Positions 1-64,000 of a stretch of 64,000 nucleotides of DNA are shown here, one piece after another. Position numbers and translations under genes: made by a program. Source of the DNA: an uncultured Actinomycetes bacterium. GTDB taxonomy: Bacteria; Actinomycetota; Acidimicrobiia; IMCC26256; PALSA-610. How positions within the stretch are numbered: the first letter of the stretch is position 1; every line of letters starts with the position of its first letter. Location of the stretch: the NCBI GenBank assembly GCA_963761175.1, contig CAVXFZ010000020.1, positions 16,231-80,230 of the forward strand, written 5' to 3'. Under the pieces are notes generated by a model. It searched no databases and was not told the DNA's origin. It was given only the letters and a program-made list of their open reading frames with translations.

Positions 1-1148
1 GCGCCAGCGACGCGACCGTGCCGCGCAGGTGCTCGCAGTTGTCGAGCACGAGCAGCGCGCGCCGGGCGCGCAGGTACTCGACGAGCGTCTCCTCGACCGA
101 CAGGTGCTGGCGCTGCTGCACGTCGACCGAGGTCGCGATCGCGGCGACCGTCGACGCCGGGTCGCGCACCGGCGCGAGCTCGGTGACGAAGACCTCACCG
201 CCGAAGCCGTCCCACAGATCCGCGGCCAACCGCAGCGCGAGCCGCGTCTTGCCGACCCCGCCCGCGCCGGTGAGGGTGAGCAGCCGGTTCCCGCCCACCA
301 ACTCGACGAGCGTGAGGAGCTCCTCGGTACGCCCGACGAGCCCGGTCGGCTCTGCGGGCCGGCGCCGCACCGGTGGCGCGCGGCGCGGCGCGCGGCTCGC
401 CGGTGCAAGGGTCGGGTCGTCGGTGAGGAGGCGCGTCTCGAGCTCGCGCAGCGCGGGCGACGGGTCGAGCCCGAGCTCGTCGCGCAGCAACGCGCGGTAG
501 GCGTCGGCGCGCCGCAACGCCTCGGCGGATCGGCCGCTGCGATACAACGCCAGGATCAACTGGTGCCACAGGCGTTCGCGTAGCGGGTGCTGCGCGACGA
601 GCGCTTCCAGCTCCCCGACGAGTGCCGCGTGCTCACCGAGATCGAGGCGCGCCTGCAGCAGGTCTTCCGACGCGTTCGCCGCGCAGCTCGTCGAGCCGCA
701 CTGCTTCGCGCTGCGCCCAGTCGCGCTCGGCGAACTCCTCGAACGCACCACCCCGCCAGCACCGCAGCGCGTCGTCGAGCCACGCAACGACCGCGGCCGG
801 ATCGGTCGCGGTCTGCACCTGCGCGCACGCGCGCTCGAAGTGGCCGGCGTCGATCCGCTCGTCGTCGACCTGCAGCACGTAGCCCGGCGGCCGGGCCGCG
901 ATCTCGGCTTCCGGGCGCAGGATCCGGCGCAGCCGCGACAGGTGGCTCTGCAAGACGGCGCCCGGGTCGGCGGGCTGGTCGTCGCCCCACAGCTCGTCGC
1001 ACAGGCGGTCGGTGGAGACGACCGATCCACGGTGCGCGGCCAGGATCGCGAGCGCGAGCCGGGGCTTCGGGCCGCCGATCGGCACCGGCTCGCCGCCCCG
1101 GACCACCTCGATGCTGCCGAGAACCCGGATCCCGAGGCTGCGCTCCAC
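1..1148 (-). CDS. AfsR/SARP-family regulator (OmpR-type wHTH + BTAD + NB-ARC P-loop). The 3' end runs off the window. Apparent frameshift near 676-684.
   Basis: The minus-strand translation gives LGIRVLGSIEVV..GGPKPRLALAILA (wHTH) and BTAD helices (DDALRCWRGGAFEEF; LWHQLILALYRSGRSAEAL), then LLTLTGAGGVGKTRLAL. The frame slips by one base between ..RLDEL and AANASEDLLQARLDLGEH. The start is probably GTG near 1148. Confidence 0.8.
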
Positions 1149-1287
1149 GCCCACCAGTCTTGCAAGCGCGCTTGCAGAACGCTTGCGGCCCCGCCGCCCC
1201 GGTCGCAGCGGTCCGGCAGCCCGCCCGCAGGACCGACCCGGATACTCGGATCCGACGCCAACCCCGGCGCATTCGAGGAGGAACCCC

Positions 1288-1518
1288 ATGCCGTGTGTTC
1301 AGGTCAAGCTCATCAAGGGCGTGTTCGACTCCAGCCAGAAGCAGGAGATGATCTCCAAGCTCACCGACACGATGGTCGGCATCGAGGGTGAGGCCCTGCG
1401 CGGCGTCACCTGGGTGACGATCGAAGAGGTCGAGAGCGGCGACTGGGGCATCGGCGGCAACGCGATCACCGCCGAGTACGTGAAGAGCCTGCAGAAGGCG
1501 CCCGCGAACGCGCGCTAG
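1288..1518 (+). CDS. 4-oxalocrotonate tautomerase family protein
   Basis: ATG at 1288 is preceded by GAGGAGG. The 76-aa product starts MPCVQVKLIKG (Pro1 after Met), typical of the tautomerase superfamily. Confidence 0.85.
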   Translation: MPCVQVKLIKGVFDSSQKQEMISKLTDTMVGIEGEALRGVTWVTIEEVESGDWGIGGNAITAEYVKSLQKAPANAR

Positions 1519-1531
1519 GCGATCACGCGGC

Positions 1532-1571
1532 GCGGGCCCGGTCGGGACACCACTGTCTCGAGCGGGCCCGC
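1532..1571. terminator. Strong hairpin between convergent genes (possible bidirectional terminator)
   Basis: Arms gcgggcccggtcgggaca / tgtctcgagcgggcccgc (16 of 18 positions pair) surround the loop ccac, between the stops at 1518 and 1598. There is no U-tract. Confidence 0.4.
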
Positions 1572-1597
1572 GGCGAGCGCTCCGGGCCGGTACGCGC

Positions 1598-2386
1598 TCA
1601 GCGGCCCTCGAACTGCGGGCGGCGCTTCTCGAGGAACGCGCGCATGCCCTCGACCTGGTCGGCCGACGTGGCGCACCGACGCACCGCGTCGCGTTCGAGG
1701 CGCAGCGCGGCCTCCATCGGCAGGTGGTCGGCACCGAGCACGGCGCGCAACACCCCCGCGACCGCGATCGGCGGTTGCGCGGCGAGCTCCTCGGCGAGCG
1801 AGACGGCTCTCGCCTTCAGCTCGGCAGCCGGATGCAACTCGTGCACGAGCCCGATCGCCAGCGCGGTCGGGCCGTCGATCTTCTTCGCCCGCAGGATCAT
1901 GTCGAGTGCGTGCGCGCGCCCGACGGTGCGCGTGAGCCGCACGCTCCCACCCCACGCCGGCACGGTCCCGAGATCGAGCTCCGGCAGCCCGATGCGCGCG
2001 CCTTCGCTCGCGGCGAGACGGAAGTGACACGCGAGGGGCAGCTCGAGACCGCCGCCGAGGCAGTAGCCGAACATCGTCGCGATCACGGGCTTGTCGAGGT
2101 GTTCGATCATCGCGAGCACCCGCAGCCGCTGATCGAGCACGGCTTCGAAGCCGCCGCGGTCCTGCGCGCCCGCAACGAGCTGCTTCAGGTCCATGCCCAC
2201 GCTGAAGTGCTCGTCGCCCGCGGCCGTGACGACCACCGCGCGCGCCTCACGATCGTCGCGGAGCGCGATGACAGCCGCCTCGAGCTCGTCCATGTATTCG
2301 AACGTCATGCGGTTCCGCGGCGGATCCTGGTTCTCGAGGATCACCACCCGCCCGCGCCGCTCGACCCGCAGCGCCGTCCCGACCAT
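1598..2386 (-). CDS. enoyl-CoA hydratase/isomerase (crotonase) family protein
   Basis: 262-aa product from ATG 2386. Crotonase motifs AVVVTAAGDEHFSVGMDL and GYCLGGGLELPLACHFRLA. Confidence 0.9.
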   Translation of the reverse strand: MVGTALRVERRGRVVILENQDPPRNRMTFEYMDELEAAVIALRDDREARAVVVTAAGDEHFSVGMDLKQLVAGAQDRGGFEAVLDQRLRVLAMIEHLDKPVIATMFGYCLGGGLELPLACHFRLAASEGARIGLPELDLGTVPAWGGSVRLTRTVGRAHALDMILRAKKIDGPTALAIGLVHELHPAAELKARAVSLAEELAAQPPIAVAGVLRAVLGADHLPMEAALRLERDAVRRCATSADQVEGMRAFLEKRRPQFEGR

Positions 2387-2442
2387 CGTCGCATCCCCCT
2401 CGGCCGTCGTTCGCGCCCGGTTTCGGGCGCGTGCATCCTCGA

Positions 2443-2913
2443 TCAGGAGCGGCCGCTCCGCCAGTTGGGAACGCTCGGCGCGTGGGGTTCGAGCGACCGG
2501 AGGAAGGTCGTGAGCTCGAGGATCTGCTCGTCGGTGAGCGTGCCGCCGAACGACAGGCTCCACGCCGGCATCTCGGTTCCCGGCACGCCCCCCGCGACGA
2601 GGCCGCGGATCTGGTCGTCCGTCGTGGCCTTCAGGAACTCCTTCGAGTTGAGCACTGGACCACTGCCGCCGATCGCGTTCTTGCCGTGGCAACCCGAGCA
2701 GTTCGTCGCGAAGAGTTGCCGGCCGATCGTGCGGTACGACGCCTGCTGCGACGCGGCCGCGTCCCTGCGCAGCTGCGGCTCCCGGCCGCGATACACGATG
2801 AAACCGACGATGAGGACGACCATGAACACGAGACCCCACATGAGGTAACGGTTCAGGCTGCGTTCGAGATCCGCCGGCTCGAACGGCGGCGGGCTCGGTC
2901 GCTCCGCAGGCAT
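2443..2913 (-). CDS. membrane-anchored monohaem c-type cytochrome
   Basis: N-terminal TM helix (YLMWGLVFMVVLIVGFIVY) and a single CSGCH haem-binding motif. The ATG lies 4 nt after the Rieske stop. Confidence 0.85.
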   Translation of the reverse strand: MPAERPSPPPFEPADLERSLNRYLMWGLVFMVVLIVGFIVYRGREPQLRRDAAASQQASYRTIGRQLFATNCSGCHGKNAIGGSGPVLNSKEFLKATTDDQIRGLVAGGVPGTEMPAWSLSFGGTLTDEQILELTTFLRSLEPHAPSVPNWRSGRS

Positions 2914-2917
2914 CGGC

Positions 2918-3412
2918 TCAGCCCTTCGGTGTGCACGACGGGCCCTTGGCGGGCTTGAAGAACCGCTTCGCGCCGCGGTCGGGTCCGTTGATCAGCGTCG
3001 AGGTGTCGACGACGAGCGTGTCGCCGTCGACCTTCAGCGGGTACCGATCCAGGCCGCGCGGCGCCGGGCCCTCGATCCACTCTCCGCCGATGTCGTACTT
3101 GGAGCCGTGACAGGGGCACTCGAAGTGGCCCGACGACTCGCAGAACGGGACACGGCAGCCGAGATGCGGGCACTTCTGCGAGAGCGCGAAGACGCGAGCC
3201 CCGGTGTTGGCCACGAACAAGCGGCCGGCCGGCACGTACGTCGCCGTGTCGGCCGCAAAGCTGTCGACCGCGCCCAGACGGATGTTCGCGCCGGCCGCGG
3301 GCGTCGCGAGCGGGCGCAGCGATTCGTACGTCGTCCAACCCGCCGCGATCGCGAGCAGCGTGCCGCCGAGCTTCCAACCGTCGCGCAGGAAGTCGCGTCG
3401 TGTGGTTCGCAT
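2918..3412 (-). CDS. Rieske [2Fe-2S] protein with Tat-type signal anchor
   Basis: MRTTRRDFLRDG twin-arginine motif; Rieske boxes CPHLGC and CPCHGS. ATG at 3412, 8 nt after the cytochrome b stop. Confidence 0.9.
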   Translation of the reverse strand: MRTTRRDFLRDGWKLGGTLLAIAAGWTTYESLRPLATPAAGANIRLGAVDSFAADTATYVPAGRLFVANTGARVFALSQKCPHLGCRVPFCESSGHFECPCHGSKYDIGGEWIEGPAPRGLDRYPLKVDGDTLVVDTSTLINGPDRGAKRFFKPAKGPSCTPKG

Positions 3413-3420
3413 GGCGGCTC

Positions 3421-4800
3421 CTACATCTCGATGTACGAGTGAGTCCACGGTGCAATGAACTTCCAACCGGGACCGCGGAAGAACGTGCCGACGACCGTGA
3501 GCGCGACGGCAATCACGAGCAAGCCGGTGAAGATGACGATCGCGACCTTGCGGTGCCGCGCGACCGTCGAGGGATTTCGGTCGAGGTACGGGAGCAACAC
3601 GAGCGTGATGACCGCTCCGGTCGGGATGAGGATCCCGGCGATCAGCGGGTCGAAGCGGCTCAGCAGTTCCTGGAGACCGGCGAAGTACCACGGTGCCTTC
3701 GCGGGCTCGGGCGTGAGGTTCGGGTCGGCGAGGCCGCGCAGCGGCGCCGCGAACGCGACTCCGAGCGCGAGCACGGTGGCGGCGACACCGAGCGCGACCA
3801 CGACGTGGCGAACGAGCAGATGCGGCCAGGTGAACACGGTGTCGTCGACGGCGCGTTCCTCCGCGGTCACCGATTCGCGGTCGACGACGCCGAGCACCCG
3901 CGTCCGCCCGCCGTACAGGCTCGCCGGGGCGGTCGAGGGCACGGCGGCCGCAGGGAGCGCCGTCGCGCCTTCCTCGAACGCGCCCACCGACACGCGTTCG
4001 ACCGCGAAGCCGTCCTTGCGGACCCTCCAGATGTGGATGCCGAGCATCATCACGAGCGTGATCGGAAGCACCGCGACGTGCAGCGCGTAGAAACGCAACA
4101 GCGTCGACTGGCCGATCTGCGGACCACCGATCAACAGGTTCTGGACGGTCTTCCCGAACACCGGTACGTACTGCGTGAGGTTGGTGCCGACGGTCACGGC
4201 CCAGTAGCTCAACTGGTCCCACGGCAGCAAGTACCCGGTGAACGACAAGCCGAGCGTGAGCAGCATCAGCATCACGCCGATCACCCAGTTGAACTCGCGC
4301 GGCTTCTTGTACGCGCCTGCATAGAAGGTACGAACGAGATGGAGGAAGACGGCGAGCACCATGAGGTGCGCGGACCAGCGGTGCACGTTGCGTACGAGCT
4401 GTCCGAAGCCGACGCCCGTCCGCAAGTGCTGCATGTCGCCGTACGCGGAGTTCACCGACGGCGTGTAGAAGAACATGAGGTACACGCCCGTGAGGGTGAG
4501 GATGGCGAACAACACGGTGATGATGAACCCGAGCCGGAACGAGTAGCGGATCCGCAGCACGCGTGTCGGGATCTTCACGGGGTACAGGTGCAGGAAGAAG
4601 TTCGAGAACGACTGCAGCGCGCGACCGCGCGGCGTGTCGAGGTTCGGGTGCCGGAACATCGACCGCCACGCGTTCGAGCGTGCGATCCGCCCGCGCAGTC
4701 CGGTCGTGGGCGCATACGCGAGCTTCGGCTCGAGCGCGTCGCGGGCCGCGGGCGATTCGCCCGACGCGCCGTCTTTCGTCGTCACAGGAACGTCAGGCAC
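3421..4800 (-). CDS. cytochrome b (b6-like N-half fused to a subunit-IV-like C-half)
   Basis: Polytopic protein. His pairs in NVHRWSAHLMVLAVFLH and FYALHVAVLPITLVMMLGIH; PEWY-like APWYFAGLQELL in the C-terminal half. GTG 4800 has GGGAGG 6 nt upstream; the longest ORF would start at 4836. Confidence 0.9.
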   Translation of the reverse strand: MPDVPVTTKDGASGESPAARDALEPKLAYAPTTGLRGRIARSNAWRSMFRHPNLDTPRGRALQSFSNFFLHLYPVKIPTRVLRIRYSFRLGFIITVLFAILTLTGVYLMFFYTPSVNSAYGDMQHLRTGVGFGQLVRNVHRWSAHLMVLAVFLHLVRTFYAGAYKKPREFNWVIGVMLMLLTLGLSFTGYLLPWDQLSYWAVTVGTNLTQYVPVFGKTVQNLLIGGPQIGQSTLLRFYALHVAVLPITLVMMLGIHIWRVRKDGFAVERVSVGAFEEGATALPAAAVPSTAPASLYGGRTRVLGVVDRESVTAEERAVDDTVFTWPHLLVRHVVVALGVAATVLALGVAFAAPLRGLADPNLTPEPAKAPWYFAGLQELLSRFDPLIAGILIPTGAVITLVLLPYLDRNPSTVARHRKVAIVIFTGLLVIAVALTVVGTFFRGPGWKFIAPWTHSYIEM

Positions 4801-6607
4801 CGGCGACCTCCCGCGCGTGGACCATCGACAGGGCACCCGGTGGGCATCGATTGACGCACAGACCGCAGCGGATGCACAGGTCTTCGTCGAGGAGGAGGAC
4901 GCTCTGCGCCTCGGTTCCCGCTCCGACCAGGTCGGCCCGCGCGATCGTGATGCAGTTCGGCGGACACACGTCGACGCACAGCCCGCACAAGATGCAGAGC
5001 TCGGGTTCGAGCATCACGTTGTCGAAGCAGCGCAGGCAGCGCAGCGACTCGAGCCAGGCGCCCTGCGCGTCGTATCCGACCTCGACCTCCGCGAACCCGA
5101 TGCGGCGCTCCGTCGGCGTCGCGGGGACCGGTTGGCGCCCGATCGCGTCGTAGGCGGTCGCGAGCCGCCGGAAGCCGCGCCGCGGACCGAGCTCGACGCG
5201 GATCTCCGTCGGTGGGCGCGCCGGCGCGTCGGGGTCGTGGATCGACCGCGCGGCACGCTGGCCGTCGGCGATCGCGTCGATGAGGTTGCGCGGCCCGTGC
5301 GCGACGTCGCCGCCGGCCCAGATGCGCGGGTGCGACGTCCGCAGCGTCGCGGGATCGACCTGCACGCCCCCGCGCACCCGTTCCAGCTCGACGTCGCCGA
5401 GCAGGTCGAGATCGGCGGTCTGGCCCACGGCGAGGATGACGGTGTCGGCGTCGAGGACCGCTTCGGTTCCGGGCACGAAGGTCGGGGCGAAGCGGTGGTC
5501 GGCGTCGAACACCGACGCGACGTCGATCGTCTCGAGTCCGGTGACCCGCCCGCCCGCGCCGACGAAGCGATGCGGACCCTTGCGGTAGCGGATCGTGATC
5601 CCTTCGCCGGTGGCCTCGGCGATCTCCTCGGCGTCGGCGGGGATCTCCTCGGGCGACTCCAGCGCGATGACCGTGACGTCGGCGACGCCCGCGCGCGCGG
5701 CGGCACGCGCGACGTCGAGTGTCGTCACCATGCCGCGCCGGGCGTCGTCGTCGGTGCCGGCCGATTCCGGCGCGTTCGCGTCGGATCCGCCGGCACTGCC
5801 GCCGGCCGCGGCACGCAGCGCGCTACGGGCGGCATCGAACGCGACATTGCCACCACCCACGACGACGACGCGCTGACCGAGATCGGCGCGGAAGCCGAGG
5901 TTCACGTTGAGCAGGAACTCCACTGCGCTCAGCACGCCGTCGAGCTCGCGACCGGGAAGCTCGAGGTCACGCCCGCGACCGGTGCCGATGGCGAGGAAGA
6001 GCGCGTCGTGACGGTCGAGAAGCTCGGTCATCGTCGCGTCGCGCCCGACGCGAAACCCGAACGTGACGTCGATCCCGAGCTCGACGATCGCCGCGATCTC
6101 GCGGTTGATGAGCTCGCGCGCCAAGCGGTACTCGGGGATCCCGAGCACCATCATCCCGCCGAGCCGATCCGCGGCCTCGTAGATCGTGACGGGGTGGCCG
6201 GCGAGACGGAGCTCGTACGCGGCGGCGAGGCCCGCGGGCCCGCCTCCGACGATCCCGACGGAGCTCAGCGTCGCGGGCGGAACCTCGCCGTGCGCCTCGT
6301 GCCAGATCGAGCTGGCCGCGAAGCTCTCGACACCGAACTGCTCGGTGACGAATCGCTTCAGCGCACGGATCGCGATCGGCGCGTCGACCGTGCCGCGGCG
6401 GCAGGCGGCTTCGCACGGCGCCGCGCACACTCGCCCGCAGATGGACGCGAACGGGTTCGGGGCGCGCGCGGTGAGGTAGGCGTCGCGGAACCGGCCCTCG
6501 GCGATGGCGGTGACGTACGCGCCCGCGTCGGTGTGCACCGGGCACGCGGCGCGGCATGGTTCGTTCTCCCAGAGCCAATGGGCGTCAGGCACGGTCGGTC
6601 GGGGCAC
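4793..6607 (-). CDS. GltD-like NAD(P)H-dependent Fe-S flavoprotein with C-terminal 2x[4Fe-4S] ferredoxin domain
   Basis: N-terminal cluster motif CRAACPVH..ICGRVCAAPCEAACRRG. Two dinucleotide folds (VGIVGGGPAGLAAA, VVVVGGGNVAFDAA). C-terminal CILCGLCVDVCP and CIRCGLCVNRCP. GTG start at 6607, directly after the upstream stop. Confidence 0.85.
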   Translation of the reverse strand: MPRPTVPDAHWLWENEPCRAACPVHTDAGAYVTAIAEGRFRDAYLTARAPNPFASICGRVCAAPCEAACRRGTVDAPIAIRALKRFVTEQFGVESFAASSIWHEAHGEVPPATLSSVGIVGGGPAGLAAAYELRLAGHPVTIYEAADRLGGMMVLGIPEYRLARELINREIAAIVELGIDVTFGFRVGRDATMTELLDRHDALFLAIGTGRGRDLELPGRELDGVLSAVEFLLNVNLGFRADLGQRVVVVGGGNVAFDAARSALRAAAGGSAGGSDANAPESAGTDDDARRGMVTTLDVARAAARAGVADVTVIALESPEEIPADAEEIAEATGEGITIRYRKGPHRFVGAGGRVTGLETIDVASVFDADHRFAPTFVPGTEAVLDADTVILAVGQTADLDLLGDVELERVRGGVQVDPATLRTSHPRIWAGGDVAHGPRNLIDAIADGQRAARSIHDPDAPARPPTEIRVELGPRRGFRRLATAYDAIGRQPVPATPTERRIGFAEVEVGYDAQGAWLESLRCLRCFDNVMLEPELCILCGLCVDVCPPNCITIARADLVGAGTEAQSVLLLDEDLCIRCGLCVNRCPPGALSMVHAREVAGA

Positions 6608-6886
6608 TCAGATCCACCCTCGGCCCTGCATCCATCGCAACGCCCAGCTCAACGCGACGAGCACCACGAGGAACAGTGCGGTCGCCAGCGCCTCGCGGCC
6701 GCCCCGAGTGACGGCGAGCGCCTTGGTCAGGATGCGATTCGCGCCGACGACGGCGGCGCCGATGCCGACGACGAGGACCGCGACGCCGGAGAGCACCGCG
6801 CGCAGCCAGCTGATCTCGTGCTCGGGCTCGTCGGCGGATCTCGGGGCCGCCGGCACTCCGCCGGACGCGTCGCCCACGGAGCTCAC
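6608..6886 (-). CDS. small two-helix membrane protein, no recognisable family
   Basis: GTG 6886 overlaps the cupredoxin stop (GTGA). Hydrophobic helices LSGVAVLVVGIGAAVVGA and ALATALFLVVLVALSWAL. It sits inside the tightly packed operon. Confidence 0.5.
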   Translation of the reverse strand: MSSVGDASGGVPAAPRSADEPEHEISWLRAVLSGVAVLVVGIGAAVVGANRILTKALAVTRGGREALATALFLVVLVALSWALRWMQGRGWI

Positions 6887-7407
6887 GGAACCACCGTGAA
6901 CGGCGCCCGCATACCGAGGCCGTAGTGCTTGGCGATGTTGCACACGAGCACGTAGTTGCCGGGCACCATGTTCTTGATCACGAACGTGCGGGTGCCCCCG
7001 GGTTCGAGGTCGGGATCGCCGGTCTCGCCGACGTTGGCGTCCTCGCTCACCTTGTCGGCGCCGGCCTTCACCGGTACCGGCGGGTCGCCTCCGTACGTGA
7101 TCGGCAGCTTGTCGTACGGCGTGCTCGTCTTCAGCACCACGAGCTCGTGCACGATCGTTCCGAGGTTCTTGACGGTGAAGGTCACGTCGCCGGCCTTGGC
7201 CGAATCCTCGAACGTCACGACCTTCATCGGTCCGGCGAGCCCGCGAGTGTCACTCACGACGATGTCGACGTGACTGCCGGCGGCGGCCGGCGCGGTGACG
7301 GCGACACCGCCGTCGGAGGTCGAGGAGTTCGTCGGCGCGGCGCAGCCGGCGACGAGCAGGAGCGCACCGATCGCCGAAGCACCACACGCCAGTCGAACTC
7401 GGAACAT
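6883..7407 (-). CDS. cupredoxin (type-1 blue copper) lipoprotein
   Basis: Signal peptide with lipobox LLVAGC. Putative Cu ligands are the H in GTIVHELVV and C-x4-H-x4-M in VCNIAKHYGLGM. Confidence 0.8.
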   Translation of the reverse strand: MFRVRLACGASAIGALLLVAGCAAPTNSSTSDGGVAVTAPAAAGSHVDIVVSDTRGLAGPMKVVTFEDSAKAGDVTFTVKNLGTIVHELVVLKTSTPYDKLPITYGGDPPVPVKAGADKVSEDANVGETGDPDLEPGGTRTFVIKNMVPGNYVLVCNIAKHYGLGMRAPFTVVP

Positions 7408-7700
7408 CGCGACCCCCCGGCCGGCTGAAAGCGGGGCCCATTTTGTCGACGCGCACGCGTCCGGGCCAGTGCTGAAGGTCCCGAATCGTGCGCCGCGACC
7501 TCGCCCGCGATGAGACAGTGATGAGAGCCGGGTGCGCTACGTGCTCACGATGACGCTGCGCGCCGTGACCCACGTCGCGCGACAGGGTCAACAGGCCGAC
7601 GCAATGACGCGTCGTGAGCGGACGACGAGGATCCGGACGCCGGCTGAGCGTTCTCTTCGCGCCTCATGCGGGCGTCATCCTCGATCTCTACGGTCGAACG

Positions 7701-8831
7701 GTGAGAGCACATCGACGCCTCGTGGTGGCCGCCGGCATCTTCGTGCTCGCGCTCGCCGCGCCCTCGTGGTCGCTGGGACACGCGCTCACGAGGAACTCCA
7801 CGGATCCGGTGGGCGCGCGGGCCGTCGAGTGGGCACGCAGTCATCACTTCGGCGGGATCGTGACCCTTGCCGAACGGCAGTGGTACTCACATCACCAGCC
7901 GCCGGTCGGCGGCACACCGAAAGGCGGCATTCCGAGCCCGCCGCAGCTCGCGCTCAGCCGTTCGGAACCGTCGACGACCGCGGCGTCCCCGACGACCACG
8001 ACCACCCCGGCGCGGATCGCGCCGCTCGTCGCGAACCCGTTGCCCGGTGAGGGAAAGTGGCGGCCGTTCGGGAGAGCGGTCGACGGGACGCCGGCGGTGT
8101 GGGTCACGTACCTGCGGCCCGACGCGACGCACACGAGCCTCGTCGCGGGCGTCGCGCGCCTCGACATGACGCGCCTCACCGCGACGCTGCACGCCGGCAC
8201 CGACCTACCGGGCCACGGCCCGTGGACGCAGCCTCCGCGCATCGACCCGAGCCGCTACCCGTACGTGGTCGCCGCGTTCAACAGCGGATTCCGGCTCGAC
8301 TCGAGTCGCGGCGGCTACTACGACGACCACCGCATGCTGCAACCCCTCGTGTCCGGCGCGGCGTCACTCGTGATCTACCGCGACGGTCGTGTCGACGTCG
8401 GCGCGTGGGGGCGGGACGACCACATGAGCGCGTCGGTGGTGTCGGTGCGCCAGAACCTGCGGCTGCTCGTCGACGGCGGCAACCTCGTTCCCGGCCTCGC
8501 GAACGCGAATACTCAGGCGTGGGGTGGCACGGTCGGCAACGCGATCTACGTGTGGCGTTCGGGCGTTGGGATCGACGCGCACGGCAACCTGATCTATGTC
8601 GGTGGTCCCGGTCTCAATGTCGCCTCGCTCGCCGAGCTCCTGCACCGCGCCGGTTGCGTGCGTGCGATGGAGCTCGACATCAACACGTGGTGGGTGTCGT
8701 TCACCGGCTACGCGCCCGACGGGCACGGTGGCGTGCAGGCCGCGAACCTGCTGCCCTCGATGGTGCGCGCGCCGAACCGCTATCTCGTCACCGGAACACG
8801 CGACTTCTTCGAGATCGACGCCAAGCACTGA
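7701..8831 (+). CDS. phosphodiester glycosidase (NAGPA/DUF2233-like) family protein, membrane anchored
   Basis: Signal anchor RRLVVAAGIFVLALAAPSW, then a Pro/Thr linker. The C-terminal region (AFNSGF.., GGTVGNAIYVWRSGVGIDAHGNLIYVGGPG, AMELDIN) resembles that family. The start is GTG 7701, or GTG 7614 for the longest ORF. Confidence 0.65.
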   Translation: MRAHRRLVVAAGIFVLALAAPSWSLGHALTRNSTDPVGARAVEWARSHHFGGIVTLAERQWYSHHQPPVGGTPKGGIPSPPQLALSRSEPSTTAASPTTTTTPARIAPLVANPLPGEGKWRPFGRAVDGTPAVWVTYLRPDATHTSLVAGVARLDMTRLTATLHAGTDLPGHGPWTQPPRIDPSRYPYVVAAFNSGFRLDSSRGGYYDDHRMLQPLVSGAASLVIYRDGRVDVGAWGRDDHMSASVVSVRQNLRLLVDGGNLVPGLANANTQAWGGTVGNAIYVWRSGVGIDAHGNLIYVGGPGLNVASLAELLHRAGCVRAMELDINTWWVSFTGYAPDGHGGVQAANLLPSMVRAPNRYLVTGTRDFFEIDAKH

Positions 8832-8872
8832 CCGCAGCCCGCAGGGGTCGTGGCGGAGGTGCAGCGACCCGC

Positions 8873-9658
8873 TCAGTCGAGGTCGGTGACCGGTGGGTCG
8901 GCGGGCGGCGGCGCAGCCGCCGCGGGTGCGCCGACCGGTGCGACCTCGCCGTCGGCGAGCACATGCCCATCGCGCAGCCGGATGCGCCGCGCCGCGAGGC
9001 GGGCGACATCTTCGGCGTGCGTCACGACGATGACGGTCACGCCGTGCTCCGCCGACAGGCCTCGCAACACCCGCACGATCTCCTCCGACGTCGCGCTGTC
9101 GAGGTTGCCGGTCGGCTCGTCGGCGAGGATGACACGCGGTTCGTTCGCAAGGGCGCGCGCGATCGCGACGCGCTGCTGCTCCCCGCCGGAGAGCCGCGAC
9201 GGAAGGTGCGCGGCGCGGTTGCTCAACCCGACGACCTCGAGCAGCTCGGTCGCACGCGCGCGGCGCGCGTGGCGCTTCCGCCGCAGCGGCACCATCGCGG
9301 ACTCGACGTTCTCGGCCGCGTTGAGCGTGGGAATGAGGTTGAACGCCTGGAACACGAAGCCGATGTCGCGCGAGCGCACGCGCGTGAGCGCGCGGTCGTT
9401 GAGGTTGGAGAGCTCGCGGCCGTCGAACACGAGCGAGCCGCCACTCGGCCGGTCGAGCGCGCCGAGCAGTTGCAGCAACGTGCTCTTGCCCGACCCGCTC
9501 GGACCTTCGACCGCGACGAACTCGGCACGCGCGATCGAGAGATCGATCTTGTCGAGCGCCCGCACGACCCCGCCACCGGTGCGGTACGTCCGCTCCACGG
9601 CCGTGAGCTCGTAGAGCGCGGCCGCTTCGCCGTTGGTGCTCACGTCGGCGGCCGTCAT
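8873..9658 (-). CDS. ABC transporter ATP-binding protein (MacB/FtsE/LolD type)
   Basis: Walker A GPSGSGKST, signature LSGGEQQR, Walker B ILADEPTGNLD. ATG 9658 overlaps the permease stop (ATGA). Confidence 0.9.
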   Translation of the reverse strand: MTAADVSTNGEAAALYELTAVERTYRTGGGVVRALDKIDLSIARAEFVAVEGPSGSGKSTLLQLLGALDRPSGGSLVFDGRELSNLNDRALTRVRSRDIGFVFQAFNLIPTLNAAENVESAMVPLRRKRHARRARATELLEVVGLSNRAAHLPSRLSGGEQQRVAIARALANEPRVILADEPTGNLDSATSEEIVRVLRGLSAEHGVTVIVVTHAEDVARLAARRIRLRDGHVLADGEVAPVGAPAAAAPPPADPPVTDLD

Positions 9659-11579
9659 CCGAGGTCCCGCAGGGCCGTCGCGGGCGCGAGCCGCGCCGCC
9701 CGCCATCCGCCCACCAGGCCGGCGACGACACCGCCGACGATCGCGAACGCGAGGCCCAGAAGGAGCGTCGAGCCGTGGATCGGCGCGGTGAGGGTGACCG
9801 TCGTGGTCTGCGCCGCGCTCGACGCCTGACCGAAGAAGCTCGACAGGCTCGAACCACTCAGGCCCGGAGGTGGTGCCGCGGTGGCCTTGAGCGTCGGCGA
9901 GAACGCGTCGACCGCTTTCGCGACGCCGTAGCCCGCGAGCAACCCGAGCCCGCCGCCGAGGATGCCGATCCCGATCGTCTCACCGAGCAGCTGCCGCACC
10001 ACCCGACCCTTCGACCATCCGATCGCGCGCAGCGTCCCGATCTCCCGGACCCGCTTGCCGATCGACGACAACGTCAGCAGCGCCGCAATGATGAACGCGG
10101 CGATGAGCACGATCACCGCGAGCGCACCACCGAGCCGGTCGGAGAGGCTCTTCGCGTCGGCGAGGCTTCCGGTGACCGCGTCGGCGAGGCTCTTCGACGT
10201 GACGACCTCCGCACCGGGCAGCGCCTTGCGGATCTCCGCGGCGACGGCGTCGACCTTCCCGCTACTGCTCGCGCTCACGAGAATCTGCGTGACGCGATTC
10301 TGCTTCGACGCGAGCTTCTGAATCGTCGCGAGCGGGAAGTACACGTCGAAGGTGTTGCCCGCGAGCGTCGGCTTCACGAGGCCGACGACCTTGTAGTTGG
10401 TGCCGTTGATCGAGAGCGTCGCGCCCACCGCAAGGTGCTTCGAGCTCGCGTACGCGACGTTGAGGAGCACCTCGGAGGTCGCGCCCTTCGAGAACCAACG
10501 ACCCTGCGTCACCTGGTCGGCGGTGACGAGCCCCTCGTTCGGGTTCGCGGGGTCGACACCCGCCGCGGTGTAGGAGGTGTTCGTGATGTCGGTCGACGGC
10601 GGGTTCACCACCTGGTTGATCGTCTGCAGCGGGACGGTGAACTGGGCCTGGAACTCCTGGAATCGAGCCGGCAGGCAGTCTTCGAACGCGGGATTGCCGC
10701 CGCCGAAGACGAAGCCGCCGCGGCCACCACCACCTCCGCCACCCCCACCGCCGCCCGTCGTTGGCGGCGTACTGCCTCCCGGTGTCGTGCCGCCGCCGCC
10801 CGCGTCGTTGCCTCCCCGCCGGCCGATCGTGACACCCTTCGACGCGAGGCACGACGTGAACGTCTGGCGCTCGGCGTCGGTCATCGGCGACGGCCGCGTG
10901 GTCTGCGTGTAGGTCTGACCGCCGGTCTTGATCGACGCGACGATGTTCGGCACCGTGCCGGTCTCGTGCTCGACGAGTTGCACCAGCCCGGGCACCGCGC
11001 TCGTGACGCCCGGCAGCTTCGCGACGTCGCTCACCGCGCTCTGCGGGAAGCTGAGGTAGGTGGCCGAGAGGAAGAAGTCGTGGGTGAACTTCGTCCCGGC
11101 CTTGCCGAGCTTCGAGAGGTCGGTGACGACGTTGTTGTTCTCGCTGAGCAGCGCGTCGCAATCGGCCTGGTTCGCCTGCGCGGTCGCGTCGTTGCCGCCG
11201 TTGCCACGCCGCCGCCGCCGCCGCCGCCACCGCCGATGTTGAAGAAGCCGCCGGCGCCGCCCGCGCCGCACGCGTTCGCGGCACCGCCGCCTCCGTTGCG
11301 ACCCGCGAAGCCACCCGGGCTGCTGGTCGTCGTGGTGGCCGCCGTCGTCGTGCTCGTGCCCGACGTCGCCGCCGGCGCCCCGATCACCCTCGTGACGAGG
11401 ATGTCCGTGCCGACCGATTGCAGTGGGGCGAGGACGTGGTTCTGCGCGTCGGAGAGGCCGTCGGAGACGCCGATGATCCCGATGACGAGACCGACCCCCA
11501 TGGCCAGCCCGAGCGCCGTCAGGATCGTCCGGCCCAGCCGCCGACGGAGCTCGCGACCGATGTAGGACAGGGAGAACAC
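9655..11579 (-). CDS. FtsX/MacB-type ABC permease with a large Gly-rich extracytoplasmic domain. The frame is broken in a (GGC)n tract near 11205-11232.
   Basis: The N-terminus MFSLSYIGRELRRRLGRTILTALGLAMGVG (TM1) is in the frame of ORF 11031..11579. The remainder (..NGGNDATAQANQADCD.. to the FtsX-type C-terminal TMs IGTLRAIGWSKGRVVRQLL) is in the frame of ORF 9655..11271. The junction lies in FFNIGGGGGGGGG. Confidence 0.8.
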
Positions 11580-11659
11580 AGCGGGTAGTGAAGGCGACGA
11601 ACCTGAACGCCTTCTAAGAGGCTTCCCTCCTCGGCGCTAAGAGGGCCGGGCCCCGCCGC

Positions 11660-12922
11660 TCACCACTGCGGCCAGCCTCCGGGCACCGACCCGGTCGGCG
11701 GATCGTTCTGTAGCACACCGCCGGGCGCGCCGAGTGCCTGCAGCAGCCGCGAGAAGTTGTATCCGAACGCGGTGGAGTTCGAGCCGTGGTACTGCCCGTA
11801 GGAGCGGGCCATCGTGTCGCCGTTCGCAGAGGGGTCGGCCCACCCGACCTCGATGCCCGTCGGCCCCTCGTACACGCGCCCGAGCACCGTGTTCGCGTTC
11901 ACCGTCTGCCCGACGCTCACCGCAGGCTGGATGTCTTCCGCGAAGTAGACGACGAGTCCTCGCGCGGGACCGTTCGTGAGGCGGTACGCGATGAAGGTCC
12001 CGCCCGGCCAGCCTCCGTTGAACGTGCTGAGCACCACGCCGTCGCCGATTGCGTAGATCGGGCCGAAGCCGCTGAAGTCGACGCCCTGGTCGATGCGTTC
12101 GGGGTTGAGTCCGGCGACCGCGCGCAGCGGGTTCGCGTAGGTACCCGGCGACGGAGACACCGGCGGCGGCGGCGGGAGCGACGGGGGCGGTGGGGCCTGC
12201 GGGGCGGGCGGCGCCGCCGCGAGCGCGCGCTCTTGAGCGAGCTCGGCCGCGCGTGCTTTCGCAGCCGCCGCCGCGAGGAGCGCACTGAGGTTCCCCTTGA
12301 CGTGACGCAGGGTCGACTCGTTCGCGGCGATCGCTCGCGACGCGGCCTGCTGCGCGCGCTGGAGATCGCGCAACGTGGCCGCGGCCTTCTCGTGCGCGGC
12401 TCGCAACGCGCGCTCGGCGCCCTGCGTCCGCGCGCGATCGCTTGCCAGCTGGTTGAGCTGCGCGTCGATCTTGCTGTTCGCGGCGCTCAGGTAGCTGTTC
12501 TGCTCGAACGCCTGCCGCACGCTGTCGGCGTTGCCGAACACCGCGAACGTCGACGTGCCCATCCGGCCGGCGTTCATGTACGCCTCGACTGCGACCCGTC
12601 GCGCGATCGCGGCCGACGCCGCCTCGATCTTCTGGTCGGCGCCAAGACGAGAGCGATCGTGCGCGATCTGCTCGTCGAGCGCGCTCACCTGCGCCTGCAC
12701 CTTGTTCGCCTTCTCGACGAGCGTTTCGATCTGCACGCCTTGCGCGGCGATCTGCTGCTCGAGCTTCGTGATCTGCCCGCGGTCGGATTCGACGGTGGCG
12801 ACCGCGGTGCCGGACGAGACGACGACGACCGTCGACGCGAGGCTCAACGCGCTGATCGCCGCGAGCACGAAACGCGCAGACCGGCGCCGGGACGCGACGG
12901 GTACCACCGACACCCGGGACAT
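11660..12922 (-). CDS. secreted coiled-coil protein with a degenerate LytM/M23-like C-terminal domain (EnvC-like architecture)
   Basis: Signal peptide, about 230 aa of Ala/Gln/Glu-rich heptad-like sequence, and a Pro-rich linker. The C-terminal RIDQGVDFSGFGPIYAIGDGVVL..VSVGQTVNANTVLGRV follows the M23 fold pattern but lacks the HxxxD/HxH zinc ligands. Confidence 0.6.
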   Translation of the reverse strand: MSRVSVVPVASRRRSARFVLAAISALSLASTVVVVSSGTAVATVESDRGQITKLEQQIAAQGVQIETLVEKANKVQAQVSALDEQIAHDRSRLGADQKIEAASAAIARRVAVEAYMNAGRMGTSTFAVFGNADSVRQAFEQNSYLSAANSKIDAQLNQLASDRARTQGAERALRAAHEKAAATLRDLQRAQQAASRAIAANESTLRHVKGNLSALLAAAAAKARAAELAQERALAAAPPAPQAPPPPSLPPPPPVSPSPGTYANPLRAVAGLNPERIDQGVDFSGFGPIYAIGDGVVLSTFNGGWPGGTFIAYRLTNGPARGLVVYFAEDIQPAVSVGQTVNANTVLGRVYEGPTGIEVGWADPSANGDTMARSYGQYHGSNSTAFGYNFSRLLQALGAPGGVLQNDPPTGSVPGGWPQW

Positions 12923-13366
12923 TGACGCTCGAAGTTAGTTGGCCCCGCCCGGGCAACTCAAGGCGGACGCTCACGTTGCCGTCACGCAGCCGTGATGAGA
13001 GCGAATCGGTGCGCTCGCGACGATCCGGCACGGACCCTTGACTTCGCCCCGAACCGGGATCAGGCTCGCGCTCGACATCGATTCGATCGATACGGGAAGA
13101 ACGCGACACCGCCGGGGGGCAACCGGGGCGGGTCGTCGGGTTCGTGGTCTTGCACGACGGCGTCTTCGGGGGACGACGTGCGAACGATCCACGACCACCC
13201 AGCTTCCGAGATCCGCGCCGGCTCGCCGCCGCGACGCGCTCGAGCACCCACGCGGCGCGCCCGCGCTCCGAACGCGATCTCGCGCCCGCGCGCTCGACCC
13301 GCGCCGACGCGCGGACCGCGCGCGCTGCAAACCGCGACGAGATGCCCACAGACACGGAGGTACGCC

Positions 13367-14332
13367 ATGGCCATCGAAGGCCACATCTATCGCATCACCG
13401 ATGCCCGAACGTTCTTCACCCCGATCGTGCTCGGCGGCACGCCGCCCGCCACCGGCTTCGAGCCGTGGCCGGGCGTCAACGTCGGCGCGAGCCTCTACGG
13501 GAAGCTGCTCTTCTTCGTCGTCGACTACGAGAACCTCTACACGACGACCGACAGCGCGGGCCGCTTCTCGCTCGCGGACCCGCCGGCGAACCTCGTGAAC
13601 ATCTTCGGCGGCACGGAGGAAGCCTTCGTGAGCCTGCTGTGCTCGCACGACGGGCGGCCGCTCTTCCGGTCGGGGATGTTCCAGCTCGGCGAGGCCGACG
13701 AGCGCGAGCTCAACATCTACCTCTACCCCGACACGCTCTCCGTCAGCGAGGGCATCGTCGCGGGCGACGTGAGCGGCGTCCTCGGCGGCGCCGGACTCCC
13801 CGGCAACACGCAGATCACTGCGAACCCGAGCGGTCTGTCGTTCAAGGGTTCGGAGGGCCAGGTAAGCCTGCAGTTCGGGGTCGCGCTCACCCCCGACACG
13901 TCGAACAACCTCGGCGCGTTCCTCGACCTCACGCTCGCGTCGTGGAACATCAACGTCGACTGGCCGACGTCGTGGTTCAAGAGCGCGACCGACGTACTCA
14001 ACGACCTGCGCGCGGGCATCAACGGTGCCGGGAGCTCCGTGAACTCTGCGGTGCTCGACAAGATGAAGACAGTCGTCGAGGACGAGGACGGCTTGCCGGC
14101 TTCGCTCGCGGACACCTTCTTCGCGTCCGACGTGTCGGTGACGTTCATGGACGTGTGGTACCCGGCGACGCACACATGGGGTATCGGCGACACCGGCGAC
14201 GAAACCGTCGTCGTGATGGCCGATCCGTGCATCGGATGGCCGCGCGACTTCTCGAAGGACCCGGTGAAGCACACGATCCCGTGGTGGTGGCTTCGCCCCT
14301 ACGTGAGCGGGCTTTCGCTGGTGCGACCGTGA
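13367..14332 (+). CDS. hypothetical protein (N-terminal carboxypeptidase-regulatory-like beta-sandwich?)
   Basis: ATG 13367 is preceded by GGAGG. The 321-aa ORF has non-shadow composition, a TTDSAGRFSL motif and no signal peptide. I recognise no family. Confidence 0.55.
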   Translation: MAIEGHIYRITDARTFFTPIVLGGTPPATGFEPWPGVNVGASLYGKLLFFVVDYENLYTTTDSAGRFSLADPPANLVNIFGGTEEAFVSLLCSHDGRPLFRSGMFQLGEADERELNIYLYPDTLSVSEGIVAGDVSGVLGGAGLPGNTQITANPSGLSFKGSEGQVSLQFGVALTPDTSNNLGAFLDLTLASWNINVDWPTSWFKSATDVLNDLRAGINGAGSSVNSAVLDKMKTVVEDEDGLPASLADTFFASDVSVTFMDVWYPATHTWGIGDTGDETVVVMADPCIGWPRDFSKDPVKHTIPWWWLRPYVSGLSLVRP

Positions 14333-14359
14333 GGCCGCACGCCGCGGGCGTGAACGCGC

Positions 14360-14788
14360 TCAGGTCGCCTCGGCGATCCGGCGCGCTTCGCGTAGCTCAC
14401 CCGCGAGTCCGATGAGCAGCTGCTCCGCGAGGTCGGGGATCTCGCGGAGCAGCGTTCGGAACATGCGGATGCCGAGCACCGCGACCTTCACGTCGGTCAG
14501 GGCAGCGACGGTCGCGCTCCGCGGCTCGCCGTCGAGCACCGCGAGCTCGCCGAAGTAGGCGCCCGGTCCGACCCGGTTGATCTCGAGGTCGCCGTGACGG
14601 ACGGTCGCGTCGCCGTCGAGGATCACGAACAGCGCGTCGCCCGACTCGCCTTCGCGGATGAGGTCGGTACCGGCGGGCAGTGACGCGATCTCCGCATGGC
14701 GCGCGACGGTGCGCAGCTGGCGTGCGGTGCACTTGGAGAACAGCGTCACGTCGCCGAGCAGCTCCGCGAGCTCGCGCTTCGCCCCCAT
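14360..14788 (-). CDS. stand-alone cyclic-nucleotide-binding domain protein
   Basis: 142 aa from ATG 14788. cNMP-binding signature GESGDALFVILDGDATV..GPGAYFGELAVLDGEPRSATV. No HTH domain. Confidence 0.8.
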   Translation of the reverse strand: MGAKRELAELLGDVTLFSKCTARQLRTVARHAEIASLPAGTDLIREGESGDALFVILDGDATVRHGDLEINRVGPGAYFGELAVLDGEPRSATVAALTDVKVAVLGIRMFRTLLREIPDLAEQLLIGLAGELREARRIAEAT

Positions 14789-14801
14789 CGGCCCTTCCCC
14801 C

Positions 14802-14825
14802 GTCCCGTGCGCGGTCCCGTGCGCT
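14802..14825. repeat. tandem 12-nt direct repeat in the divergent promoter region
   Basis: gtcccgtgcgcg followed directly by gtcccgtgcgct, between the cNMP-binding gene (start 14788) and the MMPL gene (start 14907). Confidence 0.8.
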
Positions 14826-14906
14826 GCGCAGCCACCACCGTTACGCTGCCGCACACCTTTGCACTCGGGATCACACCGAGTCGAGCGACGGCCAGGGGGC
14901 GGCTGG

Positions 14907-17150
14907 GTGCGGCGGTTGGCCATCTTCGTGATCCGGCGGCGGTGGCTGGTCCTGATCGGCGTCCTGATCGCGCTCCCCGCGTTCGCGCTCTACGGCGGCA
15001 AGGTCCACGACAAGCTCTCGACGGGAGGCTTCACCGATCCGGGCGCGGAATCGAGCCGCGCCGCCGCCGAGATCGCGCGGCTGTTTCCCAAGGCGAGCCA
15101 ATCCGACTTCGTCGTCGTCGTGACCGCGCGTTCGGGAACCGTGAACGACGCCACCGTGAAGGCGGCCGGTACCGCGCTGACGGCGAAGCTCGCGCACGAC
15201 GCCGGCGTCCTCGACTCCGCGTCGTACTGGACCCTCGACGAGCCGGCCCAGTTGCGCAGCCGCGACAGCCGCCAGGCGCTGATCTTCGCCTCGTTGCGCG
15301 GCAACGACGACGAACGTCTCAAGACCGCGGCGCGCCTCTCGCCGCAGTTCAGTACCGACGGCACGGTGGTCGCGACCGCGGTCACGGGCCGCGTCGAGGT
15401 CACCCGCCAGCTCGCCGACGAAGCGCAAAAGGACCTCCAGAAGTCGGAGCTCCTCACTGCGCCACTCACGTTCATCGCGCTCGTGATCGTGTTCGGCAGC
15501 GCGGTCGCGGCCGGGCTCCCACTCGCCGTGGGCATCATCGCGGTACTCGGCACCTTCGCCGTGCTGACGCTGCTCACGCTGTTCACCGACGTCTCGGTGT
15601 TCGCGCTGAACCTCACGACCGGCATGGGGCTCGGGCTGTCGATCGACTACAGCCTCTTCATCGTCACGCGGTACCGCGAGGAGCTGCGCAACGGCGTCTC
15701 GACGAACGTCGCGGTCGGGCGTTCGATGCAGACGGCCGGAAGAACCGTCGCGTTCAGCGCGGGCACGGTCGCGGTGTCGATCGCGGTGCTCGCGCTCTTC
15801 CCGATGGCCTACCTGCGCTCGTTCGCGTTCGCAGGCGTCGCCGTGGTCGCGCTCGCCGGGATCGCGGCGGTGATCGTGCTACCCGCGGTGCTCGCGATCC
15901 TCGGGCCGCGCGTCGAGAAGGGGCGGATCCTCAAGACCCGCGCGGATCCGGAGAACCGCTTCTGGCACCGGCAGGCGGTGCGGGTGATGCACCGGCCGAT
16001 CCTCTACGCGGTCTCGGTGACGTTGTTGCTCTGCGCGCTCGCGATTCCGTTCTTCCACATCACGCCCGGGCTCGCCGACGATCGCGTCGGGCCGAAGTCG
16101 ATGTCGAGCCGCCAGGCCACCGACTCGATCCGCCACAACTTCGCCAGCCGCGAAGCCGACGCGCTCTCGGTGCTGATCGAAGGCGTGAACCCCACCACCG
16201 ACCGCGACGCGATCGACCGGTTCGCCCGTGCACTCGCCGGCACGCGGGGCGTCGCGCGGGTCGACGGGGCGAGCGGCTACTTCCTGCCGACCGCCGGCAA
16301 GGTCGTCGCGGTGCCGGCGTCGGCCGCGGCACCCGGGCTCGCGGCGCGCTTCACGTCGACGAGCGCCACGGATGCGACCTTCCTCTCCGTCGTCCCCGAC
16401 GTCGAGCCGTACTCGAAGGAGGGGGTGCGACTCGTCGACGACATCCGCGCGACCCCGGCACCGTTCCACTTCCTCGTCGCCGGCACCTCCGCCGAGCTCG
16501 TCGACACGCGCCATGCGGTCTTCGCACGGTTGCCGCTCGTGTTGGGGATCATCGCGATCGCGACGTTCGTGCTGCTGTTCTTCATGACCGGCAGCCTCGT
16601 GGTGCCCGTGAAGGCGTTGTTCCTCAACGTATTGAGCCTCACCGCGACGTTCGGCGCGACGGTGTGGATCTTCCAGGAAGGCCACCTCTCGCACCTCCTC
16701 GACTTCACGCCGTCGGGAACGATCGACGTCTTCACGCCGATCCTGATGTTCTGCATCGCGTTCGGCACGTCGATGGACTACGAGGTCTTCCTGCTGTCGC
16801 GTATCAAGGAGGAGTACGACCTCGAACGCGACAACGAGCACGCGGTCGCCGAGGGGCTCGCGAAGACCGGCCGGCTCGTCACCGCGGCCGCGCTGCTCCT
16901 GATGATCGTGTTCGTCGGAATCGCAGTCTCAGGCGTGCAACTGTTGAAGATCTTCGGTGTCGGCCTCGCACTCGCGGTGATCGTCGACGCGTTCCTGATC
17001 CGAACGATGCTGCTCCCCGCGTTCATGCGCCTGGCCGGGCGCGTCAACTGGTGGTCGCCGAAGTGGCTCCGCCAGTGGCACCTCCGCTTCGGGCTCTGGG
17101 AGAACGAGCCCATCGCGATCCTCGACCGCGAGTTCGAAGCCACGACCTGA
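14907..17150 (+). CDS. MMPL-family (RND superfamily) lipid transporter
   Basis: GTG 14907 (VRRLAIFVIRRRWLVL..). Two 6-TM bundles with MMPL-typical GLGLSIDYSLFIVTRYREEL and AFGTSMDYEVFLLSRIKEE, and large loops. Confidence 0.9.
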   Translation: MRRLAIFVIRRRWLVLIGVLIALPAFALYGGKVHDKLSTGGFTDPGAESSRAAAEIARLFPKASQSDFVVVVTARSGTVNDATVKAAGTALTAKLAHDAGVLDSASYWTLDEPAQLRSRDSRQALIFASLRGNDDERLKTAARLSPQFSTDGTVVATAVTGRVEVTRQLADEAQKDLQKSELLTAPLTFIALVIVFGSAVAAGLPLAVGIIAVLGTFAVLTLLTLFTDVSVFALNLTTGMGLGLSIDYSLFIVTRYREELRNGVSTNVAVGRSMQTAGRTVAFSAGTVAVSIAVLALFPMAYLRSFAFAGVAVVALAGIAAVIVLPAVLAILGPRVEKGRILKTRADPENRFWHRQAVRVMHRPILYAVSVTLLLCALAIPFFHITPGLADDRVGPKSMSSRQATDSIRHNFASREADALSVLIEGVNPTTDRDAIDRFARALAGTRGVARVDGASGYFLPTAGKVVAVPASAAAPGLAARFTSTSATDATFLSVVPDVEPYSKEGVRLVDDIRATPAPFHFLVAGTSAELVDTRHAVFARLPLVLGIIAIATFVLLFFMTGSLVVPVKALFLNVLSLTATFGATVWIFQEGHLSHLLDFTPSGTIDVFTPILMFCIAFGTSMDYEVFLLSRIKEEYDLERDNEHAVAEGLAKTGRLVTAAALLLMIVFVGIAVSGVQLLKIFGVGLALAVIVDAFLIRTMLLPAFMRLAGRVNWWSPKWLRQWHLRFGLWENEPIAILDREFEATT

Positions 17151-17168
17151 GCGGCCGCTGCCGGCTCG

Positions 17169-18545
17169 TCAGGCGAGCTTCACCAGCTCGTCGAAGGAGT
17201 CCTGGAGGCACGCGATCAACAGATCGGCGTCGGGTATCGCGGCCGGGTCGGAGTTGATCGCCAGGTGCAGCTCGTCGAGGTGCGAGATCATCGTGACGTT
17301 CAGCGCCGCGCCGGCGTGCGGCGAGAACCCGAAGTTCTGGAGCGACGCCGATCCCGCGACGTAGAGCGGGATCGGCGTGCCCGGCACGCTGCTCGCGACG
17401 ACGTCGACGCGGCGCCCGACCGCCGACACCATCGGCGCCAACCAACCGGCCGGCACGACGTTGAGGAGCCGCGCGGCCGAGCCCGTGAACGACAGCGCCT
17501 GCTCGGTACGTTGGGCGGTGGTCACGTCGCGCACGATCTCCATGCGCACGAGAGGATCGGCGGCGTCGATCGGCAGGACGAAGCGCGCCGGCGCGAACTG
17601 GTTCCCCAGCCCGGTGTCCTCGCGGGTGCTCACCGGCATCGCGAACCGCAACGCGGGAGCATCGACCGCGTGGCTCGCGTGATAGCGGGCCAAGCCGCCC
17701 GCGATGCCCGCGACGAACGCGGTGTTGAGCTTCGCGTTCACGCGGTGCGCGGCCGCCTTCATCTCGGGCATCGGTACCGCGAGCGCGTCGAAGCGCGCGC
17801 CCAGCGACCGATCCCGCATGAGCGGGCTCAGCGCGCCCGAGCCGGGTGCCGTGACCCGCGCGAGCGAGCGGCCGAAGCTCACCGCCGACGCCGTGGTGTC
17901 GAGCGGATGGGCGCAGGCGTCGACGAGCATGCCGGGAGCGCGGCGGGCGAACCGTGCAATCGTGGCGGCGTCGTTGCGCGCGGACCCGATGAGCCGTTGC
18001 AGGGTCGAGACGTCGGCGAGCACCGGCGGGGCCGCGACCGGCGCGGCCGGAGCCGGATCGGGCTCGATGTCGACGAAGACGAGCACGACGTCGAGCAGGC
18101 TGATGCCGTCGCCGAGTGAGTGATGGATCTTCTGGATCGCGGCGGCCCGGCCGTCGGCGAGGCCCTCGACGATGTGCGACTCCCACAACGGGCGGGCCGT
18201 GTCGAACGGGTGCAGCGAGAGCCGGGCCGCGTAGTCGAGCAGTTCCCGCAGGCCGGAACCGTCGGGGAGGCGCACGAACTGGAGGTGGTAGTCGACGTCG
18301 AACTCGGACGCCGGCCTCCACGTGGGCGCCACCCCCGCGACCGGAGACCACACCGGCACTTCGCGAAAGCGCGGCACCCGGTCGATCCCCTCGAGCACCC
18401 GGCGGCGGAACCGCTCACGATCCGGAGGATGCGAGAGCAGCGCGACCTGGAGGATCGTCGAACGCAGCTCGGGCGACCGTTCGAGCCGCAGCAGGAGCGT
18501 GTCGGTGGCGCTCAGCTCTCGGGCGCTCTGCGGAGGTGCCGGCAC
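17169..18545 (-). CDS. wax ester synthase/diacylglycerol acyltransferase (WS/DGAT)
   Basis: Active-site motif HHSLGDG (HHxxxDG) and overall WS/DGAT layout. GTG 18545 lies just downstream of the SDR stop at 18550. Confidence 0.85.
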   Translation of the reverse strand: MPAPPQSARELSATDTLLLRLERSPELRSTILQVALLSHPPDRERFRRRVLEGIDRVPRFREVPVWSPVAGVAPTWRPASEFDVDYHLQFVRLPDGSGLRELLDYAARLSLHPFDTARPLWESHIVEGLADGRAAAIQKIHHSLGDGISLLDVVLVFVDIEPDPAPAAPVAAPPVLADVSTLQRLIGSARNDAATIARFARRAPGMLVDACAHPLDTTASAVSFGRSLARVTAPGSGALSPLMRDRSLGARFDALAVPMPEMKAAAHRVNAKLNTAFVAGIAGGLARYHASHAVDAPALRFAMPVSTREDTGLGNQFAPARFVLPIDAADPLVRMEIVRDVTTAQRTEQALSFTGSAARLLNVVPAGWLAPMVSAVGRRVDVVASSVPGTPIPLYVAGSASLQNFGFSPHAGAALNVTMISHLDELHLAINSDPAAIPDADLLIACLQDSFDELVKLA

Positions 18546-18549
18546 CCGA

Positions 18550-19347
18550 TCAACTCCTCGCCGACTGCCGCAGCACGAACTTGCTCGCCTGGCGCGTGAA
18601 CACCGTCGGCAGGAAGCCCGACGCGGTCGCGACGACCCGTTGCAGCGCACCGGGGATCTCGACGGGACGGTTGCGCGCGACGGCGTCGAGCGCGGCCCGC
18701 GCGACACCCTCGGTCGACTGCCACATGAACGCCGGCCCACCGGGGAGCACCCCGAGGCGAGTCTGGAACTCCGTCTGCATGAACCCCGGGCACACCACGG
18801 TCGCGCGCACGCCGGTGCCGATGAGGTCGTCGTGGACCGCCTGCGTGAACGACGTGACGAACGCCTTCGTGGCGCAGTACGTCGCCATGCGGGGCCCGGG
18901 CTGGAAGCTCGCCATCGACGACACGTTCAGGATCGCGCCGCGTCCCTGCTGCACCATCGTGCGCGCCGCGGCGTGGGTGAGCCGCACGACCGCGAGCACG
19001 TTGAGCCGGACCTCGCGTTCCTCCCAGTCGACGTCGAGCTGATGGAAACGGCCGCCGGTGCCGAATCCCGCGTTGTTCACCAGGATGTCGATCGGCGCGC
19101 GCTGGTCGGCGCAGCGGGCTTCGACGCGTGCGAGGTCGTCGGGCTCGGTGAGGTCGGCACTGAGCACGTCGTACGCGATGCCGTGATCGGCTCGCAAGCT
19201 CGCACCGACCTTCTCGAGCCGCTCGGCGTCGCGCGCGACGAGAATCAGATCGTGGCCGCGTTCGGCCAGCAACCGTGCGAAGTCGACTCCGATGCCCGTC
19301 GACGCGCCCGTGACGAGACCGACACGCCGATCACGGCTGCGACTCAC
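18550..19347 (-). CDS. short-chain dehydrogenase/reductase (SDR)
   Basis: TGASTGIG cofactor motif, NNAG, and a catalytic YxxxK (YCATK). Confidence 0.9.
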   Translation of the reverse strand: MSRSRDRRVGLVTGASTGIGVDFARLLAERGHDLILVARDAERLEKVGASLRADHGIAYDVLSADLTEPDDLARVEARCADQRAPIDILVNNAGFGTGGRFHQLDVDWEEREVRLNVLAVVRLTHAAARTMVQQGRGAILNVSSMASFQPGPRMATYCATKAFVTSFTQAVHDDLIGTGVRATVVCPGFMQTEFQTRLGVLPGGPAFMWQSTEGVARAALDAVARNRPVEIPGALQRVVATASGFLPTVFTRQASKFVLRQSARS

Positions 19348-19594
19348 CGGGCAACCGCCCGCAACGCAGCGTCGCCGGCGCGCGCGGTCGCGGTCGACGC
19401 GTCCGGCTCAGCAAGCACCGCCGCCCCCGACGCGGTGTACGCCATGATCCTCCCGCCCTGTTGCTCCCAGCGCTCTCGCGCGCCCCTTCCGGGAGCGGCG
19501 CAATGATTTCCCATCGCTGCTCCCTGGTCAACTGCGACGACCGCCCATTAGCGTCACCCGCGATCGGGAGCTCACGGGGCGGGAGGCAGTTCCC

Positions 19595-21518
19595 ATGATC
19601 GACGTCACCGAACGCACGACCGTGCTGGCCGCGCTGCCGCTCTTCGCCGCGTTCGACCGCGACGAGACCGCAGCCGTGGCCACTCACTGCGACGAGCGGT
19701 CGTGCGAGAAGGGCGACATCCTCTGGCACGCGGGTGATCCCGGGAACGAGTTCGTCGTCGTGGTGTCGGGCGAGCTGTCGGTGTGGCGGGGCGGCGACGA
19801 CGAGGTCGTCGCCCGCATCGGACCCGGCGAGTGTCTCGGCGAGATCGCGCTCCTGCTCGACGCGTCGCGTTCCGCGACAGTGAGCTGCTCGCGCCGCGCC
19901 CGACTCCTGGTGCTCACCGGCTCGAAGTTCCAGGAGCTGCTGCGCAGCGATGCGCGCGCACTCGAGTACGTGTCGCAGCTGCTCGCGCGGCGAGTCGTCG
20001 CAACCACGCGTGCACGCGTCGCCGCGCGGGCTTCGACGACGGTCGGCGTCGTCTCCGAAGACCGCACCGCGGGTGCGTCGCTCGTCGCGCGTGCGCTCGC
20101 GGAGCTCACCGCGGATCTCACCGGTGGGCGCGCGCTGTTGGTGGCGATCGGCGACACCGGCAAGCCGCTCGACGAGGCGTTGCAACGCGGGGCGGAGGCG
20201 ACTCGCGAGCTCATCGAGCGCCGCCCCGAACGGGTTGTCGACCGGCTCGCACTCACCACTCCGGAAGGATCCGACCCCGCCCAGCTGAGCCGGCAGCTCA
20301 CCGAGCTGCTCGGCCACCTCGACGGCGGTCATCGCGTCATCGTTCTCGACTTCGCGCTGCACACCGCCGCCACGAGCGCGCTCGTCGCCGCCGCCTGCGA
20401 CGACGCGGTCGCGGTGTCGTACCGCAACCCGGGGCGCGGCATCCGAGGCCGCCCGCCACTCGCGGGTGCTGCGCGTCGTGAACCGCGCGGACTCGCGCTC
20501 GCGGCCGCTCCCGCTGAACCATTGCGAGCCGTTCGTCGTTCCCGACGAACCGGTCCTGCGCACGGCCCATCCCAACGAGCTCGGGGAACGGCTGCGCGCC
20601 AACCCGCGCCTTCCGGCCACGCGCACCCTGAGCCGGCTGGCGCGCAAGGTCTTGCACTCGACCGTCGGCATCGCGCTGGGCGGCGGCGCGGCATTCGGCA
20701 TCTCCCATGTCGGGGTGCTCGAGACGCTCGACGCCGCCGGGATCCCCGTCGACCTGATCGCGGGCACGAGCATGGGATCGATCGTCGGGCTCGGCTACGC
20801 GGGCGGCCTCTTCGGCGCCGACATGCACGAGATCTCGAATCGTCTGAGCAACCTGCCGACTGCGCTCGGCGCGCTCGATGTGTCGATCTCGGGACTCGGG
20901 CTCATGTCGGGGCGGCGCATGGTGAAGACGTTCTCGAAGCTGCTGCCTATCGACACGTTCGAGGAACTGGTGCTCCCGTACCTCGCGGTCGCGACCGACC
21001 TGCGCACCGGCCACGCTACCCGCATCGGGACCGGCCGCCTCGACGACGCCTTTCGCGCGAGCAGCTCGATCCCGTTGCTCTTCGCGCCGGCGGAGCGCGA
21101 CGGCCAGATGCTCGTCGACGGCGCCATGGTCGATCCCGTGCCGGCCGATGTCGCGCGCGAGATGGGCGCCGACCTCGTCATCGCGGTCAACGTCGTCCCG
21201 CAGCTCGACCCCGAGGTCCGCACGCCGCTGTCGAACGCGTTCGGGCGCCTGAACCGGCTCAACCCGCTCGCCTACCTGAACGGAACGGTCAACGCGCCGC
21301 ACATCATCGACGTGCTCATGAACACGCTGACCGCGACGCAGTACGAGCTCGGCAACTTCAAGGCCCTCACGGCCGACGTCTTGGTGAACGTCGACCTCGC
21401 CGACTTCACCTGGATCGACTTCCTCGCGGCACCGGAGATCGTCGAGCGAGGCACGCGCGCGGCGACGGCCGCGCTCCCCGCGATTCGCGCGATGTACGAG
21501 GAGCGGCTCGCGGGCTGA
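19595..21518 (+). CDS. cyclic-nucleotide-binding / patatin-like phospholipase (NTE-type) protein. The frame is broken near 20430-20470 (alternatively two adjacent genes).
   Basis: N-terminal cNMP-binding domain (NEFVVVVSGELSV..GPGECLGEIALL..SRSATV) from ATG 19595. Patatin motifs GGGAAFGISHVG, GTSMGS and DGAMVDPVP lie in the next frame (ORF 20466..21518). The first frame continues only as Arg-rich junk. Confidence 0.75.
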
Positions 21519-21540
21519 AACGGCTCGTACCACGACGGTG

Positions 21541-22938
21541 TCAGTCGGGGTCGGGCGCGGCCTTCTCGAGCTCCGCGACCGCGGCACTCACGTAGCCGAC
21601 GAGGGCCGGAAGGTCGGGTTCGAGATCGGGGCAACTGAGGAACCCGAAGCCGACCTGGTCGAGGTAGCTGACCACGGTGATGTTCAGGCCGACGCCCTCG
21701 ATGAGCGGGCCCATCGGGAACATCTCGGTGACGCGACCACCTGCGATCCACAGCGGGAACTCCGTGCCGCGCACGTTGGAGATGAGCACGTTCGCGACGG
21801 GCGGTACGTAGTCGGCCAACCGCAACCCGGAGACGAGCTGCATGCCGGCCTCGGCGACGCGCGGCGGAACCGCACCCGCGAGCGTCGAGAGCAACTGCCG
21901 TCCGTTCTGCTCGTAGAACTGCTTCGCGACCTCGGCCGACCGCTTCGTCGCCTCGACCCGCGCAACCGGATCGTCGATGTGCACGGGAAGCCCGTAGAAC
22001 ATCGAAGAGAACCGGTTGCCGCCCGGCGCGTCGTCGAGCTCGCGTTCGGACACCGGGACGGCCGCGACGAGACTGCGGTTCGGCAACTCGCCGCGATCGG
22101 CGAGATAGAGGCGCAGCACACCGGTGCACACCGCGGTGAACAGGTCGTTGAGCGTCGAGCCGTACGCGCGTCGCAACTGCTTGAGGCGCGAGAGCTCGAC
22201 CGAGGTGAACTCGACGGCGCGCCGCGCCGACGGCAGGTGGCGGTTCCACGCGAGCCGCGGCGCGGTGAGCGGCAACGCGAGGTCGGCCCGTCCGACCGAC
22301 GACAACGAGCGCGCGACGACGGTGCCGATCTGTGGCACCGACCGCAGGAACGAACCGGCCCAGCGCGCGCCGCCGACGATCGTCTCCTCGACCCGAGCCG
22401 CGGTGTCGAGGGGCGGCTCCGGGACGTGGCGGGGCAGATCGAGCGGGGCGGCGTGCGGCTCGAGATCGAAGAACCCGGCCAGCGTGCCGAACCCCGACGT
22501 GCCGTCGATGACGGAGTGATGCACCTTGCAGATGACCGCGGTGCGGCCGCCTTCGAGGTGCTCGACGAACCACATCTCCCAGAGCGGCCGGTCGCGCCGC
22601 ATCGGGCGGCCGGCGATCGCACCGGCGGCCTTGCCGAGCGCCTGCAGGTCGGCGGGCGGATCGAGGATCACCTGATGGATGTGCGCGTCGACCGCGAGGT
22701 CGGCCTCGTCCTCCCACACGGGGAGCGCGAGGCCGGGGAGCATGCGGAGTCGGCGGCAGAGCGGCGGGACGAGCGGCAGCCGCTCCGCGACGCGATCGCG
22801 CGCGACCTGGTAGTGCTCGCCCGGTTTGATCGCGGGATCCGGATCGATGATCAGGACCGCGAGAACGTTGAGTTGTTGCTCCGGCGTCTCGATCGACAGC
22901 AAGGCTGCGTCGAGGGCCGAGAGTCGCGCGGTACCCAC
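21541..22938 (-). CDS. wax ester synthase/diacylglycerol acyltransferase (WS/DGAT), second copy
   Basis: HHSVIDG active-site motif, N-terminal LSALDAALLSIE. 465 aa. Confidence 0.9.
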   Translation of the reverse strand: MGTARLSALDAALLSIETPEQQLNVLAVLIIDPDPAIKPGEHYQVARDRVAERLPLVPPLCRRLRMLPGLALPVWEDEADLAVDAHIHQVILDPPADLQALGKAAGAIAGRPMRRDRPLWEMWFVEHLEGGRTAVICKVHHSVIDGTSGFGTLAGFFDLEPHAAPLDLPRHVPEPPLDTAARVEETIVGGARWAGSFLRSVPQIGTVVARSLSSVGRADLALPLTAPRLAWNRHLPSARRAVEFTSVELSRLKQLRRAYGSTLNDLFTAVCTGVLRLYLADRGELPNRSLVAAVPVSERELDDAPGGNRFSSMFYGLPVHIDDPVARVEATKRSAEVAKQFYEQNGRQLLSTLAGAVPPRVAEAGMQLVSGLRLADYVPPVANVLISNVRGTEFPLWIAGGRVTEMFPMGPLIEGVGLNITVVSYLDQVGFGFLSCPDLEPDLPALVGYVSAAVAELEKAAPDPD

Positions 22939-23016
22939 CGGGCCGGAAGCCTACGGACACGCGGCACTCGCGGCAATCGCGCCCACGGTCAGAGGCGGCC
23001 GCGGTTCAGGCGCCGG

Positions 23017-25272
23017 TCACTCCTCGGGGCGCAAGGACGAGACGCTGAGCGCGCCACGGACCCGGTCGACGGTTCCGGCGGAGTGAGAGAGGCGCCGGCA
23101 CGTCAGCATCGACTCCTTCCACAGCTCGCGTGCGTCGTCGACCGTCGGCTCCACCGGGCCGAACACCGACGCGTCGACGCGCGACGCGAAGTCGCCGAGG
23201 CCGTCGTTCATCCAGGTGATCGCGAGCTCGCGCCGGGTCGCGTCCGGTGGCACGGGGCGACCGAGGTCGCGGAGATGGTCGACGACCTCGTCCCATCCGG
23301 CCGAGATCAGCAGCGCCGGCGTCTCGGCCCGGCGGCGCCGCACCCGCCGGCGGCGCTTCGTCACGAGGATGAGAAGGACGGGCACCGCGAAGAGCAGGAG
23401 CAGCAGAGTGACGGCACCGGCGGCGGCGAAGACGTAGGCGAGATCCCGCCCGCCCGGCGTCGGCTTGCGCTTCGTCGTGCGAGTCGGGTTCTGCGTGCGC
23501 GTCTCGGCCGATCCGACCGCGCCACTGTTCGCGGCGACCTCCGAGTGCGGCGGCTGCGGCGGTTGCTGCGGGCCCGTGACCCGCTGCTTCGGCAGCGGAT
23601 GCGGCGGCGGACGGCGGGACGCGGCGGGGGTGACGTCGTAGGCGACCCAGCCCTGACCGGCGACGGGAATCTCCACCCACGCTTCGACGTCGCCGTAGCG
23701 GTACTGCGCTTGGTTCGGTTCGAGCGTGAGCCCGAGCACGACGCGCGCCGGGATCGCGCGAGCACGCAGCAGGATGGCTGCGGCCGCCGCGTACTGCTCC
23801 GCGTCACCCACCGGCTGTGGATCACGCAGGAACGCGTTGATGCGCGCGAGGAAGTGCCCGGGCGGCGTGTCGTCGGTCGGACCGTCGTCGTAATAGCCCT
23901 TGCGGAACGCGGCCGCGATCGCGGCGGCCTGATCCTGCGCGTTGCTCGCACTCTTCACGATCTCGCCGGCCTTGTCGGCGAAACCGGTGAAGATCGCGGG
24001 TTCGGCAATGGCGGGCTGCGGTGCGATCTCGAGACCGTCGACCGACGGGCGCTTCGGATCGACGGTCGTACGGAGCGTGAAGGAGTCGCCGCGCTGCAGT
24101 CCTCCCGGCACCGCCGCGGTCGCCTGCGCGACGTTGTAACGAAGGTTCGACGCGAGCCGAGTCGCGTTCGGCCCCGCGAAGTCGATTCCGAGCGGCTGAC
24201 CGGCGGTCGGCAGCCATGGGCCCTGCAATCCCTGGATCGTCACCTTCAGGTTCTCGACCGTGCCCTCGCCCCCGCCCGGTAGTTGAGAACCCGCGCGGCG
24301 GAACGCGTCGAGGTCGCCGTTGTCGGCGACGCGCCACACGAGACCGTCGTAGTCGTCCATCACCGCGATGCGCAGGCGCGTCGGTACCCTCACGCCGTCG
24401 ACCTTCAACAGCGGCGTCGACTGCTTGCCCGTCGCGCGGTACTTGCGGAATCCCGCGAGTGGGCTCGGATACTGCGTCGGGTCGAACGGCGACTGGACGC
24501 GATCACGCAGCACGTAGCGCCGGCCGCCGTCGACGAACGGGACGTGACCACCGAGCGCGCCGGCGCCGACCGTGACGACCGCGAGCAGCGCAACGGTCGC
24601 ACCGACGCCTCGTCCTCGCGCGAGCACGCGAGGTCGGGTTCCGCCGCGCCGCACGAGGCCGAGCACGGTCTGCGACCGGCGGAAGAGGACGCCGGCCCAC
24701 AACAGCAACCCGGCGACGAGGAGCCCCGCCTCCACGTACAACGAGCCTGGGTGATCGGTGCCGACGAGCACACCGAGACCGAGCAGCGCGATCGGCGGTA
24801 CCGCGGCCAGGAACGACACGCGAGGCGCGCGCAACAGCAACATCGACGCCGACGCACCGAGGAAACCGCACACGTAGGGAACCGCGAGGACGTGGCCGAT
24901 GTTGCCGACCGGCGGCAGCGTCGTGACGAGCGTCCGCCATCCGTGCACGCTCCCGCTGAACACGGACCCGACGTGCTCGGGGGTCGGCACGAAACTGCTC
25001 GCACCCTCGCCGCGCACCGTCGCGAGCGGGCCGACTACCCCGAACGCGACCACCGCACCCGCGACTCGCGCCCAGATGTTGATCCGCAACGACGAGACCC
25101 AGACCCAGTAGGCAGTCGCGAGGAGGGTCCCGCCCGCGCCCGCCACGAAGAACGCGGTACCGGAGAACGCGGCGCGGAAGCCGGTGAGCGCGAGGAGATT
25201 CGCGGCGACGACCGCAAACACGTCGCCGCGATCGACCTGGTTGCGCCGCGCGGGCGCGAGCACCGTGCTCAC
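23017..25272 (-). CDS. polytopic membrane protein with a transglutaminase-like core whose catalytic residues are substituted
   Basis: GTG 25272 overlaps the DUF58 stop (GTGA). About six N-terminal TM helices. The core GDAEQYAAAAAILLRARAIPARVV..GDVEAWVEIPVAGQGWVAYDVTP aligns to the G-x-C-E-x-F-A / HAW-x-E / D-P-T pattern with Ala for Cys and Glu for His. One further TM helix lies near the C-terminus. Confidence 0.8.
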   Translation of the reverse strand: MSTVLAPARRNQVDRGDVFAVVAANLLALTGFRAAFSGTAFFVAGAGGTLLATAYWVWVSSLRINIWARVAGAVVAFGVVGPLATVRGEGASSFVPTPEHVGSVFSGSVHGWRTLVTTLPPVGNIGHVLAVPYVCGFLGASASMLLLRAPRVSFLAAVPPIALLGLGVLVGTDHPGSLYVEAGLLVAGLLLWAGVLFRRSQTVLGLVRRGGTRPRVLARGRGVGATVALLAVVTVGAGALGGHVPFVDGGRRYVLRDRVQSPFDPTQYPSPLAGFRKYRATGKQSTPLLKVDGVRVPTRLRIAVMDDYDGLVWRVADNGDLDAFRRAGSQLPGGGEGTVENLKVTIQGLQGPWLPTAGQPLGIDFAGPNATRLASNLRYNVAQATAAVPGGLQRGDSFTLRTTVDPKRPSVDGLEIAPQPAIAEPAIFTGFADKAGEIVKSASNAQDQAAAIAAAFRKGYYDDGPTDDTPPGHFLARINAFLRDPQPVGDAEQYAAAAAILLRARAIPARVVLGLTLEPNQAQYRYGDVEAWVEIPVAGQGWVAYDVTPAASRRPPPHPLPKQRVTGPQQPPQPPHSEVAANSGAVGSAETRTQNPTRTTKRKPTPGGRDLAYVFAAAGAVTLLLLLFAVPVLLILVTKRRRRVRRRRAETPALLISAGWDEVVDHLRDLGRPVPPDATRRELAITWMNDGLGDFASRVDASVFGPVEPTVDDARELWKESMLTCRRLSHSAGTVDRVRGALSVSSLRPEE

Positions 25273-26490
25273 AATCCACCCGCCGATCGCAGCAGCGGCT
25301 CGAGCTCGTCGAGGCGGCCGGCGTCGATCACGGTGGTGACGCCCACCGGCGCGCACTGCGACACGTCGCCCTCGCGCGCGGATCGACACCACGCGGGTGC
25401 CCGGCGGGAACTGCTCGGCCGCGAGCCGCAGCACGTGCACGTCGACCCGCGATCCGGTCACGAGCACGATCACGCTCGCGGCGCGGAGGCGTCCGCGGCT
25501 CTCCATCACCGTGTCGGCGATGCTCCGGGCGCTGGAGCTCATCTCGACGCGGCAGAGCCCGTCGAGGAACGTCGACGCGTCGATGGCGGGGACCTCGTCG
25601 GGGCCGGCGATACACGACACTGACTGGCGGTCGCGCAGCCCCCGTGCACCGAGCGAGGCGGCGATCGAGACGGCGAGCTCGAACTCGTCGTCGCCGGCGT
25701 ACTCGTGACGCGCGGTCGCGATCACGACGGCCAGCTCCCAGCGGCGAGTGTCGATGTACTGGCGCACCATCAGCTTCCCGACGCGCACCGACGTCCGCCA
25801 GTGAACGTGCCGGCGATCGTCGCCGGGTTCGTACTCGCGCAGGGTGTGCAGCTCGACGTCGCTCGCGGAGATGTCGTTCGTGCTCAGGCCCTCGAGGTCG
25901 CGGATCCAGCCGGAACCGATGCCGCCCAGCGCCACGGTGCGCGGGTGCACGAAGAGCTCGACGCTGCGAGTCCATGCCACCTCGCGCCGCATCAGGCCGA
26001 GCGGGTCGCCGCGCACCGAGCTCACGGGGCCGACCGCGACGACGCCGCGCCGCGTCGTCGGGATCTCGAACTCCTCGCGGTGTGCGCTGCCGATCGCGAG
26101 CGAGGGCACGTCGGCGCGCACGACGGCGCCGCCGACCGGCGCCTCGAGCCGGAACGGGAGGATCCGGCGGCCGGTGTCGTTGGTCGCCTCGATCGACCCC
26201 TCGGCGCTCTGACCGGCGACGACACGCGCGGGCTCGAGGGCGATCGCCACCGCGATCCGGTCGCGGCCGAGCATGAACAGCGACGCGATCACGAGGACCA
26301 CCGCGCAACCGGCGACGACCGCGCCGAACTCGACCCAGTGCAGCCGCCACGCGACGAACCACGCGACGAGGGCGAACGCCGCGACCATGCGACCGAAGCG
26401 CGTCGTGAGCGCGCCGACGCGTCGAAGCTGTTCGGCGACGCGCGCCAACCGGCGAGCGAGACGCGTGCGGAGGGCCACCGCGGGAACCAC
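25269..26490 (-). CDS. DUF58 (vWA-like) protein. The frame is broken in a CG repeat near 25372-25380.
   Basis: DUF58 signature LREYEPGDDRRHVHWRTSVRVGKLMVRQY. GTG 26490 lies 9 nt after the moxR stop. The plausible C-terminus EGDVSQCAPVGVTTVIDAGRLDELEPLLRSAGGL-stop is one base out of frame with the body. Confidence 0.8.
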
Positions 26491-26498
26491 GAGCAGTC

Positions 26499-27467
26499 CT
26501 ACGACTCGGCTCGTGCGCGGGGCGGCGCGACGTCCATCAGTGTCCGCGCGATCACCTGCTCGGGCGTGACGCGTGCGAACTCGGCCTCGGGCGTGAGCAA
26601 GAGGCGGTGCGCGAGCACCGGCTGCGCGAGCTCTTTCACGTCGTCGGGAACGACATAGGTGCGACCGTGCGCGACTGCCCACGTCTTCGCGCCCCGCACG
26701 AGGGCGAGGCTCCCACGCATGCTCACGCCGAGCTTCACGTCGGAGGCGCGGCGGGTCTCCTCCGCGAGCAGGTTCACGTACCCGAGAATCGCGGCGTCGA
26801 CGTTCACCTCGGTTGCGATCCGGGCCATGTCGATGACGGCCTGCGAACCGATGAGCTCGGTCACGTGGGAGGCGCGGTCGCGGTTCGAGGCGTCGGCGAG
26901 CAGCGTGACCGCGGTGTGATGATCGGGATAGCCCAGGCTCATCCGCATCAGGAACCGGTCGATCTGCGCTTCCGGGAGTCGGTAGGTGCCGGCCTGCTCG
27001 ATCGGGTTCTGCGTCGCGATCACCATGAACGGTTCGCCGACCGGATAGCCGACGCCGTCGACGGTGACAACGCCCTCCTCCATCACCTCGAGCAGTGCCG
27101 ACTGCGTCTTCGGCGAGGCGCGGTTGATCTCGTCCGCGAGCACGATCGTCGCGAACACCGGCCCCTTGTGGAACTCGAACGCGCCGGAGCGTTGGTTGTA
27201 GATCGTCACACCGGTGACGTCGCTCGGCAACAGGTCGGGGGTGAACTGGATCCGGCTGTGCGAACCCTTCACGGTGTTGGCGATCGCCTTCGCCAGCGAC
27301 GTCTTCCCGGTACCCGGCACGTCCTCGATGAGGAGGTGACCGTCGGAGAGCAGGCAGGTGAGCGCGAGCATCACCGCGTTGCGCTTCCCCAGGATCGCGC
27401 CCTCGACATTGGTGGCGAGCTTGTCGAACGCTTCGGCGAACCAACTCGCTTGTTCGTTGGTGATCAT
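26499..27467 (-). CDS. moxR: MoxR-type AAA+ ATPase
   Basis: Walker A VPGTGKTSLAKA, Walker B VLADEINRASPKTQSALLEVMEE, QNPIEQAGTYRLPEAQIDRF. AGGAG lies upstream of ATG 27467. Confidence 0.95.
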   Translation of the reverse strand: MITNEQASWFAEAFDKLATNVEGAILGKRNAVMLALTCLLSDGHLLIEDVPGTGKTSLAKAIANTVKGSHSRIQFTPDLLPSDVTGVTIYNQRSGAFEFHKGPVFATIVLADEINRASPKTQSALLEVMEEGVVTVDGVGYPVGEPFMVIATQNPIEQAGTYRLPEAQIDRFLMRMSLGYPDHHTAVTLLADASNRDRASHVTELIGSQAVIDMARIATEVNVDAAILGYVNLLAEETRRASDVKLGVSMRGSLALVRGAKTWAVAHGRTYVVPDDVKELAQPVLAHRLLLTPEAEFARVTPEQVIARTLMDVAPPRARAES

Positions 27468-27518
27468 CGAGCTCCTACGAGACGGATGAGACCCGCCGGG
27501 CCGATCCCGGCCCGACGG

Positions 27519-30500
27519 TCATGGCCAGACATAGTCGGACGACTGATACATGCCCGCGCTGCCGCTCAGCACGGCGTAGACGGTGCGGCCGGACACCGCG
27601 TTCGCGCAGTATCCGGTGGACGACCATGACGGTCCGGTGATGGTGATCGGCTGGTTGATGCCATAGTCGCCGCTGGTGCGATCGAAGCACTGCAACGTGT
27701 ACGAACCGACGGGGATCCCGGTCTCGCTGAAGCTCCACCACCGGCACGCGGGATCGCCCCCGCACTCCGTCGGTGGCGTCGCGGCACCGGCCGCCACCGT
27801 GAAGGTCACCGGTGCGGGTCCGGTCGTCGCGCAGCCGTGCTGCGACTCCGGACCCATGACATCGAGGTTGTTGACCGCGATCACCGTGACGCAGTACAGC
27901 GTGTCGTACGCGGCGTAGTCAGCCTGCACGGTCGTCGCGGTGACGTTGCCGATGCGCGCGACGACGTAGTACTGGATGCCGCAGCCGCCGCAGCCGTCGC
28001 TCGGCGGCGCCCAACTCCACGTGATCGTGAGCCCGTCGGCGACACCCGTGGGCTTCGCCACCTGACCCGGCGCGCCGTTCGGCGTTGCCGACACCGACTG
28101 CGAATTCGTCTCGCAGAACCGGCGGGTCGGGACGCTCGCCGGTACCGCACAGGAGACGACCGTGAACTGGTAGCTCTGCCCGACAGTGAGGCTCGCGGGC
28201 GTCGACCAGCCGCTCGTGATCTCGATGGGAGCACTGACGTCGAGTCCGGGCACTGCCGGGGTCACCGCGGTGAGGAACACCTTCGACTGCAGATCGGCCG
28301 GACTCCCCGGGGCGAGCTTGCCGGGCGTGAAGGTGAGCGAGAGCTGCTGCGCGGCGTTCGCCGTCGCGGCGAGGCCGGTGACGGCCGACGGCGGCCCGTA
28401 CGTGGTGAACGACACGGTCGCGCTCACGTACCTCGCGCAGCTCGACAGCGCGCCGTGACACGCGCGCGCGACCAGCGTGTTCGCGACCCCGATCCGGATC
28501 TGGTACGTGTGACCCTGACTCGGGTTCGAGAAGTTGTAGAAGCCCGGATTCGCGGCCGGGTGCGGCGTGCCGCCGTCGATCATCACGAAGTACTGCAGGT
28601 TCGCGGGGTCGTCACCGCCCGTCGCCGCGGTGTCGGCCGACGAGCTGGGCGTCGACCACGACACGTCGACCGAGTCGTTCACGTTGAGGCTCTCACTCAC
28701 GACCGGCGTCGCAATCGAAGTGGGAACTCCGAGCGGCCGCGCCACCGGTGTCGTCACCCCGTCGGACTGTTCGTTCGACGCGTTCCGCGTCCTGATCGTG
28801 AACGCGTACGGCGCGCCCGTCGTGAGCCCGGTGATCCGGGTGCCCGCCGCCGGTGCCGCCACGCTCGCCCGGAGATGCGAACCGTCGTAGATGTCGTAGT
28901 AGCGGATCGCGCTCCCCGAGTAGCGGATCGGCGGCGTCCAGGAGAGATCGATCGTCGTGGGCGAGGTGAGGTCGAAGGTCGCGCTCGCGCTCGCGACGGC
29001 GGGCGGGGCGACGTCGTAGTGCTGCGACCGCGACGCCGGCCCCCACGGTCCGGGCTCCCCGAAGACATCGACCGCGCGGACCCGGAACGAGTAGGCCTGC
29101 GCGAACGAGAGCCCGGAGAACGCGGAACGCGGTCCGCTGCCGGCGCAGGTGCGGTCGGCGCGATCACCGCCCGACCAGTTCACCTGGTAGTGGTCGATCG
29201 CCGCACCGCGCGGGAACGCCGGGCCCGACGACCAGTCGAGCGCGAAGTACGACGTGTTCGTCGACGCATCGGTACGCGCGCTCACGCTGGGTGCGACCGT
29301 CGGCCGCGTCGGCGAGCCGTAGACGGACACGCTGACGGTCGCGACCACCCGCCGCGCGGTCTCGCCGGTCGCGTCGCCGACCGTGACGAAGATCTGCGTG
29401 CTCCCGGTGAAGGAACCGCTCGGCGCAAAGCGCAGCAGGCCGCCGACAGTCGTGTCCCAGGTGACAGTGCCGGCCGAATGGCTCACCGATGCGGTGACGA
29501 TGTGAAGCCCCTTGCGCGCCGGGTCCGTGACGTGTGCGAGCACGTCGATGGTGTGCGCGCCCGACCCCTGCTTGAACGGTCCGGCCGTGAAGCTCGCTGC
29601 CTGCGGCAGCGGCGGTTCCGTGACGCGGATCTGGAAGAGCGCGGCGCGCGACACGAGCCGGCCGTTCGTGGCGCGCAGCACGACCGAACCAGTGCGACCC
29701 GACGCGTCGAACGAGGCACCGACGTCGAGGGTGTTCCCGCTCAGCGCTGCGGTCACGCCGGCCGGAAGCTGCTTGCCGAGGAGCTCGAAACGCTCTTTAC
29801 CGGTCGGCGCCTTGTTCCCGACGAGGTGCGCGGGGAGCGACACCAACACGTGCTGGCCCGGGAGCACCGAGATCTCGCTGCCCTCGAGCACCGGCGGCTG
29901 GTTGCCGCTCACCGTCACGAAGAAGATGCCCTCCGCCGACTGGGTCCCGTCGGTCACCTGGTACACGACCGAGCCGTAGCCGGGAGCGTTCGCCGCCGGC
30001 GTGAACGTGACGCGCCGGCCGGAATCGACCCGCGCGGTGCCCCAGCGCGACCCGACGATCGTCGTGACGCGCAGGCTCGTGCCCGGCGCGTGCGTGTCGT
30101 TCGCGGTGACGTCGACGGTGACGGGGTGCCCGACGCTCGTCGTGGCGTTGTCGGTGACGGCCACGGGCGGCGCGTCCTTCGGGTTCCCCACCGCCATCTG
30201 CACGAACGCGCACGAGGAACTGTGCTCAGGGTTCTCGATGCAGTACGACACGAGCCGCGACCGCGTGCCCACAGGGACAACGATCGAGTCTCCGGCGACG
30301 GTGTAGTTCCGGTTGAACGACGGCAGGATCGTGAGCTGGTCGCGGCCGTACGCGGGATCGGAGTCGTTCTCGAGCACGGGGACACGCACGGACGCCTGCG
30401 GATCGGGAGACCGCACACCGGGGACGATGTCGTCGACCGCCACGGGGACGTCGAGTGCCGTGTGGTCGACCGTGACGATCACCTGCCCGAGGAACGGCGA

Positions 30501-33500
30501 GGGCGCATTGATGCCGTCGGTGATCGCGTAGAAGAACGCGATCTGCGTGCCGTCGGCCATCCCGGCGGGCACCGATACCTCGACCGTCCCCTTCCCGACG
30601 ACAGTCGGCTGGGGAGCGTTCTCGGGCTTGTCGGGACGTGATGCGATCGATACCGGGTCGCCGTCGGCGTCGACGTCGTTGGCCGTGACCGGGATGCGAA
30701 TCTTCGTCCCCGGCCGCGCCCGAACCGCATCGTTCTCGGGAATCGGCGGCGTGTTCAGCAGCGGCGGCGCGGACACCGCGATGAGCACGGTGCCCTGGCC
30801 GAGCGCGCCGTGGTCGTCGCGCAGCCAGTACGTGAACATGTCGGTTCCGCCGTGACCTTGGTCGGCCGGATCGGCGCGGTACGCGACGGTCGCGCCTTCG
30901 ATGCCGGTGATGACACCCCGACTCGGGGGCGCGCCGAGCCCGACGAGGGTCACCGGGTCGTTCTCGGGATCGACGCCGAGCAACGGGATCGTCACCGAGG
31001 TCGACGAGCCCGCGAACACGCGTGCAACGAGCGGCCGTGGCTGCGGCGGCTGGTTCTCTTCGGTGTCGGCGACGACGTTGATCGTGAGCTCGCCCGTGCT
31101 CGTCGCCAACCCGTTCGTGGCGTTGTAGTTGATCTTCACGGGGCCAGGAACGGCCGGCGCGACGAACCGCAGCGCGTTGCCGTGCGCGTACAGGAAGCCC
31201 TGACGCGTGGGGTCGAGCTTCGTGGCGCCTTCGAGCGTCGTGAACGGCACCGTCGGGTCGAGGGACAGCGCGGCGCCGTTGGGGTCGAAGTCGTTCGCGA
31301 GGACCGGGATCTCCGCGGCCCCGTTCACGCGCACCGTGACCTGGTCGTCGTGCACGACCGGCGGTTGCTGGTCGCTCACGGTCGACGCCGGGAGCACGGT
31401 GACCGATCCCTGGGCGGTCGCGATCCCGTCGGTGACGGAGTAGTCCAGGTGCGCCGGCGCCGTGAGCCGAGTCGTGGCGCTGATGCTGAGCTTCGCGTGG
31501 TCGACGACCGCGACCCGCAGCCCGGCAGGAACGTTGTCGATCCCATCGACGAAGAGCACGTCGTCATCTGCGTCGCTGTCGTTGTTCAGCACCCCGACGG
31601 TCGTGCTGCCGTCGCTTCGGAGCTGGGCGGTGTCGGGTACCGCGACCGGTGGGTGGTTCGGCCCACCCTTGGTGACCCGCACCCGCACCCGCCCCACCGC
31701 CGCACTCACGCCGTCGGTCATCAAGTAGGTCGCAGTGAAGTCGCCGACGACCGTGGGGGTGAACAGGAACTGCCCGTTCGGGAGGAACCGGAAGCGCTGG
31801 CCCGGAATCGGCGTGACCGACACGAGCGTGAGCAGGCTGCCGCTCCCCGCGCTGTCGTTCGCGAGCACGTCGACGGCGAGCTCACGCGTCCCCGACGCGG
31901 TCCGCGCGTTCAGCGACGTCGTCCCGAAGTCGGACGCCGCGATCGGTCGCACGACCCCGGCTTGCACCGTGACCTCGAGCAGGCCGTCGGTCGACTCGCC
32001 GCCGGGATGCTCGTCGGTCGCGCTGTACACGACCCGGATCTTCTGATCGACGCTCGCGTGGGCCGGCGCGGTGACCGTGATCGCGCCGTTCGCGCGCACG
32101 GTCGGTTGCACCGCCGCGGGCGACCCGTCGATGTGCGCGCTCAGCAGACGGATCGGGTCGCCCTCCCGATCGGTGTCGTTGGCGAGCACGTTGAAGGTGA
32201 CGCTGTGCCCCCGCTGCACCGTCGCCTGGTCGGGGTTGAGCTTCGGAGGAGCTTCGTCGTTCGCGCCGTAGACGTGCACCGTGACCGTGCCCGAGACCTC
32301 GCGCGTGCCGTCGCTCACCGTGTAGTTGACGAGCGCGGCCGTCTGGTTCCCTGCGGGCGTGAAGAGCACGGCGCGGCCGTCGTCGGCGATCACAACGGAG
32401 CTCCCCGACGCGGCGTCGGTGCTCGCGGCCACGATCGCGAGGACGCGGCAACGGCTCGGGTCGACGACGTGCTGGATCACCGGGATCACCACCGAAGCGC
32501 CGACCCGCACACCGGCATCGAACGGGCGCGTGGTCGGGCTGCGTGTGTCGCGGCAGTTGGCCGTCGCCGGCGTGCCGTTCGATTCGCTCGATGCACTCTT
32601 GGTCGTCTGGCCGAACGCGGTCTGCCAGGCGGTCGGACCGAGCACCGCCGGCGGGTCGAACGCGACCCACGTGCCGTCGAGCTCGTCGTTCAGCGCGGCG
32701 CGGCCGCGGTTGACTCGCCAGGTGACCGGCAGCGGCGTCGTCGCGTTCGGATCGATCTGGCCTGCAACCGGCTTCTTGCCCGGGCAGATCTGCACGTACC
32801 GACCGTGCTCCGTCCACGCGCCGTACACGCACCCCGACAGCGCGACGGGCGCGATGGGCGCGCCGTAGGAGCCGTCGGCCACCGCGGCCCGCTGGAGCAG
32901 CCCGACGTGGCCGTCGCGCAACGACACCGTCGCCAGCGCCTGCGACGACGCGACGAGAACGGTGCTGCCGCGCCCGCTGGGTTGCTGGAGCGCAGTCGCC
33001 GACGTGAGGTAGTCGGGAAGGGTGAAGGTCCGGCCGTTCGAGGTCAGCAGCACGTGACGGGTGGCGTCGAGGATCACGGCTTCGTGGCCGACGGCGGTGA
33101 TCTGCGGAGCGGCGTCACCACCGATCGCGCGCAGCCGGGTCCGCGTATGGTGCGGGTTCGGGCCGCTTCCCGAGATCGTGTCGAGCAGCCCGTGGGCGGG
33201 GTCGTAGGCGAAGGTCGTGCCGTCGTCGCCGACGACGACCGCGCTCTGGCGGCCGATCGTGAGGTACGGCTTCGGCGCGGTCGCACCCGCGTAGCTCTGG
33301 GACCCGAGCGCCGACGCGTCGGTGACCCACAGCGATCCCGAGCTCGGCGCGAAGACCGCGCCGCGATCACCGCCGAGCCCGACGTACGCGTCTGCGGGGA
33401 GCGGCTGCGCGGCCTGCACGCTCGCCTGCGCGACGGCAACCTGCGCCAGCATGTTCGTCGCGTTGCTGTAGATGACGACGTTCGCGTCGTCCTGCACGAC

Positions 33501-33755
33501 GTCGGGGGTCGCGAGCTTGCTCGCATCGACCGCGGGCGCCATGTCGACCGACTGGATCTCGTTGTTGAGGCGCCCGATCGGCGAGCCGGCGACGCTCTCG
33601 CGGGTACCCCAGATGCCGCTGTCGTGCAGTTCGTACTTCGTCACGTGGTAGCTGTCGGAACGGATCGCGAGCGCGACGGCCCCGGCGAGCAGCGCCACGA
33701 CCACGGCGAGCGCGACGAACCGGCGAATGCGGTCGGTGGGTGGGCGGCGTTCCAC
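27519..33755 (-). CDS. giant (2078 aa) membrane-anchored surface protein with cadherin-like Ca-binding Ig repeats and FN3-like repeats
   Basis: A single uninterrupted ORF. N-terminal anchor FVALAVVVALLAGAVALAI. Recurring NDTDREGDP, NDSDADDD, NDFDPNG, VDPENDP, NDVDADGDP and ENDSDP motifs. Several FN3-like units (e.g. TIDLSWTPP, LTITWSWAPP). A Cys-containing C-terminal domain. Confidence 0.85.
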   Translation of the reverse strand: MERRPPTDRIRRFVALAVVVALLAGAVALAIRSDSYHVTKYELHDSGIWGTRESVAGSPIGRLNNEIQSVDMAPAVDASKLATPDVVQDDANVVIYSNATNMLAQVAVAQASVQAAQPLPADAYVGLGGDRGAVFAPSSGSLWVTDASALGSQSYAGATAPKPYLTIGRQSAVVVGDDGTTFAYDPAHGLLDTISGSGPNPHHTRTRLRAIGGDAAPQITAVGHEAVILDATRHVLLTSNGRTFTLPDYLTSATALQQPSGRGSTVLVASSQALATVSLRDGHVGLLQRAAVADGSYGAPIAPVALSGCVYGAWTEHGRYVQICPGKKPVAGQIDPNATTPLPVTWRVNRGRAALNDELDGTWVAFDPPAVLGPTAWQTAFGQTTKSASSESNGTPATANCRDTRSPTTRPFDAGVRVGASVVIPVIQHVVDPSRCRVLAIVAASTDAASGSSVVIADDGRAVLFTPAGNQTAALVNYTVSDGTREVSGTVTVHVYGANDEAPPKLNPDQATVQRGHSVTFNVLANDTDREGDPIRLLSAHIDGSPAAVQPTVRANGAITVTAPAHASVDQKIRVVYSATDEHPGGESTDGLLEVTVQAGVVRPIAASDFGTTSLNARTASGTRELAVDVLANDSAGSGSLLTLVSVTPIPGQRFRFLPNGQFLFTPTVVGDFTATYLMTDGVSAAVGRVRVRVTKGGPNHPPVAVPDTAQLRSDGSTTVGVLNNDSDADDDVLFVDGIDNVPAGLRVAVVDHAKLSISATTRLTAPAHLDYSVTDGIATAQGSVTVLPASTVSDQQPPVVHDDQVTVRVNGAAEIPVLANDFDPNGAALSLDPTVPFTTLEGATKLDPTRQGFLYAHGNALRFVAPAVPGPVKINYNATNGLATSTGELTINVVADTEENQPPQPRPLVARVFAGSSTSVTIPLLGVDPENDPVTLVGLGAPPSRGVITGIEGATVAYRADPADQGHGGTDMFTYWLRDDHGALGQGTVLIAVSAPPLLNTPPIPENDAVRARPGTKIRIPVTANDVDADGDPVSIASRPDKPENAPQPTVVGKGTVEVSVPAGMADGTQIAFFYAITDGINAPSPFLGQVIVTVDHTALDVPVAVDDIVPGVRSPDPQASVRVPVLENDSDPAYGRDQLTILPSFNRNYTVAGDSIVVPVGTRSRLVSYCIENPEHSSSCAFVQMAVGNPKDAPPVAVTDNATTSVGHPVTVDVTANDTHAPGTSLRVTTIVGSRWGTARVDSGRRVTFTPAANAPGYGSVVYQVTDGTQSAEGIFFVTVSGNQPPVLEGSEISVLPGQHVLVSLPAHLVGNKAPTGKERFELLGKQLPAGVTAALSGNTLDVGASFDASGRTGSVVLRATNGRLVSRAALFQIRVTEPPLPQAASFTAGPFKQGSGAHTIDVLAHVTDPARKGLHIVTASVSHSAGTVTWDTTVGGLLRFAPSGSFTGSTQIFVTVGDATGETARRVVATVSVSVYGSPTRPTVAPSVSARTDASTNTSYFALDWSSGPAFPRGAAIDHYQVNWSGGDRADRTCAGSGPRSAFSGLSFAQAYSFRVRAVDVFGEPGPWGPASRSQHYDVAPPAVASASATFDLTSPTTIDLSWTPPIRYSGSAIRYYDIYDGSHLRASVAAPAAGTRITGLTTGAPYAFTIRTRNASNEQSDGVTTPVARPLGVPTSIATPVVSESLNVNDSVDVSWSTPSSSADTAATGGDDPANLQYFVMIDGGTPHPAANPGFYNFSNPSQGHTYQIRIGVANTLVARACHGALSSCARYVSATVSFTTYGPPSAVTGLAATANAAQQLSLTFTPGKLAPGSPADLQSKVFLTAVTPAVPGLDVSAPIEITSGWSTPASLTVGQSYQFTVVSCAVPASVPTRRFCETNSQSVSATPNGAPGQVAKPTGVADGLTITWSWAPPSDGCGGCGIQYYVVARIGNVTATTVQADYAAYDTLYCVTVIAVNNLDVMGPESQHGCATTGPAPVTFTVAAGAATPPTECGGDPACRWWSFSETGIPVGSYTLQCFDRTSGDYGINQPITITGPSWSSTGYCANAVSGRTVYAVLSGSAGMYQSSDYVWP

Positions 33756-33802
33756 TCAGACTCCGGAGCCTGAGAACGCCGGGCCGCCCGTCGCCGCGAG
33801 CG

Positions 33803-34810
33803 TCACACCCGCGCCGAAGCGCCGGGCGGGTGGGCGCTTCGGCCGGCGCGCTCGTCGTCCGTGACCACGACCGCGACCTGGTCCCCGAAGAAGATCTTGT
33901 CGCCCGCGGGCACGATGACCCGTTCGAGCGGTCGGACCCGCCGCGCGGTCTGCGGATCGGAGCCGACCAGCGTGCCCGTGGCCGAGTACTGGTCCTCGAC
34001 CATGATCTCACCGAGATGGGCGCGCAGCGCGAAGTGCGTCTCGGAGACGGCGCCGGTGGCGCCGTCGACGCGGAACCATTCGACCGCGCGCCCGTCGGCA
34101 TCGCGCCGTACAGGATCGCGGCCCACGAACACGACACCCATGACGCGCACACGGTCCCCGTTCTCGAACTGCACCTCGGGCAGCTCGAGCACGCGATCGG
34201 CACCGCGCCGGCGGCGACGGCGCGTCGGCTCACGCTCGGACTCCGCGCGCTCCAGCGCGACAAGGTCGATGAGCCCGTCGCGCTCGGTGACGAGCGTGGG
34301 GCGCAACGACCGCACCGGGAGGAAGTCGTCGTCGCCGCCCCGCTCCGTCTCGTTCAGCTCCGACGACGGCACGAGCGCGGCCTCGAGCTCCTCGAAGCTG
34401 CGCTGCAACTTCAGGTAGACGTCGCGCAGGAGCTTGCCGGTGAGGATCACGCGCACGCTGGCGCGTTCCTCGCTGACGCGCATCGTGCACGCCTCGGTGC
34501 GCTTGATGAGCAGGATCCAGTAGCCGGCACCGAGCAGCCCCACGGTGAGTGCCCAGCCCGTGACGGTCGCCCACTTCGGCCGGTACACACGCGTGAACTG
34601 GTAGACGCCGTCGCCGAGCGTCGAGGAGCGGTAGATCTCGGTGCCGCAGATCGTGCGGACCGCGAGTTCCGCGGCGGAGACGCGATCCAGCCGGCGCAGC
34701 TCGATGGTCGTCGAAACGCCTGCTCCGGCGCCCGCCCTGGTCACTCGCACAGCCACACATCCCAGCGTCGCAGGAAGTGGAGCGTAGAGAGTCGGCGCGT
34801 CACCGGTCAA
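33803..34810 (-). CDS. FHA-domain membrane protein
   Basis: C-terminal FHA pattern VFVGRDP..VSETHFALRAHLGEIMVEDQYSATGTLVG, plus a central TM helix (WALTVGLLGAGYWILLI). The start (TTG 34810) is uncertain. Confidence 0.75.
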   Translation of the reverse strand: MTGDAPTLYAPLPATLGCVAVRVTRAGAGAGVSTTIELRRLDRVSAAELAVRTICGTEIYRSSTLGDGVYQFTRVYRPKWATVTGWALTVGLLGAGYWILLIKRTEACTMRVSEERASVRVILTGKLLRDVYLKLQRSFEELEAALVPSSELNETERGGDDDFLPVRSLRPTLVTERDGLIDLVALERAESEREPTRRRRRRGADRVLELPEVQFENGDRVRVMGVVFVGRDPVRRDADGRAVEWFRVDGATGAVSETHFALRAHLGEIMVEDQYSATGTLVGSDPQTARRVRPLERVIVPAGDKIFFGDQVAVVVTDDERAGRSAHPPGASARV

Positions 34811-34835
34811 CGTGCCACAAGGGTCACAAAGGACA

Positions 34836-36489
34836 TCACCAGCCGCATGATCTTAACTCTCCCGCGCTCGCGTCGACAGCAGCAACGGACTCCATCGACC
34901 TCGACGCTCGTGGTCCGCGCCGGATCGGTCCCCCGCGCTGCGCCATGCCGATCGTGGGAGCACGATCGTTCGGCACCGGCACCCCGAAGTAGTCGCGTGC
35001 CGGCGCACCGGGCAGCAGCGTCCCCGCGCCGATCGCCGGCGAATCCCCGCGCAGCCGGAAGCCCGACCCGACCCGGAGGCGACCCTCGCCCCGGCGGCTC
35101 GGATCGACGAAGTGCGGGTCGCCCACCACCGCGTTGGTGCCCGACGGCGGGAGCCCCGAGAAGAGGTTGTTCGTGCAGTGGTCGCCGCAGGGCAGCGGAT
35201 CGGTCTGCGGGCTCGTCGCGACGACGAGGTTGTTCGCGAACACGAAGTCGCCCGGCGCGAACAGCGTCGACTGCGGGATGAGCTCGAGCGTTACGAGCGG
35301 CTGCGGCGCGACGAAGGTGTTGTCGTAGAAGCGCAGTCCGTCGAGCGTGCCGATGTTGCCGCTCTGGATGTCGCACGGTGCGTCGTTGAACGACGTCGCA
35401 TCGTCGACGCTCAGGTTGTACCTGACCTCCGCGGCGCGCGGTTCGCCGTCGGTGCAGAGGAGGATGAAGCCGCCGGCGTTGTCGTGGCTGTAGTTGTACT
35501 GGACGACCGTTCCGTCCTGGTTGTAGTCGATGTCGTAGCCGGTGCCGTCGCAGCCGTTGAACTGCATGCCCGACACTTCGTTGTACTGGATGAGTGTCGA
35601 GTTGGCGCCGAAGGTCCAGATGCCCGCGTTGCACACCGGGTTCGGCCCGTACCACGGCGTACCGGCGCGGTTGCCGTCGACGACGACGTTGTGCTCGAGC
35701 ACCGCGCCGTTCGTCCCCGTTGCGACGATGCCGTCGCCGGCGAGGTGCTCGAGCCGGTTGCCGCGCACGTGGACCCGCGTCGACCCCTGCGGCCACGGCT
35801 CGCCCGCGCGGTCGGCTGCCACCGGACGCGCCCGCGATGAAGATGCCGCTGCGGCTCACGTTCGCGATGTGATTCGCCACGATCTCGACACCGTCGAAGC
35901 GACCACCGGCGGCGGCGTCGACCTGGATTCCACCGCTGCCACCGAAGTCCTTGCTCAGATCGCCGGCGACGTCGTGGATCGACAACCCGCGCACCACGAC
36001 GTCGGAGACCTCGATCCCGTCGGCCACGAGATGGACGCCTCGACGGCGTTGCGCCGTCGCGCCCGGGTTGCTCACGTCGAGGGACTCGAGCACGACGTGG
36101 TCCACGTTGCGCAACAGCACCCCGTCCTCGCCGCTGCCGACGATACGGGGCAACGATCCGAAGCCGTAGGCGCCGATGACGATCGGCGCGTGCTCGGATC
36201 CCGCGCCCTGCGGCGCCAGCGCGCCGGTGCAGGTGGTCGCGCGGTGGAACCGCACCTGGTCGCCCGGCGCGAGCACGACCGCGTTCACGTCGGCGATCGC
36301 ATTGAACGGCCGCCAACGCGAGCCGTTGCCGTCGGTGGTGGCGCGGCAGTCGACGTAGAACGTGTGCGCGCCGTCCGCCCGGGGCGCAGGTGCCGCGCCC
36401 GCGGCGGTCGTCGCCGTTGCGGCGGCACCTCCGAGCAACGCGATCACCGAGACGAGTGCGATCCGACGCCCGCTCGTTCCTCGAGCCAC
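34836..36489 (-). CDS. secreted right-handed parallel beta-helix (pectate-lyase-fold) protein. The frame is broken near 35818-35827.
   Basis: GTG 36489 with GGAGAGGAGGG upstream, and a signal peptide. Beta-helix repeats (VLLRNVDHVVLESLDVSN.., VVVRGLSIHDV, IVANHIANVSRSGIFIAG) continue in the next frame as VAADRAGEPWPQGSTRVHVRGNRLEHLAGDGIV..YNYSHDNAGGFILL. Confidence 0.7.
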
Positions 36490-36582
36490 GCAACCCTCCT
36501 CTCCGTGGGCCCCGCGGCGGCGGAGCCGCCCACTCCGGCGGCGTTGTGTCGCGCCGAACCTAGCAATCCGGACGCATCGGGT

Positions 36583-39034
36583 TCACGGGCCGTACGCGTA
36601 GAGCGTCCCGCTCCACGTCCCCACGAGGAGCTCGCCGTTGACGACGGTCGGGCCGGCGTAGACGGAGTCGTCGAGCTGATTCCCGCTGTTCCAGAGCTGC
36701 CGGCCCGTCGCCGCGTCGAGCGCGTACTCGGTCGCGCCGTAGCCGTCACCGAAGTACACGACACCGTTCGCGATCGTCGGTGGCGACTCCGGCGTGTTGT
36801 TCGGACCGATCGTCGCGTTCCACGTCTTCGTCAGCTGGCAGTTCGCGGCGACCTTGAACGCGACCATCCCGCGTGTGTACGGCGCGCTGTCGGACGAGTT
36901 CGCGACGAACAGCGTGCGCAGCGACGCCGAGTACGCGGGGATCCCCACGAACGTCTCGTCGTTCACGTCGGCGACCTGGATCCGCTGCGTCGGGCCGTCG
37001 CCGACATGTCCCTGGCTGTACACGACGAGCACACCCGACTTGTTCTCCGCCGCGACCTGGACGGGGCAACCCGGCGCCTGGTACACGATCGGCGTCGCAC
37101 CGAAGTCGACGTCGAAGCCGGTGAGCCCCGGGTAGTTCGCACCCACGACGTTGAGGTTGCCGTCGAGCTCGACGACCTGATCGGAATAGCCGTACGACTC
37201 GGGCGTCGTGAACGCGTTCCCCGTCGCGACGAAGACGTGGTGGCTCACCGGGTCGTACGACGCGCCACCCGGACCCCACATTCCGCCGCCGTCGAAGCGC
37301 CCGGCCGGCGTGAACACCTTCGAGATGGAGTGCGACGCGACGTCGATCTTCGTGAGCGAGCCGTGGTACGGGCGGTAATCGCAGTGGCTCGCCGCCTGCA
37401 CGTACAGCGCGGCGCCGGTGGAATCGGTGGTGATGCCTCCGTACGACGTCGTCTCGTTCGGGTCGAAGACACGAGTGACGGGCCAACCCGCCTTCTCCTT
37501 GCCGGTCGCGAGGTCGTACGCGTGCACGGCGCCGTCGGACGCGGCGATGTAGACGGTGTTGCTCTTCCTGTCGATCAGACCCCCGCCGCCGATGCCGAAC
37601 ACGCCGTCCTGGATGTCGGTGCAACCGTCGATCGTCACGGTCGGCAGCGTGTGCTGCCAGAGGATCGTGCCGGTGTGCTCGTCGATCGCGGCGAAGTGGC
37701 CCTTCTCGTCACCCACGTAGACGACGTCGAAGGTGTCGCCGCCGATCACCACACCGGCCGCGACCATCGGCTGGCCGACGATCACGCCACCGAGATGCGT
37801 CGACCAGAGCTTGTGCAGCTTGTCCGCGTTGCCCACACCGATCGCGGTCTCGACGGTGTTCTCGCCGGTGTTGCGCGCGTCGAATCCGTAGGTCGCCCAG
37901 TCGGTGCCGGTCGGGACAGCCGATGCCGTTGTGATCCGGGTCGAAGCCCTGCGGATCGGGCGCCAGCACCCGGAAGTTGCGGTACGGGATGTCGGAACAG
38001 TGCAGGACCGGAGGCGGGGCCGGAATGCACACGTCGGGATAGGCAGGATCGCAGCTCGGGTGCGTCGTCGTTGTCGTCGAGGACGTCGAGGTCGACGACG
38101 ACGACGGAACCGTGAGCGTCGTCGTCTGCGCAATCGCGTGCTGCGACACGACCCAGTAACCGTGGCCGGTGTGGCTCGCGGCGATGCCGACGACCGACGG
38201 CGTCGCCGAAGCGGTGCTCGCCAGCGACCCGTAGAAGTGCGCGTCGCCGAAGCTGAAGATCCCGCCGTCGCGCGCGACGAGCCAGTAGCCGTGACCCGAG
38301 CGGGTCGGCGCGAGGCCCGCAATCGGTTGCGCGAGCCGGATTGCACCGGTCGAGCCGTGGAAGCGTGCGTCACCGAAGCTGAAGATCCCGCCGTCGGACG
38401 CGACGAGCCAGTAGCCGTGACCCGACGCGGTTCGCGCCATCCCGACGATCGGGCGATTCAGGTGCAAGCCCCCGGTCGAGCCGTGAAACGCCGCGTCGCC
38501 GAAGCTGAAGATCCCGCCGTCGGACGCGACGAGCCAGTAGCCGTGGCCCGACGCGGTCGACGCCATCGCGACGATCGGGCGGTTGAGGTGCCGACCGCCC
38601 GTCGAGCCGTAGAAGTGCGCGTCGCCGAAGGCGAAGATCCCGCCGTCGGACGCGACCAGCCAGTACCCCTGCCCCGACGACGTGGCGGCGATCCCGACGA
38701 TCGGGCGGCTCAGGTGCCGACCGCCCGTCGAGCCGTAGAAGTGCGCGTCGCCGAAGGCGAAGATCCCGCCGTCGGACCCGACCAGCCAGTACCCGCGCCC
38801 CGACGCGGTGGCGGCGAAGCCGACGATGGGATGCGCCAGCGCCATCGACCCCGTGGAGCCGTGGAACCCGGCGTCGCCGAACGCGAACACGTTCTCCGCG
38901 TGGCTCGACGCGCTCGCACCCGGTACCCGTGCGGAAACCGCGACCGCACCGATCAACAGCAGGCCGGCGAGCAGCGCCGCCCGGCGCCGCGCGCGTCCGA
39001 TCTGCCCTCTCCGACCCGCCCGCCCAGAGATCAT
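36583..39034 (-). CDS. secreted multidomain protein: six ~44-aa propeller-type repeats, a Ser/Thr linker, a Cys-rich Excalibur-like motif, and a PQQ-like beta-propeller. The frame is broken near 37905-37921.
   Basis: Signal peptide at ATG 39034. Repeats GYWLVASDGGIFAFGDAHFYGSTGG..RPIVG. The segment ..HPSCDPAYPDVCIP..DPDHNGIGC is followed in the next frame by PTGTDWATYGFDARNTGEN.. and PQQ-like repeat blades. The propeller half has no plausible independent start or signal peptide. Confidence 0.65.
38120..38896 (-). repeat. intragenic tandem repeat, about 132-bp period, six copies
   Basis: Adjacent units are near-identical at DNA level (e.g. ..gtgccgaccgcccgtcgagccgtagaagtgcgcgtcgccgaaggcgaagatcccgccgtcgga.. 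occurs twice, about 132 bp apart). Confidence 0.8.
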
Positions 39035-39168
39035 CCGTGATCACACCCCACGTAGCCCGACTCCTTAGTACAGGAGGAAACGGGCGTGTTGTCAAGCTCC
39101 GGCTGGGTGGAAGGACCTGCGGTGGGCCTGGCGCGAGCCCCGCGACGGGCGCGAGTCCGTAGCATTGC

Positions 39169-39203
39169 GGGCTCGGGCCGGGCTCGTACGGGCTCGGGCC
39201 GGG
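39169..39203. repeat. 14-nt direct repeat (gggctcgggccggg) x2 with a 7-nt spacer, upstream of the LDH-like gene
   Basis: Exact copies at 39169-39182 and 39190-39203, 34 nt before ATG 39237. Confidence 0.8.
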
Positions 39204-39236
39204 ATCCGGTCGAGCAACGGCGGCGGGAGCATCGGG

Positions 39237-40163
39237 ATGGCGGGACTGTCGGTCGGCGTGGTCGGTGCCGGGGGCGTGGGAATCGCGACGGCGTCGGCGG
39301 TCGTCATGCGCGGTCTCGCCGAGCGGGTGACGATCTACGGACGCGACGGCAACGCCGCGCTCGGCGTCGCCCTCGACTTCATGCACGCGCGCCCGTTGCT
39401 CACGCACATCGAGGTGCGCGGGCACGGCCTCGACGAGATCGACCGCGAAGACATCCTGATCATCACCGCCGGGCACCACACGACCCCGGGCGAGACCCGA
39501 CTCGACGTGCTGCAGGAGAACATCGGGGTGATCGACAACGTCGCGACCGCGGTGGAGGCGGGCGCGCTGCCCCGCGTCGCGATCGTCGTGACCAACCCGC
39601 TCGACGTGATGACCGAGTACCTCACCCGCCGCTGGAACGACCGGCCGGTCGCGGTGATGGGTTCGGGTACCGCCCTCGAGACGCTGCGGCTCACCGACTC
39701 CCTCGCGCGCGAGTGCGGCGTGCACCCGCGCAGCGTGCACGCGTGGGTCGTCGGCGAGCACGGCGACTCATGCGTGTTCCTGTTCGAGTCCGCGGTCGTC
39801 GGCACCCTGCCGTTGCAGGAGTTCGCCGCCCAGCGCGGCATCGACCTCTCGCCGGCGCGGCTCGAGGAGATCGAGCAGGAGGTGCGCCGCGCCGCGTACC
39901 GGATCCGCGACCTCAAGGGCTCGACCGCACAGGGCATCGGGCTGACGGTGAGTGGGCTCGTGCACGCGCTCGCCCACGAAGTCGGCGCGCTCATCCCCGT
40001 GTCGACCCGCGTCGCCGACGGCGTCTGCGCGAGCCTGCCGTGCGTGCTGGGACCCGACGGCCCGAGTGAACCCCTCTGGCCGCGTATGACCGACGACGAG
40101 CAGAAGGCCTGGGACCACTCCATGGAAGTCCTTGCGGCCGCGAACGAGTCCCTCCCCATCTGA
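39237..40163 (+). CDS. L-lactate/malate dehydrogenase family 2-hydroxyacid dehydrogenase
   Basis: VGVVGAGGVGIATA Rossmann motif, PGETRLD, catalytic GEHGDS. GSGTALETLR stands in place of GSGTxLDTAR. Confidence 0.85.
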   Translation: MAGLSVGVVGAGGVGIATASAVVMRGLAERVTIYGRDGNAALGVALDFMHARPLLTHIEVRGHGLDEIDREDILIITAGHHTTPGETRLDVLQENIGVIDNVATAVEAGALPRVAIVVTNPLDVMTEYLTRRWNDRPVAVMGSGTALETLRLTDSLARECGVHPRSVHAWVVGEHGDSCVFLFESAVVGTLPLQEFAAQRGIDLSPARLEEIEQEVRRAAYRIRDLKGSTAQGIGLTVSGLVHALAHEVGALIPVSTRVADGVCASLPCVLGPDGPSEPLWPRMTDDEQKAWDHSMEVLAAANESLPI

Positions 40164-40240
40164 CCCGCCGGCGGCCGCGACGCGACCGGCTGCTACCGTT
40201 CTTCGCGCCAGTGCGTCGATGTGCTGGAGGTGGGGCAAGC

Positions 40241-41998
40241 GTGAAACCACGACTCGGCCGGATTGCCGCGTTCGCGTCCGTGCTGGCGGTCGTCTCGGCC
40301 GCGTCGATCGGACTCTCCTCGCCGGCCTTTGCCGTCCCGTCGACGACGCCGACGCTCACGGCTCCGACCGACGGCGCCACGGTCGCCGGTGCTGTCGCCG
40401 TGACCGCGACGAGCACCGAGGCCTTCGTCCAGTTCTTCGTCGACGGCGTCGAGCTCGGAACGCCCGTGAGCGTCGTGTCCGGCGATGCGGCAACGGCATG
40501 GCCGACGTTCGGTCTCGCGAACGACGCCGTCCACACGATCGCCGCCGCCGACTGCGACAACGACGCCTGCGCCGCGCCCGGAGCAAGCATCAGCGTCACC
40601 GTGCACAACGACGCGCCGACGCTCACCGCGCCGACCGCGGGCGAGACCGTCGGCGCCGCGACGACGCTCACGGGCGATGCGGCCGGGGGTGGCGTCGAGT
40701 TCGTCATCGACGGCTCACCGGTGCAGTTCGACGGCAGTGCGCCGTTCAGCTTCGCGGTCGCCGACCTGGCCGAAGGCTCGCACACCGCCGCCGTGCAGGG
40801 CTGCGACGAGAGCGGCGCGTCGTGCGACGGCCCGACCTCCGAGGCGACCTCCTTCACCGTCGAGGTGCTGCACCCGGCGATCAGCCTCCTCACACCGACA
40901 GGTTTCAGCCCCAACGGCGACGGACGATTTGATACGACGCGGGTCACCTTCGCGCTCCCGCAACCGCAGGCCGTCTCCTACTCCGTCGTCTCGAGGTCGT
41001 CGGGTCTCGTCGTGCGCGGACCGCTCCGCCTCGGCATCCCGGGAGCGGGTGCGCATGCGTTCGTGTGGAACGGATACAACAACTCCGGCGCGCGGGTACC
41101 CGACGGGCGCTACACGATCGAGATCGACACGTACCGGCACCTCACCGGCGGCGATCTCGCGCGCGGCATCGCAACGCGCGACGTGCGCGTCGACGACACC
41201 GCGCCGTCGCTCGCGAGCCTCACCGGCGCGCGTGCCACCTTCTACCCGTATCCCGACACCTACGGCGACACGTGGACCGCGCACATCACGGTCGGTGAGT
41301 CGGCGACGGTCTCGCTCGAGATCTACAACGTCCACAACGCCGTGCTGCGGCGCATCTCCGTGTACCACAGCGGTGCGGGAACGGTCGCGCTGACGTGGAA
41401 CGGTCGCAGCAGTAGCGGCGCGATCCTGCCCGCCGGTTCCTGGCGCTTCCGGATCTGGGCGCAGGATTTGGCCGGAAATCGCCACGTGACCGCGTACTAC
41501 GTCGTGCGCGTCTCGGGGCTGCGGCTGATCGCGAGGGCCGCGACGATCTCGCGCAACGGCAACACGGCGTTGATCCGCACCACCGACACGAGCTGCACCG
41601 GCTTCAGCTACGCACTGTCGTTCTTCACGTACGGCGTGTGGCTCGAGAACAACTGCTCCGATCCCGAGCTGATCCTCGCCGACTACACCTTCAGGCTTCC
41701 CGCCGCGACGCGTTACACGAGAATCGCGATCGGCTCGTACGGCAACACCGTCTCGCCTCCCGAGCACATCAACGGCGCGTGGTGGAACTACTCGTCGTCG
41801 ACGTGGACGCTCGGGAGCTTCGTGACGCTCTCGCACAACAACGTCGACGAGTGGAGCGCCCTGGGCTCGGTGACGTCGGCGGGCCGCGTCAGCGGTCAGA
41901 CCGCGCACGTCGCGGTGGTGGTGACGAACGTCGACGGCGTCGACGAGTACGACGTCGGCGCAGTCAAGGTGACGGTCCACTACCAGGTGCTCGGCTGA
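40241..41998 (+). CDS. secreted protein with Ig-like and FlgD-Ig-like domains
   Basis: GTG 40241 follows GGAGG; signal peptide ..SSPAFA. Two similar Ig-like units (TLTAPTDGATVAG.., TLTAPTAGETVGA..). FSPNGDGRFDTT.. and WNGRSSSGAILPAGSWRF are typical of FlgD-Ig-like modules. Confidence 0.7.
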   Translation: MKPRLGRIAAFASVLAVVSAASIGLSSPAFAVPSTTPTLTAPTDGATVAGAVAVTATSTEAFVQFFVDGVELGTPVSVVSGDAATAWPTFGLANDAVHTIAAADCDNDACAAPGASISVTVHNDAPTLTAPTAGETVGAATTLTGDAAGGGVEFVIDGSPVQFDGSAPFSFAVADLAEGSHTAAVQGCDESGASCDGPTSEATSFTVEVLHPAISLLTPTGFSPNGDGRFDTTRVTFALPQPQAVSYSVVSRSSGLVVRGPLRLGIPGAGAHAFVWNGYNNSGARVPDGRYTIEIDTYRHLTGGDLARGIATRDVRVDDTAPSLASLTGARATFYPYPDTYGDTWTAHITVGESATVSLEIYNVHNAVLRRISVYHSGAGTVALTWNGRSSSGAILPAGSWRFRIWAQDLAGNRHVTAYYVVRVSGLRLIARAATISRNGNTALIRTTDTSCTGFSYALSFFTYGVWLENNCSDPELILADYTFRLPAATRYTRIAIGSYGNTVSPPEHINGAWWNYSSSTWTLGSFVTLSHNNVDEWSALGSVTSAGRVSGQTAHVAVVVTNVDGVDEYDVGAVKVTVHYQVLG

Positions 41999-42034
41999 GG
42001 CAACGCGCAACCGCGGCGTCGCCGCGGAGTTGCC
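41999..42034. terminator. hairpin between convergent genes (possible bidirectional terminator)
   Basis: ggcaac..ccgcgg cgtcg ccgcgg..gttgcc nested inverted repeat, filling the gap between the stops at 41998 and 42036. Confidence 0.4.
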
Positions 42035-42035
42035 G

Positions 42036-43025
42036 TCAGCTCGGCGCGATCGGCGGCTCACCGGCGACCGTCGTGCGGTGCAGCGCCCGGCGGTGACCCT
42101 GCGAGTCGGCCACAACCATGTGCTGAACACACCGGTTGTCCCAGAATGCGACGTCGCCGACCTGCCAGTGCCACCGGCAGGTGATCTCGGGCTGCGTCGC
42201 GTGCGCGAAGAGGAAATCGAGGAGCAGCTTCGCCTCGTGCGCGAACCAGCCGTCGATGCCGACGGTGTACTGCTGGTTCAGGAACAGCGCCTCGCGGCCG
42301 GTCTCGGCGTGCACGCGCACCGCCGGATGGAGCTGCGAGCGGTTCGCCTCCTCGCTCGTCTGCACGGTCATGCCGACGAACTGGTCGTGCACCAGCTGCA
42401 TCCTCGGTGCGTAGGCATTGCGCGCGCTGTGCACGCCACGCAGGCGTCGCAGCGTCTCCTGCAACCCGGCCGAGAGCGTCTCGAACGCGAGGTACTGGTT
42501 CGCCCATAGCGTGTCGCCGCCGACGGGCGGGATCTCGAGCGCGTGGAGGATCGAGCCCATCGGCGGCTCGGGCAGGAACGAGAAATCGGAGTGCCAGATC
42601 CCGCCGAACGTGAAGGCCTGCCGCTCCGACGCTTCGCGCACGACCGCGATCACCTCGGGATGCTCGGTGATCGGCTCGACGAACGGCACCGGGCTGAACG
42701 GCCCGAACCGGCGGCTGAACGCGACCTGCCGGGCAGGGGTCAACGATTGCCCGCGAGCGAACACGACACCGTGGTCGAGCAGCGCGCGCCGGATCTCGGC
42801 AACGACCGCGTCGGAAAGCTCGCCCGCGAGATCGATACCGCCGATGACGGCGCCACACGCGGCCGTCAGCGGCTCGACGGTCAGATGCCGGTACGAAGAC
42901 CCGGCGGGCGCGGCGGCAACCGGCACGAGCGGCACGTCGAGCACGACCGGATGATACGGCTCAGCCGGCGAAACCCGCGACGTGATGCGCTCGCGTCTAT
43001 TGGAGGTGGAACGTGAGGACGGCAT
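42036..43025 (-). CDS. TauD/TfdA-family Fe(II)/2-oxoglutarate dioxygenase
   Basis: WHSDFSF (HxD) motif, GGDTLWANQ, distal His in ..RALHRTTV. The start is uncertain (ATG 43025 overlaps the upstream gene by 29 nt; GTG 42944 is an alternative). Confidence 0.85.
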   Translation of the reverse strand: MPSSRSTSNRRERITSRVSPAEPYHPVVLDVPLVPVAAAPAGSSYRHLTVEPLTAACGAVIGGIDLAGELSDAVVAEIRRALLDHGVVFARGQSLTPARQVAFSRRFGPFSPVPFVEPITEHPEVIAVVREASERQAFTFGGIWHSDFSFLPEPPMGSILHALEIPPVGGDTLWANQYLAFETLSAGLQETLRRLRGVHSARNAYAPRMQLVHDQFVGMTVQTSEEANRSQLHPAVRVHAETGREALFLNQQYTVGIDGWFAHEAKLLLDFLFAHATQPEITCRWHWQVGDVAFWDNRCVQHMVVADSQGHRRALHRTTVAGEPPIAPS

Positions 43026-44721
43026 CGACGTCGACTCGCGCGCGCTTCGCAGTGCCGGCGACGACGATCTTCAAGGTATGAGCCTGCTGCGTCGACCATC
43101 CCTGCTTCCACACGATTTGTCGCGGCTGGTGCGTCGAGGAGTACAGATCCAGCGTCTTCTGCAGGACGCCGTCGAGATAGACCGACGCCTTACCGAACGT
43201 GGGGCCCGTTTCCGAAATCCACGCCACGCCGGTCGCCTTGAACTTCGCCGTCGCACTCGCCTGCTTCGCCGTCGAGTACTTCAGGGCCCCGCCGTAGGCA
43301 TCGCCGGCCGACTGCGTCGTCCAACTGCCACCGAACTTCACCTTCTTCGACGACTCCTGCCACACGAGTGGAGCGAACGACGGCTGCACTCCCCAACCAC
43401 TGCTCTCACCGAGGCAGTTCGTCACGTTCAGCTCGAACCGATACGAGGTGGATGGATCGAGCAGCAGCGCAACCGATGTCGCGGTGGGCGATCCCAGCCT
43501 CACCTCGCTGAAGGGGCCTCCGGAGACGCTCTCACGCAGGTCGTATCTGCAGATCCCGTTCGGGTCCGACGCGGTGTCCCACTTCTCCACGACGGGCATC
43601 GCGGTGCTCCCCAACGAACCCGGGAACGCGAAGCCGGTCGACGGGATTTCGACGGCCGGCGGTTGGGCAAAGATCGGATGTGAGAGGTCACAACGATCGG
43701 TGTCGTTCGAGAACGTCGACTGCATGGGGAACGCGCCTGTCGCCATGGTCACGTTCGCGGCCGCTCCCTGCCCATACGCGATCCAGACACACTTGTCGCC
43801 GTTCTCGTCGTACGAGCTGTCGAGCCAACCACCGTCGGGGAGTTGGTCGGTGATGGTCTCCGCGTACTCGTGGCCCTCGACGATGCTGTAGCCGTCGTCG
43901 GTACCGGGGTAGTTCACGAAGCCCTGGCCGCAGCTGTAGCCGACATCCGACAGGTACGGAAGGTTCGTGAAGGCGATGTCGCCCGCCGACGACGACGACC
44001 ACGAATGCCACGCGCAGAATCCGCTCGTCTTGTAGTAGTCGGGATCGAGGCCCGGAGCCGAGAACACGACGTACTGGGCGTAACGATTGCTCGCCGCGGT
44101 CGAGGTGCCGAAGTGCCCGGCTGCCTTCACGGCCTCGGCCGCGAGCTGCGAATACGACGCGCTCGTGGGTTCGGCGGCCGAGTGGTCGTACCAGATCCCC
44201 GCGAGCGCCCCGCCGGTCGGGTACCCGACGTGCGGGGCACCGGCAGGACATGCGGTCGCACCGCCGGCGACGAGCGGCCCGTCGCAGTACTGCGTCATCG
44301 TCCCTGACCAGGTCTCACCGCCGGTCCCCAGCCCCTTCATCAACTGCTGCACGTACGGCGCGGCGCCGACGCTGTCTTTCGAGAACGTGAAGTTCCCGTT
44401 GGCATCGACCGTCTTCGCGCCCCACTGCGAACCCCAGAAGATCAGGTACACCTTGGGTGTACCACTCGTGACGCCGATCCCGCTGACACCACCGTGAAAA
44501 GTGAGGAGATCCGAAGCCGCGGCACCCGCGCCGCACGTCGGGCGCGCCGCCGGCCGATCGAGAGCCGGAACGATGCCGGCGCGATACGGATGCCCGCTTG
44601 CAGGTGGGCACGAGCCTGCGCCGCCGCCACGAGACGCTACGGCCGTGGCGGGCAGGGCAAGCGGCGACGCGATGGCGGTAACAGCGACGACGACTGATGC
44701 AAATCGAATCGGTGACTTCAT
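42997..44721 (-). CDS. secreted protein of unknown function (possible HExxE hydrolase) with a C-terminal beta-sandwich domain
   Basis: Signal peptide MKSPIRFASVVVAVTAIASPLALPATAVA. Conserved-looking LIFWGSQWG and EGHEYAETITD. The C-terminal GSWTTQSAGDAYGGALKYS..ASVYLDGVL..HTLKIVV resembles a carbohydrate-binding-type sandwich. Confidence 0.6.
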   Translation of the reverse strand: MKSPIRFASVVVAVTAIASPLALPATAVASRGGGAGSCPPASGHPYRAGIVPALDRPAARPTCGAGAAASDLLTFHGGVSGIGVTSGTPKVYLIFWGSQWGAKTVDANGNFTFSKDSVGAAPYVQQLMKGLGTGGETWSGTMTQYCDGPLVAGGATACPAGAPHVGYPTGGALAGIWYDHSAAEPTSASYSQLAAEAVKAAGHFGTSTAASNRYAQYVVFSAPGLDPDYYKTSGFCAWHSWSSSSAGDIAFTNLPYLSDVGYSCGQGFVNYPGTDDGYSIVEGHEYAETITDQLPDGGWLDSSYDENGDKCVWIAYGQGAAANVTMATGAFPMQSTFSNDTDRCDLSHPIFAQPPAVEIPSTGFAFPGSLGSTAMPVVEKWDTASDPNGICRYDLRESVSGGPFSEVRLGSPTATSVALLLDPSTSYRFELNVTNCLGESSGWGVQPSFAPLVWQESSKKVKFGGSWTTQSAGDAYGGALKYSTAKQASATAKFKATGVAWISETGPTFGKASVYLDGVLQKTLDLYSSTHQPRQIVWKQGWSTQQAHTLKIVVAGTAKRARVDVDAVLTFHLQ

Positions 44722-44731
44722 GGTTCCCCCA

Positions 44732-46015
44732 CTATGAATGCAGGTCGATGACGTGGACCTCGCCGCCGTTGGCGTACGTCGTGTAATAGAGCGCGGTGTG
44801 ACCGGCGTAGGGCGCGAAGGTCATCGCGATCGGGCCGCCGGTGCCGAGGCCGGACGCGAACGACGAGGAGACCCAGCCTCCTGAACCGTCGGGCAGCAGC
44901 AGGAACATGCGATTGCAGATGTAGTCGCCGTAGAGATAGCCGGTGTCGTACGCGGAGCCCCACAGCCCGTCCGGGACGAACGCGCCGCCGGTGATCGCGT
45001 CGCAGCCCGCGGCGTCGTGCGGGTAGTCGAAGATCGGGTTGGTCAGCCCGGCCGGCGGCGCACCACAGTCGACGAGCGAGCCCTCGGCGCAGTGACCTTC
45101 GCGCGTGTTCCAGCCGTAGTCGGCGCCCTTCGTCGTCTTGTCGATCTCCTCCCACGTCGACTGCCCGACGTCGTTCACGAACAGGCGGGTGCGCGTCGAG
45201 TTCGGATCGAACGCGAAGCGGAACGGGTTGCGGAAGCCCTTGGCGAAGATCTCCTGGCACGTGAGGCCTTCGGCGATGCCGCCTTGGTTGCAGCGCGCGG
45301 TTCCCGCGCCCGTGAAGGGGTTGTTCGAGGGGATGCCGCCGGTCGCGGTGATCCGGAGGATCTTGCCGCGCAACGTGTTGCCGCGATGCGCGATCGTGTT
45401 GTCGGGGTCGCAGCCGCTCACGAGCGTGTAGTCGCAGGCGCCGTCGCCGACGCTCACGTAGAGCATGCCGTCGTCGCCGAACCCGAGATCACCGCCTTCG
45501 TGGTTCGCGTGGTAGGAGACCATGTTGTCGATCAGCACCGTCTCGGTCGACGGCACGATCTTGTTCTTCGGCATCGTGAAGCTCGACACGCGGTTCACCG
45601 GAACCTTCCGCGTAAGCGTCTTGCAGCCCTTGTACTTCCGGTACGAGTAGTAGACGAAGACGCGGTGGTTGGTGGCGAACTGCGGATCGACGGCGATCCC
45701 GAGCAGCCCGCGCTCGGAGTCGCCTGCGCAGACCTTCTTCGAGATGTCGAGCGCCGGCTTCGCCAACACCTTGCCGTTCTTCAGCACCCACACCCGACCC
45801 TGCTGATCGGCGATCAGGATGCGCCCGTCGGGTGTCGGCGCAAGGGCGATCGGATCCTCGACGGCCGCGACCAACGAGTCGCCGAACCCGGCCGGGAGGC
45901 TCTCGACCTCGGGGCGCGACGACGCGACGGCCGCAGTGCCGGCGCTCGCCGCCGTGAACGTCGAGCCCACGAGAACGACGGCCATCACCGCGTTCCACAC
46001 CAGTCGTCTGCTCAC
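44732..46015 (-). CDS. PQQ-dependent sugar dehydrogenase (soluble GDH/sorbosone dehydrogenase family)
   Basis: Signal peptide. ERGLLGIAVDP, HEGGDLGFGDDGMLYVSVGDG, GFRNPFRFAFDP, YGWNTREG. Confidence 0.85.
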   Translation of the reverse strand: MSRRLVWNAVMAVVLVGSTFTAASAGTAAVASSRPEVESLPAGFGDSLVAAVEDPIALAPTPDGRILIADQQGRVWVLKNGKVLAKPALDISKKVCAGDSERGLLGIAVDPQFATNHRVFVYYSYRKYKGCKTLTRKVPVNRVSSFTMPKNKIVPSTETVLIDNMVSYHANHEGGDLGFGDDGMLYVSVGDGACDYTLVSGCDPDNTIAHRGNTLRGKILRITATGGIPSNNPFTGAGTARCNQGGIAEGLTCQEIFAKGFRNPFRFAFDPNSTRTRLFVNDVGQSTWEEIDKTTKGADYGWNTREGHCAEGSLVDCGAPPAGLTNPIFDYPHDAAGCDAITGGAFVPDGLWGSAYDTGYLYGDYICNRMFLLLPDGSGGWVSSSFASGLGTGGPIAMTFAPYAGHTALYYTTYANGGEVHVIDLHS

Positions 46016-46060
46016 CGCACGTCCTCCCTCTCCACGCGGACGCGTCCTCGGCCCGCGCGT

Positions 46061-47341
46061 TCATTGCTCGATGACGTGGACTTCGCCGCCGTTCGCGTAG
46101 GTCGTGTAGTAGAGCGCCGTCTTCCCGGCATGGGGCGCGAACAGCAACGTCACCGGACCGCCCGGCGCGAGCCCGCTCGCGAACACCGACGCGGTCCAAC
46201 CGCCGACGCCGTCGGGCACCATGACGAAGATCTGATTGCAGATGTAGTCGGAGAACAGGTAGCCGCTGTCGTACGCGCCAGCCCAGAGTCCGTTCGGGAC
46301 GAACGCGCCGCCGGTGATCGCCTCGCAGCCGGTCGCGACGTGGGAGTACGCGTAGAGCGGGTTCGTCATGCCGGCGGGGGGCGGCCCGCAATCCGTCACC
46401 GATCCCGTCGCGCACGGGCCTTCCCGCCCGTTCCAGCCGTAGTTCGCACCCTTGACGGCCTTGTCGATCTCCTCCCACGCGTCCTGGCCGGTGTCGTCGA
46501 CGAACAGCCGCGTGCGGCTCGAGTTGGGATCGAACGCGAAGCGGAACGGGTTGCGCAGCCCGTAGAGGTAGATCTCCTGGCACTTCAGGCCCGCCGCGAC
46601 GAACCCGTGATCGCAGCGCGCGGTACCCGCGCCCGTGAACGGATTGTCGGACGGGATCCCACCCGACGGCGTGATGCGCAGCACCTTTCCCTGCAGCGTG
46701 TTCAGCGTCTGCGAGATGGCGTCGTCGGCTTCGCAACCGCTCGCGCCGGTGTAGTCGCAGCCGCCGTCGCCGACGCTCACGTAGAGCATCCCGTCCTTGC
46801 CGAACCCGAGATCACCGGCGTTGTGGTTGCCGTGGTACGAGATCATCTCGTCGAGCAGGATCGTCTCCGACTTCGCCTTGATCACGTCACCCTTCATCTT
46901 GAAGCGGGAGACGCGATTGACCGGAACCTTCGCGATGTCGCGCTTGCACTTCTGGTACTTCTTGAACGTGTAGAAGAGGTACACGTAGCCGTTGGTCGCG
47001 AACTCGGGATCGACGGCGATCCCGAGGAGGCCGCGCTCGCTGTTCGTCGCGCAGACCCGCGACGAGATGTCGAGCGCGGGTTTGGTCAGGAGCGCGCCGT
47101 TCTTCACGACGCGCACGATCCCCGACTGGTCGACCACGAGGATCCGCCCGTCGGGGGTCGCGGCCAGCGCGACCGGACGGCTCACGGTGGCGACGAGCGA
47201 GTCGGTGAAGCCCACCGGCAACGAGGCAGCGTGCGCGTCCGGCGACGCGCCGGCCGCACCGATGGGTACCGGAACGACGGCCGCCGCGACGGCGATCACG
47301 ACCGCGAGGCCCAGCGTGCGCATCCGAACCGACGTCGACAT
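46061..47341 (-). CDS. PQQ-dependent sugar dehydrogenase, tandem paralog
   Basis: Collinear with the preceding gene product (ERGLLGIAVDP, HNAGDLGFGKDGMLYVSVGDG, GLRNPFRFAFDP). ATG 47341. Confidence 0.85.
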   Translation of the reverse strand: MSTSVRMRTLGLAVVIAVAAAVVPVPIGAAGASPDAHAASLPVGFTDSLVATVSRPVALAATPDGRILVVDQSGIVRVVKNGALLTKPALDISSRVCATNSERGLLGIAVDPEFATNGYVYLFYTFKKYQKCKRDIAKVPVNRVSRFKMKGDVIKAKSETILLDEMISYHGNHNAGDLGFGKDGMLYVSVGDGGCDYTGASGCEADDAISQTLNTLQGKVLRITPSGGIPSDNPFTGAGTARCDHGFVAAGLKCQEIYLYGLRNPFRFAFDPNSSRTRLFVDDTGQDAWEEIDKAVKGANYGWNGREGPCATGSVTDCGPPPAGMTNPLYAYSHVATGCEAITGGAFVPNGLWAGAYDSGYLFSDYICNQIFVMVPDGVGGWTASVFASGLAPGGPVTLLFAPHAGKTALYYTTYANGGEVHVIEQ

Positions 47342-47430
47342 CGCCGCTTCCCCCACCTCGAGCGCAAAGTGGAGCGCAGACTAGCGACCATCGGAGCCCC
47401 GCGCCCGGGCCCGCTCGGGGGCGATCCGCC

Positions 47431-49449
47431 CTACGTCGTCGCGACGCGCGCCGGCACACCCGTGATGTCGGGGAAGACGTCGAGCCAGTGGCGGGTGCCG
47501 CGCGCGTCGAACCAGCCCCGCGTGTTGCGGTCGGGTGCGTGCTGGCGCCGGCCCGAGAGCGACATCCACGCGGCCGGTACGACGACCTGGCCGGTCGCGC
47601 CACCCGGCAGCCACACCGCGACCGCGGGCCCGGCCGCGTCGAACGTCGTGTCGATCGTGCACTTGATCGACGCCGGCTGTCCGAGCGGGTTGCGTGACAG
47701 CGTGCCGTCGGGCAGCACGTAGCGTCCGGTGCTCACCGGCTCGGGTGCGCCCTCGGCCGTGTCGAGCACGCCGACGAGCGCGTTCCCCACGACGTCCGCG
47801 GTCTGCGAAGAGGTCGCCTCGCTGTCGTCGGAGTGCCCGCACCCGAAGCGGTCGGGTCCGTCGACCGAGCCTGGTTCGCCCGGGAACCCGACGCCGTTGC
47901 CACGCGGGAACAGGTACCCGAGCATGTCTTCGGCGAGCCCGTCGACGAACCGGTACCGCTCGTGCATGTGCGTCGTGACCCAGGCCGGGAGGGAGTACTG
48001 CGGGTTCGGAAGGTCTTGCGGTCCGAGGAAGCTCCCGAGGTAAGTGAACGGGAACACCTCGCCAGGCACCGAGACGAACTCACCGTCGCCGATGCGGAAC
48101 GCGGCGACCTGCGACACGAGCTCGGTTCCCGACGTCGCGCCGTTCACCGCGGGTGGATGCTCGACGGTGCAGTTGTCGGAGTAGCCCGGGCGTTCCGCGA
48201 AGACTCCCAGCGCGGCACCGAACACGAAGAGCTGGTTGGTGAGCTCGACGCACACCGACTGGCGTGCGCCCCAGATGGTGTCCGAGGTCGACCACCGACC
48301 CGTCTGATCGAGCGCGTCGCCGATCGCGCCCGCGAGCACCTTGCCGAGCACTCGCGTCTCCTGGTGATAGCCGACCGGCCGGGCCGTTCCGGTGGCGTCG
48401 AACAGCGTTCGGCACCCTGCGGGATGCGACGCGTCGACGAACTGCTCGGGAACGCGCGAGATCGCGTGGGGGAAGATCTGCGGGGTCTCGTTGCTGCCGA
48501 CCGAACCGGCCATCTCGATCGCGACACCACCGAATCGGGCTTCGAGCTGGGTACGGAAGAAGTGCGGCCAGTCGGCGCTGATCCAATCGCGCTGCGCGGC
48601 ATCAGGATTGAAGCCGAGCGTCTCCGCGTGCTGGCTGACGTCGCCCAGCGTCGCGATCACACGCCCATTCGTCGCGACTGCTTGCAGCGAAGGCATGAGC
48701 TGATCGTCGACAAACGGATACGACGAGAAGCACTGGCGCAGGTTCGCGGGTTCGATCGCCTCCGCGTACTTGATCCGGGCCGGCCGGCGCGCGTCGTATG
48801 CGTGCTCGATTGCCTTCGCCGACTGCGCGACGAGGAAGTCGACGTAGTACGCGTCGACGCCCGACGTCGTCTCGCTCGGCCCGGAGATGCCGAGCGTGTC
48901 GGGTGCCGACTCGTCGTGGGTCGCCGAGATGAAGATGCCGTCGAGGTGGTACCCGTCGGCGAGCACCCTCGCGCGGATCCGTTCCTGATAGATGTTGAAC
49001 AAGCCCTCTTGGTCGAGCACCTCGACCGCGATCGTCTGGTGGTGGTTCGAGACGACGAGGGCGCGCGCCGTGATGCGGTCGGCGACCGTCGTCGCGAACC
49101 GCGGCGTGTCGGCACCGCCGCCGAGGAGGATGCCGTCCCAGCGTCCGTTGCCGTTGCAGTCGACGAACGGATCGCCGAGCTCGTAACGCCCGCTCTGCGC
49201 CGTGTCGGTGTACGGCTCCTCGAACGCGAACGGTCGCGGCCCGGATTCGGTCGCGCAGTCCGCGGGATCGTCGCGCACACTGCCGAACGCCGGCGGGGTG
49301 ATGTTCTGCACCGCGGCGCCGGCTTCGAACCCGGCGCGGTGCTGCGATGTCGCGGTCGTCGACGACACCGCGCTGCCGGCGACCGGCTGCACGACCCCGA
49401 CGAGCACGACCGCCGCGACCGCCGCGACGACAAGTCTCCCGTGACGCAT
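47431..49449 (-). CDS. secreted hydrolase, distantly neutral/alkaline-ceramidase-like (functional call is low confidence)
   Basis: 672-aa ORF with a signal peptide. AAVQNITPP.., ITARALVVSN..AVEVLDQEG and ISATHDESAPD follow the layout of the ceramidase N-terminal domain, without exact motif identity. Confidence 0.55.
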   Translation of the reverse strand: MRHGRLVVAAVAAVVLVGVVQPVAGSAVSSTTATSQHRAGFEAGAAVQNITPPAFGSVRDDPADCATESGPRPFAFEEPYTDTAQSGRYELGDPFVDCNGNGRWDGILLGGGADTPRFATTVADRITARALVVSNHHQTIAVEVLDQEGLFNIYQERIRARVLADGYHLDGIFISATHDESAPDTLGISGPSETTSGVDAYYVDFLVAQSAKAIEHAYDARRPARIKYAEAIEPANLRQCFSSYPFVDDQLMPSLQAVATNGRVIATLGDVSQHAETLGFNPDAAQRDWISADWPHFFRTQLEARFGGVAIEMAGSVGSNETPQIFPHAISRVPEQFVDASHPAGCRTLFDATGTARPVGYHQETRVLGKVLAGAIGDALDQTGRWSTSDTIWGARQSVCVELTNQLFVFGAALGVFAERPGYSDNCTVEHPPAVNGATSGTELVSQVAAFRIGDGEFVSVPGEVFPFTYLGSFLGPQDLPNPQYSLPAWVTTHMHERYRFVDGLAEDMLGYLFPRGNGVGFPGEPGSVDGPDRFGCGHSDDSEATSSQTADVVGNALVGVLDTAEGAPEPVSTGRYVLPDGTLSRNPLGQPASIKCTIDTTFDAAGPAVAVWLPGGATGQVVVPAAWMSLSGRRQHAPDRNTRGWFDARGTRHWLDVFPDITGVPARVATT

Positions 49450-49509
49450 CTCTCCACCCCCCGGTGTAGAACGCGGCCCACGCTAGCGGCGCACGACGCT
49501 CGGCGGCGC

Positions 49510-49537
49510 GGTTCGCGGATCGGGGTTCGCGGATCGG
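49510..49537. repeat. perfect tandem 14-nt direct repeat (ggttcgcggatcgg x2) in the divergent intergenic region
   Basis: Copies at 49510-49523 and 49524-49537, between the hydrolase start (49449, minus) and the LuxR regulator start (49592, plus). Confidence 0.85.
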
Positions 49538-49591
49538 CCACGAGCGGTTACCAGCGCATCGCTAGCATGCCCGCGGTCGGAGGACCATGAC

Positions 49592-52307
49592 GTGCCAACC
49601 GAGCTCGTAGGACGCGATGCCGAACGCGCGACCCTGCGGGCGCTCGCGGCTCCGGGCGTGCTCCTGCTCGTCGGCGACGCCGGGATCGGCAAGACCGCGG
49701 TGTGGGAGTGGGCCGTCGACGACGCTCGCGCAAACGGCGACACGGTGCTCATCACGCGAGCATCCGCGGCAGAAGCGCGCCTGCCGTGGGTCGGACTCTC
49801 CGACCTCCTTCGAGGGGTGCCGCCGTCGGTGCTCGATCGCCTGCCCGCGCCTCAGCGCCGCGCCGTGCAGCGCGTGATCCTGGAGGCCGACGGCACCGAC
49901 GAACCCGAAGACGAGCGCGCCGTCGCCACTGCGTTCCACGCGTGCGTCGCCGTCCTCGGCGAAACGACACCGGTGCTCGTCGCGGTCGACGATCTCCCGT
50001 ATCTCGACGCGGCCAGCACCCGCGCGCTCGCCTTCGCGGCACGGCGGTGGCAGGCAACCGATCGGATCCGACTCGTCGCGACGGCGCGCGGGCGCGACGT
50101 GCCGCCCGCCGTCGCCGACCTTCCCCGCGATCGTGTCGAAGTGCACCGCATCGGGCGGATGTCGGTCGGCGGCCTGTTCGAGCTGCTCGCCGCCCGGCTC
50201 GACCTGCGCCTCACCCGCCCCGTGCTCCTGCGCGTGCACGAGACGGGGGGCGGCAACCCGCTATATGCGCTCGAGCTCGCCCGCGCCCTCGCGCGGCTCG
50301 AGATCACCCCGCGTCCGGGCGTCCCGCTCCCGGTCCCGGTCGGTCTGGAAGCCCTCGTCCGCGCGCACATCGATGACCTCCCCGACGACGCGCGCGATGT
50401 CGTCGCAGGGACCGCGGCCTCGTGGCACTTCACGACCGACGGCCTGGACCCGGTCGCACTCGCGCAGGCCGTCGACGCGCAGTTGGTGCTCGTCGACGAC
50501 GCGGTCGTCCGCGCCGCGCACCCGTTGCTCAGCGCGGCGGCCTACAACGGGTTGACCCCCGCCCGGCGCCGCGCGTTGCACGAGCGGCTCGCGCGGCGGG
50601 CCACGGATCCCGTCGAACGGTCCCGTCACCTCGCGCTCGCAGCGCCCGAACCGCGCGCCGACATTGGCAACGCGCTCGATGCGGGTACGACCGCGGCGTT
50701 GCTCGCCGGCGTCCCCGACGTCGCAGTCGAGCTGGCGCAGCTCGCGCTCGCGCACACGCTCGACGACGCGCACCGCCCGCGACGCCTCGACCGGCTCGCC
50801 GACGCGATGATCCGCGCCGGCGACAGCGCGGGTGCGGTCGCGACCCAGACCGAAGCGGTCGAGCTGACTCCGGCGGGCCCCGAGCGGGCCCGCCGCCGCA
50901 TCCGACTCGCCGAAATCGCAACGGAGGTCACGGGGTGGGCAGCGGCCGAGGCCGATCTCGACGCGGCGGTGCTCGAAGCCGAGGCCGACCCGGTCGTCAC
51001 CGCGGAGGTCCTGCTCACGCTCGCGGCCGTCACCGACGACATCGCGAAGGCCGACGAGTGCGCGAGCCGCGCCGTTGCGTTGCTCGAAGCCCTCGACGCG
51101 CCCGATCCCGAGATCCTCTCGGGCGCGCTCTGCCAGGCCGCCGGCGCGAAGTTTCGATCCGGGCGCGGTCTCGATCACGAGCTGTTCGCGGCGCGCCATC
51201 GAGATCGAGCGCCGCCACCCGGCGCGCCGTCTCTCCGACCGCGCCGACGCGAGCTATGCGGCGCTCCTCAAGTACGCCGACGACTTCGCCGGCGCGCAGG
51301 CGCACCTTGCTCCCTTGCTCGACGAGGCGCGCTCCGTCGGCGATCTCACCTCGATCGCATACGTGCTCGCCCACCTCGTGCACGTCGACCTCTGGCAAGG
51401 CCGGCTCGCCGACGCGGAACGCACCGCGCGCGAGCACCTCGCGATCTCGGAACAAGGAGGCCTGGCGAGCCAGGGTTCGCAGGCCCGCTTCAACCTCGCG
51501 CACGTACTCGCCCACCGGGGCCGCCTCGACGAGGCGGAGGCGCTGCTCGTCGACCTACGCGACGACCCGTCCACCGGCATGTGGGACCGGCATCGCGCTC
51601 ACGGTGCCCTCGGATTCGTCGCGCTCTCGCGGCGCGATCCGGTCGCGGCGGCGGGACATCTCGACGTGTGGTGGGCGATGCTGCACTCGATGCACTTCGG
51701 CGAACCGGGGTACAGCCGCTCGCACCTCGATCGCATCTGCGCACTGGTCGCGACGGGCCGCACCGAGGAGGCCGACCAGTTCGTCGCCGAACTGCGCGTG
51801 CAGACCGTACGCTCGGGCCGCGCTTCGGCGGCCGCCGTCGCGCGTACCGGTGCGGCACTGGTCGCCGCGAACCGCGACGACCTCGCGACGGCGCAGCAGA
51901 TGCTCGCCGAAGCGGTCGAGTGGTACGACACGTCACCGCTGCGCTTCGACCGCGCGCGCACGCTGCTCCTCCTGGGCCAGGTACACCGGCGGGCAAAGGC
52001 AAAGGCACGCGCTCGCGACGCGTTGCTCGAGGCGCAGCGCGAGTTCGAGGCCTTCGGCGCACCGGCATGGAGCGCGCAGGCGGCCGACGAGCTCGCTCGC
52101 GTCAACGTGCGACCGGGAGCGTCCGCGGAACTGACCGAGACCGAGCGCCAGGTCGCCCTCCTCGCCGCCGCGGGCCTGACGAACAAGGAAGTCGCGGCGC
52201 GCAGCTTCCTCGCGGTCAAGACCGTCGAGGCGAACCTCGCACGCGCCTACCGCAAGCTCGGGATCCGGTCGTGTGCCGAGCTCGGCGCGCGAATGGGCGA
52301 CCGCTAG
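49592..52307 (+). CDS. LuxR-family large ATP-binding (LAL/MalT-like) regulator. The frame is broken near 51188-51196.
   Basis: GTG 49592 follows GGAGG. P-loop LLLVGDAGIGKTAV, a long helical/TPR-like middle, and a C-terminal LuxR HTH (LTETERQVALLAAAGLTNKEVAARSFLAVKTVEANLARAYRKLGI) in the frame of ORF 51075..52307. The junction is ELFAAR | AIEIERRHP. Confidence 0.85.
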
Positions 52308-52540
52308 AGGAACTCGGCAGCGACCACCCGGTCGCAGCGCAGCCCGGCCGCTTCGACTGCCTCGCGCACACGCGCACTGTCCGGCGCGTGGAACGCGAAG
52401 AACGCAACTTCGTCCGCGGGCACCAGCGCGGCGCCGACGTAGCTGACCTCTCCGCCGAGCGCGCCGAGCTGGTCGCCGAGCCGGCGGACGTCGGCCGCGG
52501 TCACTCCGGGCCAATAGCGCTCGACCAGAAAGTCGGCCAT
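52304..52540 (-). CDS. small DUF4242-like protein
   Basis: 78 aa from ATG 52540 (MADFLVERYWPG..VAFFAFHAPDSARVREAVEAAGL). Its stop overlaps the LuxR stop within the palindrome CTAG. Confidence 0.5.
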   Translation of the reverse strand: MADFLVERYWPGVTAADVRRLGDQLGALGGEVSYVGAALVPADEVAFFAFHAPDSARVREAVEAAGLRCDRVVAAEFL

Positions 52541-52675
52541 CGGTCGACGGTACGGCGACGCGCCCTCGCCGAACAGACCCGCCGCCCTGATCGAGGGTTT
52601 CCCCCGATTCGTCGAGGGGTGCGCGTTTCGTACCGTCGACGCGCCACCCACACCGCGCGAGAGGACGCCGTGGTC

Positions 52676-53233
52676 ATGACCATCCCCGCCGCCCGCCGAA
52701 CCCTGCCGTTCCTCGTCGCGATCGTCATCGCCGGCGCGGGGCTCACCGGGTGCACGAGTAAGTCGTCGAGTGCGGGATCGCCCACGAGCGCGCCGCCGGG
52801 AACCACGAGCAGCGCCGGCGCCTCCAGCCCGACGACCGCGGCGGCCGCCCACGCGGCCGTCGATGTGTGCGCGATCCTGCCGGCCGCGACCGTCGCGCAG
52901 GTCACCGGCCTCGCAGTGACGTCGGGCGAGGCCGACGACACACCCTCCTACGGGCTGTTCGCGTGCAATTACACGGGCGGGCTGAACCAGGTGCGGATCG
53001 ACGTCGAGAAGCAGAACCCGAAGATCGGTTACGAGGCCGATCTCCAGGCCCTCCAGGACGCCGGCCAGCACCCGACGATGGTCTCCGGCATCGGCAAGGG
53101 CGCGTACACGGGCGGGGTCACCGCGGCCCTCGCGGTGCTCTACGACGACGCCTTCATCAAGGTCGACGGCTACAGCCAGGTGACGGTCGACCAGGCCGAG
53201 CAACTCATCGAGAAGCTGCACTCGCAGATCTAA
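52676..53233 (+). CDS. DUF3558-like lipoprotein
   Basis: ATG 52676, lipobox LTGC, Ser/Thr/Pro linker, conserved Cys pair (VDVCAIL.., LFACNY). Confidence 0.7.
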   Translation: MTIPAARRTLPFLVAIVIAGAGLTGCTSKSSSAGSPTSAPPGTTSSAGASSPTTAAAAHAAVDVCAILPAATVAQVTGLAVTSGEADDTPSYGLFACNYTGGLNQVRIDVEKQNPKIGYEADLQALQDAGQHPTMVSGIGKGAYTGGVTAALAVLYDDAFIKVDGYSQVTVDQAEQLIEKLHSQI

Positions 53234-53290
53234 CACGCGGACCACGCCGCGTCCCGACCGACCGACCGACCGAAGAGAGGACACTTCGCC

Positions 53291-53854
53291 ATGAGCCGAT
53301 CGCTGCTCCGCCACGCCACGCCCGCGCTCCTTGCCGTGGTGATCGGCGCGTTCGCGCTCGGCGGATGCAAGAGCAAGTCGCCGACATCGTCGCCGACCAC
53401 GAGCCGGGCCGGAGCCCAGACGACGGTCGGGGCAGCATCGAACACCGGCTCGACCGGCTCTTCGGGCTCGCCGGGGCCGGTCGATGTGTGCTCGCTGATC
53501 AGCGTTGCGCAGTTGGAGACCATCATCGGGCACACGTACACGACGCCGACGCCGGCCAAGAACATGTGCAGCTGGTCGTCGACGGACGCGTCGTTCGGGC
53601 TCTTCATCATCATCACGCCGAACGCCGACGACGCCGCGTGGCAGGACGCGCTGCGGACGCTCGAGATCGACGGCGGATCGACCCCGGTCACGGTCGGTGG
53701 GGTCGGTGATCGCGCGGCCGGCTCCGGAATCCAGTTCGACGCACAGGCGGGGAGCTGGATCGTCGACGTCCACGGAGGAGATCCCGACTCCGGAACCGGC
53801 GTCTTCACGAAGTCGGCCGCCGTCGCGCAGGCGGTGATCGCCGCGCTGCACTAG
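53291..53854 (+). CDS. DUF3558-like lipoprotein, paralog
   Basis: Lipobox ALGGC, linker, VDVCSLIS.. and NMCSW Cys pair. Collinear with the preceding gene product. Confidence 0.75.
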   Translation: MSRSLLRHATPALLAVVIGAFALGGCKSKSPTSSPTTSRAGAQTTVGAASNTGSTGSSGSPGPVDVCSLISVAQLETIIGHTYTTPTPAKNMCSWSSTDASFGLFIIITPNADDAAWQDALRTLEIDGGSTPVTVGGVGDRAAGSGIQFDAQAGSWIVDVHGGDPDSGTGVFTKSAAVAQAVIAALH

Positions 53855-53921
53855 CGGGGATCGCCGGGGCCGTCAGCTCCGGGTCACCGGTGGGCGTGAC
53901 ACGGTCGTAGGCTCGTTGTCC

Positions 53922-54705
53922 ATGGACGGACCGGTGACGCTCGCGATCGACATCGGTGGCACGGGGCTCAAGGCCTCGGCGCTGGATCCGCAGGGCACGA
54001 TGTTGCACGACCGGGTCCGCGTCCCCACGAGCTACCCGCTCGAACCCGACGGTCTCGTCGAGCGCGCTGCGCGAGCTGGTCATGCCACTGCCGGCCTTCG
54101 ACCGCATCTCCGCGGGCTTCCCCGGAGTGGTGCGCAACGGCGTGACCCTCACGGCGCCTCACTTCGTGACCGTCGCCGGTCCGGGCTCGCGCGTCGACCC
54201 GAAGCTCGTGAACGCGTGGACGGGCTTCGATCTCGCGGGCGCGTTCCAGACGACCTGGCAGCGGCCCGCCCGCATCATCAACGACGCCGACCTGCAGGGA
54301 CTCGAGGCCGTGAGCGGTCACGGCGTCGAGGTCGTCGTCACGCTCGGCACGGGCGTCGGCACCGCGGTGTTCCAGGAAGGCCATCTCGGCCCGCACCTCG
54401 AGCTCGCGCACCATCCCTTCCGCAAGGGCGAGACCTACGACGAGCAACTCGGCGAGGCGACGCGCAAAGACATCGGCAACAAGCGGTGGAACCAGCGCGT
54501 CGAGAAGGCGATCGAGACGCTGCGCGTGCTCACCCTGTTCGACCACCTCTACGTCGGTGGCGGCAACTCGAAGCACATCGACTTCGTCGTCGAACCCGAC
54601 GTCACGATCGTGGGCAACACCGGCGGCATCCTCGGCGGCCTGAGGCTGTGGAGCATCGACGAGATGCCCATCGGACTGGTCAAGACTGCACCTCCGGCAT
54701 CCTGA
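53922..54705 (+). CDS. ppgK: polyphosphate glucokinase (ROK family). The frame is broken near 54060-54066.
   Basis: LAIDIGGTGLKAS at the N-terminus (frame of ORF 53916..). The next frame then gives ALRELVMPLPAFDRISAGFPGVVRNGV..INDADLQG..TLGTGVGTAVF..ELAHHPF..LYVGGGNSK. Confidence 0.8.
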
Positions 54706-54723
54706 CCGGCACTCGACCGTGGT

Positions 54724-56199
54724 TCAGTTGAGCGCGACGCCCGCCACGTCGGGTGCCGAGACGTCGAACATCGTCGCCGCCTGGCGCGTGACCTCGTCGA
54801 GCGCACCGACCGCGAACACGTAGCGATCGGGCCGAATCACCACCGCCTCGGCCCCCGCGAGAAGCGCATCGAGCTCGGGATGCGCGTGCGCGTCGAGCAC
54901 CGCAGCGCGCACCTCCCACCACGCGCGCGATGGATCGTCGGCCGCGAGTTCGGTACGGGTCACGAGCGCGAAGCGCGGTCCGACGACGTCGTCCATGTGC
55001 CAGCCGCCGAGCCACGGTTGCACGGCGATCGCTCCGCCGCCCGCTCCGATCGCGCGATCCCGACCCAGTCGCGGCGCGGCGCGCGGCGCGTCGTCGGCCG
55101 CGACCGCCCGGCCGAGGAGCTGCGCGTCACGAGCCGCCGCGACGGACGGGTCGGTCGTGCAGATGATGCGCCCGAACGACACCGCCAGCGCGACGATGGC
55201 GCGCACGTGCGGCTCGCGTTCGCGCTGGTACGTGTCGAGCAGCGCATCGGGCACCTGGTCCTTCAAGACGACCGCGAGCTTCCACGCGAGGTTCGCGGCG
55301 TCGCGCATCCCCGAGCACATGCCCTGTCCGAGGAACGGCGGCATCTGGTGGGCCGCGTCGCCGGCGATGAAGACGCGGCCGTTACGCCACTGTTCCGCGA
55401 TCAGCCCGTGGAAGGTGTAGACGGCCGCGCGCTCCACCTCGACGAGCGCCGGATCGATCCACGCGGCGAGCAACTCCGCGACCCGGTCGGGGCGTTGGAT
55501 CGCCTCGGGATCCTCGCCGGGCAGGAGCATGAACTCGAAGCGGAAGCGCGGCCACGGCATCGGCACGAGGGTGTGGGGCCGCGCGGGATCGCACACCTGC
55601 AACGCGCGATCCGGAAGCGCGGCGATCGGTTCGCGCAGGAGGAGGTCGACGACGAGCCACGGCTCCTCGAACGCGAGATCGTCGACGGAGGCGCCCATCG
55701 TGCGGCGGACGAGCGAGCGCGCGCCGTCGCAACCGACCGCGTAGGCGGCATCGATGCGGCGCCCGTCATCGAGTGTCGCGACGACGCGATCGTGACGCTG
55801 CTCGAGCGACGCGACGCCGTTGCCGAGCACGACCTCCGCGCCGGTCGCGCGCACCGCGCGGCGCAACGCGTGCTCGAAGCCGGGCTGGTGGAACAGGATC
55901 GACGCGGGCCAGCCGCTCGGCGTCGTCGCCGCGGACCGGAAGCTCAGCATCACCTCGCGCGACGCGCTGAGGAAATCCATCCCCGGGTTCTCCACCATCG
56001 CGGCGACGACCTCCTCGGCGCACCCCAGCTCCTGAAGGATGCGCAGGATCTCGTCGTCGCAGTGCGCGGCACGCGGGAGCGGGTACAGCTCGAGGCTGCG
56101 GTCGACCACGACGACCGCCAGACCGTGACGCGCGGCGAGCCCGGTGAGCGTCGCGCCGACCGGCCCGAAGCCGACGACGAGGAGATCGGCCGCGCTCAT
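54724..56199 (-). CDS. FAD-dependent aromatic-ring hydroxylase (MhpA-like)
   Basis: VVGFGPVGATLTGL, PLPRAAHCDDEILRILQELG, GCDGARSLVR, FIAGDAAHQMPPFLGQGMCSGMRDAANLAWKL. The ATG overlaps the upstream stop (ATGA). Confidence 0.85.
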   Translation of the reverse strand: MSAADLLVVGFGPVGATLTGLAARHGLAVVVVDRSLELYPLPRAAHCDDEILRILQELGCAEEVVAAMVENPGMDFLSASREVMLSFRSAATTPSGWPASILFHQPGFEHALRRAVRATGAEVVLGNGVASLEQRHDRVVATLDDGRRIDAAYAVGCDGARSLVRRTMGASVDDLAFEEPWLVVDLLLREPIAALPDRALQVCDPARPHTLVPMPWPRFRFEFMLLPGEDPEAIQRPDRVAELLAAWIDPALVEVERAAVYTFHGLIAEQWRNGRVFIAGDAAHQMPPFLGQGMCSGMRDAANLAWKLAVVLKDQVPDALLDTYQREREPHVRAIVALAVSFGRIICTTDPSVAAARDAQLLGRAVAADDAPRAAPRLGRDRAIGAGGGAIAVQPWLGGWHMDDVVGPRFALVTRTELAADDPSRAWWEVRAAVLDAHAHPELDALLAGAEAVVIRPDRYVFAVGALDEVTRQAATMFDVSAPDVAGVALN

Positions 56200-57131
56200 C
56201 AGCCGATCCGCGCCCACGCGTCTTCGAGTGCCGCGAGGTCGTCGGGGACGACGAACTCCGTCGGCAGGTTCGGGCCCCACGCGTTCGCGACCTGCTCGAT
56301 GCCCAGGGGTGTGCGCCCGCACCCTTCCCACTCCTCGTCGTCGTCGATGTGGTCGAGATCGGAGTAGAGCTCGAGGAACGAGCCGCTCGGATCGCGGAGG
56401 TACCAGTAGAAGTTCGAGCCCGCGAAGTGCCGCCCGATCCCCCATGCGTGCCGGCTCGGATCGGTGCGGTAGAGCGCGGTCGCGGTGTGGCCCACATGGT
56501 CGAGGTCGTCGCACTCCCACGCGTAGTGCTGGAGGATCGGAACCGGCGAGTGCACGAGGCCGATGTTGTGGTGATCGGTCGAGCAGCGCAGGAAGTGGAC
56601 GATCCCGTCGAACTCGTCACTCACCTTCAGGCCCAGGCCCACGACGAGCAGATCGCGCGTCGCGCGCAGGTCCGGCGTGCCGATCACGAGGTGGCCGAGC
56701 CGGCGCGGCGGGCGGGGCGCGCCGAAGACTGCGGGCGCGCGCTCGTTGACGCGCGCGACCCGGCCCGGCGCGTTCGGCGTCACGAGCCGGGGCGGTGCCG
56801 TCGCCATCGGCTCGCGCTCCGCGACCCTGACCGTGAACTCGACGCGCGATGCACCGTCGACCACCGCAATGGTCTCGGGCGTCCGCCGGTGCGGAGCGCC
56901 GTGCGCGTCGAGGCGCTGCGCGACCGCGTCGACGTCACGTTCGGAGTCGCAGCCGATCGCGACGGAGATCAGGCGCCGGAAGGGCGCCTCGTCGATCGCG
57001 ACCGTCGCGCCGCCGTCGGATCCGGTGTATCCCGCCGCGGTCGGGTCGAGGCCGAGCTCGGCGTAGAAGCGCGCGAGCGCATCGGCGTCGGCGACGGCCA
57101 CGCGCAACCCGAGCAGTCGGTGCAGGCTCAC
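56199..57131 (-). CDS. type I extradiol ring-cleavage dioxygenase (VOC superfamily)
   Basis: Two VOC modules. LGHLVIGTPDL, HFLRCSTDHHNIGLV and YWYLRDPSGSFLELY fit the extradiol metal-site pattern. GTG 57131 overlaps the FAH stop (GTGA). Confidence 0.8.
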   Translation of the reverse strand: MSLHRLLGLRVAVADADALARFYAELGLDPTAAGYTGSDGGATVAIDEAPFRRLISVAIGCDSERDVDAVAQRLDAHGAPHRRTPETIAVVDGASRVEFTVRVAEREPMATAPPRLVTPNAPGRVARVNERAPAVFGAPRPPRRLGHLVIGTPDLRATRDLLVVGLGLKVSDEFDGIVHFLRCSTDHHNIGLVHSPVPILQHYAWECDDLDHVGHTATALYRTDPSRHAWGIGRHFAGSNFYWYLRDPSGSFLELYSDLDHIDDDEEWEGCGRTPLGIEQVANAWGPNLPTEFVVPDDLAALEDAWARIG

Positions 57132-57985
57132 GGTGCGAACCGTCCCTCGCCGGCGACACACACGTTGCGCAACTCGCCGATGCCCTCGGCCCCCGAGACC
57201 ACCACGTCGCCGGCCGCGAGGTAGCGACCGCGCGCCATCCCGACCCCCGACGGCGTTCCCGTGAAGATCAGATCGCCCGGATACAGCGAGCAGATCGACG
57301 AGAGGTACGCGACGAGCACCGGGATCGAGAAGATCAGGTTGCTCGTACGCGCCTTCTGCATCCGCTCCCCGGCGACGTCGCACCAGAGCTCGATGTCGTC
57401 AGGGTTCGCGAGCGCGTCGACCGAGACGAGTGCCGGGCCGATCGGTCCGAAGTTGGCGAAGCTCTTGCCCAGGCAGAACTGGGGCGGTGTGCCGGTGAGC
57501 TGTAGGCCGCGGTCGGAGACGTCCTGACCGAGCGTGAGCCCCGCGACGACGGACCACGCCTCCGCGGCGCCGACACGGGAGCACCGGTCGCCGATCACCG
57601 CGACGATCTCGACCTCCCAGTCGACCTGGGTGCTCGACAGCGGGATGGCGGCGGTGGGGCCCGCGATGCACGACGGGAACTTGGTGAAGGTGAGCGGCTC
57701 GGGTGGCAGCGGGATGCCCGACTCCCCCGCGTGGTCGCGGTAGTTGAGGCCGATGCCGAAGACCTGACGAGGCTGCGGGATCGGCGCGTCGAGCGTGGTG
57801 CCGTCGACGCGCCCGCCCGCGGTCGCGCGGTCGAGGTCCGCGGCGAACGCGTGCAACTCACGATGGCACGCGACCGCGACGAGTGGATCGGCAAGCGCGG
57901 GATCGCCCGACAGCGAGGCGACGTCGTACCACACGCCGTCGCGCTCGAGCGCGGCGCGAGAAGCGACGGTGACGAGTCGGAACAT
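57128..57985 (-). CDS. fumarylacetoacetate hydrolase (FAH) family protein
   Basis: VFGIGLNYRDHAGE, DWEVEIVAVIG, KSFANFGPIGP, GDLIFTGTPSGVG. Confidence 0.9.
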   Translation of the reverse strand: MFRLVTVASRAALERDGVWYDVASLSGDPALADPLVAVACHRELHAFAADLDRATAGGRVDGTTLDAPIPQPRQVFGIGLNYRDHAGESGIPLPPEPLTFTKFPSCIAGPTAAIPLSSTQVDWEVEIVAVIGDRCSRVGAAEAWSVVAGLTLGQDVSDRGLQLTGTPPQFCLGKSFANFGPIGPALVSVDALANPDDIELWCDVAGERMQKARTSNLIFSIPVLVAYLSSICSLYPGDLIFTGTPSGVGMARGRYLAAGDVVVSGAEGIGELRNVCVAGEGRFAP

Positions 57986-57998
57986 GGGTCCTACCTTC

Positions 57999-58505
57999 CT
58001 AAGAGGCGGCACCGGCGCGCCACGGCAAGGTCGTGCTGCCGGCACCGCCCGCATCGCCGTGGGCGTGCTCCTCCACCGTGCGCGGCGGGGTCTCGAACGT
58101 CGCGTACGGGTGCAATCGCAGCGCCACGCGACCCTCGCGGCGCGCGGCATCGGCCACCAACGGGCGCACCGATTCGTCGAGCGGCGCGCCCGAGATGATG
58201 CCGCCGATGCGCATCATGACGTCGACGGTGCGGTCCTCGTCGGTGTCGACCTCGGCGTCGCAGTAGACCTGCAGGTACACCGGAGGCCAGTGCTCGTCGA
58301 GAACGCAGAGCGACACCTTCGGGTTGCGCCGCACCGCTTTCGTCTTCGCGCGAACGCGCGACGACGAGACGAGGATCGTTTCGTCGTCGTCGATCACGTA
58401 GTGCACCACCGACATCGCCGGCCCTTCGGTCGCACGGCCGTAGCCGAAGACGGCCGTGTGATGCTCGTGCACGAACGCGCGCCGCTGCTCGGGATCCACG
58501 CTCAC
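57999..58505 (-). CDS. pyridoxamine 5'-phosphate oxidase (PPOX/F420-type) family protein
   Basis: The split-barrel pattern HTAVFGYGRATEGPAMSVVHYVIDDDETILVSS..KTKAVRRNPKVSLCVLD. GTG 58505 overlaps the TetR stop (GTGA). Confidence 0.7.
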   Translation of the reverse strand: MSVDPEQRRAFVHEHHTAVFGYGRATEGPAMSVVHYVIDDDETILVSSSRVRAKTKAVRRNPKVSLCVLDEHWPPVYLQVYCDAEVDTDEDRTVDVMMRIGGIISGAPLDESVRPLVADAARREGRVALRLHPYATFETPPRTVEEHAHGDAGGAGSTTLPWRAGAAS

Positions 58506-59176
58506 TCCTTCGCGTCGTCGACCGTCGCGCCCACCGATCCCGTCGCGGCCCGCACGAGCAGGTCGACGACGAGATCCGCGTGCGCGGCGACGAAGTCGGC
58601 CGTGAACGGATCGATGCCCGTGAGCCGTTCGCACTCCGGCGCCATCACGAACACCGTCGCGCCCGCACCGGTGAGCAAGTAGTAGAGGTGCGCGGGCGCA
58701 ACCGGTACGAGCGCGCCGCGCGCGGCGAGCGAGTCGAACAGCGCGACCGCGTTCTCGTAGAGCGGGCGCACGTGCGTGTCGACGAGCCAGTCGAGCCGCG
58801 GGCCGGGTTGCTTGCTCTCTTGCATGATCAGGCGATGCAGCTGCGGGTTCGCCGCGGAGAACTCCACGAAGTGGCGCACCATCAGCTTGGCGATGGTGAC
58901 GTCGTCGACACCGCGCAGCCCCAAGAGTCGTTGCTGCGTCGACGCGCGGAAACGATCGAAGAGGTCGTCGACCGCGGCACGCCAGAGCTCTTCCTTCGCC
59001 GCGAAGTGGTAGTGCAGCAGCGGCTGGGTGACGCCCGCGCGCTCGGCGATCAGGCGGGTCGACGCACCTTCGAAGCTGCGCGCGGAGAACAGGTCGAGTG
59101 CGGCGTCGAGGATTGCTCGCCGGGTGTCGGTGCTGCCGGAACTGCCGGTGCGGGTGCTCGCCGCGGTCGCCGCCAC
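58502..59176 (-). CDS. TetR-family transcriptional regulator
   Basis: N-terminal HTH RRAILDAALDLFSARSFEGASTRLIAERAGVTQPLLHYHF. Confidence 0.9.
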   Translation of the reverse strand: MAATAASTRTGSSGSTDTRRAILDAALDLFSARSFEGASTRLIAERAGVTQPLLHYHFAAKEELWRAAVDDLFDRFRASTQQRLLGLRGVDDVTIAKLMVRHFVEFSAANPQLHRLIMQESKQPGPRLDWLVDTHVRPLYENAVALFDSLAARGALVPVAPAHLYYLLTGAGATVFVMAPECERLTGIDPFTADFVAAHADLVVDLLVRAATGSVGATVDDAKE

Positions 59177-59177
59177 G

Positions 59178-59220
59178 GCCCGGGACCTTATCGATCGATC
59201 AGGATTCGGTCAATGCTCTG
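59178..59220. promoter_or_regulatory. candidate TetR operator, copy 1 of a 43-nt direct repeat
   Basis: ggcccgggaccttatcgatcgatcaggattcggtcaatgctctg. It contains GACC..(N20)..GGTC inverted ends and the palindrome atcgatcgat. It lies directly upstream of the minus-strand TetR start. Confidence 0.4.
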
Positions 59221-59247
59221 CGGACGCTCGTCGCGGCGGCGGGCATG

Positions 59248-59290
59248 GCCCGTGACCTTATCGACCGATCAGGAAATGGTCAAGTATCTG
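59248..59290. promoter_or_regulatory. candidate TetR operator, copy 2 of the 43-nt direct repeat
   Basis: ggcccgtgaccttatcgaccgatcaggaaatggtcaagtatctg (TGACC..N20..GGTCA). It sits 70 nt from copy 1, with about 35 of 43 positions identical. Confidence 0.4.
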
Positions 59291-59380
59291 ATCGTTCGCT
59301 CAGAACTCTGGCGCGGTGCCCGAGATCGTCCGGGCGGGCCCCCACGTCGCGCTCCTGATAATGGTCGTTATCATGGCTCG

Positions 59381-59972
59381 ATGGTCGCCGCCGAGGGCAC
59401 GACCCGCGACCGCCTCGTCGCCGCCGCGATCGAGGTGTTCGTCGAGCAGGGCTACGAGGGCGCGCGGCTGCACGACATCGCCCGCGCCGCCGGCCTCACC
59501 ACCGGTGCCGTCTACGCGAACTACCGGAGCAAGGGCGAGCTGCTGTTCGACGCGATCGGCGAGCGGGCCGCGGCCGAGCTGGAGACGCTCCTGCACGCGC
59601 TACCCGAGGCGGGTGCCGCGCGCGGTGCTCGAGCAGCTCGGTGACCGGCTGCCGCAACCGCGCGACACGAGCCCGTCGTTGCTGCTCGACGCGATCGCGA
59701 CGGCACGGCGCGACGAGGAGCTCGCGGCGTTGCTGCGCGAGCGGCTCGGACGGCGCGAGACGGTCCTCGCCGGCGTCGTCGCGCAGGCACGCGCGGCCGG
59801 CGAGCTCACCGACGAGATTTCCACCGAGGCGATGACGCGCTTCTGCACGATGCTTGCCGCCGGCGCGCTCGTGCTCCGCGGCATCGGACTCGAATCACCC
59901 GACTCGGGGGAATGGCACGCACTCGTCGCGCGTCTGCTCGACGCGCTCACACCTTCGGGAGAATCCTCATGA
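59381..59972 (+). CDS. TetR-family transcriptional regulator. The frame is broken near 59612-59625.
   Basis: HTH RDRLVAAAIEVFVEQGYEGARLHDIARAAGLTTGAVYANY from ATG 59381. The ligand-domain helices (AVLEQLGDRL..LLLDAIATARRDEELAALLRERL..) are in the frame of ORF 59316..59972. Confidence 0.8.
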
Positions 59973-61027
59973 GCGACAGCGACGCCGTCGAGACCATCCA
60001 CGCGGTCACGTCGGACTTCGAGACGATCTTCACCTGGGACTACGACCGCAGCCGGCCCGCGCTCATCAAGCTCTACGAGAAGGCGAAGACGTCGCAGTGG
60101 AACGTGTCGACCGATCTCGACTGGTCGATCGACGTCGACGCCGAGAAGATCGGCCGTGAGCTCGGCGGCGGCACCGCGCGCTTCCAGGCGTTGCGTGAAG
60201 CCGAGAACTCGCCGGTGAAGAACTTCGGCGAGAAGGAATGGGGCCAGGTCTCGATCGAGCTGCAGAACTCGCTGCTCTCGCAGTTCATGCACGGCGAGCA
60301 GGGCGCGCTGCTGTGCACCGCACGCATCGTCGAGACGGTGCCATGGATCGACGCGAAGTACTACGCGGCGACGCAGGTGATGGACGAGGCCCGACACGTC
60401 GAGGTGTTCGCCCGGTATCTCGACGAGAAGCTCGGCGGCCAGTACGGAATCAACGAGAACTTGAAGGCGATCCTCGACGACATCCTGAGCGACACCCGCT
60501 GGGACATCGTCTACCTCGGCATGCAGATCATGGTCGAGGGCCTCGCGCTCGCCGCCTTCGGTCTCATGCACCAGATCACCACCGAGCCGTTGCTGAAGAA
60601 GCTGCTCCGTTTCGTGATGAGCGACGAAGCGCGCCACGTCGCGTTCGGGGTGCTGTCGCTGAAGGAGCTGTACGCGAACCTCGGCGACTCCGAGCTGCGC
60701 GAGCGCAAGGAGTTCGCGTTCGACGTCGCGAAGCGGCTGCAGCGACGGTTCGCGCACACCGAGATGTGGGAGCGGATGGGCGTCGACCCCGCGGCCGTCT
60801 ACCGCGTGATGGACGAGGTCAACCCGCCCGTTCAGCAGATGTTCCAGCAGATGTTGTTTTCGAAGATCGTGCCGAACTGCAAGAAGCTCGGACTCCTCGA
60901 CGCGTCGGGTGGCTGGCTGCGCGAGCGCTTTACCGAGGTCGGCGTCATCCAGTTCGAAGACTGGGCCGACACTTCCGACGAGTATTCCGAACTGGACGAG
61001 GTGGCGAAGGACAAGGCCGTCGCCTGA
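59969..61027 (+). CDS. ferritin-like diiron-carboxylate oxygenase (AurF-like)
   Basis: The ATG overlaps the TetR stop (ATGA). Two E..DEARH diiron motifs (MHGEQGA..MDEARHVEVF; VEGLALAA..SDEARHVAFG). Confidence 0.8.
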   Translation: MSDSDAVETIHAVTSDFETIFTWDYDRSRPALIKLYEKAKTSQWNVSTDLDWSIDVDAEKIGRELGGGTARFQALREAENSPVKNFGEKEWGQVSIELQNSLLSQFMHGEQGALLCTARIVETVPWIDAKYYAATQVMDEARHVEVFARYLDEKLGGQYGINENLKAILDDILSDTRWDIVYLGMQIMVEGLALAAFGLMHQITTEPLLKKLLRFVMSDEARHVAFGVLSLKELYANLGDSELRERKEFAFDVAKRLQRRFAHTEMWERMGVDPAAVYRVMDEVNPPVQQMFQQMLFSKIVPNCKKLGLLDASGGWLRERFTEVGVIQFEDWADTSDEYSELDEVAKDKAVA

Positions 61028-61040
61028 TTCGCGCGCGGCT

Positions 61041-61457
61041 CTACTCGCTCGTCAGAGACACGCGTCTCACAACCTGCCACTGCGAGTCTCGGAGTTCGAT
61101 CACACAAATGCTGTCGAGCACCGCGGTTTCGTCCATCGCCCAACCGGCGAGTTGATCCCAGGCTTCTCGCGATCGCGGTGCGGTCGCGGTCCGGGGGTGC
61201 ACGAGCGTCAGGTGTGGCACGTATCGAACGCCGGTTGGCTCGACGGCATGGAGCGCCCGCCGGATCCGACTGATATCGCCCCGCGTGTCCTCGACGCCGA
61301 GATAGATGCCTCCTTCGGAGGTTTCCCAGCGCTGTGCGTGGGTCAGCCGAACCTCGAGTTGCGAACTGTCCCCAATGAGATCGAGGCCTGATCGAAGAAC
61401 GTGATCGTCTCCCGACTCGTGGACGATCGTGATGTGCGCGGCTATGCGATGCGCCAT
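61041..61457 (-). CDS. 2H phosphoesterase superfamily (LigT / 2'-5' RNA ligase-like) protein
   Basis: 138 aa with two H-x-T/S motifs (AHITIV and PHLTLV). Confidence 0.7.
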   Translation of the reverse strand: MAHRIAAHITIVHESGDDHVLRSGLDLIGDSSQLEVRLTHAQRWETSEGGIYLGVEDTRGDISRIRRALHAVEPTGVRYVPHLTLVHPRTATAPRSREAWDQLAGWAMDETAVLDSICVIELRDSQWQVVRRVSLTSE

Positions 61458-61532
61458 CTCGGGGTCCCACCGCGTCGCTTGATCTGGCCGTCCGCAGTGG
61501 GTTGTTGAGCATTCAATTCCTCTGTGAGGGAC

Positions 61533-61898
61533 TCAATCCTCAACAAATGACGCCCCTCGGGGGGAGTGCAGGGGGCGGAAGCCAGAGCACATGATGCGGA
61601 GCCAGGTGACGGTGTCGTTCTCGACGCCGAGGTACGCCTGTTGCTCGACGATGAACGCGCCGTCGTCGTTCGTCACGCGGAAGCGGTAGCCGACACGCTC
61701 GCGGTCAACGACCGTATCGCTTTCGATGCCCTCGATCGCGTCGATCCGGTCGCTCCCGTCGAACCAGTGCCCGAGGATCACGTCCTTGACCAACTCGTCG
61801 GCTGAGCTCGCCTCCCAGAAGCGTCCGGGCGTCATCGCCCGAAAGTCGACTTGCGGCGCGAGCAGGGTGAGGAGGGCCGACGCGTCTTTCGCCGCCAC
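61533..61898 (-). CDS. NTF2/SnoaL-like small protein (tentative)
   Basis: The ORF 61533..62024 has an Arg-rich front. GTG 61898 gives a 121-aa product (..DASALLTLLAPQVDFRAMTPGRFWE..VGYRFRVTNDDGAFIVEQQAYL) with NTF2-like size and pattern. Confidence 0.4.
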   Translation of the reverse strand: MAAKDASALLTLLAPQVDFRAMTPGRFWEASSADELVKDVILGHWFDGSDRIDAIEGIESDTVVDRERVGYRFRVTNDDGAFIVEQQAYLGVENDTVTWLRIMCSGFRPLHSPRGASFVED

Positions 61899-62160
61899 CC
61901 GCGAGCGAACCGTTCTCCGACGGGTGTCTCCATCGTTGCCTCCGTGGTCGGACCTGCGGTTGGGTTCGGAATCGCGACGATACGGCAGGGGCACGCGAGT
62001 CGCGACGTCCGGCGCGTCACCCAAACCTCGAACTGGCGTGAGTTGAGCGCCGAGACACCCATTTACTCACGCCGGTTCGCTGCGGAAACTTCGGCGTCGG
62101 CAGCCACACGGCAACGGCGGACGCGACCGACAACGCCGGCAACGCCGCATCGGCCCGCAA

Positions 62161-62440
62161 CCTTCACGGTCACCCGTCGCGCCAAGCTACTTGTGCGCGC
62201 TCACGCTGCAGTTCGTGCAGACCTCGGCGACCAATCAGGCGGTGCGGCCGTTCGACAAGGCGATCGCGAACTGGATCGTCTCGCTGCTGTGCTCTCCGTT
62301 CGGCCAGATCGGCGGTCAGCCCGAAGACGAAGACCGCGCTCGTCGGCTACTACGAGAACCTCGTGACGGTGCTGGCGACGAACGGCTGGGTCAGCTCCTC
62401 GCAGGCAACGGTGCTCGACAACCTCGCGACGTACGTCTGA
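62161..62440 (+). pseudogene. decayed gene remnant (C-terminal fragment spread over at least two frames)
   Basis: Protein-like LTLQFVQTSATNQAVRPFDKAIANWIVSLLCSPFGQIGGQP in one frame continues as KTKTALVGYYENLVTVLATNGWVSSSQATVLDNLATYV-stop in another. There is no credible start. Confidence 0.3.
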
Positions 62441-62458
62441 GCGCCGCGTCCCGCCGAC

Positions 62459-62484
62459 GCCTGATCCGTTCGTTCACGCGGCCC
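62459..62484. repeat. 26-nt direct repeat, copy A (left flank of the methyltransferase segment)
   Basis: gcctgatccgttcgttcacgcggccc, 25 of 26 positions identical to 63350-63375. Confidence 0.7.
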
Positions 62485-62573
62485 AGGCCGAGTACCTTCC
62501 TCCCGCGCGTCACGCTCGCGGGAAGGCAGGGAACGCGCGGTCGTATCCCGTCCACGGCACGCGAGGGGTCCTC

Positions 62574-63344
62574 ATGGAGCAAGAGCAGGAACAGCACCGG
62601 TTGCGGGTGCCGAACGAGCTGCTTCGCGGTGCCGAACGCCGACAGGACGCTGCGATCGACCAGGCGGTCTGGTTGATCCGCCACATGTGTGAAGACCTCG
62701 AACTGGCCGACCTGTCGGAATCCGCCGTCCTCGACGTCGGCTGCGGCGTGAAGTTCACCCAGGCGTTCCTCAACAAGGACATCCCCGTCAAGCGCTATGT
62801 CGGCGTCGACGTGAACCGCGAAGTGATCGAGTACTTGCAATCACACGTGCACGATCCGCGCTTCGAGTTCATGCACCTCAACGCGCGCAACGCGCTGTAC
62901 AACCCCGACGGCATCCCCATGGCGGAGGAGGCGGTGCTCCCGCTTCCGCACGAGTCGTTCGACGTGCTCTGCCTCTTCTCCGTCTTCACGCATCTGGGCC
63001 CTGACGACTACCGGCCGATGCTGCGCCTCCTGCGCCGGTTCGCGAGTGCGTCGTCACGCCTCTACTACACGCTCTTCCTGAACGAAGTCACCGAGACCGG
63101 ACACGGGCTCGTCGACTCGCTCTCGAACGCGGCGGCCACTCATCCCGAGCTGATCTCGCCGGCCGACCTGGATCGCGGTGACGTTCCCGACTTCGTCGAC
63201 ATGAATCCGGCCGACCCGCTGCGGTGGGCCGTCTATTCGCGCGAGTACGCGCGGAAACTCGTCGAGGGAACGGGCTGGTCGATCCTCTCCGTCCGCCCGC
63301 CGGCTCAGCACCTGCAGCATCACATCATCTGCGCCGCGGTCTGA
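62574..63344 (+). CDS. class I SAM-dependent methyltransferase
   Basis: Motif I VLDVGCGVKF, post-I acidic VGVDVN, motif II-like FDVLCLFSVFTHL. ATG 62574 follows GAGGGG. Confidence 0.8.
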   Translation: MEQEQEQHRLRVPNELLRGAERRQDAAIDQAVWLIRHMCEDLELADLSESAVLDVGCGVKFTQAFLNKDIPVKRYVGVDVNREVIEYLQSHVHDPRFEFMHLNARNALYNPDGIPMAEEAVLPLPHESFDVLCLFSVFTHLGPDDYRPMLRLLRRFASASSRLYYTLFLNEVTETGHGLVDSLSNAAATHPELISPADLDRGDVPDFVDMNPADPLRWAVYSREYARKLVEGTGWSILSVRPPAQHLQHHIICAAV

Positions 63345-63349
63345 GACGC

Positions 63350-63375
63350 GCCTGATCCGGTCGTTCACGCGGCCC
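63350..63375. repeat. 26-nt direct repeat, copy B (overlaps the stop and last codons of the GNAT gene)
   Basis: gcctgatccggtcgttcacgcggccc. It contains the minus-strand stop tca at 63365-63367. Confidence 0.7.
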
Positions 63376-63912
63376 GCGGCGGAGCGTCGAGCGGCTGGGC
63401 CGCGGCCATCGCGACGCGCGTGACACCCGGGTACGGATGGTCCAACACGCAAAAGCCACGCTCACGCACGAGCGCGCCCATCTTGCGGTTCTCGCTCATC
63501 ACGTCGGCATCGAGGAACGGCACCCCGCGCGCCGACGCCGCCTCGACGAGCGCGTCGAGCAGGTAGAAGCCCAACCAGCCCTGCCATCTCGCCGCAACCG
63601 TGACGCCGAGCTCGCCGTTGCCGTTGGCGAGCAGGCTGTAGCTCGCTTCGCCGACGAGCTGAGATTCACCGGCGGCGTCGGTGACGACGGCGACCAGTCC
63701 GAAACCCCGTTCGGCGCCGACGCTCGCGCTGCGCTCTAGGAACGGGCGCGGGGGTGGTAGGCGGAGAGAGAGCGGTGCAAGCGGTCGTCGGGCGTGAGCC
63801 CCTCGTAGAGCCGCCCGAGCGCGTCGGCGTCGCCGGGTTCGATCGGCCGCGCGTGCAGGACGACGCTCCGAACGTCGCGGATCTCCGTGCCGGGCGCAGC
63901 GCGCGTCGCCAT
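63365..63912 (-). CDS. GNAT-family N-acetyltransferase. The frame is broken in a G5/C5 run at 63749-63753.
   Basis: ATG 63912 follows AGGAGG (MATRAAPGTEIRDVRSVVLHARPIEPGDADALGRLYEGLTPDD..). The acetyl-CoA fold (..LVGEASYSLL..ELGVTVAARWQGWLGFYLLDALVEAASARGV) is in the frame of ORF 63365..63940. Confidence 0.7.
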
Positions 63913-64000
63913 CGCAACCTCCTGACGGCTCCGCGTCCATCGTGCGCCGGCCGTACCGGGACGGGCAGAGCCGAACGGCCCGGAGTTCCCGCTTCCCCGG

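What the first reader, a model, noticed from the sequence alone, without database searches (positions are those of the whole stretch)
2443..7407. Rieske/cytochrome b operon with an embedded GltD-like NAD(P)H Fe-S flavoprotein, a blue-copper lipoprotein and a monohaem cytochrome c
Six minus-strand genes are packed with overlaps or gaps of 0-8 nt: GTGA at 6883-6886, TGA directly followed by GTG at 6607-6610, an 8-nt overlap at 4793-4800, and gaps of 8 and 4 nt around the Rieske gene. This argues for one transcription and translation unit. The order is cupredoxin lipoprotein, 92-aa membrane protein, 604-aa GltD-like flavoprotein (N-terminal Fe-S motif, two dinucleotide folds, C-terminal 2x[4Fe-4S]), cytochrome b, Tat-Rieske, and a TM-anchored CSGCH cytochrome c. 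The canonical actinobacterial qcrCAB has a dihaem cytochrome c and no flavoprotein or copper protein. Rieske/cyt b clusters with a GltD-like NAD(P) oxidoreductase subunit are known from anammox Planctomycetes. There they are proposed to couple quinol oxidation to NAD(P)+ reduction by bifurcation. Finding the same combination plus a cupredoxin acceptor in an actinobacterial-type context suggests a poorly described alternative bc-type complex. It would have one branch to a soluble or lipid-anchored copper protein and one to pyridine nucleotides or ferredoxin.
Basis: partly seen in the sequence, partly recalled or inferred. Interest (0 to 1): 0.75.

Follow-up and report, generated by a model that had tools for sequence, protein, structure and literature searches.

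The report
Anammox-type flavoprotein-bearing Rieske/cytochrome b operon
A soil actinobacterium (class Acidimicrobiia) carries a conserved six-gene operon for a respiratory Rieske/cytochrome b complex with a built-in NAD(P)-binding iron-sulfur flavoprotein, a type so far discussed almost only for anammox bacteria, which gives a simpler system for testing whether such complexes make NAD(P)H from quinol.

Summary
Six minus-strand genes at 2443-7407 are packed exactly as described. They encode a cupredoxin lipoprotein, a 2-TM small protein, a GltD/NfnB-like Fe-S flavoprotein, a fused b6+subunit-IV cytochrome b, a Tat-Rieske protein and a TM-anchored monohaem cytochrome c.

The host is an uncultured Acidimicrobiia bacterium. 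The same flavoprotein-cyt b-Rieske-cyt c core is found in the Acidimicrobiia loci recovered from 38 genome contigs, with unrelated flanks. Most also carry one to three cupredoxin domains and the small protein.

Rieske, flavoprotein and cytochrome b are homologous as a set to the Kuenenia Kuste4569-4573-type complex:
- The best solved-structure hits for the Rieske protein are the two Kuenenia Rieske proteins.
- All 16 flavoprotein cysteines are conserved.
- The Qo block PAKAPWYFxGLQE is identical.
- The N-terminal His proposed to ligate an extra b haem is kept.

Differences from the anammox form:
- Cytochrome b is fused and has no haem cn site.
- Subunit IV has 3 TM helices, not 5.
- The outer partners are a monohaem c plus cupredoxin, not multihaem cytochromes.
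- The NAD(P) site reads LES, not YRR.

Function is inferred. The most likely one is menaquinol oxidation split between cupredoxin and NAD(P)+. Co-occurrence of this cytochrome b clade with such oxidoreductases is already noted in the literature, so this is a new variant of a known, uncharacterised kind.

The parts
6883..7407 (-). Type-1 (blue) copper protein. It is a lipoprotein (signal peptide plus LVAGC lipobox) and the likely outer-face electron acceptor.
   Evidence: Pfam SoxE and Cupredoxin_1 hits are weak. The best solved-structure hit is 6kol, 'Blue (Type 1) copper domain protein', with CNIAKHYGLGM aligned to CTYPAHYAGGM. The ligands H87, C156, H161 and M166 are conserved in all homologues aligned. 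The protein has 2-3 fused domains in Ilumatobacteraceae.
6608..6886 (-). Small membrane protein of about 92 aa with two TM helices. It matches no family and is a candidate accessory subunit. The start codon is uncertain.
   Evidence: There is no Pfam or NCBIfam hit. Two hydrophobic segments lie at residues 30-48 and 65-83. The core GW.RA...LRRLQ.RGLI is conserved at the same position in most Acidimicrobiia loci.
4793..6607 (-). Cytoplasmic GltD/NfnB-like flavoprotein of 604 aa. It has N-terminal Cys motifs (Fer4_20), an FAD fold (GGGPAG), an NAD(P) fold (GGGNVA) and a C-terminal 2x[4Fe-4S] ferredoxin domain plus a CxxC pair.
   Evidence: Pfam and NCBIfam hits. Best solved-structure relatives are NfnA 9n5u, 9bov, 8oh5_C, NfnB and GltD. 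It scores 319-403 bits against anammox-locus flavoproteins, compared with 301 bits for the best PDB hit. All 16 Cys are conserved across both phyla. No signal peptide is visible in the sequence.
3421..4800 (-). Cytochrome b of 459 aa: a b6-like four-helix part fused to a three-helix subunit-IV part through a cytoplasmic linker of about 60 aa. It belongs to the APWY Qo-motif clade and has no haem cn site.
   Evidence: Pfam Cytochrome_B + Cytochrom_B_C; NCBIfam ExtP 266 bits, QcrB_actin 121 bits against a cut-off of 500. b6 is the best PDB hit, and the four haem His residues (H140, H154, H241, H256) are conserved. CxGG is replaced by RLGF. The N-terminal motif WRSxFRH...LHLYP is shared with the anammox cytochrome b. 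APWY lies at residues 369-372.
4588..4590 (-). Codon of His71 in cytochrome b (FFLHLYP). [quoted passage not shown]
   Evidence: In the alignment it is conserved in all 24 Acidimicrobiia sequences (window included) and all 6 anammox-type sequences. Its proposed role comes from the AlphaFold3 models in PMC12954380.
2918..3412 (-). Rieske [2Fe-2S] protein of 164 aa with a twin-arginine signal-anchor (RRDFL). It has the boxes CPHLGC and CPCHGSKY and a C-terminal extension ending in KGPSC.
   Evidence: Pfam Rieske. The best solved-structure hits are 9rk4 and 9rk3, which I take to be the two Kuenenia Rieske proteins. The Ser and Tyr hydrogen-bond donors are kept.
2443..2913 (-). Monohaem class-I cytochrome c of 156 aa with one N-terminal TM anchor. 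It has CSGCH, a likely Met ligand in GTEMP, and a conserved cytoplasmic N-terminus.
   Evidence: Pfam Cytochrom_C and Cytochrome_CBB3. The N-terminal TM plus first haem domain resembles the first half of actinobacterial QcrC. A TM segment lies at residues 23-41. Alignment.
7408..7613 (.). Intergenic region of 206 nt between the cupredoxin gene and a divergent plus-strand gene. It is the inferred promoter region of the operon.
   Evidence: It is the only gap longer than 8 nt upstream of the six genes. There is no sigma-70 consensus match, which is uninformative in a genome of about 70% G+C.

Best explanation
The six genes form one operon for a membrane Rieske/cytochrome b complex of the 'APWY / subfamily G' type. 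This complex carries a cytoplasmic NAD(P)-binding Fe-S flavoprotein as an integral subunit, as in the anammox Kuste4569-4573 and Kustd1480-1485 complexes.

Proposed working (inferred):
1. Menaquinol is oxidised at the outer Qo site.
2. One electron goes to the high-potential Rieske cluster, then to the anchored monohaem cytochrome c, then to the lipid-anchored cupredoxin. From there it passes to a terminal oxidase or another high-potential acceptor.
3. The other electron crosses the membrane through the two b haems.
4. Instead of reducing quinone at an inner site, it leaves through a His71-ligated interfacial haem and/or directly into four [4Fe-4S] clusters.
5. It ends at the FAD of the flavoprotein, which reduces NAD(P)+.

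The net reaction is a quinol:cupredoxin/NAD(P)+ electron-bifurcating oxidoreductase.

What is shown and what is not:
- Shown: gene content, homology, conservation and cofactor motifs.
- Inferred: physical association.
- Inferred and least certain: the direction of electron flow.

Confidence that this is a flavoprotein-bearing Rieske/cyt b complex homologous to the anammox type is about 0.85. Confidence in the quinol-to-NAD(P)+ direction is about 0.45.
For: Operon structure:
- Start and stop codons overlap or abut, and Shine-Dalgarno-like sequences lie inside the preceding genes.

Conservation:
- The core flavoprotein-cyt b-Rieske-cyt c is found in the Acidimicrobiia loci from 38 genome contigs, plus L002.
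- No flanking gene family recurs in more than about 5 loci.

Homology of the three core proteins, as a set, to Kuste4569-4574-type loci:
- These loci hold Rieske, flavoprotein, b6, a 5-TM subunit IV, a hexahaem c and an octahaem c.
- tblastn identities are 33-41% for the flavoprotein over residues 8-595 and 44-48% for cytochrome b.
- phmmer scores are 319-403 bits for the flavoprotein, against 301 for the best PDB relative. Cytochrome b scores 225-238 bits, against 168 for b6 and 92 for QcrB.
- The Rieske protein's best solved relatives are 9rk4 and 9rk3.

Cofactor path:
- All 16 flavoprotein Cys are conserved.
- The four b-haem His residues are conserved.
- His71 corresponds to Kuste4571 His43 and is conserved in every sequence aligned.

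Energetics:
- The Rieske protein keeps the Ser and Tyr of CPCHGSKY. In Kuste4569 these accompany +303 mV, unusually high for a menaquinol enzyme.

Topology:
- The flavoprotein has no signal peptide.
- The Rieske protein has a Tat motif, the cytochrome c is TM-anchored and the cupredoxin is a lipoprotein.

Precedent:
- All subunits of the Kuenenia complex co-migrate, as cited in PMC12954380.
Against: - No biochemical data exist for any member of the APWY clade (PMC4122944). NAD(P)H formation is only a proposal even in Kuenenia.
- There are no RNA data for co-transcription.
- The haem cn site (CxGG) is lost.
- Kuste4570 Arg511, which the anammox model places near the extra haem, appears by my offset-corrected numbering (via L004) to be Leu here. 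The junction between cytochrome b and the flavoprotein may therefore differ.
- The end of the NAD(P)-domain beta2 strand is IALES, not the YRR of NfnB/GltD and of Kuenenia-like homologues. Nucleotide preference, or even binding, is uncertain.
- I could not show that an inner quinone-reduction site is absent.
- An aerobic heterotroph has easier routes to NAD(P)H, so the physiological need is unclear.
Confidence: 0.45

Rival explanations
1. The same complex runs the other way. NAD(P)H is oxidised by the flavoprotein, and electrons pass through the Fe-S chain into the inner b haem or quinone site. The complex then acts as an NAD(P)H:menaquinone or NAD(P)H:cupredoxin oxidoreductase, in effect a complex I-plus-III shortcut. 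The Rieske, cytochrome c and cupredoxin branch works as in an ordinary Q cycle.
For: - Electron flow from NAD(P)H to menaquinone is downhill, which suits an aerobic heterotroph.
- Four-helix cytochromes b commonly anchor cytoplasmic oxidoreductases. Dibrova et al. propose exactly this as the ancestral state, and they cite de Almeida 2016 as suggesting electron flow towards menaquinone.
- The R-K-D motif after helix D (WRVRKDG) is retained.
- The LES motif suggests NADH, a catabolic donor.
Against: - Hauser et al. argue that this direction wastes energy when proton-pumping NADH dehydrogenases exist.
- The high-potential Rieske signature (Ser and Tyr) is not needed for this direction.
- The loss of haem cn, together with the conserved His71, points to an exit path rather than a quinone site.
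Confidence: 0.3
2. Reverse or 'uphill' operation. Electrons from a high-potential donor enter through cupredoxin and cytochrome c to the Rieske protein. They reduce menaquinone at Qo together with electrons from NAD(P)H (confurcation), or under the drive of the membrane potential. This follows the suggestion that APWY-type complexes work in reverse.
For: [quoted passage not shown]
- From my own knowledge, not tested here: cupredoxins act as donors in iron-oxidising acidophiles, and some Acidimicrobiia oxidise Fe(II).
- The number of cupredoxin domains varies from 1 to 3.
Against: - No lithotrophy genes lie in the window or in conserved flanks.
- The sources are soil metagenomes.
- Spending NAD(P)H to reduce quinone from cytochrome c gives no obvious benefit.
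- The reverse-operation idea has no experimental basis.
Confidence: 0.1
3. This is an ordinary quinol:cytochrome c/cupredoxin bc-type complex. The flavoprotein is merely co-transcribed, either as a soluble NAD(P)H-dependent Fe-S enzyme of separate function or as a redox sensor or assembly factor. It is not an electron-transfer subunit.
For: - GltD/NfnB-like modules serve many unrelated enzymes.
- Automated names call it 'formate dehydrogenase (NADP+) beta subunit'.
- No direct evidence of association exists in this lineage.
Against: - The position inside the operon is invariant, with an 8-nt overlap onto cytochrome b in the window.
- The same pairing occurs in an unrelated phylum, where the subunits co-migrate.
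- No formate dehydrogenase, GltB or NfnA partner gene is adjacent.
- The cytochrome b N-terminal extension, the linker and the His residue are all cytoplasmic, and they are conserved together with the flavoprotein.
Confidence: 0.1

Closest known systems
Kuenenia stuttgartiensis Rieske/cyt b complexes Kuste4569-4574 and Kustd1480-1485 (anammox 'R/b-2' and 'R/b-3', with a putative NAD(P) oxidoreductase)
   Same: - A homologous Rieske protein (best PDB hits 9rk4 and 9rk3).
- A homologous flavoprotein with the same domain order and all 16 Cys.
- A homologous b6-like cytochrome b with the same N-terminal motif, including the equivalent of His43.
- An identical Qo block, PAKAPWYFxGLQE, and the VFTWP start of subunit IV.
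- The Rieske Ser/Tyr signature.
   Different: - Gene order: the flavoprotein precedes cytochrome b and Rieske follows it, against Rieske-flavoprotein-b6-IV in the Kuste4569 type.
- Cytochrome b is fused to subunit IV.
- Subunit IV has 3 TM helices, not 5.
- There is no CxGG haem cn site.
- A monohaem c plus cupredoxin replace the hexa- and octahaem cytochromes and the HAO-like protein.
- An extra 2-TM small protein is present.
- The NAD(P) motif is LES, against YRR in the Kuenenia-like subgroup.
- The host is an (apparently aerobic) soil actinobacterium with no anammoxosome.
Cytochrome b 'APWY clade' (Kao & Hunte 2014), equal to subfamily G including the long-form clade G' (Dibrova et al. 2013, 2017)
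   Same: - The APWY Qo motif.
- A long, fused form that lacks CxGG. Of the 67 fused proteins among the 150 best representatives, none has CxGG and 46 have APWY.
- The literature notes co-occurrence with NAD(P)-binding Fe-S oxidoreductases.
   Different: The papers read here give neither an Acidimicrobiia operon of this composition nor a cupredoxin partner. Kao & Hunte list only a split cytochrome b in Ilumatobacter. Whether this cluster falls in clade G' could not be checked, because no supplement was held.
Actinobacterial cytochrome bcc (QcrCAB) of the bcc-aa3 supercomplex
   Same: Both are menaquinol-oxidising Rieske/cyt b enzymes of the same phylum. The cytochrome c N-terminal anchor plus haem domain resembles the first half of QcrC.
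   Different: - QcrB model: 121 bits against a cut-off of 500.
- QcrA model: 38 bits against 275.
- QcrC model: 30 bits against 200.
- One haem c rather than two.
- The Rieske protein is 164 aa, against chains of about 390-430 aa for the solved actinobacterial QcrA hits.
- Canonical QcrCAB, as the finding states, has no flavoprotein or copper protein.
Cytochrome b6f / Bacillus-type b6c complexes
   Same: The four-helix b6-like core is the best solved-structure match (168 bits), with a three-helix subunit-IV part and, as in b6f, a blue copper protein as the likely acceptor.
   Different: - No haem cn, and the polypeptide is fused.
- No cytochrome f.
- A cytoplasmic flavoprotein is encoded in the operon, rather than a loosely bound FNR.
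NfnAB / Stn transhydrogenases and the glutamate synthase small subunit (GltD)
   Same: The flavoprotein shares the Fer4_20 + FAD + NAD(P) architecture. NfnA 9n5u (301 bits), StnC 8oh5_C, NfnB and GltD are its nearest solved relatives.
   Different: - It has an extra C-terminal 2x[4Fe-4S] domain.
- No NfnA or GltB partner is present.
- YRR is replaced by LES.
- A 30-aa insertion is present.
- It is embedded in a membrane-complex operon.
Geobacter ExtOPQ (selenite/tellurite 'ext' cluster; NCBIfam ExtP and ExtQ)
   Same: It gives the top NCBIfam hit for cytochrome b (ExtP 266 bits, ExtQ 54 bits), so it is a related b6-like cytochrome b.
   Different: The scores are below the cut-offs (290 and 150). 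The ext cluster has multihaem cytochromes and no flavoprotein (PMC5877670).

Membership tests
Rieske/cytochrome b (bc-type) complexes in general | Cytochrome b with two His pairs on helices B and D for two b haems | tested here: met
   H140 and H154, and H241 and H256, align with the b6 haem ligands.
Rieske/cytochrome b (bc-type) complexes in general | Rieske protein with CxHxGC and CxCH boxes, exported with a membrane anchor | tested here: met
   CPHLGC at 81-86, CPCHGS at 99-104 and the RRDFL twin-arginine motif.
Rieske/cytochrome b (bc-type) complexes in general | Qo motif (PEWY-type) in the ef loop | tested here: met
   The variant APWY lies at 369-372. It is one of the six major patterns of Kao & Hunte.
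Rieske/cytochrome b (bc-type) complexes in general | Quinol oxidation with bifurcated electron transfer | not testable with these tools
   This needs enzymology.
Anammox-type Rieske/cyt b complex with an NAD(P) oxidoreductase subunit | A GltD-like Fe-S flavoprotein (four cluster motifs, FAD, NAD(P)) encoded inside the Rieske/cyt b operon | tested here: met
   All 16 Cys are conserved with the anammox-locus proteins.
Anammox-type Rieske/cyt b complex with an NAD(P) oxidoreductase subunit | Cytochrome b N-terminal extension with the His (Kuste4571 His43) proposed to bind an interfacial b haem | tested here: met
   His71 in FFLHLYP is conserved in all sequences aligned. Haem binding itself was not testable.
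Anammox-type Rieske/cyt b complex with an NAD(P) oxidoreductase subunit | High-potential Rieske signature (Ser, with or without Tyr, after CPCHG) | tested here: met
   CPCHGSKY matches Kuste4569. The potential itself was not measured.
Anammox-type Rieske/cyt b complex with an NAD(P) oxidoreductase subunit | Split b6 with the CxGG haem cn site, and a five-helix subunit IV | tested here: not met
   The protein is a fused 459-aa chain, RLGF replaces WCMGG, and three TM helices follow the linker.
Anammox-type Rieske/cyt b complex with an NAD(P) oxidoreductase subunit | Multihaem (hexa- or octahaem) cytochrome c partners | tested here: not met
   One CxxCH cytochrome c plus a cupredoxin here, against 6- and 8-CxxCH proteins in the anammox loci.
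Anammox-type Rieske/cyt b complex with an NAD(P) oxidoreductase subunit | Flavoprotein physically bound; NAD(P)H produced | not testable with these tools
   Only co-migration in Kuenenia is reported.
Actinobacterial QcrCAB (cytochrome bcc) | QcrB, QcrA and QcrC reach the NCBIfam cut-offs; dihaem QcrC | tested here: not met
   Scores of 121 against 500, 37.6 against 275 and 30.2 against 200; a single CxxCH.
Geobacter ExtOPQ | ExtP and ExtQ equivalog scores; multihaem ext partners | tested here: not met
   Scores of 265.7 against 290 and 54.2 against 150. No multihaem genes are present.
NfnAB / glutamate synthase | A GltD/NfnB-type subunit paired with an NfnA or GltB partner | tested here: not met
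   The fold family is matched, but no partner gene lies in the window flanks or in related loci.

The most novel reading that the evidence does not exclude
Soil and aquatic Acidimicrobiia use an oxygen-linked, electron-bifurcating Rieske/cyt b complex to make NAD(P)H directly from menaquinol, with a cupredoxin as the high-potential outlet. This would be the first such enzyme outside anammox bacteria and a minimal form of it: seven plus two TM helices, one haem c and one copper. It would also suggest that a third, interfacial b haem (His71) is the general exit from cytochrome b to cytoplasmic Fe-S partners, even where haem cn is absent.
Probability: 0.35. Interest if true: 0.85.

Novelty: new variant of a known kind. 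Interest (0 to 1): 0.6.

Why it matters
Since about 2011-2013 it has been an open question whether a Rieske/cytochrome b complex can send its low-potential electron to NAD(P)+ instead of running a Q cycle. The question has rested on anammox bacteria, which are slow-growing and, to my knowledge, not available in pure culture, and whose complexes carry many haems.

The version found here differs in ways that could make experiments easier:
- It comes from a widespread actinobacterial class.
- It has simple outer-face partners.
- It has no haem cn.

It may therefore be easier to express, purify and solve. It also separates the features that travel with the flavoprotein from those specific to anammox. 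The first group is the N-terminal His, the APWY motif, the Ser/Tyr Rieske signature and the 16 Cys. The second group is haem cn and the multihaem cytochromes.

If the function is confirmed, it would add a new route of NAD(P)H supply, or of NAD(P)H oxidation, to models of respiration in abundant soil and water Acidimicrobiia.

Tried and rejected
1. I recalled that the Geobacter Ext/Cbc6 cluster holds a GltD-like subunit. This was wrong: ExtM is a 12-haem cytochrome.
2. I tested whether the 2-TM small protein corresponds to the two extra helices of the anammox subunit IV. hhalign gave probability 0.15%, so no support.
3. I looked for RNA-seq data to test co-transcription. Only three soil-metagenome DNA runs with a low word share were found.
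4. The sigma-70 and terminator scan of 2000-8000 found nothing, which is uninformative at about 70% G+C.
5. I looked for conserved neighbours that might name the terminal acceptor or donor. No family recurs beyond the cluster itself, and the window has no other respiratory genes.
6. The supplement of Dibrova 2017, needed to place the cluster in clade G', is not held.
7. Literature searches for an Acidimicrobiia description found nothing.
8. The apparent conservation of a longer N-terminus of the small ORF (MQHRQALRP...) is the alternative reading frame of the cupredoxin copper loop. It is not evidence for that start.
9. Whether the same genome also has qcrCAB could not be tested, because scans were capped and only this 64-kb window was available.
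Single-chain models were judged uninformative and were not run.

Full report
**Observation**

The region 2443-7407 holds six minus-strand ORFs. Five of them have the third-position G+C (0.89-0.90) typical of real genes in this ~70% G+C window. The Rieske gene and the small ORF were not scored separately, because each lies inside a longer open frame.

- The cupredoxin stop and the next start share GTGA (6883-6886).
- That ORF's TGA abuts the flavoprotein GTG (6605-6610).
- The flavoprotein stop and the cytochrome b GTG at 4800 overlap by 8 nt, with GGGAGG upstream.
- An 8-nt gap (with AGGAG) precedes the Rieske ATG at 3412.
- A 4-nt gap precedes the cytochrome c ATG at 2913.

The next minus-strand gene is an enoyl-CoA hydratase (1598-2386), 56 nt downstream. 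It is not conserved next to the cluster elsewhere.

**What the six genes encode**

Profile searches and motif positions give the following.

1. *Cupredoxin, 174 aa.* It has a signal peptide and the lipobox LVAGC. Its ligand set is H87, C156, H161, M166. Its only significant solved relative is the blue copper protein 6kol, with CNIAKHYGLGM aligned to CTYPAHYAGGM.
2. *Small protein, about 92 aa.* It has two hydrophobic helices and matches no family.
3. *Flavoprotein, 604 aa.* It has a Fer4_20 domain (C18, C22, C57, C61, C65, C69), an FAD fold (GGGPAG), an NAD(P) fold (GGGNVA), and a C-terminal CxxC pair plus two CxxCxxCxxxC motifs. Its nearest solved relatives are NfnA 9n5u, 9bov, StnC 8oh5_C, NfnB and GltD.
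4. *Cytochrome b, 459 aa.* The b6-like half matches chloroplast and cyanobacterial b6 best (168 bits) and keeps all four haem histidines. Cys35 of the haem cn motif CxGG is replaced (RLGF). A three-helix subunit-IV-like half follows a cytoplasmic linker.
5. *Rieske protein, 164 aa.* It has RRDFL, CPHLGC and CPCHGSKY.
6. *Cytochrome c, 156 aa.* It has one TM helix and one CSGCH. It resembles the first half of actinobacterial QcrC.

The cluster is not a canonical qcrCAB. The QcrB, QcrA and QcrC models score 121 against 500, 38 against 275 and 30 against 200.

**Host and conservation**

Close homologues of the flavoprotein (at least 75% identity, at least 120 clusters) come from Acidimicrobiia MAGs and from soil and other metagenomes.

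A scan of one genome per species returned 38 contigs with Acidimicrobiia-type loci, from 37 MAGs. They are labelled Ilumatobacteraceae, Microthrixaceae, Aquihabitans, Acidimicrobiaceae and unclassified; one is labelled Burkholderiales.
- All hold flavoprotein-cyt b-Rieske-cyt c in the same order, as far as the contig extends.
- Most also hold the small protein and one to three cupredoxin units upstream.
- In Ilumatobacteraceae the extra units are fused domains of one lipoprotein, and each keeps its copper ligands.
- The flanks differ from genome to genome, and no neighbouring family recurs. The six genes therefore behave as a self-contained module.

A divergent Acidimicrobiia branch (L107, L108, L110; flavoprotein 53% identical) has a split b6 and subunit IV, a dihaem cytochrome c, no cupredoxin and no small protein. 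The invariant core is therefore flavoprotein + cytochrome b + Rieske + a c-type cytochrome.

**Relation to the anammox complexes**

Hauser et al. 2025 (PMC12954380) make these points:
- Kartal et al. proposed that these complexes use quinol bifurcation to make NAD(P)H.
- Their Rieske proteins have +303 and +335 mV.
- AlphaFold3 models place an extra b haem between the two cytochrome b monomers on the negative side. It is ligated by His43 of Kuste4571, and four Fe-S clusters lead from it to FAD.

The window's Rieske protein finds two proteins as its best solved relatives, 9rk4 and 9rk3, which I take to be these two Kuenenia Rieske proteins. I used the 9rk4 fragment to fetch metagenomic loci. 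Many of them have the Kuste4569-4574 layout: Rieske, flavoprotein of about 590 aa, b6, five-helix subunit IV, hexahaem c and octahaem c.

Against these loci the comparison gives:
- The window flavoprotein aligns over residues 8-595 at 33-41% identity. Cytochrome b aligns at 44-48% (b6 part) and 38-46% (subunit IV part).
- phmmer scores are 319-403 bits for the flavoprotein and 225-238 + 108-119 bits for cytochrome b. These exceed every solved non-anammox relative.
- All 16 flavoprotein cysteines are conserved in both phyla.
- The cytochrome b N-terminal motif WRSxFRHxxxDTPRxRALQxxSNxxLHxxP is shared. The His of 'LH' is residue 43 in the Kuenenia-like numbering and His71 in the window. It is present in all 24 Acidimicrobiia sequences (window included) and all 6 anammox-type sequences aligned.
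- The Qo block PAKAPWYFxGLQE and the VFTWP start of subunit IV are identical.

APWY defines a clade in Kao & Hunte 2014 that includes Planctomycetes and a few deep Actinobacteria, 'none characterised in vitro nor in vivo'. Dibrova et al. 2017 call the same group subfamily G. They note that it co-occurs with NAD(P)-binding Fe-S oxidoreductases 'in many other cases', and that long forms lack CxGG. My survey of representatives agrees. There are 1104 representatives at E ≤ 1e-30. Of the best 150, 67 are fused (at least 400 aa), none of those has CxGG, and 46 have APWY.

**Differences from the anammox form**

- The gene order differs, and cytochrome b is fused.
- The subunit-IV part has three helices, not five.
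- There is no haem cn site.
- A monohaem cytochrome c and a cupredoxin replace the multihaem proteins.
- There is an additional 2-TM protein, with no detectable similarity to the two extra anammox helices.
- By my offset-corrected numbering via L004, Arg511 of Kuste4570 corresponds to Leu here.
- The NAD(P) domain has an insertion of about 30 aa and ends its beta2 strand with IALES where NfnB, GltD and Kuenenia-like proteins have YRR. One subgroup of the anammox-type loci (L022, L034, L058) shares both traits and is the closest to the window.

From general knowledge of Rossmann folds, an acidic residue at that position suggests NADH rather than NADPH. This is an inference.

**Mechanism**

Topology follows from the sequences. 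The flavoprotein has no export signal. The cytochrome b N-terminal extension, its linker and the conserved N-terminus of cytochrome c lie on the cytoplasmic side, following the known topology of cytochrome b. The Rieske domain, the haem c domain and the cupredoxin are outside.

- *Best-supported reading (about 0.45).* This is the Kartal-type scheme. Menaquinol is oxidised at Qo. One electron goes through Rieske and cytochrome c to cupredoxin. The other goes through the two b haems, then a His71 haem and/or directly, through four [4Fe-4S] clusters to FAD and NAD(P)+. Support comes from the conserved cofactor path, the Ser and Tyr Rieske signature that accompanies an unusually high potential in Kuste4569, and the loss of haem cn with retention of the His.
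- *Main rival (about 0.3).* The same wiring runs from NAD(P)H into the b haems and the quinone pool.
- *Two further rivals (about 0.1 each).* One is reverse, confurcating operation. The other is a flavoprotein that is only co-transcribed.

Nothing here measures direction, association or nucleotide specificity.

**Verdict**

The complex belongs to a kind already recognised in phylogenomic and anammox literature but never characterised. The Acidimicrobiia form is fused, lacks haem cn, is linked to a cupredoxin, and is widespread in uncultured soil and water actinobacteria. I found no description of it. I rate it a new variant of a known kind.

Its value is as a simpler system for testing whether Rieske/cyt b complexes can reduce NAD(P)+.

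Noticed in passing
L086 6757-7737; L087 6313-7737: In Ilumatobacteraceae MAGs the cupredoxin upstream of the cluster is a single lipoprotein. It has two or three tandem cupredoxin domains joined by Ser/Thr-rich linkers, and each domain keeps the His/Cys/His/Met ligands.
   Followed up: partly
L107 7923-12396; L108; L110 7842-12240: A divergent Acidimicrobiia variant of the cluster has a flavoprotein 53% identical to the window's. Cytochrome b is split into b6 and subunit IV, the cytochrome c is dihaem, and there is no cupredoxin or small protein. The FRH histidine is lost but the LH.YP histidine is kept.
   Followed up: partly
L091 and L092 (two contigs of MAG MFD02134.bin.2.1): One MAG carries two full copies of the cluster on different contigs. 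The flavoproteins are 80% and 78% identical to the window's. This could be paralogy or strain mixing in the bin.
   Followed up: no
L097 (CAYRHS010000081.1): This contig is labelled 'uncultured Burkholderiales bacterium', but it carries the Acidimicrobiia-type cluster at 74-76% protein identity (flavoprotein and cytochrome b). It is probably mis-binned.
   Followed up: no
window 6886-6943: The longer 111-aa form of the small ORF begins MQHRQALRP..., which looks conserved in relatives. This stretch is the alternative reading frame of the cupredoxin copper loop (CNIAKHYGLGM), so the conservation is a by-product of that gene.
   Followed up: yes
window 5716-5805 (flavoprotein residues ~269-298) and 5654-5668 (IALES): A low-complexity insertion of about 30 aa sits in the NAD(P) domain, and YRR is replaced by LES at the end of strand beta2. 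Both traits are shared with one subgroup of anammox-type loci (L022, L034, L058) but not with the Kuenenia-like ones (L003, L004, L061).
   Followed up: partly
window 2918-2960 (Rieske C-terminus) and 2829-2913 (cytochrome c N-terminus): The Acidimicrobiia Rieske proteins have a C-terminal extension ending in a conserved P.KGPSC, which is absent from the anammox proteins. The cytochrome c has a strongly conserved cytoplasmic N-terminus, MP.ERP.PPPFEP..LERSL.RYL, before its TM helix. That N-terminus may be a contact with a cytoplasmic subunit.
   Followed up: no
window 14658-22938: A neutral-lipid gene neighbourhood: an MMPL transporter, two WS/DGAT wax-ester/triacylglycerol synthases (17169-18740 and 21541-22938), a short-chain dehydrogenase and a patatin-like lipase.
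   Followed up: no
window 26499-33755: A 2078-aa surface protein with Big_9, cadherin-like and fn3 repeats lies directly upstream of a MoxR-type AAA ATPase gene.
   Followed up: no
window 44732-47356: Two tandem paralogues of GSDH-family (glucose/sorbosone dehydrogenase) proteins, of 427 and 431 aa.
   Followed up: no

Follow-up and report, generated by a model that had tools for sequence, protein, structure and literature searches.

Layout and products of the five genes

The window, the whole 64-kb stretch of DNA that we analysed, comes from a soil-metagenome actinobacterium. At positions 23017-34810 it carries five minus-strand genes, all co-directional, encoding an FHA protein, a giant filament protein, a MoxR ATPase, a DUF58 protein and a TgpA-like membrane protein. 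These are the five genes described in an initial annotation of the locus, and Pfam gives the same domain assignments (FHA, Big_9/Cadherin/fn3, AAA_3, DUF58 and Transglut_core). The gaps given there between the FHA and giant genes (47 nt) and between the giant and MoxR genes (51 nt) are correct, as is the GTGA overlap of the DUF58 and TgpA-like genes at 25269-25272, but the MoxR-DUF58 gap is 8 nt rather than 9 nt (TAG at 26499-26501, GTG at 26490). Separate promoters or terminators between the genes would have spoken against a linked set; a consensus scan of the intergenic gaps found no terminator and no sigma-70 consensus site. By eye, a putative promoter-like element can be made out on the minus strand at 34781-34810 (TTGACC at 34810-34805, an 18-nt spacer, TACGCT at 34786-34781). 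It is below the threshold of the consensus scan, and lies inside the 85-nt gap between the stop of the upstream beta-helix gene (34836) and the start of the FHA gene (34750).

The FHA gene (33803-34750, minus strand; 315 aa, EsrG-like) most likely starts at GTG 34750, matching both the database call and the homologue alignment; TTG 34810 falls within the promoter-like element. The Pfam FHA match (E=3e-4) is just above the cut-off. In an AF2 model of the protein (mean pLDDT 85), the FHA domain (aa ~190-300, 33851-34183) finds the FHA domains of GarA, OdhI and FhaA by Foldseek, and its phosphothreonine-binding residues GR (209-211) and S..H (236-239) are kept. The usual STNGT motif is SATGT in the clade to which this protein belongs, with loss of the Asn. 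At E<=1e-10 the family numbers 333 representative clusters; in many, the match extends over the N-terminal domain as well as the FHA domain. Inserted within the N-terminal domain is a hydrophobic helix-turn-helix hairpin, as modelled by AF2 (aa 59-82, WATVTGWALTVGLLGAGYWILLI; 34505-34576); the strands on either side of it make one sheet (pLDDT >95), and the motifs that flank it, RxxRPxWA and KRTExC, are kept across the family. We predict that the hairpin is a monotopic membrane anchor, by which the FHA protein would be tethered, on the cytoplasmic side, to the membrane. A hydropathy scan found no TM segment and no clear membrane-spanning helix. Thus, of the earlier description as an FHA membrane protein, the FHA domain and a predicted membrane hairpin stand, while the protein is probably not transmembrane.

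The giant protein (27519-33755, minus strand; 2078 aa, EsrA-like) contains nine Big_9, five Cadherin_4, four Cadherin_5 and two fn3 matches in Pfam, and an NCBIfam tandem-95 repeat match. It is collinear over its full length with the giants of L002, L005 and L013 (71-73% identity) and with those of L008, L009, L010 and L019 (26-28% identity), and conservation along it is even, as under purifying selection. A signal peptide or signal anchor at aa 9-35 (RRF-VALAVVVALLAGAVALA-IRS; 33651-33731; hydropathy 2.93, positive charges before it) predicts that the protein is exported. There follows a globular N-terminal domain (aa ~36-445, 32421-33650), which contains a pair of conserved Cys residues (C309, C324), is kept from Acidimicrobiia-like MAGs to Bifidobacterium and has no Pfam match even at E<=10. 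Its internal repeats are weak only (hhalign E=0.001, ~94-aa shift), and a beta-propeller sensor head is a candidate for its fold. The array of Ig-like repeats, Big_9/cadherin-like and then FN3, spans aa ~446-1960 (27876-32420). The final Cys-containing domain (aa ~1961-2078, 27522-27875) has no Pfam match; its pattern is kept in orthologues, including a short Amycolatopsis FN3 protein.

The MoxR-proper AAA+ ATPase (26499-27467, minus strand; 322 aa; AAA_3 1e-61, AAA_lid_2 4e-24) has intact Walker A (GTGKT, aa 52-56) and Walker B (LADE, aa 110-113) motifs. It is 83-87% identical to its counterparts in four close relatives (L001, L002, L005 and L013) and 52-72% identical in distant loci.

The DUF58 (vWA-like) gene (25269-26490, minus strand), whose product begins with a two-helix membrane hairpin, had been taken for a separate, intact reading frame. 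DNA alignment with three orthologous loci (L001, L002 and L013) instead reveals that two bases are missing at 25372-25373, immediately 3' of the CGCGCGCG run at 25380-25373. Past 25372 translation would proceed in the TgpA-like gene's frame, and therefore the next stop comes only at 23017; the DUF58 frame from 26490 lacks a stop of its own, and the conserved DUF58 C-terminus (ending in GVTTVIDAGRLDELEPLLRSAGGL and a stop) sits in a different frame. As written, there is a single DUF58-TgpA ORF of 1157 aa, and the source database annotation (P0172) is this same fused ORF. The repaired DUF58 aligns across all 407 columns with 407-aa orthologues. The frameshift had been overlooked because the MoxR-DUF58 gap was miscounted by one. 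It may be an assembly error or a real mutation, which are indistinguishable because the deletion site lies outside public read coverage. As written, the sequence has a broken DUF58 frame, which may impair the module.

The TgpA-like polytopic membrane protein (23017-25272, minus strand; 751 aa, EsrD-like; Transglut_core 8e-14) has ~8 N-terminal helices, an extracytoplasmic beta-sandwich and transglutaminase fold, and a last TM helix at aa ~612-647, followed by a poly-Arg stretch and a cytoplasmic helical tail. A TgpA_N domain is found in its orthologues. Its AF2 model (pLDDT 82.7) matches P. aeruginosa TgpA (6G4H/6G49) by Foldseek at E=1e-9. The active site (23629-23808, minus strand) is degenerate, as judged by HMMER alignment to 6G49 and MAFFT alignment of 56 homologues: Ala491 replaces the catalytic Cys in GDAEQYA and Glu530 the His in VEAWVE, while Asp546 of YDVT is kept. 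The catalytic Cys and His are also absent from 55 of the 56 relatives and from Bifidobacterium, and the extracytoplasmic domain here has no Cys at all. The term transglutaminase-like is thus apt for the fold, but not for the catalytic Cys and His. The missing Cys rules out a Cys-dependent enzyme, and with neither Cys nor His, cross-linking by this protein is unlikely.

Conservation of the cluster and its known relatives

The order FHA-giant-MoxR-DUF58-TgpA recurs in the four close relatives with differing flanks. In L008 and L009 (~27% identity), an FHA-family gene lies immediately upstream of giant and MoxR genes, with PP2C, FHA and STPK genes further upstream; in L006, L018/19, L022/23, Litorihabitans and Homoserinibacter, the MoxR-DUF58-TgpA triad is followed by FHA proteins; and Amycolatopsis has FN3 protein-MoxR-DUF58-TgpA with an adjoining kinase gene. 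Among cultured bacteria, Micrococcales have the module as well as Amycolatopsis. Genes for Ser/Thr kinases, PP2C and Esx components (EccC/WXG100) often adjoin it in relatives, with EccC-like and WXG100 neighbours in L006, L007 and L010. The linkage of the five genes is far beyond chance, with the same order in many independent contigs between unrelated flanks. On sequence comparison they form a deeply conserved actinobacterial module, syntenic across distant Actinomycetota. The proposal of a linked cell-envelope system, which an absence of conserved linkage between giant or FHA gene and the triad would have undone, is therefore upheld, because both are tied to the triad in relatives down to ~25-30% identity.

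The cluster had been called uncharacterised, but its type is already known as the Bifidobacterium PFNA operon, pkb2-fn3-aaa-atp-duf58-tgm with an optional prpC-hyp-fha (PMC8430577, PMC6803598), and it matches the parts list of the Esr pathway. The PFNA genes are co-transcribed (PMC8430577). They share the order giant-MoxR-DUF58-Tgm with our cluster, and the extended operon includes an FHA gene, as does ours. By alignment, the giant is an orthologue of Bifidobacterium FN3, also ~2000 aa long, and the TgpA-like protein of Tgm: residues 1-652 of B. adolescentis FN3 align collinearly with aa 11-578 of the giant (E=4e-23), and Tgm aligns over 732 aa (blastp E=7e-50), with the motifs DVxAWVE and GD[AS]EQYA, the latter from the degenerate active site, common to both. 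The systems differ in their first gene, the kinase Pkb2 in PFNA and the FHA protein here, in the optional prpC, which our cluster lacks, and in their hosts, gut commensals as opposed to a soil organism. The operon and FN3 have been described as restricted to bifidobacteria (PMC8430577, PMC6803598), a claim that this soil cluster contradicts.

Esr (epibiont sensing and response) was described in Schaalia odontolytica (Wang et al., bioRxiv Sept 2026; PMC13622651) as a filament sensor, MoxR, a vWA-like protein, a transglutaminase-like anchor and an FHA output protein. In that study, deletion of esrA abolished EsrG Thr phosphorylation and the transcriptional response, and deletion of esrD released EsrA into the supernatant, so that information flows outside-in and the transglutaminase-like protein holds the filament on the cell. 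The likeness to our cluster is one of architecture, and is also drawn through Actinomycetales relatives. The Esx association in L006, L007 and L010 is shared with Esr, 40% of whose loci adjoin esx genes (PMC13622651). The definition of Esr required a kinase and a phosphatase (PMC13622651), EsrE and EsrF, whereas the 64-kb window contains no kinase or phosphatase gene. Our cluster also differs in having the FHA gene first, and its FHA N-domain bears the hydrophobic hairpin where Schaalia EsrG1 is described as pseudophosphatase-like. Esr is reported to be essentially limited to the class Actinomycetes (PMC13622651), outside which this lineage appears to fall (nearest named relatives, Acidimicrobiia/Actinomycetota MAGs), and its covalent-anchoring idea is at odds with a transglutaminase fold lacking Cys and His.

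More distant systems share parts of the arrangement. P. aeruginosa PA2875-PA2874-tgpA is a MoxR-DUF58-TgpA triad in the same order (PMC3507681), and its TgpA has the topology and ectodomain fold of our protein; however, it retains the Cys-His-Asp triad and transglutaminase activity in vitro, and there is no giant or FHA partner. In M. tuberculosis ripA-ripB-moxR1-Rv1480(DUF58)-Rv1481(vWA), exported-protein genes likewise lie immediately upstream of MoxR-DUF58, and MoxR is implicated in handling the exported protein encoded upstream (PMC12067865), but the third position is taken by a gene for a vWA membrane protein instead of a TgpA-like one, the clients are NlpC/P60 hydrolases and there is no FHA gene. 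The MoxR-vWA-beta-propeller ternary conflict systems (Kaur, Burroughs, Iyer and Aravind 2020; PMC7159879) also couple a MoxR and vWA pair to a sensor protein. Our MoxR has a weak Pfam bpMoxR match (33 bits), AAA_3 being far better; the partner here is a DUF58 without an evident DxSxS motif, and toxin/effector domains are absent. Esr clusters went undetected in that survey, according to the Esr authors (PMC13622651).

A proposed sensing role and its alternatives

We consider it probable that the cluster belongs, in a compact form without a kinase gene, to the Esr/PFNA family, a group of actinobacterial sensing modules that span the envelope. The giant would place its conserved ~400-aa N-terminal head and long Ig-like array outside the cell. 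The TgpA-like protein, from its topology and the Schaalia work, would display its transglutaminase-fold domain extracellularly and retain the filament at the surface, most likely by binding rather than cross-linking it, because the domain lacks the Cys/His pair. Membrane-tethered DUF58 and cytoplasmic MoxR may dock at the cytoplasmic face of this complex and turn a change in the filament, on ligand or cell contact, into a cytoplasmic signal. The FHA protein, tethered to the membrane through its hairpin and with a disordered Thr-containing linker, would be the phosphorylation-dependent output or adaptor, with the kinase and phosphatase, encoded in-cluster in other actinobacteria, acting in trans. 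The likely role would be surface sensing leading to a protective response, not host binding. The poly-Arg stretch after the last TM helix and an ectodomain fold like that of periplasmic TgpA (PMC3507681) are in keeping with this topology. The missing in-window kinase and phosphatase, a lineage that seems to fall outside the class to which Esr is essentially limited, the loss of the usual FHA Asn and the DUF58 frameshift speak against the sensing reading. A Ser/Thr signalling link is seen in relatives, through in-cluster kinase, PP2C and extra FHA genes, but not through a kinase in this window.

The initial annotation ran the system in the opposite direction, with MoxR, DUF58 and the TgpA-like protein maturing, inserting, anchoring or remodelling the giant under the control of Ser/Thr phosphorylation, which the FHA protein would recognise. 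MoxR ATPases are chaperone-like and the genes are tightly linked; in M. tuberculosis, ripAB sits upstream of moxR1, and RipA export reportedly depends on MoxR1 (PMC12067865, citing PMC4810496). PFNA MoxR is an in-vitro substrate of the kinase Pkb2, and a role for it in folding FN3 has been proposed in the PFNA work (PMC8430577). The release of EsrA on esrD deletion further implies that the transglutaminase-like protein acts on the giant (PMC13622651). However, loss of the Schaalia filament abolishes FHA-protein phosphorylation together with the whole transcriptional response (PMC13622651), and therefore the giant is upstream of the kinase, not downstream, which overturns the idea of a kinase controlling adhesin maturation. 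Furthermore, MoxR is cytoplasmic while the giant is mostly extracellular, with a short, unconserved cytoplasmic tail. We therefore regard this reading as unlikely, although anchoring and sensing are compatible and could both occur.

A purely structural role, in which the giant is a constitutive fibril (a wall-spanning spacer, or an adhesin for cells or substrate) held by the TgpA-like protein, with MoxR, DUF58 and FHA setting its amount and no threat being sensed, seems to us improbable. Adhesins typically have repeats of the Big_9, cadherin-like and FN3 kinds seen in the giant, conservation is even over its whole length, the module is present in free-living soil actinobacteria, and Bifidobacterium FN3 is reported to aid adhesion (PMC6803598); but the persistent association with kinase, PP2C, FHA and Esx genes points to signalling, as do the Schaalia genetics (PMC13622651).

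The proposal made for PFNA that the FN3 protein binds host cytokines in commensal-host communication draws on the binding of TNF-alpha by a B. longum FN3 fragment in vitro (PMC10688814, PMC8430577). Orthologous clusters occur in the present soil actinobacterium, Microbacteriaceae, Litorihabitans, Amycolatopsis and many environmental contigs, and therefore the cluster is neither Bifidobacterium-specific nor host-specific; as a general function, a host-immune interface is contradicted by this distribution, and we give it very little credence. Least credible of all is a chance juxtaposition of a generic triad with unrelated adhesin and FHA genes: triads without a giant do exist, as at P. aeruginosa PA2875-2873 (PMC3507681), but the synteny refutes this reading, since no fewer than 12 independent loci keep these neighbours, to as little as ~25% identity and between flanks that vary.

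Gene order and surroundings of the cluster

The five genes all lie on the minus strand, and begin with a gene for an FHA protein (ORF 33803-34810, with a probable start at 34750; Pfam FHA, E=3e-4). This is followed by the gene for a giant protein of 2078 aa (27519-33755; nine Big_9, five Cadherin_4, four Cadherin_5 and two fn3 matches, with the NCBIfam tandem-95 repeat), by that for a MoxR-proper ATPase with intact Walker A and B motifs (26499-27467; AAA_3 at 1e-61 and AAA_lid_2), by a DUF58 gene starting at the GTG at 26490 (Pfam DUF58, 1e-7) and by a TgpA-like, transglutaminase-like gene (23017-25272; Transglut_core, 8e-14). For four of the five proteins there is no specific NCBIfam family. 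The shared strand, the first two gaps (47 and 51 nt) and the GTGA overlap at 25269-25272 are as the initial annotation had them, while the MoxR-DUF58 gap, given there as 9 nt, is 8 nt.

The initial annotation also treated the genes as a single operon. A consensus scan for promoters and terminators between them found neither a sigma-70 site nor a terminator in the intergenic gaps of this ∼70% G+C window, in keeping with that claim; four terminator-like matches are all intragenic, and their number is at the level expected from shuffles. Reading by eye, we find TTGACC-18-TACGCT upstream of position 34750, where the FHA gene probably starts. Among public RNA runs, none containing the cluster stretch was found.

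The cluster is flanked by an unrelated WS/DGAT gene downstream and a beta-helix protein gene upstream, and the remaining window genes are respiratory, lipid and sugar-dehydrogenase genes. Directly downstream (20289-22938), a patatin-like phospholipase gene on the plus strand is divergent to the WS/DGAT wax-ester synthase gene on the minus strand; since the latter starts ∼80 nt past the TgpA stop and on the same strand, read-through transcription is possible. Further upstream, 37709-39034 (minus strand) encodes a secreted protein of 441 aa with about six tandem repeats of ∼40 aa (GYWLVASDGGIFxFGDAxFxGSTGG...), then a Ser/Thr-rich stretch and a Cys-containing tail, and with no significant Pfam family. 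Two paralogous glucose/sorbosone dehydrogenase genes abut in tandem at 44732-46060 and 46061-47380 (minus strand), and a ceramidase-like gene (47431-49482) is the next upstream of this pair.

The encoded proteins and the DUF58 reading frame

The AF2 model of the TgpA-like protein (pLDDT 82.7) has about eight N-terminal helices, an ectodomain and a final TM helix, after which come poly-Arg and a helical tail in the cytoplasm. The modelled ectodomain resembles the periplasmic domain of Pseudomonas aeruginosa TgpA (Foldseek, 6G4H, E=1e-9, TM-score (target) 0.65). Of the catalytic triad, Asp546 is kept, while the Cys is replaced by Ala491 and the His by Glu530, and the ectodomain contains no Cys at all. 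The catalytic Cys is kept in only one of 56 TgpA-like homologues, among which the replacement motif G[DNT][ASGD]EQ[YF]A is conserved. Judged by these alignments, the protein appears to be an old, selected and conserved pseudo-enzyme; given that the nucleophile has been lost in this lineage, retention of the filament here should be non-covalent.

In the cytoplasmic tail of the same protein (window 23227-23241), the Thr of A-T-R-R-E is invariant in all 56 homologues (T-R-x-E), and Tgm, the transglutaminase-like protein of Bifidobacterium adolescentis, carries the same Thr (T-R-N-E). The T-R-x-E motif also occurs in the Cys-containing homologue and is compatible with a helix N-capping box. The Thr may serve as a helix N-cap or else as a phospho-acceptor for the FHA domain to read.

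The giant protein opens with an N-terminal hydrophobic signal/anchor and a conserved head of ∼400 aa bearing a Cys pair, followed by an Ig-like array and a C-terminal domain that contains Cys; it lacks both an LPXTG/sortase motif and a C-terminal TM helix. Conservation is even over its full length. Pfam searches at E<=10 returned nothing for the head or the C-terminal domain, and, when the head was tested as a beta-propeller, only weak internal repeats without a Pfam match were seen. A phospho-Thr docking site in the cytoplasmic tail of the giant protein was considered and dropped, because this tail is not conserved.

For the FHA protein, an AF2 model built from 135 homologues (mean pLDDT 85) predicts a compact alpha/beta N-domain (residues 1-125) into which hydrophobic residues 59-82 are inserted as a helix-turn-helix hairpin. 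The N-domain, which has no Pfam match at E<=10, is followed by a low-confidence linker containing five Thr (126-190) and an FHA fold at 190-300 that structurally matches GarA, OdhI and FhaA. In the model the strands flanking the hairpin form a common sheet, which favours a cytoplasmic protein associated monotopically with the membrane. The phosphothreonine-binding GR and S..H are retained in the FHA domain; the Asn usually found there is missing from this clade.

In the DUF58 protein, two TM helices at the N terminus precede a cytoplasmic body. The DxSxS of vWA domains is not conserved in an alignment judged by eye, its position reading IATAR/LSLAT in this DUF58 subfamily. The body shares its frame with the TgpA-like gene and lacks a separate stop, such that, as written, the two form a single ORF of 1157 aa; the protein database entry P0172 is called likewise. 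The last 36 residues (...GVTTVIDAGRLDELEPLLRSAGGL, then the stop) lie in a different frame, and the 407-aa orthologue of the close relative L002 shows them to be conserved. DNA alignment with the close relatives L001, L002 and L013 places the loss of two bases in the window between 25373 and 25372, directly after the CGCGCGCG run.

An assembly error is plausible, given that the upstream beta-helix gene is also split near 35800. The DUF58 gene is possibly broken. On a more speculative reading, the DUF58-TgpA read-through could even be a natural fusion. The public runs containing the window DNA are all low-depth soil metagenomes, none of whose contigs spans 25343-25480, and when metagenome_contigs was scanned for the exact pattern, with 0-2 additional bases permitted at the frameshift site, nothing matched, the source contig itself included. 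The split beta-helix gene, which encodes a secreted right-handed beta-helix protein (34836-36489, minus strand), has its signal peptide and N-terminal half in one frame and its Pfam Beta_helix half in the other, with the change near 35800-35815; as a second apparent frameshift within 13 kb, it suggests that the contig may carry indel errors.

Conservation and distribution of the module

Close homologues of the FHA protein (52-61% identical) occur in Acidimicrobiia/Actinomycetota MAGs. Every close relative with sufficient flanking DNA (L001, L002, L005 and L013) has its genes ordered FHA-giant-MoxR-DUF58-TgpA, within flanks that vary. A genome scan with a narrow FHA alignment yielded two loci; a profile of the FHA-protein family matches 333 representative clusters at E<=1e-10, many of them over both the N-terminal and the FHA domains. 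In two of the more distant loci (L008 and L009), family members at 24-27% identity lie directly upstream of a collinear giant of ∼2100 aa and then MoxR, and are themselves preceded by genes for a PP2C, a second FHA protein, a Ser/Thr kinase and a protein of ∼240 aa. Elsewhere an FHA gene is at the other end: just downstream of MoxR-DUF58-TgpA for another of the distant members, in L006, and after giant-MoxR-DUF58-TgpA in the metagenome loci L018/19 and L022/23.

Starting from the TgpA-like protein, we also found the module in cultured genomes. Homoserinibacter has PP2C-STPK-giant-MoxR-DUF58-TgpA-FHA-FtsK/SpoIIIE and Litorihabitans has STPK-...-giant-MoxR-DUF58-TgpA-FHA, while in Amycolatopsis a response regulator, a histidine kinase and an FN3 protein precede MoxR-DUF58-TgpA and the other strand carries a kinase gene. 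On the evidence of gene order, the five-gene linkage is real; both a chance juxtaposition of these genes and a host-immune role for the cluster are rejected on distribution and synteny.

A kinase and a PP2C are present in the relatives L008-L011. In the window, none of the six-frame ORFs matched the L008 kinase or PP2C in blastp at 1e-4, nor did Pfam identify either among the flanking genes.

Between MoxR and the giant gene of L008 (17647-18618) are two small ORFs of 184 and 134 aa, which duplicate the C-terminal part of that same giant (at 63% and 50% identity).

Relation to the PFNA operon and the Esr pathway

The PFNA operon of Bifidobacterium is co-transcribed, and its MoxR is phosphorylated by the kinase Pkb2 (PMC8430577, PMC6803598); its authors regard it as confined to bifidobacteria (PMC10688814). 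Its co-directional order fn3-aaa-atp(MoxR)-duf58-tgm also occurs in the window. Using the B. adolescentis sequences from the PFNA paper's supplementary alignments, Tgm aligns over 732 aa with the window TgpA-like protein (E=7e-50, 26% identity), the two having in common the Cys-less GDSEQYA and DVTAWVE motifs, while the first 652 aa of FN3 are collinear with residues 11-578 of the giant protein (E=4e-23). By these two alignments, the window cluster is orthologous to PFNA. However, PFNA starts with the species-specific kinase gene pkb2, whereas the window cluster starts with the FHA gene and a kinase is nowhere in the window.

The Esr pathway that a September 2026 preprint describes for Schaalia odontolytica comprises EsrA, a Sec-exported filament with an N-terminal WD40-class beta-propeller and 14 Ig-like repeats, alongside MoxR, a vWA protein, the transglutaminase-like EsrD, the kinase EsrE, the phosphatase EsrF and EsrG, which has a variable N-domain, a disordered linker with phospho-Thr and, at the C terminus, an FHA domain (PMC13622651). 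Deletion of esrD releases EsrA, and once esrA is deleted EsrG is no longer phosphorylated and Saccharibacteria no longer elicit the transcriptional response (PMC13622651). In the window we likewise find an exported Ig-like filament protein, a MoxR AAA+ ATPase with a vWA-type partner (here frameshifted) and a membrane protein of TgpA fold, the last without the catalytic Cys and His; EsrE and EsrF have no counterpart in the cluster. The EsrG layout of N-domain, Thr-containing linker and C-terminal FHA is matched by the modelled window FHA protein. The window cluster is best read as a compact module of the Esr/PFNA type in which the FHA protein is EsrG-like, the giant EsrA/FN3-like and the TgpA-like protein EsrD/Tgm-like, alongside MoxR and DUF58, the likeness to Schaalia Esr being one of parts list and architecture.

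The best-supported mechanism for the cluster is outside-in sensing, with the direction of signalling inferred from Schaalia. The filament would be held by the transglutaminase-fold ectodomain through binding, not Cys-dependent cross-linking; a signal would then be relayed via the DUF58/MoxR pair to Ser/Thr phosphorylation by a kinase presumably acting in trans, and read by the FHA protein. Homology, synteny, topology and the loss of catalytic residues are what the analysis shows; the contacts between these proteins are ones that we infer. The initial annotation had instead proposed that the AAA+/vWA pair of this chaperone-type triad matures, inserts or remodels the giant surface protein under Ser/Thr-kinase control, a model that we find less supported as an account of what the system is for. 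As esrD is required for the retention of EsrA, such a role may nonetheless coexist with sensing. The cluster was also compared with ternary conflict systems, which combine a bpMoxR-type ATPase, a MIDAS-containing vWA protein and effector/toxin domains (PMC7159879): the window MoxR scores 32.8 bits against bpMoxR and 206.9 bits against AAA_3, the DUF58 protein has the DxSxS reading given above, and Pfam finds no effector domains in the neighbourhood.

The kind of system is already known, and the window holds a homologue of one just characterised. What is new in the window is the kinase-less, FHA-first form, in a lineage that lies beyond the reported range and has Acidimicrobiia as its nearest relatives with a name, together with the hairpin-bearing N-domain of the FHA protein and the frameshifted DUF58 gene. 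Beyond the window, PFNA appears to correspond to Esr and to a phylum-wide module, and the transglutaminase is a conserved pseudo-enzyme. The PFNA and Esr literatures do not cite each other, and the Esr preprint mentions neither PFNA, Acidimicrobiia nor catalytic residues (PMC13622651); joined here, both connect to a far wider set of free-living Actinomycetota. Such a distribution undercuts the view of PFNA/FN3 as exclusive to bifidobacteria and specialised for host cytokines. The long-orphan MoxR-DUF58-TgpA triad, known in P. aeruginosa as the co-transcribed PA2875-2874-tgpA with a periplasmic, catalytically active and essential TgpA (PMC3507681), also gains a concrete conserved partner in the giant filament.

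A bolder reading, which we offer tentatively and consider somewhat doubtful, is that the Esr/PFNA module has a greater age and a wider spread than published, and predates the split between Acidimicrobiia-like lineages and Actinomycetes, that its core needs no dedicated kinase in cis, and that its transglutaminase is an ancient pseudo-enzyme serving as a non-covalent filament receptor or anchor. If true, it would revise both the covalent-anchoring model and the host-cytokine model for Bifidobacterium, and the FHA protein with its hairpin anchor would represent a distinct membrane-localised output class.

Several features of the more distant loci also bear comparison with the published systems. 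In L006 (5385-6125), L008 (9070-9765), L009 (9091-9825) and L011 (571-1311), the gene for a ∼240-aa protein without a Pfam match lies after that for the kinase and before the FHA-family or giant gene. The protein is 54-59% identical between loci, as against only about 25-35% for their remaining cluster proteins, making it the most conserved component of the extended cluster; it has no copy in the window, and is possibly the 'hypothetical' gene of PFNA. EccC-like FtsK/SpoIIIE ATPase genes adjoin FHA or TgpA genes in L006 (9273-14200), L007 (3-2237) and L010 (13216-15921), one of the ATPases having an N-terminal FHA domain and being followed by a WXG100-like gene. This mirrors the esx genes that adjoin 40% of 3502 Esr loci (PMC13622651); no Esx genes are found in the window. 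Finally, L009 has another MoxR gene and another giant-like one (Cadherin/Big_9) at 1-1177 (minus strand), divergent from and upstream of the kinase block, so that this genome carries two side-by-side modules, comparable to Esr1 and Esr2 of Schaalia.
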